Assembly (NCBI GenBank): GCA_965263355.1
Contig: CBDHHL010000025.1
Coordinates: forward strand, 32,001 to 96,000
DNA length: 64,000 bases
From: Leptolyngbyaceae cyanobacterium
Lineage (GTDB): Bacteria; Cyanobacteriota; Cyanobacteriia; Phormidesmidales; Phormidesmidaceae
Direction: 5' to 3'
Every line of letters begins with the position of its first letter. Positions within the stretch are counted from its first letter, which is position 1. Below, one piece after another: positions 1 through 64,000 of this stretch. A program made the position numbers and the translations under genes. The notes under the pieces are model-generated. The model was not told the origin of the DNA. It saw only the letters and a list, made by a program, of their open reading frames with translations, and searched no databases.

Positions 1-3000
1 TAGCTGAATAGGCAGGTTTGAATACTCAGTGAGTGGTTCTGCCAAAAGTTTTGTTGTTTCTGGAGTGGCCTTAGCACGCACTTGCCAGGAGCCATCATCC
101 CCTGGGAAAACAATCGCTAACCGATCGGCTCCAGAATTTTGCAACATTAGCTTAACGAGCTGAGCCAATAACTCATCCAGTTGAATCTTCTCGGAGAGAA
201 GCTGGGCAGATTTCAAGACAGTCGAAAAGTCCAGATGAGTATTGCTGCTTATATCAGAGAAGAGCGATGACGATAAAGCGTGACCAGGAAGATTGGGGTT
301 AGCAACACTGGCCAAAGCCTCTAGAGGATCTGACCCTCGTCGTTGGTCAAGTATCGGTTGTAGTAACTGGGAATATCGTTGTTCGAGATCGTCGGTTTTG
401 GCCTTAGCGCCCCAACGATCATAACAACAGTATGCGTCTTGCATATAAACGGCGGCAATTTTCTGCTTACCCCAATCCAGGTAAAACTTAGCCGTCAGTT
501 CATTGGCAAGGGCTTCCTCCAGACAATATTGATTTTCTTTAGCACTTGAGATCGCTTGATCATACTGATCAATAGCCTCAGCCCGTTGTCCCATTAGGTG
601 ACTTTTTTCAGCAGCAATTAAATCGACTTTATGCTGATAATTCATCGGGGCATGGTTTGCCCAATCATGCTGCAACTGCTTTTGGTTTTCGTTCACCTGT
701 TGCAACAGGTCACGATAGTCTTGTGAGTCCGGTTCTAGGGTTACCAGCTCCTTTAAAGCAGAGAGCGCATCATAGTAATAGAAAATAGGCATACCCACTG
801 TACCCCCACCCACAATCAAATAGTTTCTTGCATCAACTGCATGGGTGCGAGCCGAGGAATTATCCCCAAATAAATAACACAGGATTATTTTATATAGGTG
901 GAAATAAAATAATCCCAAAAAATCTTGATTAGCCGTGATCCCAGCAAAAAAGTCTTCTTCTTGAAATAGTTCCCCTGAAAGAGTGGCAGGATTTTTGGAC
1001 TGCCCCATCAAATTCAGAGCAGACTGCCAATAAATCTGACACCAATTTGCTGATGTTATCTGATTTAACTGAGTGACTCCGTTGCAGTAGGTTTGAATCT
1101 CTTGGGCTAACACAGCAAGATTTTGACTACAGGCGAAGGCATTGGCACAAAATGAGTAAGCACCATATCCTACCCACTCATAGTTACCCACCTCTAGGGC
1201 AGCCCCATAGCCTTGTCTCAGCAGTGGTAAGGTTTCTCGAATATATGATTTTCGATGTAATGTGTATAGCCCAGACATAATAAACACATGGGGCTTTACC
1301 GATTTTGCATCGAGATCATCCACTAACTGTAGCGCCAACTGCCCAAATGCGTCCCCCGTATCTACGGCCTGGAAATAATGACAGAGTATATAACTATAGT
1401 TGATATATATAAAGGCAGAGGCTGGGATATTCCCAAATTGAATGGATAATTTGGTCGCCAGAGCAACCCATAGTGGAAAGAAAGGAGAGCCTGAAATATA
1501 GGCAGCCGGGATAACACTACTGATCACTCGAATAATGGCAATCACTGTCTCATCCGTCATCATTGGCAAACAAGATAGCTGTGATATCTCTCTGTCACTA
1601 ATCAGTTGCTCAATCTCTAAAACTAATTGCCAAGTACCCTCTTGGGTGGGAGATTCGGGTAGAAAAATTCCCAAGCGTTGTAGGAGCTGCTGAGTGGTTG
1701 TAATCGCCTCTGCTAAATTCGTTTGGGCAACATCTATCTGAATTTTAAGGCAATATATATTAATTTGGTCGAGCAATGACCGAGTCTGTTGGATAATGGT
1801 TTCACTGTACTGTTGACTACTATTGAAGTCACCACAGAGAAATGCTAGCTCAGCCGCTAATTCATAGAGTTGTAAACTTGTCTCATACTGACACTGCCAA
1901 GCAGTATCTCCAAGTAAAGAGATGCCCACCCTCACGTATTCAAGACCTGCTTGATATGCGGTTGACTTTCTAGCTTTTTGAGCAGCCTTAAGGTTTAACT
2001 GGGCAATGTTCTCTCGACTTGATTGGGATGTAATAAACTCAACGCCATAGTTTAAATGACTCACTAATTCAAAAATGCGATCTTCCTCGGTATCTTGGGA
2101 AATTCTCTGAATTAGTAGCTGGCCAATAGTATAATGTACCTGTGTTCTTTGGTTTTCAGGAATTAAACGATAGGCAGCTTGTTGAACACGGTCATGGAGA
2201 AAACGATACTGTACTGTAGTTGTTTTTAGGTCAATGACTCGAATGTCATCTTGAAAAAACTTATATGCATTATCAATGGGCAATAAGATACCTTCTTGCA
2301 GAGCATCCCAAAGATATTTCGTAATAGTCTGTTGAGGCTTTTGACAGATAATGGATAATGTTTCTAGGTCAAATCGATATCCAATACATGCTCCTAATTT
2401 CAATATATCCTGAATATCTCGTGATAACTGATGTAAGCGACTAGTAATAAATTCAACAACATCATCCGAAATAACAGATTGGTAAATCTCTTCCAGATTA
2501 GATTCCCAATACCTCAAATTAGTATTGAATGTAATCAGCCCCTCCTCATACAGCCCTTGTAGTAACTGGCGGATAAAAAATGGATTTCCGTTAGTCTTTT
2601 GATGAATTAGTTGGGCTAAAGAATAGGCATAATCCTGACTACAGTTTAGAGTCTCTGCAACTAATTGATTAATGCAATCAAATTCTATTGCGCCAAGAGT
2701 CAGAGTCGAAACAGCTGGACTATTTTTTAGTTCAGCTAAACTCAGCATTAAGGGATGGGATGCAGTAACCTCATTATTTCGATAGGCTCCTAGCATTAAT
2801 AAACACCCTGTATGGGCTTTATCCATTAACAACGTCAATAGGTTTAAAGAAGCGGAATCAATCCATTGCAGATCATCGAGAAAGATAACTAAGGGATGGT
2901 CTGGGGTGGCAAATACCTGGATAAACTTGCTAAACAATAGATTAAACCGATTCTGAGCCGCCGTTCCTGACAAGTCTGGAACGGCAGGTTGTGGTCCAAT

Positions 3001-4338
3001 AATCTGTTCTAACTCTGGAATAACCTCAATCAACATCTGGCCAGTTTCTCCAACGGCTGCCAGAATTTTTGTTTTCCAGTCCGCTAAGGCTGCATCCGAT
3101 TCCCCCAATAACTGTCCCATCAAACTACGGAATGCCTGGACAAATGCGGAGAAGGGAACAGTCCGATTAAGCTGGTCAAACTTTCCTTTGATAAAGTAAC
3201 CTTTTTGCCGGGTAATGGGTCTGTGGACTTCATTTACCACAGCTGTTTTGCCAATACCCGAGAAACCGGTTACCAGCATTAGCTCTGACCTGCCCTGAGA
3301 AACTCGCTCAAAGGCATCCAGTAACATTTGAACTGCTGCATCCCGTCCGTAGAGTTTTTCAGGAATTAAAAAGCGATCGCACCGATCCTCCTGCCCCAGC
3401 TCAAACGATTCAATCCGCCTAGATGCCTCCCACTGGTTCAAACATTGCTGTAAATCATGCTTTAGCCCCAACGCACTCTGGTAACGATCCTCGGCATTCT
3501 TCGCCATCAGCTTGAGGACGATATCAGAGAGGGGTTTAGGGATAGGGGGGGGATGGGGGGATGGAGAATTCTGCTTTCCGTCTGCCGTCTGCCGCCTTTT
3601 ATCAATCTCACACGGTGGCACAGGAACCTTCGCAAGGTGGCAATGGACGAGGTCCATGGGGTCATCGCTTTGAAAGGGGAGTTCACCTGTTAGCAATTCA
3701 TAGAGGACGACTCCGAGACTATAAAAATCCGCTCGATAGTCAATGCTCCGGTTCATGCGCCCAGTTTGCTCCGGAGCAATATAGGCCAGGTTACCTTCCA
3801 AGACATGGGGACTTTGCAACTCCTGGCATTCCTTAGGCAGCAACGAGGCCAAACTAAAGTCCGTCAGCCAGATTTGATCGGTTTCAGGGTCAATCAGAAT
3901 ATTGGCTGGATTGATATCCTTGTGTAGTACTTGATGCTGACTCAGATGGTGGAGGTTATCCGCCATTTGGAGGGCAATGGCCATCACTTGCTCTATGGTA
4001 AGGCGGTCGTAGGTCCGCATGTATTCCCATAGAGCGATTCCACTCACATCCTCCATCACCAGGGCATAGCTATGGTTCCAGAAGACCAAGGCCAAGGGGG
4101 TGACAATACCGGGACAGGCCAGTTTTTTGGCAATGATGTACTGATTGCGAAAGCGAACTAATTCGTTGATGGAGGGGGAAGGCGATCGCAATATCTTAAT
4201 CACTAATGGCTTAGCCTGCTTTCCTTCTCCAGCTAAGGCTCGATAAACCGCTGTGCGACTGCCTACATAGATCGGTTCAGTCAGGGTATAGCCTGGGATA
4301 GATGGTAGGCGTCGATTCAAGGAATTAGACATAGCCAT
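1..4338 (-). CDS. Ser/Thr kinase-AAA ATPase-GAF multi-sensor kinase, partial (3' end runs off the window)
   Basis: Not in the ORF track because no stop lies in the window. Manual translation from ATG 4338 gives MAMSNSLNRRLPSIPGYTLTEPIYVG...; HKDINPAN, DFS, LAYIAPEQTGRMNR, Walker A GFSGIGKT, KGKFDQ, FLDDLQWID and FLHDRVQQAAY are all present. Paralog of the 4624-11190 gene. Confidence 0.9.
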   Translation of the reverse strand, partial: MAMSNSLNRRLPSIPGYTLTEPIYVGSRTAVYRALAGEGKQAKPLVIKILRSPSPSINELVRFRNQYIIAKKLACPGIVTPLALVFWNHSYALVMEDVSGIALWEYMRTYDRLTIEQVMAIALQMADNLHHLSQHQVLHKDINPANILIDPETDQIWLTDFSLASLLPKECQELQSPHVLEGNLAYIAPEQTGRMNRSIDYRADFYSLGVVLYELLTGELPFQSDDPMDLVHCHLAKVPVPPCEIDKRRQTADGKQNSPSPHPPPIPKPLSDIVLKLMAKNAEDRYQSALGLKHDLQQCLNQWEASRRIESFELGQEDRCDRFLIPEKLYGRDAAVQMLLDAFERVSQGRSELMLVTGFSGIGKTAVVNEVHRPITRQKGYFIKGKFDQLNRTVPFSAFVQAFRSLMGQLLGESDAALADWKTKILAAVGETGQMLIEVIPELEQIIGPQPAVPDLSGTAAQNRFNLLFSKFIQVFATPDHPLVIFLDDLQWIDSASLNLLTLLMDKAHTGCLLMLGAYRNNEVTASHPLMLSLAELKNSPAVSTLTLGAIEFDCINQLVAETLNCSQDYAYSLAQLIHQKTNGNPFFIRQLLQGLYEEGLITFNTNLRYWESNLEEIYQSVISDDVVEFITSRLHQLSRDIQDILKLGACIGYRFDLETLSIICQKPQQTITKYLWDALQEGILLPIDNAYKFFQDDIRVIDLKTTTVQYRFLHDRVQQAAYRLIPENQRTQVHYTIGQLLIQRISQDTEEDRIFELVSHLNYGVEFITSQSSRENIAQLNLKAAQKARKSTAYQAGLEYVRVGISLLGDTAWQCQYETSLQLYELAAELAFLCGDFNSSQQYSETIIQQTRSLLDQINIYCLKIQIDVAQTNLAEAITTTQQLLQRLGIFLPESPTQEGTWQLVLEIEQLISDREISQLSCLPMMTDETVIAIIRVISSVIPAAYISGSPFFPLWVALATKLSIQFGNIPASAFIYINYSYILCHYFQAVDTGDAFGQLALQLVDDLDAKSVKPHVFIMSGLYTLHRKSYIRETLPLLRQGYGAALEVGNYEWVGYGAYSFCANAFACSQNLAVLAQEIQTYCNGVTQLNQITSANWCQIYWQSALNLMGQSKNPATLSGELFQEEDFFAGITANQDFLGLFYFHLYKIILCYLFGDNSSARTHAVDARNYLIVGGGTVGMPIFYYYDALSALKELVTLEPDSQDYRDLLQQVNENQKQLQHDWANHAPMNYQHKVDLIAAEKSHLMGQRAEAIDQYDQAISSAKENQYCLEEALANELTAKFYLDWGKQKIAAVYMQDAYCCYDRWGAKAKTDDLEQRYSQLLQPILDQRRGSDPLEALASVANPNLPGHALSSSLFSDISSNTHLDFSTVLKSAQLLSEKIQLDELLAQLVKLMLQNSGADRLAIVFPGDDGSWQVRAKATPETTKLLAEPLTEYSNLPIQL
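3541..3600 (-). repeat. In-frame short tandem (heptamer-type) repeat insertion inside the kinase gene
   Basis: GGCAGAC-like and CCCCATC-like units encode KRRQTADGKQNSPSPHPPPI; the paralog has only a short NPDV linker here. Confidence 0.6.
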
Positions 4339-4623
4339 GGGGCATTAAGCAGTGCTTTGGAACAATCAACAAGGCTGACTAGCTGGAACCAGACTGGTAA
4401 GTAAGTCACAAGCATACCTGTGTCTGCCACTGCTATGGCTACTTAAGCCACGGCTAACTCAAAACCAGCAATTTTGGCTTAACGGAACCGCTTATTTTGA
4501 ATAAGGCCTGCTATTACCTGGACCTTCTGGGGAACATGGTTTCCTCTGGTTGATTTCAGGGATGACTTACACCTTGCTGCATTGTTGAATATTTTATTAT
4601 TGCTCACAAAGTAGGACAGACTG

Positions 4624-7600
4624 TCATTGTTGCTGCAGGGGTAGGCGAATGCAAAATTCAGTGCCCTGACCAATTTCAGATTGCACATCCAAACGACCCC
4701 CATGGGTATCCACTACGATTTGATGGGCGATCGCAAGTCCTAACCCAGTCCCTTTACCAACATCTTTAGTCGTAAATAAAGAGTCAAATACCTTGGATCT
4801 AAGGGCTTCAGGAATGCCAGGCCCGTTATCAGCTATGGCAATCATTATCTGTTGATTATCCACCTCAGTCCGAATTGTAATGCATGGGGAAAAGGCGTCT
4901 AGGTCGGCAAAGCTAAGCGTTTGACTGGTTTCGTCTAAGGCATCAATGGCATTGGCCAGAATATTCATAAACACCTGGTTTAGCTGCCCTGGGAAACAAG
5001 TAATTTCAGGAATATCACCATAGTCCTTGACTACTTCAATGGCGGGCCGCTGCTCATTTGCTTTGAGACGATGTCGTAAAATTAATACTGTACTTTCCAA
5101 CCCCTTATGCAGGTCAAAAACCTGTCGAGTTTCAGTATCAGCCCGAGAGAAGGTGCGTAGGCTCCTGCTGATGCTGACAATGCGCTTTCCACTGTCCTTC
5201 ATGGCCTGAATCAACTGGGGCAGATCATCTCGCACATAGGTTAGATCAATAGCATCTAATTCGTTTTCAATGTCAGGACCAGGGTTAGGAAACTGTTGGG
5301 CATAGAGATCCAGTAACCCTAATAAATCACTAAAGTAATCCTGAGCTGCAGCTACATTGCCAACAATGCAACCGACCGGATTATTAATCTCATGGGCTAT
5401 ACCTGTTACTAAACCACCCAAGGCCGACATCTTTTCACTTTTTACCAGCTGCAATTGGCTTTGTTGTAGCTGGGTTAGGGCCATTTTCAATGCCTGATTT
5501 TTTTTATGGATCTGCGCTTCAGCTTGTTTGCGATCGCGAATATCTCTGACAATTTTAGAGGCTCCGATCACATTCCCATGGCTATCGATTAATGGAGAAA
5601 TAGTGACTGAAATATCAATGGGCGACCCATCCTTGTGAAGTCGAATGGTTTCAAAATGCTTGACTCGTTTTTTATTTTTAATACGTGCAATAATTTGGGC
5701 TTCTTCCTGGAGTCGATCGGCTGGGAAAAGCATTGTAATGGGCTGTCCCATGGCCTCTGCTTCTGTATAGCCGAATAAATCAACGGCAGCATGATTCCAA
5801 CTGGTGATGATACTATCTAGGTTTTTGGTAATAATTGCGTCATCCGATGATTCAACCACCGATGCTAATAAACGAGAGTTCGCCTCAGCCTGTTTGCGAT
5901 CGCTAATATCGCGCATAATTGTCGAGAAATTCTCAACGGCACCTGACCCATCCTTGTGGGCAATGATCACTTGTGAGACAGGAATTTCACGGCCTGCTTC
6001 ATCCAATAGGACTAATTCTCCTGACCAGCTGCCATTTTGAACAGCACTAGGCAAGGCTTCATTAACAATGATTTCATTCACCCAATCTGGATGACAGTCA
6101 GAAATTAAGTGGTGCTCATCAGACTCAACTAAATCTTTACGTAGATTCCGAAGGGGTTTGTTGTGCCATAGGATTTCACCTTGGGTAGTAGCGACCCCGA
6201 TAAAGTCAGGGGTGGCTTCAAGCACAGCGGTTAATCTTGCCTGTTCTTTTTCTAGCTTTTTGCGATCGCTAATGTCTCTAGCTATACAATGAAAAATGAT
6301 TTTCCCCTGATATTTAATCGGGGTTAGGGTAATCTCTGCCCAAAAATCTTCTCCATTATGGCATTGGCAAACCCACTTAAATCGGAAACTACACCGTTGC
6401 GACGCTTCCAACAACATAAATTCAATCTTAACTGCAGAAAGTTGGCCATCTGGCTGTCTTTCAGGCGAAAATTGATGGATCTGAAGAGCTAATAGCGCTG
6501 CTTTGTTGGGGTAACGAAAAAGACTAACCGCAGCTTGATTACAATCAATAATTTTTTGTTCTCTTAGTAAAAAAACTGCATCCGCAGCCTGATCGAAGAG
6601 GGTTTGAAGACGATCTTCAGAGGCGGCTAATTGATCGGCTCTACGTTTTTCTAGCTGATAAAGACGAGCGTTCTCCAGGGAAATTGCAGTTTGGGTACAT
6701 AGGAAATTGAGTATAGTGATGCGATCGCTTGTGAATACGCCATCTGTTAGTCTATTACTGAGATACAAAATGCCAACCAGGTGCCCCTGATTAAACAGTG
6801 GTAAGCATAACAAACTCTTGGGCTGATGCTCCATAAGATAGTCATCAAGTATGGGCAAGTCTGTTTCTAAGTTGTCGATAACAACAACTTTCTGGGTGTT
6901 TTTAACATATTGAATCAGTTTGACCGGAATGTTGGGATTGTTTGTCAGGGGTTCTGTGTAGAGCTGGGTTTTGTCCGATGTTGCTACGGCTCGGACCTGC
7001 CAAACTCCTGTTTCATCGGGAAGTATCAGAGCACAGTGGTCCCCCCCCGAGTTTTGCAAAATAATCTGGGTAAGTTGATACAGCAGCTCATCCAACTTAA
7101 TGGCGCTGGAAAGGGCTTGGGATGCTTTTAGAATGCTGGCAAAATCAAACGCCTGATTGAGGTTTGCCCTGTTAGCTGCTTTGTGATGGGTGCTGAAATG
7201 AGCTGATATTGTCGATTTAGAAAGTCTTGTCAAGGTGTTGAGTACGTCAACTGACGGTGTTGTTAGTTGTTGTAAAATAGGGCGTAGTAGCTTTGGATAG
7301 CGGCTTTCCAGATCAGCAACTTTAGCACTGGCTCCCCAACGAGAATAACAATAGTAAGCCTCTTGCATGTAGACGGCTGCAATTTTCTCCTTGCCCCAAT
7401 CCAGATAAAATCTAGCAGCCAGTTCGTTAGCCATGGCTTCTTCCTGGATGTAACCATTGACCTTAGCACCTGAAATAGCAGAATCATACACATCAATGGC
7501 GGCAGCCATCTCTCCTAAACAATGATACTGTTCTGCCAAAACTAAGTCATATTTATGTTGAAAGTTCATGGGTGCATGGTCTGCCCAATGCTTTATTTTT

Positions 7601-10600
7601 ACCTGATTCTCAGAAATTTTTGCCAATATAGAGTTCTGCTCTGAGTTTGAAACGGTTGCATATTGCGCTAATCTTGCCAGAGAATCATAAAAGTAAAGAA
7701 GGGGACCGGTTGCCTGGGCCGTACTCCCTGCTAAATGCTTAGCAGCTTCAGTTGCATAGCCCACAGAGTCATTCCATTCACCAAACCAGTAGCAAAGCAT
7801 CGCTTTGTGCAAGTATAGGCAAAATAATCCTAAAACGTTGCTGGACCTATGATACAGAGGCAACATTGTCTCTTCATTAAAGGCATTACCTACGAGCTGA
7901 TAAGGATTTTGAGAATTGCCTGTCAAATTTAAAATTACTTGGTGTATAAGTTCATTGTTGTTAAAGTGTAATTCTTGCTTAATCTCGCGAATCTGTTGAC
8001 TATAGGTTGCGACTTTATGGGCTAATTCCTGCAGCTGTTCACCTACAATGTAAGACGATTGACTTTCGTAGTAATGGCTCAGGGCAGCACCATCTAAATT
8101 GCCGGACTCTAACCCATTTAGATAGGCTGTTTTCAACAGGGGAATACTCTCCTTGAGGTGAACTTTCCAGGGTAAGGTAAGAGCCCCAACCATCAATAAC
8201 ACACGAGTACTAATGGCTTTGTTATTAAATTTCTCCGATAGTTTTAGGGCTAGACATCCAAACTCGTACCCCAACTCAATATCATTGACTTTACTACATA
8301 GTAAAAAGCTATAGCGGGCATACGCTCCAGCAGACACAGGAGTATTTCCATGTAAGAGTGATAGCTTAACTTGGGCAAGGACAATGAGTGGAAATAGCTG
8401 TGGTTGCGTCAAATATACGGTCGCTGCCATACTATTAAGAATTCGTAGTGCAGCTAATGCATAATCATCTGTCATGGATGGCAGATCGAGTAAAGATTGA
8501 ATCTTTGTTTGAAGAATAAGATCGCCAACGTCTGTCCAGAACTTTTCAATATCATCCTGGGTGGGTGGATTTGGAATTGAAATACCTAGTTTTTCTAGGG
8601 TCTGTAGCCCCAACTCAGTCGCTTCTAAGGTTTTTTTCTGTGCCGTACACGCTAACAGATTGATTTCATGCACTTTGACCTCATCTAAAATAGCCTTTGC
8701 ATGATGTAGTAATATCTTGGCCCAATGCTGTGATTTGGCAAAATCGCCCTTGAGATATGCTAACTCAGCGACCAATTCATAAAGTGCCAGCGTGAGGCTG
8801 TACTGATTTGACCAACTATCTGAGGAGAGTAGATCGATAGCGGTGGTAGCGTACTGATGGGCGGCCTCATAGGCGATCGCCCCCTTTGCCTTATAGGCCG
8901 CCTTGAAATTGAGCTGGCGTAGCTGAGTCTGCTTATAGGCGTCCGTAACCAGTGCTGCCCCTATATTCCAGTGATTTACAATATTGAAGAGTTTATTGTC
9001 AAGTTCTACCTCTGAAACACTGTCGAGGAGTAATTGTCCAATCTTTAGATGAGTAATTTGTTTCTGGGTATCTGGAATCAAACAGTAAGCGGCTTGTTGA
9101 ACACGGTCATGTAAGAATTGATAGGTGGGATTAACAGTTCTTTGCCAATTATCGTCTTCTGACTGAAAGAATTTATAGATTTGGCTTGTGGGTAACACGA
9201 AACCTTCTTGTAATGCTTGCCATAAAAATTGAGCAGTATTATCAGAAGATTCTTCCAACACAATTGCTAACGTGTTCAAATCAAATTGGTTGCCGATGCA
9301 AGCGGCTAACTTTAGTACTTGTTGTGTCTCAACTGACAGTTTCCGTAACTGCACAACCATAAACTCCACCACATCATCTGTGAGGGCCATGGCCTTGATT
9401 TGGGTAATATCACACGCCCAGTAGCGCTGCTCAAGATCAAAGCTAAGTAGCCCATCTTCGTGCAATGCTTTGAGAAACTGTGTTGTGAAAAAAGGATTGC
9501 CTTTGGTTTTACGGTTGACCAATTCGGTTAGGGGTTGGGCAAGCTTTGTTGAACAATTCAACGTATCGGCAATTAAATGATTAGTATCTTCAAATGATAA
9601 CGGTGTTAGGGTAATCGTATTAACAATAGATTGAGCTTGTTTAAGTTCCCCTAGGGTCAGAGTTAAGGGGTGAGTAGAGGAGACTTCATTATCTCGATAC
9701 GCGCCTATTAATAGCAAATAGCGATTGTTTTCTGCCAGCAGTTTAATTAACTGCAAAGACGTTGAATCGGCCCATTGCAAATCGTCTAAAAAAATCACCA
9801 ATGGGTGTTCTGCAATCGAAAAGAGTTCAATAAAATTTTGAAACAACCGATTAAAACGATTTTGAGCAGCGCTACCTGAGAGTTCAATCACAGAAGGTTG
9901 ATTGCCAATAATCTGGGCCAGTTCTGGAATAACGTCGACTAGCACCTTGCCGTTTTCACCTACCGCATCCAAAATACGGGTTTTCCAAGTCTTCAGTTGG
10001 GCATCAGATTCTGACAGTAGCTGACCCATTAAATCCCGCAAGGCTTGCAAAAAGGCTGATAGCGGAATATTTCGATTAAATTGGTCAAATTTACCTTTGA
10101 TGAAGTATCCTTTCTGCCGGGTAATCGGCTTATGTACTTCGTTTACCACGGCAGTTTTACCAATTCCTGAAAAACCGGTTACCAGCATTAGCTCCGAGGA
10201 ACTTTGGGCAACTCGGTCAAAGGCATTTAGCAAAACTTTAACTTCCGTTTCCCGACCATAGAGTTTTTCGGGAATGAGGAAGCGATCGCTTAAATCTTGC
10301 TGTCCTAAACTAAATTCAGCAATTTCTCCTTGTTGTTGCCACTGAGTTAGACACCGCTCAAAATCATATTTAAGGCCAAAGGCACTTTGGTAGCGGTCTT
10401 CTGCATTTTTGGCCATCAGTTTGGCAATGATCGCTGTCACCATTGCTGGTACATCCGGATTGATCTGATCCACAGCAGCTGGCAGCTGGGCCATGTGACA
10501 ATGGATCAATTCCAGCGGGTCTTTACTGGTGAAGGGAAGTTGACCGGTAAGTAGTTGATACAGTGTTACACCGAGGGAATAAAAGTCCGTTCGATAGTCA

Positions 10601-11190
10601 ATGGCCCGGTTCATGCGTCCGGTCTGCTCTGGGGCTAGATAGGCTAGCGTGCCTTCTAAACTATTATGGCCTTTGATAGCCTCGGTTTCTTTGGGTAGCA
10701 GCGAAGCAAGGCTAAAGTCGCTCAGCTTAACTTGCTTTGAGTCTGGATGAATCAGAATGTTGGCGGGTTTAATGTCCTTGTGGATCACCCGATGCTGGTG
10801 GAGATCGTGCAGAATAGTAGCTAGCTGGATGGCAATTGTGAGGATATCAATAAGACTGAGCTGATTTCCCTGGGCATATTGCCCCAGATCAATTCCCCCA
10901 AAATCCTCCATAATTAGTGCATAGCCATTGCCCCAGGTCTCCAGACTAAGCGGACGGATAATTCCCTCAATAGGTAAGTTTTTCGCAACCGTATATTGAT
11001 TGCGAAACTGAACCAGTTCACTAAAGTTCGGATATTCCTGAGCTAGGATTTTAACCACGACAGATTGCTGGGTTGCTGTCCCCACAGCTCGATAAACCGT
11101 TGTACGAGTGCCCTGATAAATACACTCAACCAAGGTATAGCCAGACAGATGTAGATTTGTCAGGGGGGATGATTCGGCCACATTAGTCAT
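4624..11190 (-). CDS. Ser/Thr kinase-AAA-GAF-PAS x3-histidine kinase
   Basis: ORF track 2203 aa (TTG 11235; ATG 11190 preferred). Motifs HKDIKPAN, GFSGIGKT, GAF, three PAS/PAC segments (RDISDRK), H-box AHEINNP, N box NILANAID, G boxes DNGPG and GTGLGL. Confidence 0.95.
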   Translation of the reverse strand: MTNVAESSPLTNLHLSGYTLVECIYQGTRTTVYRAVGTATQQSVVVKILAQEYPNFSELVQFRNQYTVAKNLPIEGIIRPLSLETWGNGYALIMEDFGGIDLGQYAQGNQLSLIDILTIAIQLATILHDLHQHRVIHKDIKPANILIHPDSKQVKLSDFSLASLLPKETEAIKGHNSLEGTLAYLAPEQTGRMNRAIDYRTDFYSLGVTLYQLLTGQLPFTSKDPLELIHCHMAQLPAAVDQINPDVPAMVTAIIAKLMAKNAEDRYQSAFGLKYDFERCLTQWQQQGEIAEFSLGQQDLSDRFLIPEKLYGRETEVKVLLNAFDRVAQSSSELMLVTGFSGIGKTAVVNEVHKPITRQKGYFIKGKFDQFNRNIPLSAFLQALRDLMGQLLSESDAQLKTWKTRILDAVGENGKVLVDVIPELAQIIGNQPSVIELSGSAAQNRFNRLFQNFIELFSIAEHPLVIFLDDLQWADSTSLQLIKLLAENNRYLLLIGAYRDNEVSSTHPLTLTLGELKQAQSIVNTITLTPLSFEDTNHLIADTLNCSTKLAQPLTELVNRKTKGNPFFTTQFLKALHEDGLLSFDLEQRYWACDITQIKAMALTDDVVEFMVVQLRKLSVETQQVLKLAACIGNQFDLNTLAIVLEESSDNTAQFLWQALQEGFVLPTSQIYKFFQSEDDNWQRTVNPTYQFLHDRVQQAAYCLIPDTQKQITHLKIGQLLLDSVSEVELDNKLFNIVNHWNIGAALVTDAYKQTQLRQLNFKAAYKAKGAIAYEAAHQYATTAIDLLSSDSWSNQYSLTLALYELVAELAYLKGDFAKSQHWAKILLHHAKAILDEVKVHEINLLACTAQKKTLEATELGLQTLEKLGISIPNPPTQDDIEKFWTDVGDLILQTKIQSLLDLPSMTDDYALAALRILNSMAATVYLTQPQLFPLIVLAQVKLSLLHGNTPVSAGAYARYSFLLCSKVNDIELGYEFGCLALKLSEKFNNKAISTRVLLMVGALTLPWKVHLKESIPLLKTAYLNGLESGNLDGAALSHYYESQSSYIVGEQLQELAHKVATYSQQIREIKQELHFNNNELIHQVILNLTGNSQNPYQLVGNAFNEETMLPLYHRSSNVLGLFCLYLHKAMLCYWFGEWNDSVGYATEAAKHLAGSTAQATGPLLYFYDSLARLAQYATVSNSEQNSILAKISENQVKIKHWADHAPMNFQHKYDLVLAEQYHCLGEMAAAIDVYDSAISGAKVNGYIQEEAMANELAARFYLDWGKEKIAAVYMQEAYYCYSRWGASAKVADLESRYPKLLRPILQQLTTPSVDVLNTLTRLSKSTISAHFSTHHKAANRANLNQAFDFASILKASQALSSAIKLDELLYQLTQIILQNSGGDHCALILPDETGVWQVRAVATSDKTQLYTEPLTNNPNIPVKLIQYVKNTQKVVVIDNLETDLPILDDYLMEHQPKSLLCLPLFNQGHLVGILYLSNRLTDGVFTSDRITILNFLCTQTAISLENARLYQLEKRRADQLAASEDRLQTLFDQAADAVFLLREQKIIDCNQAAVSLFRYPNKAALLALQIHQFSPERQPDGQLSAVKIEFMLLEASQRCSFRFKWVCQCHNGEDFWAEITLTPIKYQGKIIFHCIARDISDRKKLEKEQARLTAVLEATPDFIGVATTQGEILWHNKPLRNLRKDLVESDEHHLISDCHPDWVNEIIVNEALPSAVQNGSWSGELVLLDEAGREIPVSQVIIAHKDGSGAVENFSTIMRDISDRKQAEANSRLLASVVESSDDAIITKNLDSIITSWNHAAVDLFGYTEAEAMGQPITMLFPADRLQEEAQIIARIKNKKRVKHFETIRLHKDGSPIDISVTISPLIDSHGNVIGASKIVRDIRDRKQAEAQIHKKNQALKMALTQLQQSQLQLVKSEKMSALGGLVTGIAHEINNPVGCIVGNVAAAQDYFSDLLGLLDLYAQQFPNPGPDIENELDAIDLTYVRDDLPQLIQAMKDSGKRIVSISRSLRTFSRADTETRQVFDLHKGLESTVLILRHRLKANEQRPAIEVVKDYGDIPEITCFPGQLNQVFMNILANAIDALDETSQTLSFADLDAFSPCITIRTEVDNQQIMIAIADNGPGIPEALRSKVFDSLFTTKDVGKGTGLGLAIAHQIVVDTHGGRLDVQSEIGQGTEFCIRLPLQQQ

Positions 11191-11276
11191 GTGCTTAGTC
11201 GTCAAGAAAGCAGAGTTTATCCTAAAAGTACCCAAGATGGTTGCGATCGCGCCTATCTACAGTATCTCCACTGAAC

Positions 11277-12311
11277 TTAAGCCTGACTCGAAAGCCTAAT
11301 TAAAAATTCAGTTCCTTGTCCCAGCTCCGATTGAATTTCCACATATCCGCCATGCTGATCTACTATAATTCGGTGCGCAATTGTCAACCCTAATCCTATC
11401 CCTTGTCCAGCCTCTTGTGTTGTAAAGAAAGGGTCAAATATTTTATCAAGGATCTCAGACGAGATGCCAATGCCATTGTCTTTGATACTGACAACAACTT
11501 GTTGATTAGATTGATATGCGGTTGTAATGGTAATGATACCAGGGTCAGACGGTTGGTTCCTTGCCTGAACCTTTTTTACGATAATTGCATCAATTGCATT
11601 GTTCAAAATATTAATTAATGCTTGATTGAAGTCTCCAGCAGAACAAGCCACAAACGGAAGTTCACCATAGTTTCTAATAACTTGAATATCAGACAGTTTT
11701 TGTTGAAGAAGCATCAAGATATTATCAATACTTTCGTGGATATTAACCGCCTTATAGCCAGCTTCATGCAGACGGGAAAAGTTGCGAAGGGCTAGGACAA
11801 TATCTCGAATCCGCTGCGTTCCTCGATTCATAGAATGTAAAATTTTTGGAATATCGTCTTCAATTAATGAAATATCGATATCCTCACTGTCTACATAAAA
11901 CTCTGCTGGAGGGGATGGGAAATAGCGATGATATAAATGGATTAACTTAAATAAGTCTTGAACATATTCGTCCAAATGTTCAATGTTACTGTAAATAAAT
12001 CCAATCGGGTTATTAATCTCATGGGCAATACCTGCAGTGGTTTGCCCTAATACAGACATTTTAGCACTTTGCACCAGTTGTACCTGCATCAGCTGCATGG
12101 CATCTAGAGCATTTTGTAAATCTTGGCTCTTTTGTTCGAGAGTTTCTTTAGATAGTTGCAGTTGACGGATAACATTCTTAAGCAATGCTTCTTTAGCCGC
12201 TATATCAGATTCTATTTGTTTGCGCTCCTTTTCAGATCGCTCCAATTTCTTTCGCAAAACGCGAATGGTTTTCTCTAATTCTTCAACCTTTCCGTGCTGC
12301 TGTTCTCCCAT
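11277..12311 (-). CDS. Sensor-less histidine kinase with N-terminal coiled coil
   Basis: AHEINNP, NILNNAID, DNGIG, FDPFFTT, GIGLGL. ATG 12311 lies 7 bp after the FIST stop and is preferred over the overlapping 12419 start. Confidence 0.9.
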   Translation of the reverse strand: MGEQQHGKVEELEKTIRVLRKKLERSEKERKQIESDIAAKEALLKNVIRQLQLSKETLEQKSQDLQNALDAMQLMQVQLVQSAKMSVLGQTTAGIAHEINNPIGFIYSNIEHLDEYVQDLFKLIHLYHRYFPSPPAEFYVDSEDIDISLIEDDIPKILHSMNRGTQRIRDIVLALRNFSRLHEAGYKAVNIHESIDNILMLLQQKLSDIQVIRNYGELPFVACSAGDFNQALINILNNAIDAIIVKKVQARNQPSDPGIITITTAYQSNQQVVVSIKDNGIGISSEILDKIFDPFFTTQEAGQGIGLGLTIAHRIIVDQHGGYVEIQSELGQGTEFLIRLSSQA

Positions 12312-12318
12312 AAAGCTT

Positions 12319-13476
12319 CTAGGTATCTCCCAAAAGTAGGGTAACAAAGGTTTTGTTATGAAATTTTGATTGGCTGTGCTGTTGCAGTGGTGCAATTTCG
12401 CCATAGGCATAAAAGCCACAGCATGGCAGATTCTGCGGCAAATAAGTTGCCGCTAGCTGATACTCTTGATATGTTAACGTTCCTAAAATACGTCGACGAG
12501 CTGCACAGGAAACTAATAAAAGTGCTGCTGGATTAGCCCCTGGATAGTGGGTGATTGCCTCTTGCAATGAGGTCTCAGAGGCCCTTAAAATGTCTTCACG
12601 CGATGCATCAGTAATCTGGACAATAGCCTGTTCTGGTATATCTGCAAAGAAGGTGACACTGCCAAGGTCTGGATCGTAGCTATTGGGTGCTCGCATATAA
12701 AAGCGATCTTGCTCTTCAAAGACTGCTAAGGCATGGATAGCATAATTTGCAGCAAATGTTTCTGCTCCCAGATATTGTTGGTAAAAATCGAGTGCCCGCT
12801 GATTTTCAATCTCGTATACAACATTATTTTTTGCTTTGGTAATACGACTTTTAGGACTAATCGGTGTCCAGCCACTGGCAACACCATGGGAAACTAGTAA
12901 ATCTCCTGAAAATAACAGTATAGGGATTGAATCGCTTAAAACTTGGTCTTGGAAAAATTGATATGTTTTCTCAAATGTATAATCATCGGCGGTCATACCG
13001 CCTACAATCGGGACATTGTCACCTAAGTTACGTTTGAGGCTTTCCAGAATAACGACGCCACTACTGGTTAAACTTTCGGGAAAGGTCAGACATAACTTAG
13101 GTTGAGCAGAGCTATTTGCCATTGCTTGGGAGATCGCCTGTTGGACTGCCTGGTCAGGATCCTCAGACGCATTACGGCCTAATCCAGCCCACATCTCTAC
13201 GGTATCTGAAGCAAATAACATGAGTGTTAGAGAATCTTGCTGAAATTCTAGTAATGAGGAAATTTCACCATTGGTAGTGCCACCAATCAAAGCAATGTTA
13301 GGAAAGACCTGTTGAATTTTTTCGAGAATTAGTTTGTGATCAAAATCAATTGCTGTGAAGAGCATACCAGCTTGGGGCACTATGCCAGCCAAGGAGTGGG
13401 TACATTCATTGATAACCTCAGTGATTGCCATCAGCGAATCAGGATCATTACTATGACCAATTACACTCTTAAACAT
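12319..13476 (-). CDS. FIST N/C domain signal-transduction protein
   Basis: IGGTTNGEI, VGGMTADD, GWTPI, SCAARR and GFYAYGEIAP...FHNKT motifs typical of FIST_N/FIST_C. Confidence 0.9.
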   Translation of the reverse strand: MFKSVIGHSNDPDSLMAITEVINECTHSLAGIVPQAGMLFTAIDFDHKLILEKIQQVFPNIALIGGTTNGEISSLLEFQQDSLTLMLFASDTVEMWAGLGRNASEDPDQAVQQAISQAMANSSAQPKLCLTFPESLTSSGVVILESLKRNLGDNVPIVGGMTADDYTFEKTYQFFQDQVLSDSIPILLFSGDLLVSHGVASGWTPISPKSRITKAKNNVVYEIENQRALDFYQQYLGAETFAANYAIHALAVFEEQDRFYMRAPNSYDPDLGSVTFFADIPEQAIVQITDASREDILRASETSLQEAITHYPGANPAALLLVSCAARRRILGTLTYQEYQLAATYLPQNLPCCGFYAYGEIAPLQQHSQSKFHNKTFVTLLLGDT

Positions 13477-13699
13477 CAGTTTGAATGGGCAGCAAGCCCC
13501 TAATCTGGCTACATCACTGCTAGTATTCCCTGCGATATGCGCAATTTCACTGTGAATTTTTACATACCCATTAAACGGCTAAAGCTCCATATCTCAGTTT
13601 CAGCAATGCTATCGCCTATATAGACTTGGCCGCCCTTGAGCCGATAGACAACATAGGGGTGGTCCCTTGACAACTCAAGTTTTGACGACAGATGGTTTG

Positions 13700-16600
13700 T
13701 TAATCAGATGGGCTGATACGATAGCAGGTTGATTTGGCTAATGTCATCGGTATATCTGCTATGGCGACTAGTTCTACCTGGCCTTGGTCATTGATTTGCA
13801 ATCCCTGGGCCTCGGTTAACTCCGAGAATTCTGAATCTGTCATTGCTCTCTGATTGACTGTTTCGTTGTTACCAGACACTGTTTCCCGAAGATCGGTCCA
13901 AATTAGTGTCTGATTGAGTAACTCTCCTGAGTTAAGGGGAATCCCTCCTTGACCGGTTACGACAAAACTGGCATCTTCATCTAGTAAACACCCTACTGTT
14001 AATCGATCTTCGGCTCTGACTAACTCTTCAGGCAACTGAACTGGGTCGGATTCAACTTCATCGACAAATTGTTCAATCACAACGGTGCCGTCTAGCCCCA
14101 TTGTGGAACTCGCTGTAATATCACTCAACGGGGTGAGATTATCTCGAAAGGCAATACCCAATAAGGCATTGGTACTAATGGTAACATTCCCCCCTGATCC
14201 TAAAAAGGCATTGGCGGTAATGTCGCTATTTTCGGCAGCAGGTCCTACCACAAAGCCTGCCTCAATATTAATGTTGCCGCCATCACCTCCAGTGCCAATC
14301 ACACCTGCTGTCGCTGAAATAGTTCCCTGCTGTCGCAGAAGTAAAACTTCGTCTAATCCTAGGAAAATATCTCCTCCATTTCCCTGTAAGGATTGAGTGC
14401 TGATAGTTGCTTGATCCCTTATAGTGAGTTGGTCAGCTTCCAGATGAATGTTACCAGCATCTCCTATTCCTGTCGATTGAGCTTCGATAGTGCTGGGAGC
14501 ATTGTTGGGGCTGGTGCCACTAACGGTCACTTGGTCAGCGATAATATTAAGATTGCCAGCATTTTCAGAACCTTGAGTACTGGCACGAATTTGACCCCCG
14601 TTGAGTACCTCTAGGGTATTGGTTTGGATATTGAGGGAACCGCCAGGACCTGTGGATGTGGGAGAGACATCGGTCAGAAGGCTGGAGGAGAAACTATTAT
14701 CTACGGAAGTACCGTCTACAAGAATAGATTGGGCTTGAATATCTAAGAGACCGCTACTGCCACCACCCAACGAGTTGGCAGCGATCGCACTTCCCCCAGC
14801 CACCACCAAATCATTGGTTCTGATAATTAGCTCCCCCGCATTCCCAGTACCAAATACGCTACTGACACCAATACCGGCACCATCGTCCAAACGGATGCGA
14901 TCGCTATTGATTTCTAACCGCCCTCCATCGAGACTGCCAACTGTCCCAGTGGCTAAAATCGAAAACCCACTTAGGTAAAGATCGTTGACATTGATAGTGA
15001 CATCTCCTGGTTCACCTTCATTGTTAAACAGACTCGCGGCATTTGCTATGAGGGCCCCGTCTCGTATGGTTAGTTGATCTGCATTTACCTCAATTGTGCC
15101 TGATAAACCAGAGCCAAAAGCTGTTGCTTGAATGGTTGTTTCACCAAATCCTAGTTCAATCACACGGGAGAACCCTAATTGTTGTGGGTCAAAAATGATA
15201 AACGGACCCGGCTCATCACCAATTAACTCAACCGAGTCAGTCGCACTCAAGGTAATATCGCCTGCATCACCCATACTAAATAATTGGGTATCTGCTGCAA
15301 GTAATGATTGACCTAATGTTCCATCCAAAAGAATTTGGCGGGCCATAAGGTTAATGTTCCCTGCACTACCTGTAGATTGGGTTTGCAAAAAGCCCGACTG
15401 TACGAGGATAATATCCCCAACCTGAATGTCGATATTGCCCGTTGTTTGAACAACAGCACCCATAGACGGTACAGAATTGATAGTACTTTCTAACAGTTTT
15501 ACAGATTGCCCTGCCTGTATCTGAATATTACCAGCAGTCTGACCAAACCCTGCACGGGTGCCAATCGCACTTGCCCCTAATATGAGATCTTGGTTCACTG
15601 TGATATCAATATTTGGACCCTGTTCACCACTGGAGAACGTTAAAACATTTCCTACCTCCGATGCAGTGAGACTATTAGCCTGGATCAGTAGCCTCCCTCC
15701 GTCACCAGTGAATTCAATAATTCCAAAGCTAGGACCAGGGGGCAACCTATCGGGTTGGAAAATGATATCGCCAACCGCTTGAATCGTAAATTGAGGAATA
15801 CCTTCGGCAACAGACACAAACAGGGGATTTGTAATATGAATGTCATTATCACTTTGCAAAGTCACATTGGCACTTACTGTGGATACAGTTCCAGTGCCAT
15901 CGTCTAAAAGACTTAGATTGTTATCTGAGCTTAAACTCAGGGGCGCGAGAGCATTACTAATGATAGGACCAATCAGGGTGAGGTTGCGATCGCTCTCCAC
16001 AACGACCTCATTATTTTGCAGTGCCTGATTAATGGCCTGGTTGGTCAATGGTGCAGTGACAGCAATGGTTAAATCCGTAGGTGAACTTAACTGCAACAGT
16101 CCAAGCTGGTTATCAGCGGTACGGGTATTAATCTCTCCTGTGAGACTTATTGTGCTACCCCGTAACTCAACAGTTCCTCCAGGGATCGTAATTTGGCCTG
16201 CTTGTTGGATAGTCCCACCATCAAAGGTGAGTTGTTGTTTTGGGGCCAAGGTGAGATCAGCCTGGTTCTGGATTAGCCGTTCTGGGGCATTGGCACCCAA
16301 CTGGATACCTGGTAAAACATTGATAGATAGCAAAGGAACAGGTTCAGGGGCTATGGCACTAAAGCTAATATCGCCCACTTGTAACCCATCTGCAGTGCTG
16401 GCAATAAAATTGCCAGAGAGGTCTAGCTGAGCGTTAGGCCCCAAGAAAATACCGTTGGGGTTGAGTAAAAATAAATCGGCGGGTCCTAAAACCCCCAGGG
16501 TACCATCAAGGTTAGATGGGGTATCCCCTGTAACGCGACTGAGGATAGTGTCAATGCCTTGGGGATTGACAAAGACGACCTGCTGACCATCGACTACATT

Positions 16601-16795
16601 AAACTGGTCAAAACTATGGAAAAGGGCCACACCACGATTAGCCCCCCCCTCAATGGTGATCTGATTTCCCTGGAGTTGCAATTGGGAGGAGTCTGAACTT
16701 AGAGTTGTATCAGGGACTATTTGCGCCAGGCTGAAAGAGGCGTCACCCAGCCATAGTAGTAGGGACCACAAACCTATAAAGTGCTTTGCATTCAT
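13700..16795 (-). CDS. Filamentous haemagglutinin N-terminal (TPS) domain exoprotein
   Basis: Signal peptide ending SLA-QIVPD, LFHSFDQFNV, LLNPNGI TPS motif, repeated GNAG/GGxI beta-helix units, C-terminal NSDITANAF...SDITASS...FVVTGQGGIP. Confidence 0.9.
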   Translation of the reverse strand: MNAKHFIGLWSLLLWLGDASFSLAQIVPDTTLSSDSSQLQLQGNQITIEGGANRGVALFHSFDQFNVVDGQQVVFVNPQGIDTILSRVTGDTPSNLDGTLGVLGPADLFLLNPNGIFLGPNAQLDLSGNFIASTADGLQVGDISFSAIAPEPVPLLSINVLPGIQLGANAPERLIQNQADLTLAPKQQLTFDGGTIQQAGQITIPGGTVELRGSTISLTGEINTRTADNQLGLLQLSSPTDLTIAVTAPLTNQAINQALQNNEVVVESDRNLTLIGPIISNALAPLSLSSDNNLSLLDDGTGTVSTVSANVTLQSDNDIHITNPLFVSVAEGIPQFTIQAVGDIIFQPDRLPPGPSFGIIEFTGDGGRLLIQANSLTASEVGNVLTFSSGEQGPNIDITVNQDLILGASAIGTRAGFGQTAGNIQIQAGQSVKLLESTINSVPSMGAVVQTTGNIDIQVGDIILVQSGFLQTQSTGSAGNINLMARQILLDGTLGQSLLAADTQLFSMGDAGDITLSATDSVELIGDEPGPFIIFDPQQLGFSRVIELGFGETTIQATAFGSGLSGTIEVNADQLTIRDGALIANAASLFNNEGEPGDVTINVNDLYLSGFSILATGTVGSLDGGRLEINSDRIRLDDGAGIGVSSVFGTGNAGELIIRTNDLVVAGGSAIAANSLGGGSSGLLDIQAQSILVDGTSVDNSFSSSLLTDVSPTSTGPGGSLNIQTNTLEVLNGGQIRASTQGSENAGNLNIIADQVTVSGTSPNNAPSTIEAQSTGIGDAGNIHLEADQLTIRDQATISTQSLQGNGGDIFLGLDEVLLLRQQGTISATAGVIGTGGDGGNINIEAGFVVGPAAENSDITANAFLGSGGNVTISTNALLGIAFRDNLTPLSDITASSTMGLDGTVVIEQFVDEVESDPVQLPEELVRAEDRLTVGCLLDEDASFVVTGQGGIPLNSGELLNQTLIWTDLRETVSGNNETVNQRAMTDSEFSELTEAQGLQINDQGQVELVAIADIPMTLAKSTCYRISPSD

Positions 16796-16868
16796 CCCCA
16801 GACAGCCTGACTCCACAACCGCTAAAACCAATGAAGTCACTGTATCATAGGCTGCCTATTTCACTACC

Positions 16869-17181
16869 TCATCCTCGAATCACAGTAATCTAGCGACCAT
16901 TAGCTGTTTTAGTAGATTCTGTCTCCCATGGGTAACACCCCTTCGCATCGATCAAGAATTGCTAGCCAGCTAGCCCCTAACCTTAACCCTGCTAAATATT
17001 TATCCAACTACCAGACCAGCCTTCAACGGATTCGGTCGTTCCGGTCGCCATACCTTAAGTTCAATGCTCAGGGTAACTGTCGCCCATAGCGCGAAATAGA
17101 CCGATCCGATCCGTACCAATGACATATATTCTCTCTAACGCCCCACCACCATTGACCACCCGATACAAAAACGCCATCATC
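16869..17181 (-). pseudogene. Degenerate 3' fragment of the AAA-ATPase/PD-(D/E)xK gene family (third copy)
   Basis: Colinear nucleotide similarity to 43904-44228 and 49184-49508 (TCCTCGAATCAC, TTATCCAACT, CGGTCGtt/ccCCGGTCGCCATACCTT, CCGATCcGTACCAATG, GCCATCATC), with indels and stops. Confidence 0.85.
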
Positions 17182-17334
17182 TCCACAGAGAGGTTAGAAA
17201 AAGAAACTCATAAATCCGTAAAAATCCTGATTAATAAGGCAGCAAATGATGTTCAGAGACTCTCCACTAGACTTCAGTTGTTCTCATAGAAGATTGAATT
17301 TGTCTTAACATTGCAAAATGTTACCCTTGTGAGG

Positions 17335-17352
17335 ATTTTACCTGGATTTTAC
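17335..17352 (+). promoter_or_regulatory. ATTTTAC-N4-ATTTTAC direct-repeat site A
   Basis: ATTTTACCTGGATTTTAC about 80 bp upstream of ATG 17434. Confidence 0.65.
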
Positions 17353-17433
17353 TTTTTGGTATTTAGATAATGTTTGTTGTCAACTATGGCAGTAGGCGCA
17401 AATTGTGAACATTTAGTTAGCGGAAAAAGCATA

Positions 17434-17739
17434 ATGTTTAAAAAAGTTGCTAAGAGTCTGATCCTGGGAATTCTATTCTATTCTCTGTTGTTTGTATCTC
17501 CGATGCTGCCAACAACTAGTCCAGCTGCAGCCCAAACCTTTGGGCAAGCTAATACTATCATTCTGGAAATGAGTGGCAGTTCGGATGATATTAAGGATCT
17601 AAGATATGGAGAAGGTAAGATCTACAATAAGATTTCAAAGGCTATTAATAGCCTACAGGCTGACGGTGAGGTTAGTGAGAATGCTCAGCCTATTATTGTG
17701 GTAGTGAAACAGAAAAAAAAGAGGTCAATGGATTGGTAG
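17434..17739 (+). CDS. Small secreted hypothetical protein
   Basis: MFKKVAKSLILGILFYSLLFVSPMLPTTSPAAA-Q looks like a Sec signal peptide; upstream motif and downstream hairpin support a real gene. Confidence 0.7.
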   Translation: MFKKVAKSLILGILFYSLLFVSPMLPTTSPAAAQTFGQANTIILEMSGSSDDIKDLRYGEGKIYNKISKAINSLQADGEVSENAQPIIVVVKQKKKRSMDW

Positions 17740-17781
17740 AGATGATGCCTATTAAAGGCAATTAGGCATAGTAGTTTTGTA

Positions 17782-17823
17782 AAAAGCAGCGCTCGTGACA
17801 ACCTGAAACGAGCGTTTGCTTTA
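17782..17823. terminator. Probable bidirectional intrinsic terminator
   Basis: AAAAGCAGCGCTCGT-loop-ACGAGCGTTTGCTTTT stem flanked by A and T tracts, downstream of the 17739 stop. Confidence 0.65.
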
Positions 17824-17926
17824 TTCTTATCTTGAGGGGTCGGCTGCGACACAAACTCAGCTCACCTCTGCAAGGGATTACGTCTGCAGCATTGCCCTTG
17901 TCTTATGCAGAGAGGAAGTTCCTAAT

Positions 17927-18047
17927 GCCATCTCTTTCACCAACATTCACCGCTGTGGCGAACACTTGCAAGACTAAGCCCAACGTATCTACCGCTAGAA
18001 ATCGTTTTTGTCCTTTGATGAGCTTGCCCCATCAAAGCTGACGACTT
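17927..18047 (-). mobile_element. IS5-family transposase fragment
   Basis: Minus strand reads FDG/(frameshift)GKLIKGQKRFLAVDTLGLVLQVFATAVNVGERDG, matching the IS5 DDE motif GKxxKGRKRxxxVDTLG. Confidence 0.8.
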
Positions 18048-18140
18048 TATTCATCTGAACAATTTCCAAAGTATAGCTGATTGTGAGTACATGATGAGTG
18101 AATAAAATAATCTCAATATTTCTGAAAATTTCACTTCAAT

Positions 18141-18158
18141 ATTTTACCAATATTTTAC
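18141..18158 (+). promoter_or_regulatory. ATTTTAC-N4-ATTTTAC direct-repeat site B
   Basis: ATTTTACCAATATTTTAC followed 7 bp later by TGCTTTAAT; about 0.5 kb upstream of the PLP-enzyme cluster. Confidence 0.55.
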
Positions 18159-18667
18159 CTTTGGCTGCTTTAATGGAAGTAGATAAGCTTTGAAGTAAGA
18201 GTTGTCTAATATGATTTAGACTTCTTATTTATAGAAGACTTATCTGACTGGTAAGTTGTGGCGTAAATTGTTTGATTATTGCTGATTGTGAGCATATTAT
18301 GGATAGATAAGATAGTTTTGGTGTTGTCACCAAAATGCACCAGCAATTTAAGGCAATAAATTAGTGATGAGTGTCTTGGTTAAAGAGGCTGTACCAGCCT
18401 GCAATATTAAATGTTAATCAAGCCTCCACTTGCTGTATGGCATGTCAGAACGTGAGGTTTTGCGCTCTTTTCTATAAGTGTTTCGAGTTGTTGTGTGCTT
18501 GTAGTCAACGTAATTGTCTTAAGAAGTAATTTGGCAGAAAAACTGACCGCTATTGTTGAAATCATTGAGCAATTGTGGGTTTCGTCTATTGTCCTAAGTT
18601 GATTATTCACCTTATCGCTCAAGTTGATAGTTGATATTGCTTTTAATTCAACGTCTACGTAATTTTA

Positions 18668-19891
18668 GTGATTTTGTTCATGGATAGCGTTCGCATGATG
18701 ATGATGAATCATATAGTCCAATCTAACCTAACTCAATATGAAGCCGAGGCTTTAGGGCAACAGTTCAATTATACCAATGCGTTTAATCAACAATCTCAAC
18801 CAGCTTGTCAGCGAAGAGTTATCGATAAACTTCCGGACATCTGGATGGAAACAGAGGAATTAAAGCAGAATGTTTTTGAAAATCGCTTTCTTGAAATCTT
18901 TTATGGCGTTCGTGGCATCGAGAATGGGCTTAGCTCAAGCAATGTAATGTTGCACTACTCTGCCTCCATTGCAATTGTTCATGTCGCAAACTATTTATCG
19001 AAAAAGAATCTAAGTGTTAGCCTGATCGAACCGTGCTTTGATAGTCTTTTTCAGGTGCTGGAACATCAAAATATTCAGATTTCTCCCCTTCAAGAAGAGC
19101 TACTGCATGACAGTGACAGTATTTATGAAAATCTGGTGCGACATGTCCAAGCAGATGCCCTTTTTCTTGTAGATCCAAATAATCCTACAGGATTTACAAC
19201 ATTGGGGGAAAAAAACAGAAAGTCATTTGAGGAAATCATAAGGTTCTGCAAAGATTATGATAAAATCCTAATTTTTGATCACTGTTTTGCATCTTTTTTG
19301 GCTTTCGATAATCGAGTGAAGTTGTACGATACTTATCATCTTCTGGAAAAGTCTGGAGTCAATTATATGGTAATTGAAGACACTGGAAAGTTCTGGCCAA
19401 TTCAAAGTACTAAGGTAGGAGTTTTAAAAGTTGCTAAAACTTTGTATCAAGAGATGCATGACATTTATACATCTTATCTTCTTAATGTCTCTCCATTTGT
19501 CCTGAACTTCTTAAGTGCGTACATCTTGGAGTCGTATCATGATAATTTTTACTCTATTAGAAGCTTACTAGCAAGGAATAGAGAGGTTCTAAAAGAAAGC
19601 CTTAAAGGCCAAATCTTGAAAGTCCTTGATAGTGATGCTAATACAAGTGTAGCGTGGTGTAAGATTCAGGATTCTAGCTTTAAATCAACTGATCTACAAA
19701 GATTTTTAATTGAAGAAAAAGGAGTGCATGTTCTGCCTGGAACATTTTTCTACTGGAATGAACCCTATCGAGGCGAGAAATATATCAGGATTGCATTAGC
19801 AAGGGATACCGAAAATTTCATACAAGGAATAACTCTTTTGAAACAGGGTCTCGAAGAATTCACTAAAAAGTGTTGTTTTTCTAATAAATAA
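18668..19891 (+). CDS. Fold-type I PLP-dependent enzyme of the RohP/MppP (arginine oxidase) family
   Basis: NLTQYE, LIEPCFD, LFLVDPNNPTGF, FEEIIRFCKD, DHCFASF, IEDTGK(PLP Lys)FWP, LLNVSPFVLN, VLPGTFFYW, IRIALAR resemble RohP/MppP as I recall them. True start is probably one of the MMMM codons. Confidence 0.8.
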   Translation: MILFMDSVRMMMMNHIVQSNLTQYEAEALGQQFNYTNAFNQQSQPACQRRVIDKLPDIWMETEELKQNVFENRFLEIFYGVRGIENGLSSSNVMLHYSASIAIVHVANYLSKKNLSVSLIEPCFDSLFQVLEHQNIQISPLQEELLHDSDSIYENLVRHVQADALFLVDPNNPTGFTTLGEKNRKSFEEIIRFCKDYDKILIFDHCFASFLAFDNRVKLYDTYHLLEKSGVNYMVIEDTGKFWPIQSTKVGVLKVAKTLYQEMHDIYTSYLLNVSPFVLNFLSAYILESYHDNFYSIRSLLARNREVLKESLKGQILKVLDSDANTSVAWCKIQDSSFKSTDLQRFLIEEKGVHVLPGTFFYWNEPYRGEKYIRIALARDTENFIQGITLLKQGLEEFTKKCCFSNK

Positions 19892-19971
19892 TTTTTAGGT
19901 AACATTCTGAAGAATTACTACCAGTTCAAGGTGTAGTGAATTGGACAAAACCGCTTAGAAAGGTTAAAGCT

Positions 19972-21183
19972 ATGCAGTTAAATGACTTAGTGCACAACTG
20001 GAATAATTTTTCTCAAAGTGTTTCGAAGAACATTCACCTATGTGATGAAACATTGCGTGATGGGTTAGAAGGTGGTGTGAACCGGCTCCCTTCCCTGGAG
20101 GAAAAGCTAGATCTATTGAGTCTGGCAGATGCCTCGGGCATTGGCGACGTCATGGTCGGTTTTCCGGGGCAAGAGGTGACCTATCAGAATGCTCTTGCTA
20201 TTTGCAAAGGTGTGAAGCGTAAGGGACTGGAGACTCGACTTGGTCTACTAGGACGTATGGTTGAGGCAGATATCCAAGCCATTGATAATATTCGTCAAAG
20301 TAGTGGCTGCTCTGTGGTTGCTCATCTATTTATACCCTGTTCTCCGATTCGTCGTTATGTAGAACAGTGGGATATTGATGAATTAGAGAAACTAACTCGT
20401 TTTGGTGTTGGATTAGCGGTAAAACTTGGCTTACCCGTTAATTTCTCACCTGAGGATACGTCAAGAGCCGAGCCGAAGGTTGTTGAGCGTTTAAGTCGAC
20501 TTGCCGTTGAAGAAGGTGCGACAGAAATTACTATCTGTGACACGGTCGGTTGTCTTAATCCTGTAGGGACACAGCACCTCGTTCAGTTTTTTCGAGACTT
20601 TTTGGGTAAGGACAAGGAGCGAGTCCGATTAGACTTTCATGGTCATAATGATCGAGGATTAGCATTAGCTAATTCCTTAGCCGCAATTGCTGCAGGAGCT
20701 GATTGCATTCAAGGCACTATGCTTGGTATTGGTGAACGAGCAGGCAATGCTCCTCTTGACCTGATTATGGTCAATCTTCAGATGCAGGGATTGTGGAATC
20801 GTAACCCCCTGATAAATTTAAGAAAATACTGTACAGAGGTGGCCAGACTGTGTGACGTAAAAATCCCTGATAAATATCCAGTTTTTGGTAATCAGAGTTT
20901 CACAACGCAGATGGGGGTTCACGCATCTGCTATCCTTAAAGCAAAACTTCGTCAAAATGAGGATATAGCTGCCTGTATTTACTCTGGAGTTAATCCAAGC
21001 TTAGTTGGATTAAATTACAATATTCAGGTTGGGCCTTACAGTGGTCGTTCAAATGTCGAATATATTATGAATCAACATGGTATGCAGCTAACTGATGAAA
21101 CCATTGGTAATATTTTGGCAACAGCTCGTACTGAAAATCGAGTCCTAACAGAAACGGAAGTTCTTACATTAGCAAAACAATAA
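19972..21183 (+). CDS. LeuA/homocitrate-synthase-like (DRE-TIM) acyl-CoA:2-oxoacid condensing enzyme, no regulatory domain
   Basis: DETLRDGLE, PEDTSR, ICDTVG, HGHNDRGLALAN, GIGERAGN, GVHASAI; about 400 aa. ATG 19972 preferred over GTG 19936. Confidence 0.85.
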   Translation: MQLNDLVHNWNNFSQSVSKNIHLCDETLRDGLEGGVNRLPSLEEKLDLLSLADASGIGDVMVGFPGQEVTYQNALAICKGVKRKGLETRLGLLGRMVEADIQAIDNIRQSSGCSVVAHLFIPCSPIRRYVEQWDIDELEKLTRFGVGLAVKLGLPVNFSPEDTSRAEPKVVERLSRLAVEEGATEITICDTVGCLNPVGTQHLVQFFRDFLGKDKERVRLDFHGHNDRGLALANSLAAIAAGADCIQGTMLGIGERAGNAPLDLIMVNLQMQGLWNRNPLINLRKYCTEVARLCDVKIPDKYPVFGNQSFTTQMGVHASAILKAKLRQNEDIAACIYSGVNPSLVGLNYNIQVGPYSGRSNVEYIMNQHGMQLTDETIGNILATARTENRVLTETEVLTLAKQ

Positions 21184-21204
21184 ATGATCTAACCTAGAAC
21201 ATTA

Positions 21205-21362
21205 GGGCCTGTTAATTATTAACTTGATTGGTTTGATGTTCTCCTTTTTTTAAGGGGGCTAGGGATATCTTTAAGTCCTCCTCATAGGTTTTGATGAGCC
21301 CCCTTATTCCCCCTAGAAAGGGAGAAGCCAGAGAAAACATGAAGTTAATAATTAACACCTTC
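21205..21362. mobile_element. MITE, 158 bp, IS5-like ends
   Basis: Perfect 16-bp inverted repeat TGTTAATTATTAACTT (21210-21225) / AAGTTAATAATTAACA (21342-21357) inside 21-bp TIRs; TTA on both flanks (21202-21204, 21363-21365); internal CCTTTTTTTAAGGGGG-type repeat. Confidence 0.7.
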
Positions 21363-21412
21363 TTAGATTAGTCAAAATTATGGAATAGAATCATCAAGAG
21401 AACTACCTTTTT

Positions 21413-22189
21413 ATGCACTACTTGTCTTTGTTTTTATACCCACTGCTGATAATTTCAGTATCAGGAGTAATTTTCTGGTCTTGGGAACTTCAACAGCCAT
21501 TGCGCAAAATTCCACACTTGCCAACATTCCTTCAGGATCTGAAAGAACTACCTATTATTCTTCTATTTATTGTTCTTTCTGCAAAGATTTATGCATATTT
21601 AGAAAGTTTATATATTCTGCCATTTTTTGAGGTTCTAGGTCAGAAACATAACTGGATTCTGATTCTATCAAGCCCTTTATGGATAAGAGTTGTTGTTGCA
21701 ATTTTACTCAAAGATTTAATTGCATACTGGTATCATTGGATGATGCATCATAATCTTGTTCTTTGGCATGCTCATAAGTGGCATCATATGCAGCAGCAAA
21801 TGTATTGGTTGAAAGGAAATAAAAATTCTTTGCTAGCTAAATTTATTGCTAAGTGGGACTTCATTGGATTCGCACTTCTAGGAATTCCCTTAGATTTAAC
21901 GTTGTTTTTTATCACACTCTACTCATTTTTTACCTTTTTTGTTCATAGCAATGTTGAGTGGCGACCTTGGATGAAGTATGTTGAGTATGTGTTTGTAACT
22001 CCTCGCTATCATCTAGTTCATCACTCCAGTAATATTGAACTTCAACAAAAGAACTTGGGGGATGTGTTCACATTTTGCGATCGCATATTTGGCACTTATA
22101 TTTGTCCAACAACTTTTGATATCGAACATGAAGATTTTGGCCTTGACGAGGAAGAGCCCTTAACCCTAAGAGTCATCTTAGGACTCTAG
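21413..22189 (+). CDS. Sterol desaturase/fatty acid hydroxylase family membrane di-iron enzyme
   Basis: His boxes YWYHWMMHH, WHAHKWHH, FVHSN, YHLVHHS; NLG...DRIFGT; transmembrane segments. Confidence 0.9.
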   Translation: MHYLSLFLYPLLIISVSGVIFWSWELQQPLRKIPHLPTFLQDLKELPIILLFIVLSAKIYAYLESLYILPFFEVLGQKHNWILILSSPLWIRVVVAILLKDLIAYWYHWMMHHNLVLWHAHKWHHMQQQMYWLKGNKNSLLAKFIAKWDFIGFALLGIPLDLTLFFITLYSFFTFFVHSNVEWRPWMKYVEYVFVTPRYHLVHHSSNIELQQKNLGDVFTFCDRIFGTYICPTTFDIEHEDFGLDEEEPLTLRVILGL

Positions 22190-22195
22190 AAGACA

Positions 22196-23659
22196 ATGAC
22201 ATCTTATTTACTTACTAACTCTCAAAAAAGATGGGCTATTGCCGGAATTGGCACAAGTGCCTTAATGATTTCGACAGAGTTCTATATTGTCGGAGCTATT
22301 ATTCCTGTACTGATGGAGTATTTCCATGCAAGTTTTATGACAGTGCAGTGGATTATTCTAATTTATACGCTTGTCCTAACAGCCATGGTTCTTGGCGTAG
22401 CAAGGTTAGGAGACATCTACGATAAAAAACAGTTATTCTTGATTGGACTACTACTATTTACAGTTAGTTCATTGCTCTGTGGACTTGCATCTAGCATTAC
22501 GGCTCTAATTGTTTTCCGAGGATTACAGGGACTGGGAGCCGTGTTGATATGGGCGCTACGTAACGCAATTGTAACAGAAATATTTCCTGAAGACGAGAGG
22601 GGACAAGCAATCGGTTGGGTGACAGGACTTTCCTCTCTAGGGTTAGCGATTGGTCCAGGAATTGGTGGTTTGTTAATAGGTATTGGTGGTTGGCGTCTTT
22701 TATTTTGGATCAACCTTCCATTGGGGCTACTTGCCGGTTTAATTGTCGCTCGATATATTCCGAATTGCTTAGAGAACGGTCATTATAAAAAGTTTGATAC
22801 GATTGGGTTACTGCTGATGTTCATAACGTTGTCTTGTTTCGTCTTAGGAACATCGCGGTTACAAGATCTAAGCTCTATTGGGTTTCCTGAAATTGTGTTG
22901 ATGACTTTAAGTTTGGTCGGTTTCATATGTTTTTGGTACATTGAATCTCAGGTTGAAGAACCAATACTTGACTTAGAACTATTCCAGCTGCCTAAAATCA
23001 ATACAAATTTGCTGCTGTTTTTTGCAGTTTATATAATTGTTGGCCTTATTCAACTGGCATTTCCACTGTTCCTTGAATTGGGATTACACTACCCTACTAA
23101 TAAGGTGGGCTTTTTGCTAACGGTTTTACCATTGATGTCTGTTATTGTTTCACCTGTTTCAGGGTCACTTTCTGATCAATTTGGCGGTCGTAATGTTAGT
23201 TCTATTGGGCTTTTACTCATTATAATTGGATGCTTAGCATGCAGTACCTTAAATCAAGATTCAACAGTTATAGGTTTCTGCCTGCGGGGAATTCTTGTGG
23301 AATTGGGCCTGATTATTTCAGTAATACCAATCAGCAAAGTTGTTATGGATACAGTTCAACAGGAACAATTCGGAATTGCTTCAGGTTTACTGGCTCTCTC
23401 AAGAATGATTGGCATAGTCATGGGCACATGCTTATTTGGTATTTTCTTCTATATGTTTACTGTTTCTAATAGTAAATTACTGCCAAACCTTGAAAATAGT
23501 AGCAGTATGGCGAACCCATTGGATATGATGAGCTTACCGGTTATTACACTAATCCACAGTATAGACAGTATATTTCTTGCGATGGCTTTAATTGCCTCTG
23601 CTGCTGTTCTAATTCTTGTCTGGGAGTTACTCAGCATTAGCTGTAAAGAGAAGGCGTAA
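22196..23659 (+). CDS. MFS (DHA2-type) efflux transporter
   Basis: ARLGDIYDKK motif A, FRGLQGLG, GPGIGGLL motif C, WRLLFWINLP; many hydrophobic helices. Confidence 0.9.
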   Translation: MTSYLLTNSQKRWAIAGIGTSALMISTEFYIVGAIIPVLMEYFHASFMTVQWIILIYTLVLTAMVLGVARLGDIYDKKQLFLIGLLLFTVSSLLCGLASSITALIVFRGLQGLGAVLIWALRNAIVTEIFPEDERGQAIGWVTGLSSLGLAIGPGIGGLLIGIGGWRLLFWINLPLGLLAGLIVARYIPNCLENGHYKKFDTIGLLLMFITLSCFVLGTSRLQDLSSIGFPEIVLMTLSLVGFICFWYIESQVEEPILDLELFQLPKINTNLLLFFAVYIIVGLIQLAFPLFLELGLHYPTNKVGFLLTVLPLMSVIVSPVSGSLSDQFGGRNVSSIGLLLIIIGCLACSTLNQDSTVIGFCLRGILVELGLIISVIPISKVVMDTVQQEQFGIASGLLALSRMIGIVMGTCLFGIFFYMFTVSNSKLLPNLENSSSMANPLDMMSLPVITLIHSIDSIFLAMALIASAAVLILVWELLSISCKEKA

Positions 23660-23713
23660 GAGTATATTACGAATATCACATTACTAAACTTAGCTATCTT
23701 TTGAAGTAGAGCT

Positions 23714-24460
23714 ATGCAACATCACAAGTTATTTGATGATAAAGCTGATTTGTATGCAAGCTCCAGGCCAACGTACCCCAAAGAAATATATAACTATCTA
23801 TCTAGTTTATGCAGTTCAACGCTGACAGCATGGGACTGTGCCTGTGGAAGTGGTCAAGTAGCAATAGGTTTGATTGATAAATTTGAGCGGGTTTACGCAA
23901 CAGACATTAGCGAAAATCAGCTAACTAATGCCAAACTACACCCAAACATCACTTATAAAATATCCTCTGCTGAAAACACCAATTTTGGTGATGATTTTTT
24001 TGATCTTGTTTGTGTTGCCCAAGCTCTTCATTGGTTCAATTTAGAAAGCTATTGGAATGAAGTGCACAGAGTTCTTAAGCCCAATGGTGTGTTTTCAGCT
24101 TGGGGTTATCTTTGGTCACCTGTGGATGAGTCTATAGAATCAGTAATTCAAGAATATATCTGGGATATAGTTGAACCTTACTGGACACCGCAGCATAGTC
24201 TTTTATGGAATCGTTATCGCAACATAGACTTTCCTTTTCGCAAAATCGAATCACCAGTCTTCAAAATGAACATGCTTTTATCTATCGATGAGCTTTTCAA
24301 CTTAATTCATACAACTTCTGCTGCTCGTCGGTATATGGATGACCATGGGGATGATTTTTTCCGAGAAGCCTATACTGCTGTCAGTGAGATTTGGGGTAGT
24401 CTGATACAGAAGAGAAAGATAGCTTTTAGTCTCATATTTTATGCTGGCCGTAGCAGATGA
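23714..24460 (+). CDS. Class I SAM-dependent methyltransferase
   Basis: YASSRPTYP, AWDCACGSGQ motif I, ATDIS, DLVCVAQALHWF, VLKPNG. Confidence 0.9.
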   Translation: MQHHKLFDDKADLYASSRPTYPKEIYNYLSSLCSSTLTAWDCACGSGQVAIGLIDKFERVYATDISENQLTNAKLHPNITYKISSAENTNFGDDFFDLVCVAQALHWFNLESYWNEVHRVLKPNGVFSAWGYLWSPVDESIESVIQEYIWDIVEPYWTPQHSLLWNRYRNIDFPFRKIESPVFKMNMLLSIDELFNLIHTTSAARRYMDDHGDDFFREAYTAVSEIWGSLIQKRKIAFSLIFYAGRSR

Positions 24461-24794
24461 TTCAACATTGATACTATTAGCTAGTCTGACTTAGAAACTA
24501 AAATAAATTGGGTGCTATTTTTTGATGCCCAGACGTTACATGCAATGCCTCCTCAGAGTTAATTTTTGGGACGGATAAAATCAGTAGAACTGGGCGAGGT
24601 TGACGCCATATTAAATGGAGTTTGACAAGATCTACCCTACTTTTCCACCATAGATCTATAACACCACAGCGGTAGCAAAACCTTTCAATCGGGACCGTCG
24701 TAATAGTATGATTGCTCCGACCATCATCCTTGAGCAGAGTCAAAGAAAAGGATGACCGGAGATGATCGAAAATGACCGGAGTAGTGATTAATCC

Positions 24795-25670
24795 TTATCT
24801 TTCTTTGGGTGTTGACTTCAGCTGAGCACTGACTTCATTAGCCACAGCTTCCTTAGCTTTAGCCACTTCCATATCGGTCGATTCTTGAAGAAACTGCTTC
24901 AGATGAACTTGATTCACTTTAGCAATAAAACTCTCAACCGACTCCTGCACTTTGCGCTTTCGCTCTTTCTCATCGGGTAGATCAAAAAATCGATAGGATG
25001 GGGTTACACCCAAAATAAATTTCTCTTGCTCAGCTTCTAGCAGCTCTACAGCCCTGTTGGCAGCCATCCAGTTTTCTTGAAATGGAAAAGACGTCGCTAA
25101 GCTGGTGACGATGGAGGCAATGGCTGGGAAAATGACGGGTAACCACTTAATCCAGGATACTTGAATATCAACCTTGTCTAATAGAACAAGAATAGGAGTG
25201 ACACCAGACAAAATAATGGTCGAAATTTGGAACAAGTAGTAAATATTTCGAGAATTGGCGCGAGTATTTTTATAGTCATCAATCAGTTCTTGAGAGTACT
25301 GGATCGCGCGACCTCGCATCAGGTTCATTGATTCATCAGCAATGGCATTACCGAACAGACGACTATAAAGTTCTGCTTTAATCTGATTTTGTTTTTGCTG
25401 AGAAAAGCGGCGATAGTCACTCAGAGATTGACGATTTAAGAGCAAAAGTAGGAGTAAAATAATCGTTGCTGCCACGACTAAGATGATAATTTCTCGACGC
25501 TCCAGTAGCAGTAGTGCCAGGGCACCGAGGCCAACACAGATGGCGATCAGCAAAAATTCGATCAGGCTAAACCGTAAAGGAGTTTTGGGCTCTACGTCTA
25601 ATTCATTTTTGCTAGCCGTCGGATTGGCAATGTTGTTCTTTGTAATCGATTGCTTACTTGCTGGACTCAT
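24795..25670 (-). CDS. DUF4231/SLATT-like membrane protein with extra N-terminal TM hairpin
   Basis: Two-TM core (ISTIILSGVTPILV; PVIFPAIASIVTSL) followed by FQENWxxxxxxxELLEAEQEKF, the DUF4231/SLATT pattern. Confidence 0.7.
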   Translation of the reverse strand: MSPASKQSITKNNIANPTASKNELDVEPKTPLRFSLIEFLLIAICVGLGALALLLLERREIIILVVAATIILLLLLLLNRQSLSDYRRFSQQKQNQIKAELYSRLFGNAIADESMNLMRGRAIQYSQELIDDYKNTRANSRNIYYLFQISTIILSGVTPILVLLDKVDIQVSWIKWLPVIFPAIASIVTSLATSFPFQENWMAANRAVELLEAEQEKFILGVTPSYRFFDLPDEKERKRKVQESVESFIAKVNQVHLKQFLQESTDMEVAKAKEAVANEVSAQLKSTPKER

Positions 25671-25725
25671 GCTTACGGTGACTCCTTAAACGTTAGAAGG
25701 CAATTAATGTTTTTATCAGTAAAAA

Positions 25726-25743
25726 GTAAAATCCAAGTAAAAT
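25726..25743 (-). promoter_or_regulatory. ATTTTAC-N4-ATTTTAC direct-repeat site C
   Basis: Plus strand GTAAAATCCAAGTAAAAT = minus ATTTTACTTGGATTTTAC, about 55 bp upstream of ATG 25670 and co-oriented with it. Confidence 0.65.
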
Positions 25744-25861
25744 CTTGTTATTAATTTGCTAATGGTTGAATGTATCAGCTTGCAAGCGTAACAATTTATA
25801 CTTCAAAAAACCGTTACGTTTGTTTGCAGCTTCGCTTTCATGCTCCTTACTGTGATAAGCA

Positions 25862-26000
25862 GGGTATCCACTCAAGCCGGGAAATTTTGGTTAAGTAGGA
25901 ATCTAGAATCCAGGAGCCAGAATTTAGAAGGGATATGGCTTCTGGCTCCTGACTTCTGATGTCTATCCTGAGGAAAACTTCCCGCTTTAAGTTGGTACCC
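25862..26000. mobile_element. MITE, 139 bp, 8-bp TSD
   Basis: Imperfect TIRs GGGTATCCACTCAAGCCGGGAA / TTCCCGCTTTAAGTTGGTACCC; GATAAGCA duplicated at 25854-25861 and 26001-26008; internal inverted heptamer repeats. Confidence 0.8.
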
Positions 26001-26181
26001 GATAAGCAAACCTTTGTAAGGTATTCTTGGAGATTATTTCGGGTATTTAAGAACGCTATATAGGGGCATACAACGATTTTTTGGGCAGTGCAGATTTTAC
26101 CCGTGTTTTACATTTGTCTGCTTATATACCGGGGGCTCTACCCCTATCATCACCGAGTTGGCCTCAGGCTAAGATGCTCCT

Positions 26182-28524
26182 ATGCATTGGTTGTTTACCC
26201 TTTACCACTGGCGATTCTGGTACCATCGTTCAATTCGATGGCGAGCGTGCATATTAGGTGCGTTGGCTTGTGGTTTGGTGGTTATATTCCAGTTGCGATC
26301 GCCAATAATTGCTGCCCCCAATAGCCCACTTCAACAGGCCCAAACGTTTAACGCCCAAGGTCAACAGGCCCTCACCTCAGGTCAGCCCGAAGCTGCCCTA
26401 AAGTATTGGCAACAGGCCGAAGAACAATACCAAAATGCTAACGATCAGCAGGGTCTGTGGGGGAGTCAGCTTAACCAGGCCAAAGCCCTGCAAAGCCTAG
26501 GATTTTATCGTCGTGCCCAGGCCCAACTGTTACAGCTGAGTACAGCCCTCACAGCCGCCCCCTCGTCCCTACTCAAAGTCAATGTCTGGCTCACCCACGG
26601 TCAGGGATTACGTCTTCTAGGAGAACTATCTGACTCCCAAACCTATCTAAAGCAAGGGTTGGCTATAGCCCAACAGCTAGGGGATAGTTCCTATGAGCAA
26701 GTGGCCCATCTGTATCTAGGCAATACCCTGGCCGCCCAACAGCAATGGTCAGCAGCCAGAACCCAGTATGACCAAGCTGTGGCCCTGGCTGGTTCTCAAC
26801 AGCTTACAGCTCAGCTACGACAGTTACAAACCCTGCCCCATCTGGGTCGAGTTGCAGAGATACGTCCCCAAGCCCAGGCCCTGGTTCAACGGATTTCCCA
26901 GGAGCCATCCAGCGCTACCAAGATGCATCTGATAATAGACTTGACTCAATGGCTATTGCAGTATTCTCCAAAAACGTTGTCTGCTCTTTCACCTGAAGCA
27001 CTGCTGCAAACCGCTATTCAACAAGCCCAAAGCCTGGAGGATCGTCGGTCTGAGTCCTATGGATGGGGCTATCTGGGCCGCTGGCATGAACACCAACAGC
27101 AGTGGTCAATAGCAGCCCAAGAAACACAAACCGCGCTTTCCCTGGCTCAAACCCTGGATGCCGATGAGCTACTCTATCAATGGCATTGGCAGCAGGGACG
27201 GATTGCACGAGTTCAAGGAAAATGGCAACAGGCTATTGGTTACTATACTGCTGCCGTGGATAGTCTGCAAAACCTACGTCAAGAGATTGTTGCGATTACT
27301 CGGGATGTTCAGTTTTCATTTCGCGATCAAATCGAACCGGTTTATCGTGATTTGGTCAGTCTATTGCTCACTCCAGCCTCGTTAGACAATGGGTCAGAAA
27401 AGGACTCTCAAGCTGCTCTAGAACAAGTTCGTCAGGTACTGGAAAACCTACAGCTAGCCGAACTGAATAATTTTTTTAGTGAACCTTGTATTGAATCGAT
27501 TTCTCAATCTCTCGATACCCTAGATCCCACTGCTGCCATCTTATATCCCATCATTTTGCCCGACCAGCTAGCGATAATCTTATCTATCCCTGGTCAACCT
27601 CTATACTATGCGTCCACTGACTTACCCCAAGCCACCATCGAGGCGGGTATTCAACAGATGTTGGACTCTATGCGGGCCACTTCGTTTCTCCAAGAGCGAT
27701 TAACTGCGGCTCAGCAACTCTATCAGTGGTTGATCGAGCCAATTGAAAATGTTCTCCAAGTAAATGGTATTCAAACTCTAGCGTTTGTTTTAGATGATGC
27801 CTTGCGTAATCTGCCTATTGCAGCTCTCTATGATGGTGAACATTACTTAGTTGAAAACTATCAGCTTGCTATTTCACCAGGTCTACAGTTGCTCCAAATT
27901 AATGATGCTCAAACCCAGTATGCAGAGTTAACAGCTTTGGTGGGTGGCCTCAGTGTTGGAAAAGATAACCGTCCGCCACTAGTGGGTGTTAAACAAGAAG
28001 TTACTCACATTGAGCAACTACTCGATGCCCAGATATTGTTGGATGAAGCATTTACTAATGTGGCCTTAATTGACCAAGCCCAGCAACGGTCGTTTGATAT
28101 TGTGCATTTAGCTACCCATGCTCAATTTGGAGAGACGGATGCAGAGACGTTTATTGAAACCTGGGATGGAACAATCCAGATTAATCAGTTACGACAATTG
28201 CTTAGACAACAGGAGATCCGTGGATTGCCACCAACGTTATTAGTTTTGAGTGCCTGTGATACAGCCCAAGGGAATAATCAGGCTGTTTTAGGCATGGCTG
28301 GTTTGGCGGTACGCTCAGGAGCACAGGCGACATTGGCGACACTGTGGAGTGTTAATGATCAGGCGACGGCTATGTTTATCCAACAGTTTTATGATGGTCT
28401 GGTTAATCAAGGGATGACTAAAGCAGGGGCGATCCAGGCTGCCCAACAGCAGCTGATCCAGACACCCTCATTTCAACATCCCTTCTATTGGGCTCCGTTT
28501 GTTCTTGTGGGCGATTGGCTTTAG
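26182..28524 (+). CDS. TPR-CHAT (caspase-like) domain protein
   Basis: TPR-like helices, then LQLAELNNFF, LRNLPIAALYDG, IVHLATHAQF (His), LLVLSACDTAQG (Cys), TLWSVND, HPFYWAPFVLVGDWL. Confidence 0.92.
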   Translation: MHWLFTLYHWRFWYHRSIRWRACILGALACGLVVIFQLRSPIIAAPNSPLQQAQTFNAQGQQALTSGQPEAALKYWQQAEEQYQNANDQQGLWGSQLNQAKALQSLGFYRRAQAQLLQLSTALTAAPSSLLKVNVWLTHGQGLRLLGELSDSQTYLKQGLAIAQQLGDSSYEQVAHLYLGNTLAAQQQWSAARTQYDQAVALAGSQQLTAQLRQLQTLPHLGRVAEIRPQAQALVQRISQEPSSATKMHLIIDLTQWLLQYSPKTLSALSPEALLQTAIQQAQSLEDRRSESYGWGYLGRWHEHQQQWSIAAQETQTALSLAQTLDADELLYQWHWQQGRIARVQGKWQQAIGYYTAAVDSLQNLRQEIVAITRDVQFSFRDQIEPVYRDLVSLLLTPASLDNGSEKDSQAALEQVRQVLENLQLAELNNFFSEPCIESISQSLDTLDPTAAILYPIILPDQLAIILSIPGQPLYYASTDLPQATIEAGIQQMLDSMRATSFLQERLTAAQQLYQWLIEPIENVLQVNGIQTLAFVLDDALRNLPIAALYDGEHYLVENYQLAISPGLQLLQINDAQTQYAELTALVGGLSVGKDNRPPLVGVKQEVTHIEQLLDAQILLDEAFTNVALIDQAQQRSFDIVHLATHAQFGETDAETFIETWDGTIQINQLRQLLRQQEIRGLPPTLLVLSACDTAQGNNQAVLGMAGLAVRSGAQATLATLWSVNDQATAMFIQQFYDGLVNQGMTKAGAIQAAQQQLIQTPSFQHPFYWAPFVLVGDWL

Positions 28525-28817
28525 AGAGTATTAATACGTCTTATCACTAGACCAACTAAACCTCGTTTATGCCAAGAGGTCAGTTGTTCCAACTTACAAA
28601 TCTCTTGGGTGATTCGATCCAGGACAATGGCGAGAACAACAATTCCCAGCCCACCAACCGCTGAGAGACCCACATCCAGTCGGCCTACGCCTTGGAGAAC
28701 CATTAATCCTAGCCCTGGCACTGCAATCATGGCCGTAATCACCGACATGCCCAAAGCAAAAAGAACCGTTTGATTGATCCCAGCTAAGATACTAGGCATA
28801 GCCAAGGGCAACTGAAT
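28521..28817 (-). pseudogene. proW: 3' remnant of a glycine betaine/proline/carnitine ABC permease (ProW/OpuAB-like)
   Basis: IQLPLAMPSILAGINQTVLFALGMSVITAMIAVPGLG...GGLGIVVLAIVLDRITQ is the ProW C-terminal segment; the 5' part is missing. Confidence 0.85.
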
Positions 28818-29041
28818 TACGACAACAGCTGTGGACTCAGTTGAAGGAAATCGGCGGGGTTCATATCAATGGTCATCCCACGTCCTCCCATGTGCTCTTG
28901 GCCATGGGGCGTCCAAAGCCCCTGGCGAGTGCTTCGATTCGATTTGGCTTAGGCCGAGCCACAACAGCAGTGGACATTGAACAGGTTGTGAAACACACCA
29001 CACAAACCATTTAGACTCTGCGCACCCGGCAGCATGGGTGA
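28814..29041 (+). pseudogene. Internally deleted 3' remnant of an IscS/NifS cysteine desulfurase
   Basis: ELRQQLWTQLKEIGGVHINGHPT-SSHVLLAMGRPKPLASASIRFGLGRATTAVDIEQVV; the SGSAC catalytic loop normally between NGHP and SHVL is absent; in-frame TAG near the end. Confidence 0.8.
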
Positions 29042-29062
29042 TGGATCGGGCTCCATGTCAAA

Positions 29063-29689
29063 TTAACAAACCCGATAGGTCCAAATTTGCAAATAAATAT
29101 CAGGCTCAGTTTCAGGATGATTCTGAAAGGGGTCTCCAGTTTCAACTAATGTCCATTTTTCTGCTGCCTCAAGCGCTGGGAGCTTGTCCTTGAAGTCGCT
29201 TTTTTCATAATAGTCAGGACGAATTGTAAAGATGATATGACCTCCAGGTTTCGTAATGCGAATCAGCTCATCAAAACCACTACTAGGCGCGTGACCAATG
29301 GTGAATGTTCCCACACTGACAACAGCGTCAAATGAATCCGAAGAGAAATTTAGGGGAGTGCCTAATATCCCCTGATGGAGGCCTGTATAAACATTCTTTT
29401 TGCGGGCTTCCTCTAACATACCGATGGACAAATCCATCGCTTCCAAATTGGTATAGCCACGCTGATGCAGAACCTGTCCCACAAGTCCCGTCCCCGCTCC
29501 AGCATCCAAAATTTTAGATTCTTGAGAAACGTATTTAGCCAAGGTGTCGACGGTTAATTCTGGACAGAGATAATTCTCAGGTGGTAGATCACTATCGTAT
29601 TTCTTCGCCCAATCATCATAGCGTTCAGCTAATTCTTGAGCATTTTTGGAACTGTAAACCCAATGGACATTATCTGTTTTTGTAGTCAT
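29063..29689 (-). CDS. Class I SAM-dependent methyltransferase, co-oriented downstream of the NRPS-PKS
   Basis: YDDWAKKYD, ILDAGAGTGLVG, AMDLSIGML, FDAVVSVGTFTIGHAP, ITKPGG. Confidence 0.9.
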   Translation of the reverse strand: MTTKTDNVHWVYSSKNAQELAERYDDWAKKYDSDLPPENYLCPELTVDTLAKYVSQESKILDAGAGTGLVGQVLHQRGYTNLEAMDLSIGMLEEARKKNVYTGLHQGILGTPLNFSSDSFDAVVSVGTFTIGHAPSSGFDELIRITKPGGHIIFTIRPDYYEKSDFKDKLPALEAAEKWTLVETGDPFQNHPETEPDIYLQIWTYRVC

Positions 29690-29755
29690 GACTCTTGACT
29701 CGTGTAAAAGTTACCAAAGTTATCTTGTACAAATTACCGCCCTTGGGGCAGGTGT

Positions 29756-32700
29756 TTATACTTTTCTAACCAAATCAACCGTGAATTGTTGAGCTAAGAC
29801 ACCTACATGAGGTGCTTTCAACAGGGTAAAATGATCGCCTGGAACTGTCTGAACCGTCAGGGAATCAGACAGTGATTGCCAGCCCCAAGTAGGATCCGTC
29901 AGTGTTTGGATGGCGTTAGGCAAATAATCACCTAAAATTCCTATCTCCTGGGCGCGGATAAAGGTCATAGGAATTCCTTCGAGCTGCTGAGGCTGGTAAC
30001 AGGCGCTGGCTTGAGTATTTGCCTTATACACGGCCAAAGACCGCCTTAAGTCAATTGTAGTGATGTTCTGTCCTGCTGTTTGCAACGCCGCTAGTAAAAC
30101 CTTGATCGGATCGTTTGTGACGCTAAATTCAGTCGGTGAGAGTGCTAGCGGTTGATCCACTAACCCTTGATAAAACTTGGCGAGTTCAATGACGTATTGG
30201 GTATCTGACCACTGATCAGAGGTTTGCTCAATATCAGGAACTTCCCGCTGGATATCTATCAGAACTAATCGAGAAATCTGGTCGCCCTGAGCTTGCAATT
30301 GCTGTGCAATCTCAAATGCCACTTTGCCACCGAAGGAGTATCCACCTAGATAATAGGGGCCTTTGGGTTGCACTGCTTTTATAGCTCGAATATGGTGGGC
30401 CGCTATATCCTTCATATTAGTGTACGGAACAATATTCTCATCTAACCCAAGGGAACGAAGCCCATAAAAGGGTTGATCTGTTCCCAATGCCTGAGATAAG
30501 GGCTGAAGATCTAGAACTGTTCCTAAAATGCCAGAGGCACAGAAGATAGGTGGCTGAGAACCCTGGGGTTGAATCGGTACTATGGTCGAAGAGAAAGACG
30601 GTGAACTGTTGCCATTATGTTGGGGCACCGCTGATTGAGGAGAATTTTGCCTAAGACTGGTGCCTTCAGTCTCAGGAACAATCAGCTCCATCAGTCGATC
30701 AACCAGGGCTGTAATGGTGGGATAGTCGAACACTAGGGTTGTGCGCAGGTTGCACCCTAAACTTGCTTGAAGGTCGTTCCTCAATTCAACTGCTGCTAAG
30801 GAATCTAACCCCAAGTCTACCAATCGTTGATCCAGATCAAGTTCCTCAGCTGTTTTCAAGCCTAGAGTTTTTGTGACTAACTTATAAACATGCTTTAATA
30901 CCAGGTCTCGGCGCTGATCAGCAGGCGTAGTCTGTAAAATAACTCGGATATTCTGAGTAGCCGATTGAACGGTGACCACTGAGGCGACCTGCTCATAAAA
31001 TCGGGGACGTTGTGAGAACTGTTGCACCCACTTTGACCATTCAACGGGCATTACTCCAATTTGACCTGCAGCCTGCGGCAATAGTTGACCAAGGATAGAC
31101 AATCCAGCAGTCGGTGCAATGTTAGCCAACCCCCAGTCTGCTAAGCGGTCCTGCTGGTCTTGATTAAGGCGAGCACTCATACCGACTTCCCCCCAAGGCC
31201 CCCAGTTGATACTGACCATAGGCAACCCTAGGGACTGGCGATGATAGGCCAAGGTATCCATAAAGGCATTGGCCGCTGCATAGCTGGCTAACCCATGGGA
31301 CCCTAACAGCGAGGTTAAAGATGAGAAGCAGACGAAGAACTCCAAAGGCTGTTGTTGCGTCAGTTGTTGTGTTAGCTGATGTAGGTTCCAAGTTCCTTGG
31401 ACTTTTGCCGCTAATCCTTGGGCAAACCGAGGCCAATCTTGTTGCCATAGGCCACCAAACTCAACCACGCCTGCTGCATGGATAATCCCCAGCAGCGAGC
31501 GCTCAGACGCTTTCAATGCATCCAAAATTGCTCTAACCTGCTGGGCATCGGCAATATCTGCCTGGACAATAGTAATATCAGCACCTGCCTGTTCAAGCCT
31601 CTGAAGCTGTTGTTGCATATGGGGCTGAGCCTGACTCCGACCGACTAAAACCAACTGCCGAGCACCGTGGGCAACCAGCCATTCTGCCACCTGCAAGCCT
31701 AGGGCTCCCAATCCCCCTGTAATCAGATAAGACCCATCTGCATGGCAGGTGAACGATTGACCTGATAAAGCATCGTTGCGGCGTTTGAGTCGGGCAACAT
31801 ATCGGGTTTGGTTGCGCCAGATGACTTGCTCTTCGCCGTCCTGCGATCGCAATTCTGCCAGTAGAGAGGAGACCAGGGTTTCATCATGGGCTTGAGGCAA
31901 TACATCAACCCGAACACAATGCAGATCTGGATGTTCTAGGGCAATGACTTTGCCCATGCCCCAGAGAGGAGATTGAGCCAATCCAGGAACAGTTGTTGAT
32001 GAGGCTGATGCACCATTGTACTGACCTGAACCGTTATGGCTGCTGGCATGAAGATTTGCAAAGGCTTGAGCGCCTTGGGTCACTAACCAGAGATGGGGCA
32101 ATTTGCCATCACGACCAATCAAGCTCTGAATTAAATGTAATGTGCTAGCACAGCTTATCTGTGCCGCCGCTTCCAAATCCTGAGTCGTTAGCTCTACCCC
32201 AGCTGTAGGCGCTTTCAAACTCCACAGATGAACAATACCCTGACACTCAGGTACTGTTTCCAAAAGCTGCTTAAAATGCTCCACATTAACTGGGTCGACT
32301 TGGAAGACCTGCTCACTGATTTGCCCATAGGTTTTGCCAGGGTAGACGAGGATGGTGCGATCACCTTGAGCTTGCAAAGCATTAACCAGTTGCGGTCCAA
32401 CACCTTGGATATCCGCAAAAATCAGCCAATGACGGGATTGATAAGGACTGGGCTGACTGGGTTTAGGCTGCCACTCAACCTCATAGAGCCACTGATCAAA
32501 CGCGTCAACAGATCTCTCCGATGTAGCAGGCTCTGGCGTAGAACTGAGTGCTCCATTCTGTTCTAGTAATCCACCATTGCGATACCAAGCCGGAGCCTCA
32601 ACCCAATGGCGCTGTCGCTGGAATGGATAGGTGGGAATCGGCTGCCGACATCGACTGTAGTCCTGGTCAAATCTTTGCCAGTCAATGGTGACCCCCTGTT

Positions 32701-35700
32701 GGTAGAGCGTCGCCAAACTGGTGAGCAATTGTGCCCAGTCTGTGCGCTCAGGGTGCAAACTGGGTAGCCACAACCCTGAATGCTCACTTAAACATTGGCG
32801 ACCCATGCCTAACAAAACAGGCTTGGGACCTATCTCTACTAGGATTTGTACGTTTTCTTGAGCCAATACATCCATGCTGGTCCTAAATTGAACCGCTTGT
32901 CGGATATGTTGACACCAGTAGTCGGGCTGGAGCACGGCATTGGTCACCAGCGTACCTGTGACATTGGACACTAGCGGAATCTGAGGGGGAGCAAAGGTGA
33001 CCTGTTCGACCACCTGAGCAAACTCGGCTAGCATTGGCTCCATCAGCGCTGAGTGAAAAGCATGGGACACCTGAAGCTTTCTATATTTAATGTTGGCCCG
33101 CTCACTCTGAACACAAATCGCATCTAGCTCCCGCTGATCACCAGAAATTACGATGCTCTCCGGACCATTGAACGCTGCTATGGACACATTGGGATAGTTT
33201 TGCAGAGCAGTCTTGGCCTGTTCTGCTGTTGCCAATAGCGACACCATACCGCCCCCAGCGGGTAACGCCTGCACCAATCGACCTCGCAGAGCGATCAGTT
33301 TTAGGCCATCTTCCAAGCTAAAGACACCCGCCACACAAGCAGCGACATATTCCCCCACGCTGTGCCCCATAAGGATATCAGGCGTAATACCCCAGGATTG
33401 CCACAGTTGATATAAGGCATATTCAATGGCAAAAAGCGCAGGCTGACTGTAAACAGTCTGATGCAGGAGAGCGTCTTTATCAGCTTCAGCCGCGTAGAGA
33501 ATATCAATTAGCGAGCGATCCAGGTAGTCTTGAAGAATATCGTCACAGCGATCAAGCGCAGCCCGAAATGTTGGTTGCGTGTCGTAAAGCTGCCGACCCA
33601 TGTCAACATACTGAGACCCCTGGCCTGTAAATAGAAACGCAAGCTTTCCTTGAGCTGAAATAGTTGGAGAGGTCATCCCACCAGTTTCCAACCAGTCCTG
33701 AAGCTGTTGACCCAAATTTGCTTTTGACTCCGTGACGAACGATAGCCGTTCTTGAAAATGCTGGCGACCGACATTGGCGGTAAAACAAATATCCGCAAGC
33801 TTTGATTCGGACTCTGACTCTGACTCTGTATCTAAATACTCCAGATAGCGCTGAGCTAATGACTGAAGGGCAGGGACCGTTTTAGCCGATAAGGTCAAAA
33901 GGTGGTGCGATCGCTCTCCCTCGACCATCCCGTCTGACACCTGACGTCTAACGTCTGACGTTGCGGGCGCTTCCTCCAACACCACATGACAATTGGTACC
34001 CCCCATGCCAAAGGAACTTACTCCGGCGCGACGAGGCGTGCCATTCCGGGTCCAGTCTGTCAGCTCGGTATTGACGTAAAAGGGACTATTGGCAAAATCA
34101 ATATTGGGGTTGGGTTGCTCAAAATGCAGGCTCGGAGGCAATTGCTGATGCTTCAAAGCCAATGCGGTTTTAATCAGCCCTACCACCCCTGCAGACTCAA
34201 TCAAGTGGCCAATATTGGTTTTGACCGAGCCAATGGCACAGAAACCCTTCTCAACCGTGCTTTGGCGAAATGCCTGGGTGAGCGCAGTGATTTCAATCGG
34301 ATCACCCAAGGCCGTCCCTGTGCCGTGGGCTTCTATATAGCTAACGGTGCTGGGGTCCACATCCCCGGCTGCCAGGGCGCTTGTAATTACCTCCGCCTGC
34401 CCCTCAACACTAGGAGCGGTATAACCCACCTTAGCTGCACCATCATTATTTATGGCCGACCCTTTGACCACAGCGTAGATGTGATCCCCATCGGCCATCG
34501 CCTGATCGAGAGCTTTGAGGAGAACCACACCGACGCCATTGCCAAAGACAGTCCCTTTCGCCTGGGCATCAAACGCACGACAATGGCCGTCCGGCGAGCA
34601 AATCATATCGTCCTGGTAGAAATACCCCACTTCCTGAGGAACAGAAATGGACACCCCACCTGCCAGGGCCATATCACACTCACCGCTGAGAATACTCTGA
34701 CAGGCCATATGGACAGAGACCAACGAGGTTGAACAGGCCGTTTGTACATTCACACTGGGGCCGGTCAAATTGAGTTTGTAAGACACCCGTGTGGGCAGAA
34801 AGTCCTTGCTATTGGCCAACCGCACTTGCAGATCAGAGGCCGACCCCAGGAAAGTCCGCTGGGCTGAAAAATTTCTCTGGGGATGCACATTATTAATCAA
34901 ATAAGTATTCATCCCAGACCCGGCATACACACCAATCAACCCGTCATAGGTCTCAGGGTTATAGCCTGCATGTTCAAGCGTTTCCCAAGCAGACTCTAAA
35001 AAGATCCGCTGCTGCGGGTCCATAATCTCTGCTTCTCGACGGCTATAGCCAAAAAAGGTGGCGTCAAACCGGTCAATATCAGGGAGAACCGCACCGACTT
35101 TCACGTAGTCAGGATGCTGCAGCAGTTCTGGCTCTAACCCCGCCAACTCCTGGGCGGTAAATGGGGTGATTGATTCTACCCCCTGCTGTAGGTTTTGCCA
35201 AAATTCATCCACATTGGCAGCCCCCGGCACACGGCAAGCAATACCAATAATGGCAATGTCAGTGGTGGATTGTTTTCTAGCGGACACTCGCCGCTTAGCG
35301 GACACTCGCCGCTTAGCGGACACTCGCCGCTTAGCGGACACTCGCCGCTTAGCGGACACTTGCCGCCCATTTACTTGAGCACTCGATGACTGAGATTGTG
35401 CCGCTGGGGCCTCAGTAAGATAGTCGGCCAGAGTTTGAATAGTAGGGTATTGAAACAGACTGACAATCGACAACCGAGACGTCAACTGTTCTAGATCCGA
35501 GATATCAGCGCCAGCCCCTAAAACACTCGGATCTGCTCTGAACTGATCTGCCAGCTGTTGATACACCTGGGTCAGCAAAAGGGAATTCCCCCCCAGCTCA
35601 AAAAAGTTGTCAAGGGTTCCTACCTTATCCAGTTGAAGCACTTCTTGCCACACCTGGGCCAGATATTGCTCCATCTCAGACTGGGGCTCCACCATAGCCG

Positions 35701-38671
35701 TTGCTAACTCTGGACGAGAACGATCCGGAGCAGGTAATGCCCGACGATTTACCTTACCGTTCTGGGTCAGCGGTAACTCTTCTAAGGTGACAAAGGTAGC
35801 TGGCACCATGTAGTCCGGTAGCTGCTCTTGCAAATACTGACGCACCTGGGGCTCTAGCTTAACCGCCACCTGTCCTTGCAGGGGATTATTGGCATAGGCA
35901 CTCCAAGGCAATGTTGTTTTAGGGGGCTCTTGAAAACAGGGCGGCGAAGATATCGCCACCTGGTCTGGATAAAGTAACACGTCGTAGCATGTCTTATCGG
36001 TGGACCAGGTGATAGCAGCGGCAAAGGACTGTTCTTTGGCAAGACTCCAAATATCTTCTGGCTCGATTCCAGCCTTGTCCACGTTCTCATCAGCTACTCC
36101 GAGACGATCTCGCATCTCGGCCACAGTAGCAGGTTGTTCCGTAGAGCCACCATTCTGACCACTGGCTGATTTACTCTCCATCCATTCCAGTACCTGCATC
36201 TCAGAGGTTAACCGGGCATTTGGAATCCCAGTAATGAGAAAATGCTCTGAGGAATTCTCCTGCAACCGTTGCTGAACTGCTTCCAGGGTTAAGCCATCTG
36301 CTTTCCAATTAAGCTGCTGGGTCTGAACAGGGGCAGTGGGTTCCGGGCCAATGTGGAGAATGGCGTCGTAGCGGAACTTACTCATCTCATTATGGGCACA
36401 GCCTCGTCTCAGTTGAATATCTACCTGAGAAATCGGCAGATGCCGTTGCAATGCAGTGAAAAACTCGGGGGCAATGGCCATTTGCCCTTCCTGCACCATC
36501 TGCTTTCGAATTCGCTGGTGCAGTTGTTGGGTCGATAGTCCAGGAGGAGCCTGATATAACTGAATCGACGCGTGAAACGCTTCTAGCAACGGCAGGCTAC
36601 GTACATCACCCAAGAACAACCGTCCGCCTGGCTTAATCGCCTTGACCACCTCGGTAATTACCTTGACGAGATAATCAATCCCAGGAAAGAGCTGGACAAC
36701 CGAGTTAATAATGACCGTATCTAGGGAATTGGGTGCTAGGTCCGTCACACTGTCAGCCGCCCCCTGACGTAGGGTGACATGGGACCAATCTCCATCCATT
36801 TTTTGCATCTGGGCATTGATATACCCCAGGGCTTTAGGCGCAATATCCACCCCACAGTAGGATTGACAATGGGGTGCCACACCAAACAGCAGCATGCCCG
36901 TGCCACAGCCAATTTCTAAAACGTCTTGGGGCTGCCCCATGAGAATACGTTCGAGCGTCCCATCTAACCACTCTCGCATCTCAGAGGCGGGAATCGGTGC
37001 GCCAGAATAGCTATCATTCCAGCCATTGATATTAAATGTGGGATCTTCCACCTCTAGGGTTTCTTGAGCGTAGGCTAAATCCCATAATTCTTGCCACTGT
37101 GAGACTTGTTCTGCCTGGACATCGGCCTGGGCATTTGTCTCGTCATCAGTGGTCTCTGCGGGGTCCTCTCCTTGATAATTGGCATCTGGCACCATGTAGG
37201 CCACAAGCCGTTTGCCACCCCCCCCATTGGCTTGCTCATCCCTGGCCACAACAACACTTTGGCGTACGCCTGGATGCCGATTCATGGTGGCTTCAATTTC
37301 ACCTAGCTCAATCCGAAAACCTCGGATTTTTACTTGATGGTCAATGCGACCTAAAAATTCAATGTTGCCGTCAGGGAGATACCGCGCTAAGTCACCTGTC
37401 TTATAAATTCGAGGGGAATAGACTATGTCCACGGTTGCCGCATCATTACTCTGTTTGGCAAACGGATTAGGAATAAATCTCTCTTGGGTTAAGTCAGGCC
37501 GATTCCGATAGCCCCGTGCTAAGCCATCTCCACCGATATATAATTCACCAACGTCACCCACCGACACTGGGCGCAGGTCTTCGTCCAAAATGTAAATTAA
37601 GGTATTTGCGATGGGACGACCAATGGAGGCAGGAGTATTGGGGCGAGACGGGTCAAAGGATGAATGCTGGATAGAATGCACCGTGGACCAAATTGTGGCT
37701 TCTGTGGGGCCATACATGTTCCAGACACTGTCCACGCAATCCAGCAATTGCTCCGCTAAATCCGCTGGAAAGGCTTCTCCACCACATAGTACTTTTAACC
37801 CGGACTGTCCCTGCCATCCCGCCGCCAAGAGCATGTACCAGGTTGCTGGAGTTGCCTGCATCATGGTTGCATTGGTTGTCCGCAACAATCGAGCCAAGTC
37901 TGGACCTGATGAAGCGACCTCTCGGCTGGCAATGACGACTTGGGCACCTACCACTAGAGGCAAATGCAGCTCTAGCCCAGCAATGTCAAAACAAACTGTT
38001 GTTACGGCAACCAGTACGTCCTGATCTGTTATGCCAGGACGCTGGGCCATGGACGTGAGGAAGTTAACAACGGCTCGATGCTCGATTTGAACACCCTTTG
38101 GTTTGCCAGTTGATCCGGAAGTATAGATTGTGTAGGCTAAGTGAGTGGCCGTAACGTTACTCGTGGGATTTTCTTGACTACCCTGAGAAATGTCACCCCA
38201 ATCGGCATCTAAACAAATAACTGTGAGATCGTCTAAGGCGAGTCCTGTGGATAAATGCCCTGTAGCTAGGGACGATTGAGTGAGGAGAATCTTAGCTTGA
38301 GCGTCCTCCAACATATAGGACAGGCGCTCCAACGGATAGGCGGGATCCAAAGGAACGTATGCTCCACCAGCCTTAAGAATTCCTAAAATGGCCACGACCA
38401 TAGTAATCGAACGGTCCACACAGACACCCGTCAATGTATCTGGGCCAACATTTAAACTCTGGAGATAGTGGGCAAGTTGGTTAGCTTTTTGATTAAGTTC
38501 TCTGTAGGTAACCTGTGTTTGATTGAATCTGATTGCGATCGCATCTGGTGTACGCTCTACCTGCTCCTCGAACAGCTGATGCAAGCAACTATCAAACGGA
38601 TATTCTTTAGCCGTTTGATTCCACTCAATCGGTACAATATTGCGATCCTTTACCATAAACACAGGCAACAT
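29756..38671 (-). CDS. Hybrid NRPS-PKS: A(Gly, interrupted by N-MT)-PCP-KS-AT(malonyl)-KR-ACP-TE
   Basis: A domain: [70 protein letters not shown], between A8 and A9. [73 protein letters not shown]...PGDH. No C domain. Confidence 0.95.
35278..35367. repeat. 18-bp tandem repeat x5 in the PCP-KS linker
   Basis: TAGCGGACACTCGCCGCT four times exactly plus one variant; encodes R(Q/R)VSA(K/R) x5. Confidence 0.95.
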
Positions 38672-39280
38672 CTCCTACAGTTACTACAGATTGTTGAATA
38701 CTTAGCGATTGAAATTGCCAATACACCTTTTTGGATTTATCATTCCTAAAACTACTGTTTAGGGCGCTGAATGATGACCATAGGCAGCTAGTTGACAACT
38801 TTGAAACTTACAAATGCCTGACCAAAGCTGTGAATGAGGGCTCAGGAATACAGCAATTCTTAGTCTTACAATTTTTTAGAGTTGCCGTTTTCTCCAAATC
38901 CATATTTTCAATAGCTATTGTACTGACTTAAAAGTATTCAGGTTGGTTTTTGTGATATTTCTAAGGTACTTAATGACGATAATTAAGGTGAATTTTAATC
39001 ATATACCTTGCTAACCTCCTAAAGATTTGTTCAACCGGTGTCCCAATTTCAATGGACACACTTTTAATAAGACATTTCAAAAGTTCGTTAATCAAGTGAC
39101 AATTTTTGCACCATAGCCTAGTCATAAATTTGAATCGCAACTGCCACTGTAAATGGAGTGAGTATCATGGGATGCAATCAAACTATTACCAAAACTATTC
39201 AAAAGAGCCTTTTGCAAAGCAGACAAATTAATATCTGACTATGCTCCCATATCGTCAATTTCCCAAGCTATAACAAAGGA

Positions 39281-39652
39281 CTAAGTTCCATTATAGAAAA
39301 AAGCAATATCATCATATTGTTCTACTAGAAATAAGTTGATGACATTTTGCAAAGATAAATTTGAGCTGGAAAACCCTTGCAATCGCTTAAGAACGACTGC
39401 CAGCATCTTCTGCATTATTAAATTAATGTCCGTAATCAGAGCAATTTTTTGTTTGTTAGTTAAACCTTCTATAACTACATCTGTCACGTATTCTATCTCA
39501 AGAACTTTTTGTGCGGACAGATTATCTAAAACACTATTGCTCATGATACCATGCTGATAGCAGCTAGATGGCATTATTGTGTCATAATGATGAGATAAAT
39601 CCGTGTAATTACTGATCTTTGCTGCTCTACCCTTAAGTATTTCCATTTTCAC
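39281..39652 (-). pseudogene. Decayed class I methyltransferase (homolog of 47810-48091)
   Basis: YTDLSHHYD...KVLEIEYVTDVVIE aligns with YAGIASYYD...NILELGVGTGLLVE, but the GxGxG motif is lost and the ORF stops early. Confidence 0.6.
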
Positions 39653-40147
39653 TTTTCCTTTGGGTTACTTTGCTCTCCACTTGTATTAAAGAGCCATTAC
39701 AAAGGACTTTTTAAAGTGTTCTCTTAGGCAACTTAGCATATTACTAGCACCGTATAAAGCCTTATTTTGATGTCATTGTTACTTAATAGCTAGGCAAAGC
39801 AGCCAAACATTTCATCGCTTACCCTAGAAAAAATAGTCTTTTAGCTAGACAAGATTCAGTACAGTCAACAGATAGTCGATGTCGATAGCTTGAAGAGCAT
39901 TTTTTCAAAAGCAACAAAAAGTAGATCCCCAGTGAAAACCGACCGTCGATTACAGGCTTTACAAAACTTTACTTCCTGGCTTGAAAAGCACTACAAGTTG
40001 TTGAATTTAGACAATTAGAGCGTATTACAATACGCTGATTTTTTATCGTTTATTGCTTAGTCAGCTTTTCAGATCGCCAAAAACCAGATATTACTAAATG
40101 TAACGGAGAGATGACGTGTTCATTAATACGTTCGTCGCAAGTCCTGG

Positions 40148-40165
40148 ATTTTACCAGGATTTTAC
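40148..40165 (+). promoter_or_regulatory. ATTTTAC-N4-ATTTTAC direct-repeat site D (metK promoter)
   Basis: ATTTTACCAGGATTTTAC, then TGCTTAACT 7 bp later; about 80 bp upstream of the metK ATG. Confidence 0.7.
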
Positions 40166-40244
40166 ATTTTTTTGCTTAACTCTTGGTCACTGGACGTTAG
40201 TAGTCAGTGGCCTGTTCTACGGTGCCTAGTCAAGTGATTGCATA

Positions 40245-41399
40245 ATGAGTATATACAATACGTTTACGTCAGAGTCAGTATCAGCAGGTCATCCTGACAA
40301 AATGGCTGACCAAATTTCGGATGCCATTTTGGATGCCATGCTCAAGGATGATCCCCACTCGCGGGTGGCGGTGGAAACCCTAGTCAAAACTGGCATGGCG
40401 ATTGTTGCTGGAGAGGTTCGCACCAACACCTATGTGGATTTGGAAGATATTGTTCGCGACGTCATTTTAGGTATTGGCTACGACAGTTCCGATGTGGGGT
40501 TTGATGGAGCCTCCTGTGCCATTGTCAACGCTATTGGTAAACAGTCCAGTGACATTGCCATGGGGGTGGACGAGGCTGAAAACAAAGATTTGGGTGCTGG
40601 TGACCAAGGCCTTATGTTTGGCTATGCCACCAACGAAACTGATGTGCTGATGCCCGCTCCGATTTACTATGCCCACCGCCTAGTGGAGCGCCAGGCAGAG
40701 TTGCGTAAAACCGGAAAACTCTCTTGGCTACGACCAGACGCTAAAAGTCAGGTGACCTTGAGATACGAAAACGGCAAACCTGTTGCTATTGATGCCATTG
40801 TGCTATCCACTCAACATGATCCCGATGTCACCCTGGGTGACATTCGTGAAGCTGTCATGGAGGAGATCATTAAGCCTGTGCTTCCCCATGACTGGTTGCA
40901 TGTGGGTACTCAGTACCACATCAACCCCACCGGGCAATTTATCATTGGTGGACCGGTGGGAGACTGTGGGTTAACTGGACGCAAGATTATCGTCGATACC
41001 TACGGTGGTATGGCACGTCACGGTGGTGGTGCATTCTCAGGCAAGGACCCCTCTAAAGTGGATCGATCAGCAGCCTATGCAGGTCGCTATGTGGCTAAAA
41101 ACATTGTTGCTGCGGGACTGGCTGATTTGTGCGAAATTCAAGTGTCCTATGCCATTGGTGTAGCTGAGCCTACATCTATCTCCGTCAATACTTTTGGCAC
41201 TGGTAAGCTTGAAGATGACAAAATTGCCACGTTGGTGCGAGAACACTTTGACCTGCGTCCCCAAGGTCTGATTGATATGCTGAATTTACGTCGCCCTATT
41301 TATCAGCAAACGGCGGCCTATGGTCACTTTGGTCGGGAACTGTCTGATTTTACTTGGGAACAAACTGACAAGGCCGAGCCGTTAAAAGCAGCACTGTAA
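40245..41399 (+). CDS. metK: S-adenosylmethionine synthetase
   Basis: [55 protein letters not shown]. Confidence 0.98.
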
Positions 41400-41429
41400 T
41401 TTTTGAGAAAACCTAAGAAAACGAAACCT

Positions 41430-42812
41430 ATGAGCACTTCAACACTCACCCGCGACTATAAAGTTGCCGATATTAGTCTGGCTAGCTGGGGACGCAAGGA
41501 AATTGCCATTGCAGAAGGTGAAATGCCGGCTCTCATGGCCATTCGCAAAAAATATAGCGATAGCAAGCCTCTGGCTGGAGCCAAGATTATCGGCTGTATC
41601 CACATGACCATTCAAACCGCTGTCCTAATCGAGACCCTAATCGAGCTGGGTGCAGAGGTGCGCTGGTCCTCCTGCAATATCTTTTCTACCCAAGACCATG
41701 CTGCTGCTGCGATCGCAGAAGTCGGTGTGCCCGTCTTTGCCTGGAAGGGAGAAACCGAAGACGAATATATGTGGTGCATTGAACAAACCTGCCGAGCTAC
41801 CGATGGCAAGCTGTGGGATGCCAACATGATTTTGGATGATGGCGGTGACCTAACAGGCTACATTCACGAAACCTATCCCGATATGCTCACCCATATCCAT
41901 GGTGTTACCGAAGAGACTACCACCGGAGTACATCGCCTGTACGAAATGCTAGAAAAGGGTGAACTCAAAATTCCTGCCATCAACGTCAATGACTCGGTCA
42001 CTAAAGCTAAAAATGACAATAAATATGGCTGTCGTCATAGCTTGAATGATGCCATTAAGCGCGGTACCGATCACCTGATGGCAGGTAAAAAGGCCTTAGT
42101 GATTGGCTATGGTGATGTTGGTAAAGGCTCAGTGGCCTCTCTTCGCCAGGAAGGCATGATTGTTAAGGTGGCTGAGGTAGATCCCATCTGTGCTATGCAA
42201 GCCTGTATGGATGGCTATGAGGTGGTATCTCCCTATGTCGATGGTGTAAATAATGGCGTTGCTAGTCTTAACAAGACACTTTTGGCCAACATTGATTTGT
42301 TGGTTACTGCTACGGGAAATGTGAATGTCTGTGATGCCCCTATGCTGACAGCCTTAAAGCCTGGAGCAGTCGTTTGTAATATCGGTCATTTTGACAATGA
42401 GATTGATACGGCTTACATGCGTCAGACCTGGCGCTGGGAAGAGGTCAAACCGCAGGTACATCAGGTTTACCGCAGCGATGATCCCCAAGACTTTCTGATT
42501 TTGTTAGCAGAAGGTCGTTTAGTAAATTTAGGGAATGCTACTGGCCATCCGTCTCGAATTATGGACGGGTCATTTGCCAATCAGGTGTTGGCTCAGATGT
42601 TCTTATTTGAGCGGAAATTTGCCGATAAGTCTGATCTGGAAAAGGCTGCAGAAATTACTGTGGACGTGTTGCCCAAGCAATTGGATGAGGAAGTTGCTCG
42701 CTATATGGTTGAAGGGTTTGGTGGTGTGATTACTCAGCTAACATCCACCCAGGCTGACTATATCAATGTGCCAATGTCTGGTCCTTTCAAGCAAGATAGC
42801 TACAAGTACTAA
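41430..42812 (+). CDS. ahcY: S-adenosylhomocysteine hydrolase
   Basis: [57 protein letters not shown] 41430 preferred. Confidence 0.98.
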
Positions 42813-42916
42813 CCGAAGTCCTCAGGACGGCTTTATAAAGGTCTATCTTTTGTCAAGTCGTCCTATTTTTCTCCTAGCATTAAAGTCTCTACAGTTCTTC
42901 AAAAAAGGCTATACCA

Positions 42917-43804
42917 ATGACGTCACTCCCCATTAGTTTTGAATTCTTTCCACCGAAAACGGCAGAGGGAGGGGCTCAGCTAATGGAACAGTATGCTATT
43001 TTAGCGGCCTGTCAGCCTGAGTTTTTTTCGATTACCTATGGAGCGGGGGGGACGACGCGCGATCGCACCAAACAACTTGTCCTAGATATTAATGCCAAAG
43101 AGATTCCCGCCGTTCCACACCTATCGTGCATTGGTGATACTCGGGCATCCTTGCGAACAATATTGGATACTTATAAGGGCGCAGGTATTCAAAATATTGT
43201 CACCTTGAGAGGCGATCTGCCTAACGATATGGATGATGTGGCCAATGAGTTTCACTACGCTGATGAGTTGGTCACATTTATTTGTCAAGAGTACAAAGAT
43301 ACATTTAATTTAATTGTGGCGGCCTACCCTGAGGTTCATCCTGAAGCTAAAAATGCTCAGCAGGACTTAGTCAACTTTAAACGCAAGGTTGACGCTGGAG
43401 CCGTCGCTGCCATTACTCAATATTTCTACAATCCAGACGCCTACGAAGACTTTGTGAATCGCTGTCATCAGGCAGGAATCACTATCCCCATTTATCCAGG
43501 GATTATGCCGATCACCAATTATGAACGGTTAGCTCGATTTAGCCGCATGTGTGGGGCACAAATTCCCCAATGGATTGAAAATCGCCTGCTTGATTATCAA
43601 GATGATCCGTCAGGGTTACAGGCCTTTGGGTTAGATGTGGTTACCCAGCTATGTGAAAAGTTAATAGCGCTGGGTGCACCTGGATTTCATTTTTATACGT
43701 TGAATCAGGCAACGCCTACCCTAAAAATTCTAAAAAATCTAGGACCTACAGTGGCCTATGAATCTACCTTAAACCTAGCGTCAGAAAAACTTTTAGCTCA
43801 TTAA
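42917..43804 (+). CDS. metF: 5,10-methylenetetrahydrofolate reductase
   Basis: SFEFFPPKT, SITYGAGG, LRGD, AAYPEVHP, KRKVDAGA, ITQYFY, PGIMP, HFYTLN. Confidence 0.97.
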   Translation: MTSLPISFEFFPPKTAEGGAQLMEQYAILAACQPEFFSITYGAGGTTRDRTKQLVLDINAKEIPAVPHLSCIGDTRASLRTILDTYKGAGIQNIVTLRGDLPNDMDDVANEFHYADELVTFICQEYKDTFNLIVAAYPEVHPEAKNAQQDLVNFKRKVDAGAVAAITQYFYNPDAYEDFVNRCHQAGITIPIYPGIMPITNYERLARFSRMCGAQIPQWIENRLLDYQDDPSGLQAFGLDVVTQLCEKLIALGAPGFHFYTLNQATPTLKILKNLGPTVAYESTLNLASEKLLAH

Positions 43805-43903
43805 AAAGTAATTTTAGAAACCAGAAAAATAAACTTCTAAGGTTGTCTTCCATGCTGTTGGCTAAACGCAGCCATAGACAACAAAAGTTTTTTACCAGGT
43901 CTT

Positions 43904-45454
43904 CTATCCTCGAATCACCGTAATCTGTCGTCCATTCGCTGTTGTAGCAGCGTCTGTTTTGGTACGTTCCGCCATCGGGGGTAACCCCTCCCGTCGATCA
44001 AAAATCATCAACCAACCAGTCTCTAACCCCAATCCTGCCAAATACTTATCCAACTGAACCAGGCCAGCCTTCAGCGGGTCCGGTCGTCCCGGTCGCCATA
44101 CCTTTAGCTCAATGCCCAGGGTGACTGCACCATAGCGCAAACACAGATCCATCCGATCTGTACCAATGGCATATTCTCTCTCTAACGTCCCGCCCCCGTT
44201 CACCACCCGGTGCAAAAAGGCCATCATCACTAAATGGGGCGCAATTTCATGGTATGGCGCGCTCTTCAACAACGGTTGCCCATGCTGTCGCCAAAATGAG
44301 AGAAATGCTTCTAACAGTTTATCCACATCCAACTGACCATCAGCCTGCAACCAGGTAGGGCTAATCTGCGGCAAACTATCCTGGGGACCGCTCGCCAGCA
44401 TCCGGGGCAACACCTCCTGATAAATTCGGTTGGCCACCACAATGCCCCCTTGAGACGAGCGACGCAGCAATCCCAAATCCACTAAATAGTCGCGATCATC
44501 TATAGGAACTTTGTTTAACTCCTGCCCTGCCATTAGGGGTTCAATCACCGCTCGAATCCGAGATTCTTCTAAGCGCTTGCTTAAGCTATCCAGATGAGTA
44601 TCTCGACGTTGAATCAACACTTCCTTCGCTTGATGAATATGCTCCAGTGTAATTGTCGTCTGTTCATCGGGGACTATCACTTCCACCACCTGACGCGCTA
44701 GGGCATTCACCAGCCAAGGTTGACCATGGGTTAGCTCAAATGCCAAAGCAAGGGCCTCTGGGGTAAACTGTTGGCCTGTTTCAGCAGTATGTTGACGATA
44801 CAGCTGTGCGACGTCCTCTGCACTGAAGTTACCTAGGGTAAATGACTCTACTTTTACATTAAACGGACTGGCCGTTTGCAAGCGCGTACTGCCGCCAGAC
44901 GTTACTTTATAATCCCGCACATCTCGCATACCAATTAAGGCGAGGGAGTGGGGAAAATTTTCAGGTCGTTGAGGATAGCCATCGCGCAGCTGTCGCAGCA
45001 CTGCAATTAGGGCATCATCCATCAGGGAATCGATTTCGTCAATTAGGACCACCAGCGGACGGGCACAGCTCCTCGCCCAGACCTGTAGGGCCGTACCGAT
45101 GCGGCGTCCATCTGCCACGTCAGGCCAGGGTGGGGGCTGTAATTCATCTGATAAATAACTCTGAGCCGCCCCGCGCCAGGCCTCTAAGATCGCTCGTTCG
45201 GCTTTGCCAGGATCATGACTAAAGGGTTGACCCACTTCAGCAGATACCATGATGGCACAATAGTCCCCGCTATCGGTTAGCTGTTGAGCCAGGGCTAACA
45301 TGGCCGTGGTTTTACCGGTTTGACGGGGTGCATGGACCACAAAATAGCTTTCCTGAGCAATCAGGCGATCTAAGGGGGGCAGCCGTTCGATTGCCGGTAG
45401 CATATAGTTTTTGTCTGGGCGGCAGGGTCCAGCGGTGTTAAACCATTTGGGCAT
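43904..45454 (-). CDS. AAA-like ATPase with C-terminal PD-(D/E)xK-like domain, copy 1
   Basis: Walker A APRQTGKTT, Walker B LIDEID, SPFN, GQPWLVN; C-terminal EREY...RMDL...IELK...QLDKY. Confidence 0.85.
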   Translation of the reverse strand: MPKWFNTAGPCRPDKNYMLPAIERLPPLDRLIAQESYFVVHAPRQTGKTTAMLALAQQLTDSGDYCAIMVSAEVGQPFSHDPGKAERAILEAWRGAAQSYLSDELQPPPWPDVADGRRIGTALQVWARSCARPLVVLIDEIDSLMDDALIAVLRQLRDGYPQRPENFPHSLALIGMRDVRDYKVTSGGSTRLQTASPFNVKVESFTLGNFSAEDVAQLYRQHTAETGQQFTPEALALAFELTHGQPWLVNALARQVVEVIVPDEQTTITLEHIHQAKEVLIQRRDTHLDSLSKRLEESRIRAVIEPLMAGQELNKVPIDDRDYLVDLGLLRRSSQGGIVVANRIYQEVLPRMLASGPQDSLPQISPTWLQADGQLDVDKLLEAFLSFWRQHGQPLLKSAPYHEIAPHLVMMAFLHRVVNGGGTLEREYAIGTDRMDLCLRYGAVTLGIELKVWRPGRPDPLKAGLVQLDKYLAGLGLETGWLMIFDRREGLPPMAERTKTDAATTANGRQITVIRG

Positions 45455-45511
45455 GGGGCTTACGAACGAATGGCACAGTGCAGTATAGCAACTATATCAA
45501 TGATTACTTAG

Positions 45512-45983
45512 GGATTCCCGCCGTTCCACACCTATCGTGCATTGGTGATACTCGGGCATCCTTGCGAACAATATTGGATACTTATAAGGGCGCAGGTATT
45601 CAAAATATTGTCACCTTGAGAGGCGATCTGCCTAACGATATGGATGATGTGGCTAATGAGTTTCACTACGCCGATGAGTTGGTCACGTTTATTTGTCATA
45701 TGAACGGCTAGCTCGATTTAGCCGCATGTGTGGGGCACAAATTCCCCAATGGATTGAAAATCGCCTGCTTGATTATCAAGATGATCCGTCAGGGTTACAG
45801 GCCTTTGGGTTAGATGTGGTTACCCAGCTATGTGAAAAGTTAATAGCGCTGAGTGCACCTGGATTTCATTTTTATACGTTGAATCAGGCAACGCCTACCC
45901 TAAAAATTCTAAAAAATCTGGGGTCTACGGCATCCCATAAACCTGACTCAAACATAGCGTCAGAAAAGCTTTTAGCTTATTAA
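45512..45983 (+). pseudogene. metF: Truncated duplicate of metF with a 232-bp internal deletion
   Basis: Near-identical to 43102-43287 joined directly to 43520-43804, causing a frameshift; 5' end missing. Confidence 0.92.
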
Positions 45984-46096
45984 GAAGTATTTTAAGAACC
46001 AGGAAAAATAACGCTCAACTTCAGTCTGCGTTGAGAATAGGCATACAGTATCTAAAATTTGACCAAACGGAGCCTGGTACTTCATCACGTATAGTT

Positions 46097-47578
46097 TCAA
46101 TTGAGCGTTTTTAATTTCTGTACACCCAGTAGGCAACTTAACCCATAGACTAGAAAGCCCGCGAGCATTCCTGGTAAAACCTCATAAATTGCTGCTGATA
46201 AGTTAAACCAGCTCCACAATGCCGCTGCAACAATCCCCATAGCCATCATGCTGACCCCGACTAGCGGCTGAACGGGCAATTTCCAGACCCGCAGCATTAA
46301 TATAGGCCCTAAGCCAGACCCCAGGGCCGACCAGGCAAAAAAGCCCAGGGCAATCAAATTTTTATCACTGGCTAGTGCGATCGCAAGAACAATTGCTGTG
46401 ACAATTAGCGTTCCAACTTTCACTAACCGGTAAGATTTGCCCATCGCAGGGAACAGATCTTGAGTCAGGGCTGCCGAGCAAGATAGAATCTGCGAATCCG
46501 CCGTTGAGATTACCGCTGAGAATATTCCTGCCAAAATAACTCCGATCAGCAGCGCAGGCAGTAAATCAATGGCCAGCTGTGGAAATGCTAGAGTTGGGTC
46601 ACCATTAGCCTTAATGAGATCAGGAAGTAAAACTCGAGCCGCTAGACCAACAACTAGTGCAGACGCAGAAAAGAATACATAGGAGATAGCATAGATATTA
46701 CGAACCAGTCCGATATGGTCAGGAGCATCGACAACCATTGCCCTCACCATAATATGCGGTTGACCAACGACACCAACCCCAGCAACAATCCAGCTGAGCA
46801 AAAATAATCCAAATCCATACTTAAGGTCTTGTGGAATAACATCAATTAAGATGGGGTCAATAGCGCCTAACTGTTGCCACATGCCGCTAAAACCACCACA
46901 GGTATGTAAGGCAACGCCCGTTAAGAGAAACATAGCTACTACCATCACAATTGACTGTACGGCATCGGTCCAAATAGAAGCACGGATGCCACCAGCAAAG
47001 CAGTAAGAAACAACAATGACTGTGCCGATAAGAACACCTAAATTATCGTTAAACCCAAAAATAGCGTGTAATGCTTTGCTTCCTGCTAACAGTTGTGTAG
47101 CAGCGTAGGTGCCCAAAAACGCAATTGTAATTACGGCAGCAAGCATTGCCACAGGGTTCTGCTCTTTACTATTTTGGGATAGAAAACTACCAATAGTTGT
47201 AGAGTCAGTTTCTTCTGAGACAATCCGTAAGGGTTATAGAAAGCTACCAATAGTTGTAGAGTCAGTTTCTTCTGAGACAATCCGTAAGGGTTTGTGAATA
47301 AAAAACCAAGTTATATAGTCTCCAAAAAACCAACCAAACAGCAACCAAAGACTTGAAATACCAAACTGATATGTGTACCCAATAACACCGATAAACATGG
47401 CACCGCTATGGGCAGTTGAGAACGTGGAAAGAGCCGTCATCCATGGGCTGACATCGCGACTGGCCAGTAAGTAATCTACTGTCGTATTCTGTCTATTAAC
47501 TGAAGAATACAGACCAACGCCAATAAATAATAAAAGAAAAATAGCAAAGCTTAGGGCAATGGCAAGTTGGTTTGGCAT
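46097..47578 (-). pseudogene. Sodium:solute (PutP-like) symporter interrupted by an in-frame stop
   Basis: ORFs 47234-47578 and 46097-47152 are in the same frame. SSS motifs DYLLASR, GGIRASIWTDAVQ, GQPHIMVR, SAVISTADSQ. The TAA is created at the junction of a 57-bp tandem duplication. Confidence 0.88.
47179..47292. repeat. 57-bp tandem duplication
   Basis: ATAGAAA(A/G)CTACCAATAGTTGTAGAGTCAGTTTCTTCTGAGACAATCCGTAAGGGTT at 47179-47235 and 47236-47292, one mismatch. Confidence 0.95.
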
Positions 47579-47715
47579 GACAAAACTTGTATTTAAAGAG
47601 CAAAAACTCGAACTGAACTAGTAAAATGAATATGATTTTTAACGCAAATTCGAATGATAGAATGCACTATCATCACAATTAGCGCAAGCAAAAAAAATAT
47701 TACTTAGAAATGTAA

Positions 47716-47733
47716 ATTTTACCAGGATTCTAC
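47716..47733 (+). promoter_or_regulatory. Direct-repeat site E
   Basis: ATTTTACCAGGATTCTAC, then TGGTTAAGT 7 bp later; about 77 bp upstream of ATG 47810. Confidence 0.65.
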
Positions 47734-47809
47734 TTTTTGTTGGTTAAGTGCCTAGTAATAGATAGGCAAAAGTGATGCAAAGATTTGAGTTTTCCTTACT
47801 ACTTAACAA

Positions 47810-48091
47810 ATGACTGACAACAAATACGCGGGTATTGCCAGCTATTACGATTTGTGGGTGACGTCTGGTTACTATGATTACCAAAGCTTGGCTCAGGAAA
47901 TTCATTCATATATTGGCAATGGTCACAATATTCTTGAACTGGGAGTCGGCACAGGACTATTGGTTGAAAAGTTCCTAGAAATTGACACCAGTTGCACATT
48001 CACAGGAGTCGATTTTGCTCCGTTAAAAAAAATGAGCGAACCACAAACTAATTTACAGGTTTTACCGAGATTTTACTTTTTTTTGCTCTAA
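47810..48091 (+). pseudogene. 5' part of a class I SAM methyltransferase (truncated)
   Basis: YYD..., ILELGVGTG motif I and FTGVDF motif II, then unrelated tail and stop at 93 aa. Confidence 0.75.
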
Positions 48092-48180
48092 TGATTGATG
48101 TTAAAGATCAATCAAGTTGCTAATAACTGCGAAAACTAGGTAACGATTAGGAGGTTTTAGATCGTCGCAAATTATTAGAC

Positions 48181-49128
48181 ATGAATGTGATTGAGGAAGG
48201 CCAAGAACCAGTTCATCGAGTGGGTGCCACTAACGGTCTTGGTCAACAGCTTCCTTTCACACGACTGTTTTTGCCAATTGCCCGTATCGGTATACTTGTG
48301 CCGAAAAAAGCTGTTGATAAGACCCATTGCGCCATCCAAATTTTATTGCCCGGTACTGGTACTACATTTTCTGTAGCTGAGACCCTCTGTGATGTTGCTG
48401 GCACTTTCCATGGGCGCAAAAGCAAAAATCGGGGTGGCGGACGCAAGAGTAACCAAAGTTTAATCACCCAGGCTTTGCCAGATGGCCAAACATTTCGTGT
48501 CGCGTCTTTCCCCACCGATCTTCCCCTAAATGGCATGGGATCAGACGCTCCATTCGAATTTGCCAGTGAAGCAGGTTTAATGGCTGTATTACGCCATGTA
48601 CATTTGGTATTATCCCATCTCTATCCTGAACGCCCTGTGTTTATAGCAGGACGTAGCCAGGGGGGCATCGCTGCTATCTTATATGCCCAACATTATGATG
48701 ACTTGACTGGAGCGATCGCAGTCAATCCACCTCACCCCGACCCCGAGTTATTCAAGTTTACGGTTCAATATTTGGAAGATAAGGCCAAAGTGCTGGCCGA
48801 CTTGCTCCATGCCCCAGGAGTAACCCTACACAATCAGAGCTGGGAAGCATACAAAACGTTTACGCCGTCCTTTGACTATCCATCTAGGCCGTCACTTTCG
48901 TCTATTTTAACCCTAGTAAGTTTGGGCGATCCGTTTAACTTATTCCCCGAGTATGAATACGCCCAGAAGGAATTTGCGGATAAAGATGAAAAAAACCATT
49001 TGCACATCCTTGATGCGGGTCACAACCTTTGGGACAGGAAAGCAGAAGAGATGTATCAAAAAGTGATTAATTTACAAGCTGATTTCATGCTGGAGCAGAT
49101 CAGGGGACAAAAAGTATCTGATGATTAA
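48181..49128 (+). CDS. Alpha/beta-hydrolase fold protein
   Basis: LLPGTG oxyanion-like segment, nucleophile elbow GRSQGG, candidate Asp (GDP) and His (AGHNL). Confidence 0.7.
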   Translation: MNVIEEGQEPVHRVGATNGLGQQLPFTRLFLPIARIGILVPKKAVDKTHCAIQILLPGTGTTFSVAETLCDVAGTFHGRKSKNRGGGRKSNQSLITQALPDGQTFRVASFPTDLPLNGMGSDAPFEFASEAGLMAVLRHVHLVLSHLYPERPVFIAGRSQGGIAAILYAQHYDDLTGAIAVNPPHPDPELFKFTVQYLEDKAKVLADLLHAPGVTLHNQSWEAYKTFTPSFDYPSRPSLSSILTLVSLGDPFNLFPEYEYAQKEFADKDEKNHLHILDAGHNLWDRKAEEMYQKVINLQADFMLEQIRGQKVSDD

Positions 49129-49183
49129 TACTGTTGTCAGTGTTGTTTAAATACAGTTGTAATCCAAATTTCATAACAGAATA

Positions 49184-50731
49184 TCATCCTCGAATCACCA
49201 TAATTTGCCGTCCATTGGCTGTTTCGGTAATTTCTGTTGTGGTACGTTCTGCCAGCGGTGACAATCTTTCCCGTCGATCAAAAATCATCAACCAACCAGA
49301 CGACAATCCTAACCCCGCCAAATACTTATCCAACTGAACCAGGCCAGCCTTCAGCGGGTCCGGTCGTCCCGGTCGCCATACCTTTAGCTCAATACCCAGG
49401 GTGACTGCACCATAGCGCAAACACAGATCCATCCGATCTGTACCAATGGCATATTCTCTCTCTAGAGTCCCCTCACCATTGACCACCCTATGCAAAAAGG
49501 CCATCATCACCAAATGGGGCGCAATCTCATGGTACGGTGCACTCTTTAACAATGGTTGTCCATGCTGTCGCCAAAATGAAAGAAAGGCCGCCAACAATTT
49601 ATCCACATCCAACTGACCATCAGCCTGCAACCAGGTAGGGCTAATCTGCGGCAAACTATCCTGGGGACCGCTCGCCAGCATCCGGGGCAACACCTCCTGA
49701 TAAATTCGGTTGGCCACCACAATGCCCCCTTGAGACGAGCGACGCAGCAATCCCAAATCCACTAAATAGTCGCGATCATCTATAGGAACTTTGTTTAACT
49801 CCTGCCCTGCCATTAGGGGTTCAATCACCGCTCGAATCCGAGATTCTTCTAAGCGCTTGCTTAAGCTATCGAGATGAGTATCTCGTCGTTGAATCAACAC
49901 TTCCTTCGCTTGATGAATATGTTCCAGCGTGATGGTCGTCCGTTCATCGGGGACTATCACTTCCACCACCTGACGCGCCAGGGCATTCACCAGCCAAGGT
50001 TGACCATGGGTTAGCTCAAATGCCAAAGCAAGGGCCTCTGGAGTAAACTGTTGGCCTGTTTCAGCAGTATGTTGACGATACAGCTGTGCGACGTCCTCTG
50101 CACTGAAGTTACCCAAGGTAAATGACTCTACTTTTACATTAAACGGACTGGCCGTTTGCAAGCGCGTACTGCCGCCAGACGTTACTTTATAATCCCGCAC
50201 ATCGCGCATACCAATTAAGGCGAGGGAATGGGGGAAATTCCTGGGTCGTCGGGGATAGCCATCGCGTAATTGCCGCAATATCGAAATCAAGGCATCATCG
50301 GTCAGGGAATCGATTTCGTCAATAAAGAGGACTAGTGGCTTTGGACATGCCTGACACCAGGCTTGCAAAGCCGCGCCAATTTTGCTGCCTTCTACTTTAG
50401 GCCAGGGAGGCGGTTGCAGTTCTGGCGGTAACCATGCCCTGGCTGCCTGCCGCCAGGATTCTAAAATATACACCTCGGCCTTGTCTGGATTATGGCTAAA
50501 GGGTTGCCCCACTTCAGCCGAAACCATAATGGCTGCATAGTCACCTTGGGCGGTTAGCCGCTGCGCCAGGGCTAACATGGTGGTGGTTTTACCGGTCTGA
50601 CGGGGCGCATGGATAACGAAATAGCTTTCTTGGGCAATTAAACGATCTAAGGGGGGCAGCCGTTCGATTGCCGGTAGCATATAGTTTTTGTCTGGGCGGC
50701 AGGGTCCAGCGGTGTTAAACCATTTGGGCAT
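49184..50731 (-). CDS. AAA-like ATPase with C-terminal PD-(D/E)xK-like domain, copy 2
   Basis: Same motifs as 43904-45454; near-identical over the central part. Confidence 0.85.
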   Translation of the reverse strand: MPKWFNTAGPCRPDKNYMLPAIERLPPLDRLIAQESYFVIHAPRQTGKTTTMLALAQRLTAQGDYAAIMVSAEVGQPFSHNPDKAEVYILESWRQAARAWLPPELQPPPWPKVEGSKIGAALQAWCQACPKPLVLFIDEIDSLTDDALISILRQLRDGYPRRPRNFPHSLALIGMRDVRDYKVTSGGSTRLQTASPFNVKVESFTLGNFSAEDVAQLYRQHTAETGQQFTPEALALAFELTHGQPWLVNALARQVVEVIVPDERTTITLEHIHQAKEVLIQRRDTHLDSLSKRLEESRIRAVIEPLMAGQELNKVPIDDRDYLVDLGLLRRSSQGGIVVANRIYQEVLPRMLASGPQDSLPQISPTWLQADGQLDVDKLLAAFLSFWRQHGQPLLKSAPYHEIAPHLVMMAFLHRVVNGEGTLEREYAIGTDRMDLCLRYGAVTLGIELKVWRPGRPDPLKAGLVQLDKYLAGLGLSSGWLMIFDRRERLSPLAERTTTEITETANGRQIMVIRG

Positions 50732-50778
50732 GGGGCTTACGAACGAATGACACGGTGCAGTGTAGCAACTATATCAAT

Positions 50779-50897
50779 GATTACTTAGGAGCGGGGGAAC
50801 GACTCGCGATCGCACCCGACAACTTACCCTAAACATCAATGCCAAAAGGATTCCTACCGTTATCCCCCTAGTCGGCATTAACGATACTTATACATCG
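50779..50897 (+). pseudogene. metF: Short decayed metF fragment
   Basis: GGAGCGGGGGAACGACTCGCGATCGCACC...AATGCCAAAAGGATTCC matches metF at about 43030-43150. Confidence 0.75.
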
Positions 50898-50984
50898 CTA
50901 GTTAGCAGAGGTTTGAGCCTTACCACCGAGTCAGGGCAAGATTATGAGTAAAACGTATATTGAGCTGTTAAAGACTATTAATAA

Positions 50985-51128
50985 TACGACTTGGAAGGTT
51001 ACGAGTAGAGAAAAATAAAAGCCTTTATTTTCAAGGGTTTTGAAAGTCCGAAATTATCAGATTTTTGCTACTGCAGAACGTAATTGCGTCGTTTCAAATT
51101 TTCTTTCATGATAACCTTCCAAGTCGTG
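50985..51128. mobile_element. MITE, 144 bp, 6-bp TSD
   Basis: Perfect 16-bp TIR ACGACTTGGAAGGTTA (50986-51001) / TAACCTTCCAAGTCGT (51112-51127); TAATAA on both flanks. Confidence 0.8.
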
Positions 51129-51152
51129 TAATAATCTGAGGATAGGCCACAC

Positions 51153-51170
51153 ATTTTACCAGGATTTTAC
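51153..51170 (+). promoter_or_regulatory. Direct-repeat site F (mscS promoter)
   Basis: ATTTTACCAGGATTTTAC, then TGCTTCAAT 7 bp later; about 190 bp upstream of ATG 51360. Confidence 0.7.
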
Positions 51171-51359
51171 ATTTGTCTGCTTCAATGACTACCACCTGGG
51201 GGAAGTTAACCCAGTTTCCTCATTGAATCCAGTGAGGATCTGCCTGTTCTAAGTAATTTAAGCAGCGTTTTTGTCTCTCATTTGTGGCTGAGATAGTCAC
51301 CGGAGAGTACAGTTTTCTCGTAATTCGATTTAGCCACCATCTAAGAGACCTTTGGAGCA

Positions 51360-53249
51360 ATGCGTAAGTTCGTTATTCTAATTAAATTTCAAGCACTTGC
51401 GATCACAGGATGCCTTGCTTTGTTTGCGATCGCAGGCCCCCCTGCCCTATCCCAGGAAGGCGAAGCAGACGCAGACGCAGCAGTTGAAACTACTGTTGTG
51501 GAAGAAGTTGACCTAGAGGAAGAACCAACTGAACCCGCTTATGTAGCCGTCAGTGCTGATAATCCCGAAATTGCCACCCTGCAGCTGGAGCTACTGCTTA
51601 ATCCCCTAACAACTGACGAGCTTACCGTAGAGGCAGATGCATGGCTGCTGTTACTGCGACAGCGAGTGCAGTCCATTAGTGAATTAGAACTTTCGATTGA
51701 ACAGGAAAATGACATTATCAAGGTCAGACAAGAGGCTCTGGAACAGCTGGAAAAGGCTAAGGCTTCTAATGCACCCAAGTCTGAACTGGATGCCATTGAA
51801 CGTGAATTAAACAAGTTGAAAGCCCAGGCAACGGCTGCCCAGGCCGATCCGCGCTTTAAAGAGATTTTTACTGAAGCTAAGACAAATTATGCGATTGTTA
51901 CCGGGGACGATTTAGTTGCTCAGGCACGTAGTCAACTATCCTCAATTGAAGCGGATGAAGCAAGAGATAAGGCTACTTTCTTAATCACAGACCTGGAAAC
52001 AGCTCTTGGTAGTTACGAATTAGCCGAGTCTAAGCTAAACGAGCCTTTCTTTAGCGATCTCAGGTATGAAAAAGCTAGTGAGCTAGTTGAAGATCGAAAA
52101 GACAGAGTGACCAGGGCCTATAAAACTTTAGAAAACTCCCCCTTATTTACTCCCAGCTTAGCTAATGAGAATGTCCAAGAACAAATACGTGATCAGCTAA
52201 TTGCTCAAGCCACCGTTCTCGAAACTAGTCGCTCAAATCTGGTTACCAGAGTCCAACTGGTGCTCGATGAACTTGAGAAAAAAGGCGGAGATATTGAAGC
52301 CTATGACCGCTACATCAAGGCAATTAGCGGTCTAGATTTCGATGTCACTGATGCCCAAGGCGTCAGAATCAGGTTTATGACCTGGTTACAATCAGAAGAT
52401 GGGGGGGTTAGGCTAGGTCTTGGCTTATTAAAATTTGGCGGTATCCTTCTCGCCGCCTTTATTGTTGCTCCACGGGTTGGAAAGATATCAGATAAGCTGT
52501 TGAGTAAGGTTCAGGGGATATCTACACTCTTCCGTGAGTTTGCTGTCACGATGATCAAACGCAGCGTACTGGTCCTTGGTGGTTTTTTGGCGCTAGCTGC
52601 TCTAGGGGTAAACCTAGGCCCAATTTTAGCCGTTGTTGGTGGTGCCAGTTTTGTTTTAGCCTTTGCATTGCAGAGCAATCTGGGTAACTTTGCCAGTGGT
52701 TTAATGCTGTTGATTAGTAAGCCCTTTGACGTCGGTGATGAAGTTAAAGTGGCGGGCTACTGGGCCTATGTGGACTCTATTTCTTTGGCCAATACCAAAC
52801 TGAAAGACTTCGCTGGCAATATTATTACCCTCCCCAACAACACCGTATGGGGCGGTGATATCATCAACCATACTCACTCTGATATTCGCAAAGTGGGTCT
52901 TGGCATAAATGTCAAATTTACCCAGGACGTAGATCAACTGCAAGATATTTGGATGGCCATTACAAGTGCTCATCCCAAGGTCTTAAAGGATCCAGCACCT
53001 GGTATTTTTCCCTACAGTTCAACCTATGATTACAAAATGTGGGTTGGCTTAAATGCCTGGTCAAAAACAACTGACTTTTGGGGAGTTTATGTTGATTTGC
53101 TTAAAGCCTTGCAACGTAAATTAGACGAGAACAATATTGATCTGGCTGCTCCTGTACAGGAAATTAAGGTCGATGGTTCATCTGACGAGGCTGCAATAGC
53201 TGAGCTACCTATCCTAACTGAGGCATCTTCGGAAGTCATCATGAGCTAG
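51360..53249 (+). CDS. MscS-family mechanosensitive channel with large periplasmic coiled-coil N-terminus
   Basis: Signal peptide, helical region, then GGASFVLAFALQSNLGNFASG, KPFDVGDEV, ITLPN MscS motifs. Confidence 0.9.
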   Translation: MRKFVILIKFQALAITGCLALFAIAGPPALSQEGEADADAAVETTVVEEVDLEEEPTEPAYVAVSADNPEIATLQLELLLNPLTTDELTVEADAWLLLLRQRVQSISELELSIEQENDIIKVRQEALEQLEKAKASNAPKSELDAIERELNKLKAQATAAQADPRFKEIFTEAKTNYAIVTGDDLVAQARSQLSSIEADEARDKATFLITDLETALGSYELAESKLNEPFFSDLRYEKASELVEDRKDRVTRAYKTLENSPLFTPSLANENVQEQIRDQLIAQATVLETSRSNLVTRVQLVLDELEKKGGDIEAYDRYIKAISGLDFDVTDAQGVRIRFMTWLQSEDGGVRLGLGLLKFGGILLAAFIVAPRVGKISDKLLSKVQGISTLFREFAVTMIKRSVLVLGGFLALAALGVNLGPILAVVGGASFVLAFALQSNLGNFASGLMLLISKPFDVGDEVKVAGYWAYVDSISLANTKLKDFAGNIITLPNNTVWGGDIINHTHSDIRKVGLGINVKFTQDVDQLQDIWMAITSAHPKVLKDPAPGIFPYSSTYDYKMWVGLNAWSKTTDFWGVYVDLLKALQRKLDENNIDLAAPVQEIKVDGSSDEAAIAELPILTEASSEVIMS

Positions 53250-53381
53250 CTACAATTTGTAGTTTGTAAGTCCATTGGTTTACTATAAGTAGAGAACACT
53301 TTAGCTTCGTTTTTGAAAACCTCAAGCTAGAGAAGTCTTTAGAGTAACCCTTCAGGTAGACCATCTATATGCGTTTGCCAA

Positions 53382-53430
53382 TCTGAAAGTTCCCTGTTGC
53401 TATTATGTTTGGTTCTAGGGAACTTTCAGA
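53382..53430. repeat. 14-bp perfect inverted repeat (hairpin) in the mscS-regulator spacer
   Basis: TCTGAAAGTTCCCT (53382-53395) / AGGGAACTTTCAGA (53417-53430). Confidence 0.7.
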
Positions 53431-53494
53431 AATGAGGATCTTCTTAAAGCGCCGACGATAATACCGACAGCTTATATATTTTCAATGGCCCATC

Positions 53495-54613
53495 ATGAAT
53501 GTATTGCCGTCCTGCGCTTACTATCTCCGGCGAGTTCTCAAGCGCACTAATGACTCCCAAAATATTCCTGATCTCCTTCAGACTGTAAAGAATCGCCAGT
53601 ATGATCTAGAGGGGAGATTACATTTTCTTTATCCTAGCGAATACAGCTATGACAAGGTTATACTACATTTGGAGCAACTAATTTACTCTCATCAACATGC
53701 TCAGACTCATCGCGATCAAATAGCACTGCAAGATATTACCAGTCAAATTCTTTGGTGGCTAGGGTATGGTATGACCATTTATCCTGCTAATGCCAAGGTG
53801 TTTGTTGTTGATGACACAATAGAGACGCTTAAACTAGTCACTACACTGCTTGCCAAGGCTGGTTATAACACTGACAGTGCCCTCAATGGACAGCTGGCTT
53901 TGGCAAAGATACCGTCTCTTAATCCAAATCTAATTCTGTTGGATGTTAATTTGCCAGATATAGATGGCTATCAGGTTTACCAAAAACTACAGGAATCCTC
54001 AAAAACTGCCAATATTCCAGTTATTTTTCTCAGCGGTTTAGACAACATAGATACTGTTCCAAGCCATAGTCAACGTCAGGTAGGCTACTTGTCTAAACCC
54101 TTTAAACCCCATAGTCTGCTTAAATATGTAAACCGTTATCTTGAGGTATGTTCACCCAGTGAAACATTGACTGATGAGACACTTACCAATGAATTGAGAA
54201 GTCGGCAACACTATGCTCAGAAATTGATCTACTTGTCTGACGATCACCTCTTTAAAGATACAGAATTCTATAGCAGCGCTATAGAACCTACTTATTTCTT
54301 TCGGACAACGCTAGATGGTCGCTACTTAAGAGTGAGCCAAGCGTTTGCCCAACTATGTGGTTATGATTCTGCTGAAGATATGATCTCCAATGTGACCAAT
54401 GTATGGGAGCAGATTTATGATGGTGCAACGCATCAAAAGCAATGGAGTATATGTCTTCAATATCCTAATGAGCGCAAGACATTATCGGCAAAAATCAAAA
54501 CAAAGCAAAATCAGAACTTGAACATTACAGAAAGAATTTCTCTCTTCCAAGACAGTTATAATCGGAATCTCTTTTATGAGGGCTACATTTATTTAGAACG
54601 AGAGAATAGCTAA
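53495..54613 (+). CDS. Response regulator (REC plus C-terminal PAS-like domain)
   Basis: VVDD, ILLDVNLPDIDG, IPVIFLS, YLSKPF; C-terminal DGRYLRVSQAFAQLCGYDS PAS-like segment. Confidence 0.85.
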   Translation: MNVLPSCAYYLRRVLKRTNDSQNIPDLLQTVKNRQYDLEGRLHFLYPSEYSYDKVILHLEQLIYSHQHAQTHRDQIALQDITSQILWWLGYGMTIYPANAKVFVVDDTIETLKLVTTLLAKAGYNTDSALNGQLALAKIPSLNPNLILLDVNLPDIDGYQVYQKLQESSKTANIPVIFLSGLDNIDTVPSHSQRQVGYLSKPFKPHSLLKYVNRYLEVCSPSETLTDETLTNELRSRQHYAQKLIYLSDDHLFKDTEFYSSAIEPTYFFRTTLDGRYLRVSQAFAQLCGYDSAEDMISNVTNVWEQIYDGATHQKQWSICLQYPNERKTLSAKIKTKQNQNLNITERISLFQDSYNRNLFYEGYIYLERENS

Positions 54614-54712
54614 GAAGATTAACTTCACGTGGTGTGATTCTTGAAATAGAAATGCACTTACCAATAGCAAAATCCTGTTCCCCCAATTTGATTCGGAAGC
54701 CTCGAATCTTCA

Positions 54713-57205
54713 CTACTTTGCATTAAGCATCACATACTCTGAAATCTTAGTAAATAATGTTTCAGCCTTAATCGGTTTCCAGAGCACATCATCACAACCA
54801 GCTGCTAAAAGGTCAGCATAGTTGTCCTGTAGTATACCTGCTGTGATTGCTAAAATTACCGGCTCTTCTTCATCCAACCAATTACTAAAACTCCCTTGAG
54901 GAGAATATTCAGTCCACTGTCCGCGCATACGGCGAGCCACCTCATAGCCATCAAAATCGGGTAAGTGAACATCTAGCAAGATTAAATGGGGTTGCCACTG
55001 TTTAAATACTTGCAATGCCGTGGTACCGCTAGCAGCCGTTTTGATTTTAAATTGAGCGTCTGTTAACCATTGGGCCAATAAGCGTTGATTATCCATTTCG
55101 TCATCAACAATTAGAATGCGATAATCTGTGGAGATATTAGGAATAGGACAGTGTTCTTCTGGTGATGATAAGTTTGGGTTAAGCGTAGATAGAGCGGTGG
55201 GCCGCAGTGGAATCTTAAAGAAGAACCGACTTCCTTGGCCATAAACGCTAGATACACCGATGGTGCCACCCATTAATTCAACACATTGGCGGCTCAGCGC
55301 TAACCCCAACCCTGTTCCTTTACCGATTTTTTTTCCTGATGTGGTTTGGACAAATGGCTTAAAGAGTAGCTCTATTTCATCTGAGGCCATGCCAGGACCT
55401 GTGTCTTCTACGACAAATTCTAAAAAGTCTTGGGTATCAGCATCAATTTGGCATTGGAGAGTGATATGACCGTTCTCTGTAAATTTGATCGCATTGCCGA
55501 CAAGATTAATAATGATCTGGCGTAGCTTTCCGCCATCAATCTCTATCCAGTGGGGAACAGTATCTGCCAATTTTATCTGTAGCTTTAAGTTTTTGGCAGT
55601 CACCTGAGCCTGAAACATTTGTTGGACATCGCTTAAAAGCTTAGGTAAATTAACTGATTCAATCGTTACTGTTGTTGAACCTGTCTCGATTTTGGAGAGT
55701 TCTAACACATTATTGATCAGGGCCAGGAGATGTTCTCCACAGCGGTTAATGGTCTCTACATAGTCTTTCTCATCAGCTAGCAAATTAGGAGAATTTTCCA
55801 GTAAATCTCCAAATCCTAAAATGGCTGTGAGGGGGGTGCGTAGCTCATGGCTAATATGGGCCAAAAACTTACTTTTGGCTTGATTTGCTAAATCAGCTTG
55901 TACCCGAGCTTGTTCCAGGGCTTGGTTTTGTTGTCGTAACTCTTGGGTGCGCGCCTGGACAGTTTGTTCTAGAATTTGTTTCTCCTGGCGGAGACGGTGC
56001 CAGACTAAGTAACCCTGGGCTACAACCCATGACCCACTGACTCCGACTAACGCTGGAATTAGCGGTAGCCAGTAGTTGCCCAAAAAGATTAAATACGTTG
56101 TGCCGACAAGTATGGTAACTAACCCAGGTAAGTGTAACCAGTATCGCCAGTTCAGCGATAACGCTCGATTACTAGCCACACCTAAGCTTGCCCAGAGTAA
56201 AACCCAGCCCCATTCTATTGACTCGGGTAATGGGTATAGAGGCGGTCGCCCTTCTAAAGCACTGGCAATGAGCTGAGCTGTGAGATTGGCATGGATTTCC
56301 ACTCCAGACCAGCTTTGAGCACTATTTAGCGAATAGGACGTATAGAAGCGATCGCCCCAATTGCTGTCTGCTTTTAGACCAATTAAGACAACCTTTTGCT
56401 CTAGTAAACCTGCGGGTATATTGTTGTCGAATACCGCCTGCATAGAGACTGTGGGCATTCCTTGGGCTGGTCGTAAATAGTTTGCCAGGATTTGGTACCC
56501 ACCAGCATCGACCTGGTAGTAAGCGCCAGCATTACTATGCAAGGGGATAAACTCAGTTAGACCAAGACGTATTCGTTCGCCGTCTAATGACTCAGGGACA
56601 ACCCCCGCTTGCTGTTTCAAGTACAGTAGGGCCAATGTTGTTCCCAGGGCAAACTTGGTTTGTTCGTTATGACGCAGTGATAGTAAATGACGTCGTACAT
56701 TACCATCACCATCTAGCACCAGGTCATTAAAGGCTACTTGGTCTAAGGCGGCTAGAGTGGGTGACGGTGCGATCGCAGTACTAGCACCCTCCCCCACTAC
56801 TTTTTCAATCCCAATTAGATTTGGCGTCGTGCGAAAAACCTGCTCCAGTTGGTCATGCCCTGGCTCAATCGGTAGGTCACGGTATAGATCTAACCCAATT
56901 GCCGCAGGCTGATGGGATTTGATTTGGGTCAATAGCTGCGCCAGTTTTTCATCCGTCAGGGGCCATGAGCCATTGACGGCAATATCATGGTCGTCAATGC
57001 TAACAATCACCACAGGTGGGGTGTATTGCTCTACTGGACGACTGCGAAACCACTGATCCAAGATGGCCCATTCTAAGATCTGTAATATCCCCAGACAATG
57101 AACGCCCCAGGTTAATGTAGTCACCCCCAAAGCAATGCCAATTAAGGCAAGTAGCGGAGATGAATTTTGCACGCCATCTCTATTGTTTGGAGATACGGAC
57201 CACAT
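54713..57205 (-). CDS. CHASE2-domain hybrid histidine kinase
   Basis: CHASE2 (WPL, IGLDLYRD, DGNVRR, GVEIHA), TM helices, SHELRTPL, NLVGNAIKFT, GTGLGL, C-terminal REC. Confidence 0.93.
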   Translation of the reverse strand: MWSVSPNNRDGVQNSSPLLALIGIALGVTTLTWGVHCLGILQILEWAILDQWFRSRPVEQYTPPVVIVSIDDHDIAVNGSWPLTDEKLAQLLTQIKSHQPAAIGLDLYRDLPIEPGHDQLEQVFRTTPNLIGIEKVVGEGASTAIAPSPTLAALDQVAFNDLVLDGDGNVRRHLLSLRHNEQTKFALGTTLALLYLKQQAGVVPESLDGERIRLGLTEFIPLHSNAGAYYQVDAGGYQILANYLRPAQGMPTVSMQAVFDNNIPAGLLEQKVVLIGLKADSNWGDRFYTSYSLNSAQSWSGVEIHANLTAQLIASALEGRPPLYPLPESIEWGWVLLWASLGVASNRALSLNWRYWLHLPGLVTILVGTTYLIFLGNYWLPLIPALVGVSGSWVVAQGYLVWHRLRQEKQILEQTVQARTQELRQQNQALEQARVQADLANQAKSKFLAHISHELRTPLTAILGFGDLLENSPNLLADEKDYVETINRCGEHLLALINNVLELSKIETGSTTVTIESVNLPKLLSDVQQMFQAQVTAKNLKLQIKLADTVPHWIEIDGGKLRQIIINLVGNAIKFTENGHITLQCQIDADTQDFLEFVVEDTGPGMASDEIELLFKPFVQTTSGKKIGKGTGLGLALSRQCVELMGGTIGVSSVYGQGSRFFFKIPLRPTALSTLNPNLSSPEEHCPIPNISTDYRILIVDDEMDNQRLLAQWLTDAQFKIKTAASGTTALQVFKQWQPHLILLDVHLPDFDGYEVARRMRGQWTEYSPQGSFSNWLDEEEPVILAITAGILQDNYADLLAAGCDDVLWKPIKAETLFTKISEYVMLNAK

Positions 57206-57902
57206 TTCCTACATCAACCCATGTCAGTTCCAGATCCGCCTGTTGAATCAGACGATCCCAGACCGCTTCAAACTCAGACGATAACGGATCAGTCTGAACT
57301 AATGGCAGCAGTGCTGTGAAGGCATCGTACCAATATCCAGTCCCCATGTATCGATTGACTTGGTCCAGGGGAGAAAGTGCCTGCAGCGCTTGTTGTTCCA
57401 TGGTGGATAAAGGCTGATGTTTGATCCACCCACCCACTACCCAGTCTTCGGTGCGACGGTTAGGGGTGCAAATAAATGCAGCTGTCCAGTAATAAGGCAC
57501 CCCGACTGACAGGGTAATGTACTCCGATAGATCAATCGTCGTAAAACTGTGGGCATCTGGACTGGGAATTTCAAACTGGGTGAGACCAGTTAGCTGTTGG
57601 TCAAACACACTAATCTCAATGGACTGTGCCTCATTAGTTGGTAGATAGAGCCATAGGTTAGGAGAGGCTTGACGCGTGAGGCCAATAAAGGGTTGAGGTG
57701 CTAGAGCAGTTGCCTTCAGTCCAGATGCCTCATCTAAGGTACAACTAGACCCGGTAGTCGGTCGGGAGCCTCCCCCCGCAGTAGAATGAGGTGCATTGCG
57801 TTCCGGCGGCGGTTCAAAGGGATTGGCCAGACTGGGTGATCTTTCACCCCCTAGACCGAGGAAACAGGCAAGGGCTACAGTAGCAAATTGCCGCATGCTC
57901 AT
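57180..57902 (-). CDS. DUF928 domain protein
   Basis: Signal peptide, TAGGGSR, PNLWLYLP, YYW, GYWYDA; adjacent to CHASE2. Confidence 0.85.
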   Translation of the reverse strand: MSMRQFATVALACFLGLGGERSPSLANPFEPPPERNAPHSTAGGGSRPTTGSSCTLDEASGLKATALAPQPFIGLTRQASPNLWLYLPTNEAQSIEISVFDQQLTGLTQFEIPSPDAHSFTTIDLSEYITLSVGVPYYWTAAFICTPNRRTEDWVVGGWIKHQPLSTMEQQALQALSPLDQVNRYMGTGYWYDAFTALLPLVQTDPLSSEFEAVWDRLIQQADLELTWVDVGNVVRISKQ

Positions 57903-58013
57903 AAACTAAGTTCGCTATATTGCAAACTCAGTATACTCAGCAAAATTGACTAGAAATTCAGCCATCTAGCCCATTGGAGTCAGGGTTAACTCTGAGGTTT
58001 GAAAGGACTATGG

Positions 58014-59525
58014 CTACAATTTAGACGCGTGGGTGGTGTATTCAGCAATGATGGTTAGTAGGGTTTTGATGGACCAGGTTTTTAATGCGATCGCACGGGC
58101 TCCACGGTGAATCGCCACCAATTGTTCATCGGGCTGCTGAGACTCAATTACCATCAAGATAGGGACCTGATCGCCATAGTTACTCACCAATGCATCCAGC
58201 AAACTTAAATCCACATGCCGGTCAGCCTGAGACAGCTCTAGCAAAATAGCGGTCGGTGTTTCCTCTAGTAAATGGTTACTGATATCCAAGGGTGAACAAA
58301 TCTCAATTTGAAAGGGACCGTCTTGTCCCTGTTGCTGCAGGTCTTGGGCCCAAGCATGATCGCGGGTAGCGACCAAAACCTGAGGCAGTTTCATGGAGGG
58401 CAGACCAACCTGACATGATACTTTTGGAGAATCGATCATGTGCTGTCGCAGCAGATATTGCAATTTACTCACCTGGTCTTGCAATAGGTCCACCTCAGTA
58501 TTGCTCTCTACACAGCTGGCAGACAGTAACTCCTCGATATGTTTTGCTTGCAATGACGCTGCCTGAAACCTAAAACTACCCAGGGTTCCTTTGAGTTGAT
58601 GTGCGATCGCAATGGCCGCTTTGTAGTCAGGTCGCTGGCAAACTGACTGAGTTTGCTGCAAGCCATCGTCAGGAACAGATTGACTACAGGCATTTACCAA
58701 TGCTTCCAACCGAGACAACCGATGCCAGCTCATCATCTGAACCTGCTCCCAGGTTTCGTCGATAATGTCCTGGTTGGAATCTTCCAGAGCGTTATCCTCT
58801 ATCTCCAGAAGAGAATTGGGGGCATCACCAGCATTGTGACTGAATTCTGCCAAAAATGCTTGGTTAAGACGATAACCTTGACCGTAGACGGTTTCAATTA
58901 CATTATTCGCTCCAACCGCCTCTAAATGCTTACGCAGCGATCGGATATGGGATTTTACCGTTGCTTTTCCAGGGCAGTCAGACAGGTCCCATAGCTGATC
59001 CAAAATGCTATTGGGGGCAAACACTTGAGTCGGATAGCGCAGCATCAACTCCAAAATCGCTAGCTCTTTAGGTCGCAGCGATACAGGCCTTTCCAGAAAA
59101 GTCACTATCTGCGTACAGGTGTCAAACTGCAGCGCACCATAGCTGATAACGGCAGCGGTCACCTCAGAATTACGACGCAGCAAGGCGCGTACCCGTGCCG
59201 TCAGTTCATCCAGTTCAAACGGTTTGACCAAATAGTCATCTGCCCCCGCGTCTAATCCAGACACCTTATCACGCGTATCATCCTGTCCCGTCAGCATCAG
59301 GACGGGAGTTTGATTACCTTGCTTTCGCAAGGCTTGACAGACTTCAATCCCACTGAGTTTAGGCAGCATTAAGTCCAGCAAAATTAAGCTATAGGGACTT
59401 GCCTGGAGCAAATCCACCGCACATTCACCATCTGTAGCAATTTCAACGACATAGTTGTCCCGTTTGAGTCTACGACTGATCAGCTGGGTGATCTCCGTAT
59501 CATCATCAACAAGCAAGATTTTCAT
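58014..59525 (-). CDS. OmpR-family response regulator REC-wHTH-Hpt-REC-like
   Basis: KILLVDD, LLDLMLP, DDYLVKPF, VKSHIRSLRKHL, IETVYGQGY, Hpt AHQLKGTLG, degenerate C-terminal receiver. Confidence 0.9.
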   Translation of the reverse strand: MKILLVDDDTEITQLISRRLKRDNYVVEIATDGECAVDLLQASPYSLILLDLMLPKLSGIEVCQALRKQGNQTPVLMLTGQDDTRDKVSGLDAGADDYLVKPFELDELTARVRALLRRNSEVTAAVISYGALQFDTCTQIVTFLERPVSLRPKELAILELMLRYPTQVFAPNSILDQLWDLSDCPGKATVKSHIRSLRKHLEAVGANNVIETVYGQGYRLNQAFLAEFSHNAGDAPNSLLEIEDNALEDSNQDIIDETWEQVQMMSWHRLSRLEALVNACSQSVPDDGLQQTQSVCQRPDYKAAIAIAHQLKGTLGSFRFQAASLQAKHIEELLSASCVESNTEVDLLQDQVSKLQYLLRQHMIDSPKVSCQVGLPSMKLPQVLVATRDHAWAQDLQQQGQDGPFQIEICSPLDISNHLLEETPTAILLELSQADRHVDLSLLDALVSNYGDQVPILMVIESQQPDEQLVAIHRGARAIALKTWSIKTLLTIIAEYTTHASKL

Positions 59526-60582
59526 ACGTTATGAACTCACTGATCGTTAATTGGGAACCGCTACTTTGTAGCAACCGACACCAAATCATTGCGTGCTACA
59601 GTCATCTTATCAGGGCAAATAATTTTTATTTAAAGACTTTGGTCTAAGTTTGACGAAATTCAGTAAATGTACTAGTGCCTTTCAGGCTTAAAAATCAAAA
59701 TATAAGACTGTAGAGAGTAAGGAGTGACGCCAAAATTAAGGCAATGCTCGCCTAAGGAAGGTAACCAACCTATTCTTGCTCCCACTTACTCACAACAAAT
59801 AACAACACTTTCTTACAGTTGGTTCTTGCAGCTTTTAAACGCTATGACTGTAATAGGTCTAAATGATCCGAGTCGGGATAATCCCAATGAGTCCATCCAA
59901 GCAACCATCGGCAAGGTAAATTTTTTATTTGATCATGACAACAATGACAATACTGCAATGACAATACTGCAGCATTGTTGAGAACACCTATAAGGGATGT
60001 GTTGGATATAGCTTATACGTATAAAAGCAACTTTTCTTCATAGCTAAATCCTTTATAAGCAAGGACTCTAGCCCATCCAAACTTCATGGTGCAAAAATTT
60101 TGTCGCGGAAATCGGTGTGATTTCTCTGACAGAGGTGAAAATTTTTGGCACGCCTGTCTAAAATCTGGACGATTTAAACGTTGTTGAGAAACGCGATCGC
60201 AACTTCTTCTTTTTAGATAGGTTGCGATCGCTTTTCCCTATCCTCACAAACACCTCATACTTATGAAAGTCATATAAATCAGTCTCATTACATATCAAGT
60301 TATCTTGTTTTCTTTACAAGAATCCTATCAATATATGAGATTTTGCAAAAAGAGCCTTTGTATCGCTAGTTACTATTGCGTAGAGATTCTAAGCTCTACT
60401 CAGGGACATACGACTAGATAATTAGCGATCTAGAATCTCATCTAACCATAGCCGCATCTTTAGCCGCTCTACCTTGTCGAGAATAGTCATTCAGTCGAGT
60501 CAAGCTAATGGATTTGGGCAAGTTTGCCATGCGCTATCAGGTTGTTGCTTGAGTCATTTAACAGTTATTCACTTAACACTTC

Positions 60583-63500
60583 ATGTCAGCCGATAATACT
60601 GTTCCTCAAGAGGGTCTGACTTCCCGTAGTATTGCATTTGTCGATAGTCATGTGGCTCAGGCAGATGGACTACTCCAAACGTTACAGGTAGACAATGTCT
60701 TCTTGCTCAATGACCAGTCCAATGGCATCGAGCAGATCACCCAGGTCCTGAGTCAATATACGGATCTGGAAAGTGTTCATATTTTTTCCCATGGTAGTCA
60801 AGGGGCACTCCAGTTAGGTAACACCCTCTTTAGCCAGACCAACCTCAATGACTATCAAGCCGAGTTAGAAAGTTGGCAAAATGCCTTTTCCAAAAACGGC
60901 GATCTCTTATTTTATGGCTGTAATCTTGCCGCCGCTGCTGATGGATTTGCGTTTGTGCAACAAATTAGTCAGCTGACCGAGGCCGATGTGGCGGCCTCTA
61001 ATGATGTTACTGGTCACACCAGCCTGGGGGGAGATTGGACGCTGGAGAGAACCATCGGTACTATTGAGGCTGCGATCGCAATAGACCAAGCCACCCAAGC
61101 AGCTTATCTGGGGCAGTTAGCTTTGATTGTGGGCACGGCAGGGGCTGACGGCCTGCTGGAAGGCACGGCAGGGAGTGACACCATAAATGGTCTGGGGGGT
61201 ATTGATGCCCTCGCAGGCAATGGTGGCGCAGATGTCTTTGTGCTGGGTGATGAAACCGGCGGTTTCTATGACCAGGCCCAGTTTAGTGACTATGCCGATA
61301 TCGTTGACTTTACCCTGGGAGAAGATATTATCCAGCTGAACGGTGTGCTAGGTGACTATACCTTCCAGACCGTTGGTAACAACACCTGGATCTACAAGGG
61401 ACCCGCCAGTGCTGGCGAACTGGTGGCAGATATCTTTAATACCAATGGTGCCGATATCACTGGCAGCATTGACTTTTTGGATGATGGTACGCCGCCACCG
61501 CCGCCGCCACCGCCACCACCACCACCGCCACCGCCGCCACCGCCGCCACCGCCGCCGCCAGGGAATACTATTCTGGGTACAGCAGGGTCTGACGGCTTGC
61601 TGGAGGGCACAGCTGGTGATGACACCATAAATGGTCTAGGGGGCATTGATGCCCTTGCGGGTAATGGCGGTGCAGATGTCTTTGTGCTAGGTAATGAAAC
61701 CGGCGGCTTCTATGACCAGGCCCAGTTTAGTGACTATGCCGATATCATTGACTTTGTGATAGGAGAAGATCGCATTTGGCTCAATGGAGTTATTGCGGAC
61801 TATACCTTCCAGACCGTTGGTAACAACACCTGGATTTATAGGGGACCCACTGGTGCCGGTGAACTGGTGGCGGATATCTTTAATACCAATGGTGCCGATA
61901 TCACTGGCAGCATCGACTTTTTAGGTGATGGTCCGCCGCCACCGCCCCCTGAGGACTCTACCTTTGCGTTACAAGATAGTAATACTGTCTTTGTCAATGA
62001 GGCAGCCGGTGTTGCCACTGTCACCGTTGTGCGTACAGGCGGAGTTCAGACACAGGCCACCGTGGAATATACCCTCAATGAACTGGGTGAAGATTCTGCC
62101 ACCGGTGATGTCGACTTTATCAGACCTACCTTTGACGGGCGGCCCAACACCGGTCAAATTGTTTTTGCACCGGGTGTAACTGAGGCATCATTTACTATTC
62201 CTATTGTGAATGACACCCTGATCGAAGCCAATGAGACCTTTGCCGTTGGTCTCCAGAACCCCACTGACGGAACCCTGGGGGCACCCCGCACAAAGCTGGT
62301 CACTATCGTAGATGACGATATTGCCCCAACCATCTCTCTGAGTCAGGCCAATCTCAATGTGGCAGAGTCTGATGGCACAGCAACAGTCACCGTCCAGCGG
62401 AGCGGCAATACGGATGTAACCGCGTCTGTTACCTACAGCACTGGTGGTGGCACCGCTACCTTTGGTCAAGATTACAGCGGCGCAACAACTGGTACCGTTA
62501 ATTTTGCAGTGGGTCAAACCTCCCAGACAATTGACATTCCTATTCTGGAGGATACCGTTGTCGAGGGGAATGAAACCTTTACTATTACCTTGGATGGTGC
62601 CACCAATGCCAATTTAGGTGAACAACTGACTACCACGGTGTCCATTCTCGATAACGATCTAGATCTGGGTAACTTAACGCGTACAACCGCTATCACTGGA
62701 TTTATTCAGCCCACCACACTGGATTGGTCATCGGACGGTCGCTATATGCTAGTGGCTGAAAAAGGTGGTGTAGTAAAGGTGGTAGACAATGGTGTCCTAC
62801 AGTCAACACCGTTGATTGATCTTTCGGATCAGGTCAATGGCACTCGCGATCGCGGCCTACTGGGACTGGCCATTCACCCCGAATTTCCCAGCAATCCCTA
62901 CGTTTACCTACTCTACACCTATGATCCACCGGAAACAGCCGGTAGAACTGGTCTGGGTGGCCCTGACGGCAATGGCAATCGGCCATCGCGCATGGTTCGC
63001 GTCACCGTTAATCCCAATACCATGGTGGCGGATCCCAACAGTTTAGTCGTATTAGCTGGCACCAACAGTACCTGGGAGTATACCAGCAGCCCCACTGGCA
63101 ATAGTACGGGGGACAATTCCATTGCTCCCTCTGGTATCGTCAATGGTACAACGATTACCGCACCGGCCAGTGAAATCGAGGCCGGGACTCAAGATAACGA
63201 TCCCAATCGCCCTGGTATTCAAAACCTAAATCTTCGAGACTACCTGGCCACAGACAGTGAATCTCACTCCATTGGGGATTTGGAATTTGGTGCCGACGGC
63301 TACCTGTACCTGACCAATGGTGATGGCACATCCTATAACTTTGTGGACCCTCGCACCGTCAGGGTTCAGGATAACAATAACCTGTCAGGTAAGCTGCTCC
63401 GCATTGACCCCATTACCGGTGAAGGGGTAGCCACTAACCCGTTCTATAATGGCGATGGTAACAGTAACCAGTCCAAGGTCTTTTACTCTGGGCTGCGTAA

Positions 63501-64000
63501 CCCGTTCCGGTTTGCCTTTGATCCGGTTACTAACTTACCTGTAATTGGAGATGTGGGTTGGAACTCCTTTGAGGAAGTCAACACTGGCCCCGCCGGTTCT
63601 AACTTTGGCTGGCCCTACATAGAAGGCCCTAATCCCACGGGTGGTTATAGAGATTTAGCGCAAGCGATCGCATTCTATAACAATGGCAATCGCAACAACC
63701 CAGGGGATGCGGCAGCCATAGTGCCGCTCCTGCCCCGTACCCATGGCGCGCCTGACAATGCCAATGCCATTGTGGTCGGTGACTTTTACAACAGCAACAC
63801 CCTTATGTTTGGGGATGTGAACAATGGCACGTTATATGCGGCGACGTTAGATAACAATCGCCAGGTCACCAATGTCCAGGTGTTTGATACCGGTGCCAAC
63901 TTTGTTGTGGATATGAAAATGGGGCCAGATGGCAAGCTTTATGGTGTGAATCTGGTGTCTGGTAGCATTTTGCGCTGGGAGCCCGACAATACCCCACCCC
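60583..64000 (+). CDS. Large surface protein: DUF4347 - duplicated Ca-binding-like module - poly-Pro - Calx-beta x2 - glucose/sorbosone dehydrogenase-like propeller (partial)
   Basis: Absent from the ORF track (no stop in window). ATG 60583 gives MSADNTVPQEGLTSRSIAFVDS...HIFSHG...LLFYGC...ADVAASNDVTG...GGDWTLE; Calx-beta NDTLIEANETF and EDTVVEGNETF; DRGLLGLAIHP, FGADGYLY, GKLLRIDP, GLRNPFR, GDVG. Confidence 0.88.
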   Translation, partial: MSADNTVPQEGLTSRSIAFVDSHVAQADGLLQTLQVDNVFLLNDQSNGIEQITQVLSQYTDLESVHIFSHGSQGALQLGNTLFSQTNLNDYQAELESWQNAFSKNGDLLFYGCNLAAAADGFAFVQQISQLTEADVAASNDVTGHTSLGGDWTLERTIGTIEAAIAIDQATQAAYLGQLALIVGTAGADGLLEGTAGSDTINGLGGIDALAGNGGADVFVLGDETGGFYDQAQFSDYADIVDFTLGEDIIQLNGVLGDYTFQTVGNNTWIYKGPASAGELVADIFNTNGADITGSIDFLDDGTPPPPPPPPPPPPPPPPPPPPPPPGNTILGTAGSDGLLEGTAGDDTINGLGGIDALAGNGGADVFVLGNETGGFYDQAQFSDYADIIDFVIGEDRIWLNGVIADYTFQTVGNNTWIYRGPTGAGELVADIFNTNGADITGSIDFLGDGPPPPPPEDSTFALQDSNTVFVNEAAGVATVTVVRTGGVQTQATVEYTLNELGEDSATGDVDFIRPTFDGRPNTGQIVFAPGVTEASFTIPIVNDTLIEANETFAVGLQNPTDGTLGAPRTKLVTIVDDDIAPTISLSQANLNVAESDGTATVTVQRSGNTDVTASVTYSTGGGTATFGQDYSGATTGTVNFAVGQTSQTIDIPILEDTVVEGNETFTITLDGATNANLGEQLTTTVSILDNDLDLGNLTRTTAITGFIQPTTLDWSSDGRYMLVAEKGGVVKVVDNGVLQSTPLIDLSDQVNGTRDRGLLGLAIHPEFPSNPYVYLLYTYDPPETAGRTGLGGPDGNGNRPSRMVRVTVNPNTMVADPNSLVVLAGTNSTWEYTSSPTGNSTGDNSIAPSGIVNGTTITAPASEIEAGTQDNDPNRPGIQNLNLRDYLATDSESHSIGDLEFGADGYLYLTNGDGTSYNFVDPRTVRVQDNNNLSGKLLRIDPITGEGVATNPFYNGDGNSNQSKVFYSGLRNPFRFAFDPVTNLPVIGDVGWNSFEEVNTGPAGSNFGWPYIEGPNPTGGYRDLAQAIAFYNNGNRNNPGDAAAIVPLLPRTHGAPDNANAIVVGDFYNSNTLMFGDVNNGTLYAATLDNNRQVTNVQVFDTGANFVVDMKMGPDGKLYGVNLVSGSILRWEPDNTPP
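61126..61935 (+). repeat. Intragenic module duplication (444-bp offset) around a 23-residue polyproline tract
   Basis: About 61126-61490 repeats at about 61570-61935; 61492-61560 is 23 consecutive CCG/CCA codons. Confidence 0.9.

What the first reader, a model, noticed from the sequence alone, without database searches (positions are those of the whole stretch)
18668..24460. Orphan five-gene cluster: RohP/MppP-like PLP enzyme, LeuA-like synthase, membrane hydroxylase, exporter and methyltransferase
Seen: five co-oriented genes in visibly AT-rich DNA, preceded by an IS5 scar. Established: RohP (azomycin), MppP (enduracididine) and Ind4 (indolmycin) are O2/PLP-dependent arginine oxidases giving 2-oxo acids; DRE-TIM LeuA-type enzymes add acetyl-CoA to 2-oxo acids; guanitoxin biosynthesis also uses arginine hydroxylation plus a PLP enzyme. 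Inference: an amino acid is converted to a 2-oxo acid, condensed to an alkylmalate, hydroxylated or desaturated, methylated and exported. No LeuCD/LeuB homologs are present, so the malate-type adduct may be retained. I do not recognise this gene combination from any described pathway.
Basis: partly seen in the sequence, partly recalled or inferred. Interest (0 to 1): 0.82.

Follow-up and report, generated by a model that had tools for sequence, protein, structure and literature searches.

The report
Cyanobacterial rewired arginine-oxidase biosynthetic cassette
Several cyanobacteria share a four-gene set that probably makes and exports an unknown small molecule, and its first enzyme is an oxygen-using arginine oxidase relative that has naturally lost the residue needed for hydroxylation.

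Summary
The five genes are real, co-oriented and AT-rich, but the conserved unit is four genes. PLP enzyme, short LeuA-like synthase, SxtD-family desaturase and MFS exporter recur in this order in 9 of 10 other cyanobacterial loci; the tenth contig ends before the PLP gene. The methyltransferase is in 0 of 10. The PLP enzyme is RohP-like (373 bits, TM 0.93) and keeps 12 of 15 published active-site residues. It and its clade replace the catalytic His34 by Phe and also lose Asn121 and Asp241. Published His and Asn mutants give only the 2-oxo acid. His-bearing cyanobacterial homologues sit with a RohR-like aldolase (7 of 7); His-less ones do not (0 of 12). Best model: oxidase-only supply of a 2-oxo acid, acetyl-CoA condensation, diiron oxidation, export. 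Arginine is slightly favoured, because the synthase's sister sits by a 2-ketoarginine methyltransferase and the desaturase's sister by an amidinotransferase. Loss of Asp241 allows a neutral substrate. The PLP gene is broken in 3 of 9 loci. No activity or product is shown, and ten literature searches found no description. New variant of a known kind.

The parts
17830..18070 (-). Decayed IS5-family transposase fragment; ends approximate
   Evidence: Stop-interrupted frame; 17906-18031 hits NF033580 at E 0.0068; weak
18695..19891 (+). RohP-family PLP enzyme, His-less (N-A-F) clade; ORF is open from GTG 18668, from which residues are numbered
   Evidence: RohP 6C3A E 1.8e-110; model TM 0.93 to 6C3D; 12 of 15 active-site residues kept
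18776..18784 (+). N37-A38-F39 in place of RohP D32-A33-H34 (catalytic His lost)
   Evidence: Phe in 11 of 120 listed homologues, which form one clade, SH-aLRT 99
19043..19045 (+). S126 in place of RohP N121 / MilM N118
   Evidence: MilM N118A gives only the oxo product
19388..19408 (+). PLP lysine K241 (kept) to S247 (in place of RohP D241)
   Evidence: this column is D or E in 139 of 148 distant representatives with a residue there
19972..21183 (+). DRE-TIM Claisen-type alkylmalate synthase without regulatory domain; R29-D30, E161, H223-x-H225; RDGLE clade
   Evidence: nearest folds MAM synthase and homocitrate synthase
21413..22189 (+). SxtD-family membrane diiron desaturase/hydroxylase (PF04116) with His boxes HxxxH, HxxHH, HxxHH
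   Evidence: 35% over 256 aa to the desaturase of an sxtG/sxtA/sxtB locus; sister beside an amidinotransferase
22196..23659 (+). DHA2/EmrB-like MFS exporter
   Evidence: TIGR00711 210.9 bits, below cut-off 230.2; in 10 of 10 cassette loci
23714..24460 (+). Accessory class I methyltransferase, distantly Tmt1-like; not part of the conserved core
   Evidence: 4HG2 E 2.8e-43 and 3G5T E 3.1e-11; 0 of 10 loci; GC3 like the cassette

Best explanation
A four-gene cassette makes and exports a small guanidine-bearing acid. (1) The RohP relative is an oxidase-only variant that converts L-arginine, or a close guanidino analogue, to its 2-oxo acid with O2 and does not hydroxylate it. (2) The short LeuA-like enzyme adds acetyl-CoA, giving 2-(3-guanidinopropyl)malate; with no dedicated LeuCD/LeuB the malate skeleton is kept. 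(3) The SxtD-family enzyme desaturates or hydroxylates the chain, before or after step 2. (4) The MFS protein exports the product. In this genome an accessory methyltransferase may esterify a carboxylate. Shown: gene identities, order, co-conservation, residue changes, purifying selection. Inferred: every reaction, the substrate, the order of steps and the product.
For: Same order in 9 of 10 other loci; L021 has the last three genes and its contig ends there. Flanks are mostly unrelated. All 9 with a visible PLP N-terminus have N-A-F; none of 9 non-cassette RohP loci with a visible N-terminus does. PLP- and carboxylate-binding residues are invariant in 11 of 11 Phe-group proteins. RohP H34A keeps oxo-product formation, as cited in the MilM preprint; MilM N118A gives only the oxo product. 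The aldolase that needs the 4-hydroxy product lies beside 7 of 7 His-type genes and 0 of 12 His-less ones. A separate His-to-Arg variant (L003, L004) sits beside TIGR04543 2-ketoarginine methyltransferases above cut-off. The synthase's sister (L006, 65%) lies beside a His-type RohP and a TIGR04543 member. The RDGLE clade has Glu185 on the strand that carries pocket residues T187 and C189 in 14 of 14 proteins; reading it as a counter-ion is inference. The desaturase's sister (L061, 56%, SH-aLRT 100) is beside an arginine:glycine amidinotransferase homologue. dN/dS is 0.10-0.16 in the 6 unsaturated of 21 pairs.
Against: Asp241 (D or E in 139 of 148 distant relatives) is S, N or G in 11 of 11, and the Asn at window position 273 is S or T in 9 of 11. 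The His-to-Arg variant beside the ketoarginine methyltransferase keeps Asp241, so this clade may have changed substrate. MilM H31A retained only about 10% oxo product. The synthase keeps IPMS-like Leu93, His118 and Ser159, which suit a small aliphatic chain. 7 of the SxtD-family loci placed in the tree lie in sugar-aminotransferase contexts (labels, Pfam on 3 of them; tree). The PLP gene is broken in 3 of 9 loci (L008 frameshift, L022 in-frame stop, L048 internal deletion), and L091 keeps only the desaturase and a split exporter. The His/aldolase pattern rests on two or three origins, not 19 independent cases.
Confidence: 0.4

Rival explanations
1. Same architecture, but the oxidase has switched to a neutral amino acid (citrulline or glutamine, or methionine/leucine type), which would make it a non-arginine member of this family.
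For: Asp32, His34, Asn121 and Asp241 are all replaced and no new invariant acid appears near them. Asp241 becomes Asn in 7 of 11. The synthase has Thr at the MAM1 Thr257 position, where an amide lowers MAM1 activity, and its top fold match is MAM synthase.
Against: Thr17 and Glu20 equivalents are kept in 11 of 11 and Thr in the T-S/A motif in 9 of 11. The sisters of both downstream enzymes come from guanidine contexts. The role of Asp241 in binding guanidinium is recalled; I only saw it listed as an active-site residue.
Confidence: 0.3
2. The synthase starts a one-carbon homologation completed by housekeeping LeuCD, LeuB and a transaminase, giving a homo-amino acid (for example homoarginine) that is oxidised and exported.
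For: The sister synthase in L006 is followed by a fused LeuD-LeuC. Homologation pathways use a transaminase encoded outside the cluster (PMC12961565).
Against: No LeuC/D in 10 of 10 cassette loci or in the window. The described pathway carries its own hphCD and hphB.
Confidence: 0.12
3. The desaturase supplies the lost 4-hydroxylation and the DRE-TIM protein works as a retro-aldolase in place of RohR, giving guanidinoacetaldehyde or a 2-aminoimidazole-type product.
For: A transmembrane enzyme (GntB) hydroxylates arginine in guanitoxin synthesis. The synthase has Glu where relatives have Gln, the position of the catalytic His of DmpG aldolases (recalled).
Against: The post-barrel subdomain of Claisen synthases is present, with invariant H317 and Y337. 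Synthases outrank aldolases in the fold search, E 1e-26 against 1e-14. L006 has both this enzyme type and its own aldolase.
Confidence: 0.07
4. The PLP protein is dispensable or decaying; host transaminases supply the 2-oxo acid, or the cassette is a relic in many hosts.
For: Broken in 3 of 9 loci and missing in L091. Mean identity is 0.64 within the clade against 0.74 for the synthase.
Against: dN/dS 0.10-0.16, like His-type RohP genes at 0.09-0.20. All catalytic PLP residues are invariant. A near-identical intact protein (P0129) exists for L022, so that stop is recent or an assembly error.
Confidence: 0.08

Closest known systems
RohP / MilM / MppP arginine hydroxylases and Ind4 / Plu4 desaturases
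   Same: Fold (TM 0.93 to RohP, 44% identity in the structural alignment) and 12 of 15 listed active-site residues
   Different: His34, Asn121 and Asp241 replaced; partnered with a Claisen synthase, not a DHDPS-like aldolase (RohR/MilN type, names recalled) or MppR
Azomycin-like loci of cyanobacteria seen here (His-type RohP plus DHDPS-like aldolase; L001, L002, L005-L007, L047, L049)
   Same: The Phe clade nests among these enzymes; L006 shares the synthase type
   Different: No aldolase, 2-ketoarginine methyltransferase or LeuDC in the cassette; desaturase and MFS instead
IPMS, homocitrate synthase, MAM synthase and HphA (Claisen-type DRE-TIM enzymes)
   Same: R-D, Glu, HxH metal site, post-barrel subdomain; no regulatory domain, as in MAM
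   Different: About 25% identity to all solved members; RDGLE; pocket L93/N157/S159/T187 matches none of the HphA, HCS or IPMS columns of PMC12961565 Table 1 in full; no isomerase or dehydrogenase genes
SxtD (saxitoxin sterol-desaturase-like protein)
   Same: 35% identity over the whole length; same His boxes
   Different: Separate clade; no other sxt gene in the cassette
Guanitoxin GntB/GntC
   Same: Cyanobacterial; a membrane enzyme plus a PLP enzyme acting on arginine
   Different: GntC is 17% identical and far below its cut-off; no GntB-named hit; no other gnt gene in the cassette
Yeast Tmt1 trans-aconitate 3-methyltransferase
   Same: N-terminal 160 aa similar (E 3e-11); Tmt1 also methylates 3-isopropylmalate (recalled)
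   Different: Distant; a generic bacterial methyltransferase (4HG2) is much closer; not conserved with the cassette

Membership tests
O2/PLP arginine oxidases (RohP, MilM, MppP, Ind4, Plu4) | Sequence and fold closest to RohP/Plu4/MppP, not to ordinary aminotransferases | tested here: met
   373, 163 and 156 bits against at most 36; TM 0.93 against at most 0.75
O2/PLP arginine oxidases (RohP, MilM, MppP, Ind4, Plu4) | PLP and carboxylate residues L16, T17, E20, Y92, S95, F119, N167, D198, K235, K243, L266, R367 | tested here: met
   All 12 present
O2/PLP arginine oxidases (RohP, MilM, MppP, Ind4, Plu4) | Catalytic His34, described as strictly conserved in the MilM preprint | tested here: not met
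   Phe39
O2/PLP arginine oxidases (RohP, MilM, MppP, Ind4, Plu4) | Active-site Asn121 and Asp241 | tested here: not met
   Ser126 and Ser247
O2/PLP arginine oxidases (RohP, MilM, MppP, Ind4, Plu4) | O2 use and H2O2 release with L-arginine | not testable with these tools
   Needs enzyme assay
MppP equivalog TIGR04462 | Score of at least 450 | tested here: not met
   158.7
GntC equivalog NF041364 | Score of at least 415 | tested here: not met
   74.6
Azomycin-type cluster | DHDPS-like retro-aldolase beside the oxidase | tested here: not met
   Absent from the window and 10 of 10 cassette loci
Claisen-type DRE-TIM synthases | R-D motif, catalytic Glu, HxH, post-barrel subdomain | tested here: met
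   R29, D30, E161, H223, H225, H317, Y337 invariant in 50 rows; PF22617; fold
Claisen-type DRE-TIM synthases | Gln of RDGxQ (recalled as typical; Q in the alignments) | tested here: not met
   Glu33 in 25 of 25 rows of the clade
LeuA / NifV / homocitrate synthase equivalogs | NCBIfam cut-offs | tested here: not met
   Best 200 bits against 462.9
HphA homologation pathway | Pocket A73/D157/A159/M186 and clustered hphCD/hphB | tested here: not met
   L93/N157/S159/T187 by alignment through HCS and IPMS; no LeuC/D. HphA itself was not aligned
SxtD-like PF04116 desaturases | Full-length similarity and His boxes | tested here: met
   35%, E 3e-54; His boxes
SxtD orthologue / saxitoxin cluster | Falls in the SxtD clade with sxtA, sxtB and sxtG nearby | tested here: not met
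   Separate clades; none of these genes among the window ORFs scanned
Tmt1-type carboxyl methyltransferases | Orthology-level similarity | tested here: inconclusive
   E 3e-11 over residues 8-166 only

The most novel reading that the evidence does not exclude
The N-A-F clade is an active O2/PLP oxidase sub-family that has left arginine hydroxylation, and possibly arginine itself. It feeds a dedicated alkylmalate synthase and an SxtD-type desaturase to make an undescribed class of exported, NRPS/PKS-free cyanobacterial metabolite, for example an oxidised guanidinoalkylmalate. Such a compound could resemble carboxypeptidase-inhibiting alkylsuccinates (recalled; one search found no paper).
Probability: 0.45. 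Interest if true: 0.8.

Novelty: new variant of a known kind. Interest (0 to 1): 0.62.

Why it matters
O2-using PLP oxidases are a small enzyme class known only on arginine, and their His is described as strictly conserved. A natural clade under purifying selection that lacks it tests directly what decides two-electron versus four-electron oxidation and whether the chemistry extends to other amino acids. The cassette also points to an unknown exported metabolite across several cyanobacterial families; database names include Nostoc sphaeroides, Richelia, Tolypothrix and Pseudanabaenaceae. It also offers a small system in which to learn what SxtD-family desaturases do.

Tried and rejected
No genome is held for the window, so housekeeping LeuCD/LeuB and paralogues could not be checked. 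The promoter and terminator scan was at chance level: 15 promoter-like sites against 21.6 expected, 6 terminator-like against 5.1. No RNA holder was listed. Five look-ups of earlier findings returned nothing. 0 of 48 genomes of the order of G647 had the PLP gene at E 1e-60. No close orthologue of the methyltransferase was found in 10 genomes searched; the best was 37% full length on another contig of G580. The five-gene unit, a guanitoxin link, a saxitoxin link and ordinary-aminotransferase identity were rejected. The 150-aa protein of His-type loci has no PDB or NCBIfam match. Hoffarth 2021 PNAS is not held. Tree labels failed and were redone; all trees are quick IQ-TREE runs with SH-aLRT only. 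One GC3 value used the wrong strand and is replaced. No complex prediction was run.
Full report
Observation. Five co-oriented ORFs lie at 18668-24460: a fold-type I PLP enzyme, an HMGL-like/DRE-TIM protein, a PF04116 hydroxylase, a DHA2-like MFS protein and a class I methyltransferase. The gaps are 80 (to ATG 19972), 229, 6 and 54 bp. The block is 38.6% GC against 45.2% for the window and has the five lowest GC3 values of 25 ORFs examined, though two nearby genes are close. A short decayed IS5 fragment lies about 600 bp upstream, weakly supported. Contigs of two runs from one study, perhaps the source, agree with the DNA. The homologues are cyanobacterial. No whole genome is held.

Conservation. 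Searches by the synthase, the PLP enzyme and the hydroxylase gave ten other cassette loci: L008, L014, L015, L021, L022, L043-L046 and L048 (read). Nine show PLP enzyme, synthase, hydroxylase and exporter in the same order at 51-72% identity; L021 has the last three and its contig ends there. Flanks differ, except that L043 and L045 share neighbours. The methyltransferase is in 0 of 10, with 1.25-9.2 kb visible downstream, and has no close orthologue in 10 genomes searched. The cassette is rare: 6 of 389 genomes in the family of G234 plus one relic, L091, and 1 of 144 in the family of G004. The searches were centred on known carriers and many genomes are incomplete.

PLP enzyme. It scores 373 bits to RohP, 163 to Plu4, 156 to MppP and at most 36 to other aminotransferases. 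The model (pLDDT 92) matches RohP at TM 0.93. The supplement of PMC12464687 lists 15 active-site residues as conserved in RohP, MilM and MppP. Twelve are kept; His34 is Phe39, Asn121 is Ser126 and Asp241 is Ser247. Among the 120 listed of 631 homologues, 107 have His, 11 Phe and 2 Arg. All 11 also lose Asp32, Asn121 and Asp241, and they form one clade (SH-aLRT 99) beside a His-bearing protein (50 rows, near-copies dropped). Among 150 distant representatives His is kept in 120 of 130 with a residue there and an acid at Asp241 in 139 of 148. The MilM preprint (10.64898/2026.02.25.707955) reports that RohP H34A keeps oxo-product formation, MilM H31A keeps about 10%, and N118A gives only the oxo product. 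The genomes agree: a DHDPS-like aldolase, which needs the 4-hydroxy product, lies beside 7 of 7 His-type genes and 0 of 12 His-less ones including the window; kinship makes these far fewer than 19 independent cases. A second His-less type (Arg; L003, L004) keeps Asp241 and sits beside a 2-ketoarginine methyltransferase above the TIGR04543 cut-off. dN/dS is 0.10-0.16 in the 6 unsaturated of 21 pairs, none involving the window, like His-type genes. Yet the gene is broken in 3 of 9 loci.

Synthase. It has the Claisen-type catalytic set and post-barrel subdomain but no regulatory domain; its nearest folds are MAM synthase, homocitrate synthase and IPMS at about 25% identity. All cassette copies belong to an RDGLE clade (97) whose only other member with known context is L006. 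There it follows a His-type RohP, an aldolase and a 2-ketoarginine methyltransferase and precedes a fused LeuD-LeuC. The three RDGLQ relatives with known context have no RohP gene nearby. Pocket residues give mixed signals. Leu93, His118 and Ser159 are IPMS-like, Thr187 is MAM-like, and Glu185, specific to the clade, begins the strand that carries Thr187 and Cys189. That Glu185 could pair with a long cationic chain is inference from recalled homocitrate synthase structures.

Hydroxylase. It is 35% identical over its length to the desaturase in a locus holding SxtG, an SxtA-type protein and a deaminase-like SxtB; SxtD is described as a sterol desaturase that likely introduces a double bond (PMC7073992). 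The cassette copies form a separate clade whose sister (L061, 56%) lies between an arginine:glycine amidinotransferase homologue and EamA transporters. Other family members sit with amidinotransferase homologues (one confirmed by PDB) or with sugar aminotransferases, so the family is not guanidine-specific.

Mechanism. Most likely the oxidase supplies a 2-oxo acid only, the synthase adds acetyl-CoA, the diiron enzyme oxidises the chain and the MFS protein exports the product; methylation is a local extra. I put about 0.7 on this architecture: 0.4 with arginine, 0.3 with a neutral amino acid. Homologation in trans gets 0.12, a dispensable or decaying first gene 0.08 and an aldolase route 0.07. 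No step is shown biochemically.

Literature. Ten searches found no description of this gene set or of a His-less natural homologue. The library lacks most subscription papers; Hoffarth 2021 was not held, and bioRxiv supplements, including the MilM preprint's alignment figure, were closed and may bear on the claim. Seen: PMC12464687 (first 10,000 characters, passages, supplement passages); the MilM preprint (passages, sections 42 and 44); passages only of PMC7497351, PMC12961565, PMC7073992, PMC6603273 and 10.1101/2023.03.21.533663. The names RohR and the roles of Asp241, Tmt1 and the RDGxQ Gln are recalled.

Verdict. A real, conserved four-gene cassette with no description found. It works like an arginine-oxidase pathway but fails membership of the characterised hydroxylases and desaturases on His34, Asn121 and Asp241. 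New variant of a known kind; interest 0.62.

Noticed in passing
window 29063-38671 (-) and 40245-43804 (+): A single NRPS-PKS (A with embedded methyltransferase, T, KS, AT, KR, ACP, TE-like end) with a stand-alone methyltransferase, next to metK, ahcY and metF. The A-domain residues read as a glycine-type code (recalled), which could give an N-methylated 4-amino-3-hydroxybutanoate, carnitine-like.
   Followed up: partly
L003:9986-15494, L004:3468-9191: Second natural His-less RohP type (His to Arg, Asp241 kept) with a 2-ketoarginine methyltransferase, a 150-aa unknown protein, two PhyH dioxygenases and a CmcI-like methyltransferase.
   Followed up: partly
L006:9986-17799: His-type RohP, DHDPS-like aldolase, 2-ketoarginine methyltransferase, RDGLE synthase, fused LeuD-LeuC and MATE transporter: a possible arginine homologation locus and relative of the cassette.
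   Followed up: partly
L001, L002, L005, L007, L047, L049, L050: Azomycin-like RohP plus aldolase loci in cyanobacteria with varied tailoring genes; L005, L047 and L050 have NRPS-like genes nearby. A 150-aa protein with no PDB or NCBIfam match recurs.
   Followed up: partly
L062, L063, L065, L066: Conserved cluster with an amidinotransferase homologue, a sulfotransferase-family protein and tandem SxtD-family desaturases; L063, L065 and L066 add TauD-like and EamA genes. Product unknown.
   Followed up: no
L061:5068-8507: Arginine:glycine amidinotransferase homologue, EamA, SxtD-family desaturase (56% to the window's) and EamA: a minimal guanidino-metabolite locus.
   Followed up: partly
L096, L097, L101, L105: Saxitoxin-type biosynthesis genes returned by the desaturase search; L096 checked against PDB.
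   Followed up: partly
L023:3157-7429: RDGLQ-type synthase followed by an acyl-CoA ligase and a cytochrome P450.
   Followed up: no
window 24795-25670 (-): SLATT-domain membrane protein (NF033634 above cut-off) directly downstream of the cluster.
   Followed up: no
window 43904-45454 and 49184-50731 (-): Two similar-sized AAA-domain proteins with the same Pfam hits, about 5 kb apart.
   Followed up: no

Follow-up and report, generated by a model that had tools for sequence, protein, structure and literature searches.

A 64-kb window of cyanobacterial DNA (the whole stretch analysed) encodes a single-module hybrid NRPS-PKS synthase predicted to join methylated glycine to one acetate unit. Given the betaine-handling genes around its conserved relatives, it most probably represents a hitherto undescribed way of making carnitine or something closely related. 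The synthase is a complete line rather than a fragment. Together with a small adjacent methyltransferase (MT) it would constitute a stand-alone, two-gene pathway, for which free carnitine is the product tentatively assigned, at somewhat below an even chance. The interpretation given in a preliminary description of this DNA is partly supported overall. Its colinear logic (glycine, N-methylation, one malonate, C3 reduction, release) and its claim of a stand-alone line hold up, a trimethylammonium product gains support from comparative context, and the osmolyte role is its weakest part. It knew of no thiotemplate route to carnitine, and the literature likewise yields none in main texts, although supplementary cluster tables might list the gene.

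Architecture of the synthase

Pfam matches and tblastn searches with each domain as query bear out the domain order first reported (Table 1), with no Condensation (C) domain matched by Pfam in the synthase and no second copy of any synthase domain in the 64-kb window. The two open reading frames are also as described, co-oriented and 66 nt apart. The marks of an elongation module in a multimodule NRPS-PKS are lacking: there is neither an intact C domain (HHxxxDG) nor a further module next to it.

Table 1. Features of the synthase locus and its surroundings (window positions; Pfam ranges in synthase residues).
Feature	Position	Strand	Remarks
ProW-type betaine/proline ABC permease remnant	28539..28850	-	Co-oriented; C-terminal permease part only
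METTL27/WBSCR27-like class I methyltransferase	29063..29689	-	208 aa; conserved synthase partner
Hybrid NRPS-PKS synthase ORF	29756..38671	-	2971 aa; predicted A(Gly)-N-MT-PCP-KS-AT-KR-ACP-TE, single module
Type I thioesterase (TE)	29810..30550	-	Ser-Asp-His motifs, GYSFG..D..GDHF; Pfam 2708-2954
ACP	30692..30886	-	GLDSL; Pfam 2596-2660
KR	31190..31735	-	Catalytic Lys, Ser, Tyr, Asn (K..S..YAAAN); Pfam 2313-2494
AT	32693..33637	-	GHSVG + HAFH; Pfam 1679-1993
KS	33962..35263	-	Cys-His-His motifs (TACSTS/HGTGT/NIGH); Pfam 1137-1518
PCP	35477..35671	-	GGNSLL; Pfam PP-binding
Embedded N-MT, type I (a8-a9) backbone	35822..37111	-	Best PDB match 5wmm, E 7e-45; Pfam MT 585-685
A domain core	37187..38572	-	Code DILQLGMIWK (Gly), Asp235 retained; Pfam AMP-binding 34-388
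Probable decayed half C domain remnant	38672..38860	-	In-frame stops; weak; most relatives carry half C
metK-ahcY-metF	40245..43804	+	SAM synthesis and recycling; divergently oriented to synthase
PutP-like sodium:solute symporter	46097..47578	-	Split by 57-nt tandem duplication with in-frame stop

The A-domain pocket (D229, I230, L233, Q272, L295, G297, M319, I327 and W328), read with GrsA numbering and positions anchored on motifs, reproduces the glycine code reported earlier. The two best pocket-region matches are PDB entries 4zxh and 5u89, both of which activate glycine; the pocket differs from that of 5u89 solely at position 322, where the window has M for L. The same code stands among the glycine codes in the available text of PMC12283262. 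By this code the A domain is predicted to activate glycine, and retention of Asp235 leads to the expectation of a substrate with a free α-amine.

An insert of ~400 residues separates motifs A8 and A9. Its earlier assignment as a backbone N-methyltransferase stands with respect to insertion site and motifs i, ii, iii and vi, but not motifs iv and v, which are altered (NSVVQLFP rather than QYFP, and EGQMAI rather than ExEL). The embedded domain probably works like a type I backbone N-MT while belonging to a divergent clade. Downstream, the linker after the PCP contains an 18-nt tandem repeat (VSAKRR) in about five copies.

The KS, AT, KR, ACP and TE retain all catalytic motifs of a reducing cis-AT PKS module with release, including the AT motifs and KR tyrosine noted previously; HAFH in an AT denotes the malonyl type. 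B-type KRs carry an LDD motif, and A-type KRs a Trp located eight positions ahead of the catalytic Tyr. The window KR has VEF in place of LDD, without the third Asp of the B-type, and a Leu at the position of the A-type Trp.

A family of single-module relatives

Fourteen distinct loci, chiefly from cyanobacteria together with Ca. Thiomargarita, all keep the single module, the glycine code and the altered MT motif; small variants aside, QLFP and EGQMAI occur in the window and at every one of these loci. The intact C motif (HHxxxDG) is absent at all 14. The N-terminal C region is either missing or confined to the second half of the domain (Pfam positions about 190-456), the latter being the case in most relatives, and with no more than half a C domain the amine should stay free. 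This half has been lost in the window and at L010 and P0153, where the catalytic motifs all persist. In DNA fetched for each locus, 12 of 14 have no second A or KS domain, and at the remaining two the additional NRPS gene or piece stands apart and carries a TE of its own; homologs are thus not always found within larger multimodule clusters, an arrangement that the preliminary description had said would count against its reading.

Ketide processing differs among the relatives, and its three states (no KR, KR, and DH-ER-KR) match dehydrocarnitine, carnitine and butyrobetaine, respectively. An SDR is present at both loci that lack a KR, and in each case the family it fits best is 3-hydroxybutyrate dehydrogenase, which works on a free acid. 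Where a KR is present, its motif reads xDD in L007-L009, L011 and L012 and LDD in L002. The different KR types would be predicted to give opposite C3 stereochemistry, and the DH-ER form from Symploca to give butyrobetaine.

The family is rare, occurring in at least 1 of 401 genomes, with the centre genome alone scoring in range when 4 candidates were scored per genome, and this rarity fits a specialized metabolite as well as an osmolyte. Searches with the MT region return multi-MT NRPSs at the top, with family members making up 4 of the 120 matches listed, and plasmid records contain no family member (best match 45%). Contigs of four sequencing runs hold short pieces only, a few of them near-identical (macroalgae X4, microbial mat X8, unlabelled X6); the whole cluster was not found on one contig in these runs, and no RNA record carrying it was listed. 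Named cultured carriers are Moorena producens 3L, Lyngbya CCY1209 and Xenococcus PCC 7305, the last having just the synthase, with a KR of the xDD type, and the MT.

Among 504 sequence contexts, of which 85 were unclassifiable and dropped, motif iv lacks its Tyr in 34 of 85 starter or half-C modules vs 6 of 334 modules behind an intact C domain, and 51 starter-type modules retain it. The Tyr-to-Leu change was considered and rejected as proof of multiple methylation; because most non-Tyr cases form one clade, it serves only as a family marker.

The partner methyltransferase

The small MT matches METTL27/WBSCR27 best by both sequence (E 9.5e-26) and Foldseek (E 6e-18). It adjoins the synthase at 13 of 14 loci vs 1 of 68 controls, counts that, like those for other neighbours given below, are not independent because the loci are related. 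By fold it matches a phosphatidylethanolamine N-MT best (Z 19.4, rmsd 2.8, 179 aligned), in a tie with ChlM (Z 18.6, rmsd 2.7, 178 aligned); matches to BioC are weak, and that to the SDMT model (E 8e-4) lies far under the cut-off. For METTL27 itself, the available portion of PMC9240639 favours a nucleic acid substrate from structure, with a small molecule still possible. The neighbours of distant METTL27-like genes from gammaproteobacteria are mixed, in a comparison that leaves out the G546 locus.

Genomic context

The preliminary description gave a real inventory of the locus and overlooked the ProW remnant, metK-ahcY-metF and the QLFP variant. The remnant lies about 210 nt downstream of the small MT and shares 56% identity over 104 aa with a ProW-ProX fusion at L009. 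The metK-ahcY-metF genes are a possible methyl supply for the cluster; they adjoin the synthase at 0 of 14 related loci, and the window MetK shares 74% identity with the Thiomargarita copy but 54-63% with those of four cyanobacteria. The link of the PutP-like symporter to the cluster is uncertain. Both flanking transporter genes are broken, the window contains no dioxygenase, SDR or sulfotransferase gene, and a promoter and terminator scan returned signals at chance level.

Dioxygenases of the BBOX/TMLD/TmpA family lie within the fetched flanks of 4 of 14 loci vs 0 of 68 controls (in one of the four, the DH-ER locus, as a remnant); extending the flanks adds a fifth locus (5/14). Such a dioxygenase was matched in only 4 of 401 cyanobacterial genomes. 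The neighbour enzymes score far under the BBOX, TMLD and TmpA cut-offs, with full-length copies reaching 200-216 bits vs the TIGR02409 cut-off of 414.75, which places them in the same superfamily only; they retain only part of the aromatic cage. Betaine ABC transporters are found at L005 and L009, with ProX and ProV of L009 exceeding the cut-off, and Sulfotransfer_5 genes occur at 7 of 14 loci. Annotated family loci share no conserved exporter. MT, dioxygenase, HD, CmcI and Sulfotransfer_5 genes are also found in clusters without any synthase.

A paralog with a histidine code also comes with this partner MT, the dioxygenase and the HD gene, and runs in the same direction as egtB and egtC, each of which exceeds the cut-off. 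EgtB uses trimethyl-histidine. EgtD is encoded elsewhere in that genome, so the paralog is not simply a substitute for it. The dioxygenases, the betaine ABC transporters, the ProW remnant and this paralog together favour a trimethylammonium product; if carnitine is the end product, a dioxygenase beside a KR would be redundant.

Two ideas about the hosts were dropped. That they lack other osmolyte routes is contradicted by the five host genomes tested, four of which have SDMT-like genes and two GgpS. A BKACE/carnitine dehydrogenase route is unsupported; BKACE occurs in 2 of 5 host genomes, with no carnitine dehydrogenase evident beside it in ORF listings.

Proposed route and alternative products

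Carnitine formation would begin with loading of glycine onto the PCP by the A domain, followed by more than one methylation of the free amine by the embedded N-MT, with the METTL27-like MT completing or backing up N-methylation. KS and AT would then add one malonyl unit, KR would reduce C3, and hydrolysis by TE would release 3-hydroxy-4-(trimethylammonio)butyrate, the extension, reduction and release steps being read from intact motifs. With the amine blocked by methylation, the 4-aminoacyl thioester would escape lactam formation. A KR without the B-type Asp should, by the usual rule, give an L-hydroxyacyl product and hence L-(R)-carnitine, a stereochemical assignment that is tentative, the A-type Trp being missing too. 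No precedent for three methylations on a PCP was found in the literature. An accessory role as a compatible solute is plausible, at close to an even chance.

The alternative that survives best, though unlikely, is single N-methylation followed by formation of 4-hydroxy-1-methylpyrrolidin-2-one, with the small MT O-methylating this lactam; such a product might be likened to the methoxy-pyrrolinone ends of cyanobacterial peptides. Type I N-MTs usually add one methyl, and the five-membered closure of 4-aminoacyl thioesters is established as easy chemistry. In the available text of PMC13643306, the dolastatin 15 terminus also combines an amino acid, a PKS and a stand-alone O-MT. However, the DH-ER locus L002 keeps the partner MT, though a lactam there would offer no methylation site, and the betaine transporters, BBOX-family genes and egtBC context would be left unexplained.

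It is quite unlikely that the embedded MT permethylates the amine and the METTL27-like MT then esterifies the carboxylate (or methylates the 3-OH), which would yield carnitine methyl ester; the product would then be no osmolyte but a cationic secondary metabolite resembling acetylcholine. The tie of ChlM, a carboxyl MT, with the top fold match, the weak BioC matches and the patchy distribution are consistent with such an ester, which is compatible with the MT at loci of all three ketide states, and the Sulfotransfer_5 enzymes could restore a zwitterion. Against it, osmoprotectant-type importers adjoin the cluster and a conserved exporter is absent at annotated loci.

More improbable is a line that halts at the mono- or dimethylamino acid, the latter being 3-hydroxy-4-(dimethylamino)butyrate (norcarnitine). 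The one multiple methylation by a loading N-MT that turned up in the literature is a predicted dimethylation (PMC13643306, as far as its available text goes), and trimethylation has 0 occurrences in the survey of interrupted A domains in PMC8341866. Yet the named families to which the neighbour dioxygenases are related all act on trimethylammonium substrates, the egtBC link suggests trimethylation, and a second MT is nearly always present. Least probable is that the synthase makes a building block for, or terminates, a line whose partner is encoded elsewhere (its half C domain acting in docking or as a split C), or that the copy in the window is silent and in decay. Half a C domain does stand at the start of most relatives, the window's flanking transporter genes are broken and a partner gene could be remote from a view confined to the window. 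Against this, the copies without the half C domain keep all catalytic motifs, the TE is intact, and at the loci listed no upstream gene encodes either a donor module or the C lobe that is missing.

Comparison with known systems

The classical carnitine pathway proceeds by trimethyllysine hydroxylation, cleavage, dehydrogenation and BBOX (available text of PMC11773067). The proposed end product is identical, and BBOX/TMLD-family genes accompany 5 of 14 relatives; no TMLD, aldolase, aldehyde dehydrogenase or BBOX of that pathway was found among 28 window proteins scanned, and carbon would come here from glycine and malonyl-CoA on a thiotemplate. The fungal glycine betaine reductase ATRR (A-T-R-R) is likewise an NRPS-type enzyme of betaine metabolism, with a betainoyl thioester established on its carrier domain (10.1101/559534, from the available text). 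ATRR activates ready-made betaine through an aromatic pocket and reduces it to choline, whereas the window synthase keeps Asp235 and the glycine code and would methylate on-line and extend the chain; it has neither the aromatic cage that replaces the Asp235 salt bridge nor R-R termination.

The loading A-N-MT-T of Dol15A, whose N-MT is predicted to dimethylate Val in the available text of PMC13643306, resembles the synthase in that a free amine would be methylated more than once, and Dol15F/G in its terminus of amino acid, PKS and stand-alone MT. In dolastatin 15 these stand at opposite ends of a line of seven enzymes, as far as that text describes it, whereas in the window start and end lie in one protein, with glycine and a KR. 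The TioS-type interrupted A domain (type I, a8-a9; PDB 5wmm) shares the insertion site and motifs i-iii and vi; the window N-MT differs in the motif iv Tyr-to-Leu change and altered motif v and, because there is no upstream donor, its amine would not be consumed in a peptide bond. Reverse carnitine dehydrogenase/BKACE reactions and the rhizobial bco system, in the sources as available, similarly join a betainyl thioester and a C2 unit into the carnitine skeleton, but with discrete CoA-based enzymes starting from betaine or butyrobetaine. Betaine-to-carnitine labelling has been observed in seawater and is enzymatically unassigned in the available text of PMC9321204; since the synthase should start from glycine, it is probably not the source.

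Implications

Given that the ketide step differs between relatives and that tailoring genes have been added, these enzymes are best understood as a family of betaine-extending synthases. A broader view, tentative and at somewhat less than an even chance, makes this synthase the first member of a thiotemplated betaine synthase family, in which an amino acid is trimethylated on a carrier protein and extended by one ketide. Glycine would then yield carnitine, dehydrocarnitine or butyrobetaine by KR/DH/ER swaps, histidine would yield a chain-extended hercynine from which EgtB/EgtC could produce an ergothioneine homolog, and choline-type alcohols would come from a sister A-MT-T-R line.

Carnitine usually takes four steps from trimethyllysine. 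If it is the product here, a second pathway, unrelated to the first, would make it from glycine, SAM and malonyl-CoA with one megasynthase and one small enzyme: a de novo, lysine-independent bacterial route of two genes, a new source of a marine betaine and a compact route for engineering. Trimethylation on a peptidyl carrier protein would then be seen for the first time, and the orphan METTL27-like methyltransferases would gain their first substrate lead, one open to testing. The rival products, too, would give a conserved orphan cluster a chemical role.

A conserved synthase-methyltransferase pair

The preliminary description proposed one protein with the order A-(N-MT)-PCP-KS-AT-KR-ACP-TE and no other modules nearby. 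Both points are confirmed by the ORF and by Pfam, which matches A, MT, PCP, KS, AT, KR, ACP and TE and no C domain in the synthase. Each of these domains occurs once in the 64-kb window, whose gene content suggests a cyanobacterial origin, and all their catalytic motifs are present. The A-domain pocket, with positions assigned in GrsA numbering, reads DILQLGMIW(K), one residue different from that of PDB 5u89. PMC12283262 lists DILQLGMIWK for Gly, in line with the glycine assignment. The MT insert matches PDB 5wmm (E 7e-45), and the small MT is METTL27-like by sequence and fold comparison.

An alignment search of GTDB genomes with the MT region returned 79 loci, 12 of which (L001-L012; 50-61%) carry NSVVQLFP at the motif usually containing QYFP. 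Their hosts are Moorena (two), Symploca, Xenococcus PCC 7305, Lyngbya CCY1209, a Crocosphaera MAG, five other cyanobacterial MAGs and Ca. Thiomargarita nelsonii; the named genera are presumably marine. Metagenomes contributed L096 and L098, giving 14 distinct loci (L095 repeats L009); a further metagenome locus, L097, was rejected. A Ca. Kentron protein, P0153, has the architecture and KR type of the window synthase. All 14 loci encode a single module, with the Gly code wherever the pocket region is included (L001 starts mid-gene at its contig start). At the N-terminus, twelve synthases carry at most the latter half of a C domain, and that of L010 carries none. The fetched DNA contains no second A or KS domain at 12 of 14 loci, compared with more than one A domain at 37 of 68 control loci; the synthase is thus stand-alone as first described, its homologs not being confined to larger multimodule clusters. 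The synthase has a METTL27-like MT next to it at 13 of the 14 loci, compared with 1 of the 68 control loci.

Ketide processing varies, with a KR only at 11 loci, no KR at L001 and L096, and DH-ER-KR at L002; the KRs are of two types, xDD and Asp-less. The family is rare among cyanobacteria: only the centre genome among 401 falls in the family score range, a count that is a lower bound. Two MT paralogs in Moorena producens (L003) are separated by transposases and another TE remnant, which suggests that two ancestral synthase clusters merged.

Coordinates of the synthase, its neighbours and related clusters
Feature	Locus	Position	Strand	Details
Synthase	window	29756-38671	-	2971 aa ORF
Small MT	window	29063-29689	-	208 aa ORF, 66 nt from synthase ORF
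ProW-type betaine/proline permease remnant	window	28850-28539	-	104 codons, 56% identical to a ProW-type permease; directly after small MT
Low-GC ORF	window	39281-39652	-	123 codons; upstream of synthase
AAA-ATPase gene	window	43904-45454	-	near-identical pair
AAA-ATPase gene	window	49184-50731	-	near-identical pair
MscS-type mechanosensitive channel	window	51360-53249	+
Low-GC cluster	window	18668-24460	+
TE remnant, transposases	L003	19697-20603
Genes upstream of Thiomargarita synthase	L005	3019-8168
Partial METTL27-like gene	L009	5696-6067		between proV and proWX, opposite strand
FrhB-like gene	L008	20051-21247		after cluster
FrhB-like gene	L098	20766-21305		after cluster
His-code paralog	L133 (G070)	1640-17252
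A-MT-T-R line	L013	8561-12853
Synthase-free cluster	L136 (G001)	4663-14958		Moorena producens
Synthase-free cluster	L151 (G177)	4750-14717

Genomic surroundings

The permease remnant, overlooked in the preliminary description, is co-oriented with the small MT. Divergent from the synthase lie metK, ahcY and metF, all exceeding NCBIfam cut-offs. The MetK shares 74% identity with the Thiomargarita copy and 54-63% with four cyanobacterial copies, which suggests a foreign extra copy, but none of the 14 relatives has it beside the synthase. Farther along, a PutP-like symporter is interrupted by a 57-nt duplication and bracketed by the AAA-ATPase genes. The low-GC ORF has no Pfam or NCBIfam match and no counterpart at related loci. 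The mechanosensitive channel has MscS counterparts beside L005, L011 and L012, though the family is common. The low-GC cluster, encoding an MppP-like PLP enzyme, an isopropylmalate/homocitrate synthase-like enzyme, a fatty acid hydroxylase family protein, a DHA2 exporter and a methyltransferase, has the look of an independent pathway to a small molecule derived from arginine.

Among the relatives, a 3-hydroxybutyrate dehydrogenase-type SDR and a Sulfotransfer_5 gene co-occur at 7 of 14 loci. A BBOX/TMLD/TmpA-family dioxygenase is found at L004, L006 and L010, at L003 once the flanks are extended, and as a remnant at L002, usually accompanied by a PhnZ/TmpB-like HD gene and CmcI; such dioxygenases have matches in 4 of 401 cyanobacterial genomes. 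L005 is flanked by both betaine ABC transporters and sodium symporters, L009 by the former and L098 by the latter. The FrhB-like gene behind the L008 and L098 clusters is of the F420 hydrogenase beta type. Fisher-test p-values for neighbour enrichment overstate the case because the loci are related to one another. Upstream of the Thiomargarita synthase, a hydroxyisobutyrate-dehydrogenase-like gene, a second METTL27-like MT, a 2OG dioxygenase, a Zn dehydrogenase and a hydroxyproline-dehydratase-like enolase form a possible betaine catabolism block.

Paralogs and synthase-free clusters

A paralog in genome G070 has the order A-MT-T-KS-AT-DH-ER-KR-ACP-TE and the code DSALIAEVWK, given for His in PMC12283262. 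Downstream, in one orientation, follow a BBOX-like dioxygenase, an HD gene, a METTL27-like MT, egtB and egtC; egtD lies elsewhere in the genome. Because EgtB acts on trimethyl-histidine, this single locus ties the family to N-trimethylation, and the product could be a chain-extended hercynine or ergothioneine homolog. Its MT falls inside a 26-row clade (SH-aLRT 97), none of whose rows keeps the motif Tyr. The His pocket also occurs in P0154 and P0163.

A sister family, A(Gly)-N-MT-T-R (L013, L015-L018, L020, L021, L026, L043), often lies beside an SMR exporter and the SDR seen at Gly synthase loci; Pfam supports the reductase domain in two of its members, L013 and L020. Its colinear product would be N-methylated glycinal or ethanolamine, possibly choline.

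The synthase-free cluster of Moorena producens combines BBOX-like and TMLD-like genes, a threonine aldolase fused to a METTL27-like MT, a PRMT-like MT, DUF3326, a cupin, CmcI and Sulfotransfer_5, and is partly duplicated upstream (L149). By gene types it resembles the classical carnitine route, all scores being below cut-off; no aldehyde dehydrogenase gene was seen in it. On one reading, the tailoring genes of the synthase loci here act on a carnitine-like scaffold; on another, since these genes recur in other clusters, they form a general small-amine kit. Another such cluster, L151, holds two BBOX-like genes, an HD gene, Sulfotransfer_5 and dehydrogenases.

Proposed product and alternatives

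From domains and code, the A domain would load Gly, whose free amine would be methylated before addition and reduction of one malonate and release by the TE. A trimethyl-glycyl starter would give carnitine with a KR, 3-dehydrocarnitine without one, and butyrobetaine with DH-ER-KR. Free carnitine is the best explanation, held tentatively at somewhat below even chances; counting the methyl ester and the mono- or dimethyl acid with it, a linear N-methylated C4 compound is probable.

A single methyl on the amine should allow the 4-aminoacyl thioester to cyclise to a lactam, an outcome made impossible by two or three methyls, which leave a linear acid. The lactam is unlikely, and three observations favour the linear branch: the small MT is kept at L002 even though DH-ER eliminates the hydroxyl there, a dehydrogenase of free-acid type is found at the KR-less loci, and betaine genes are enriched around the family. 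A methyl ester of the betaine, slightly less likely again, draws on the fold search of the small MT, in which a carboxyl MT tied with an N-MT. A mono- or dimethyl amino acid is more doubtful still; the Dol15A loading module is predicted to dimethylate (PMC13643306), and the His-code paralog beside egtB and egtC speaks instead for trimethylation. Least likely is a remote partner protein or a decaying window copy, to which the broken transporter genes point.

Against carnitine itself, the neighbouring dioxygenases, which fall short of the BBOX cut-off, would be redundant beside a KR if carnitine were the end product; none of the relatives' tailoring genes occurs in the 64-kb window, and its transporter genes are broken. 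With SDMT-like genes in four of five host genomes and GgpS in two, hosts do not depend on the cluster alone for osmolytes, and filling a cell with solute by way of a 330-kDa enzyme would seem costly. The cyanobacterial solutes named in the consulted part of PMC6753628 are sucrose, trehalose, glucosylglycerol and glycine, glutamate and homoserine betaines, carnitine not among them.

Relation to known systems

In its mode of action the synthase resembles an NRPS loading module joined directly to the last PKS module of a line, and it belongs neither to the classical carnitine pathway, nor to the ATRR type, nor to a multimodule line. Its parts have partial precedents in ATRR, which carries a betainoyl thioester (10.1101/559534), and in the predicted dimethylation by Dol15A. 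PMC9321204 reports conversion of betaine to carnitine in seawater, with the responsible enzyme left unassigned. In keeping with the preliminary description, which knew of no thiotemplate route to carnitine, neither an NRPS-PKS route nor a description of this cluster was found in the open-access literature, covered mostly at abstract level. The synthase and small MT are a real, conserved two-gene system, undescribed in the literature covered, which may well turn out to be a new route to carnitine.
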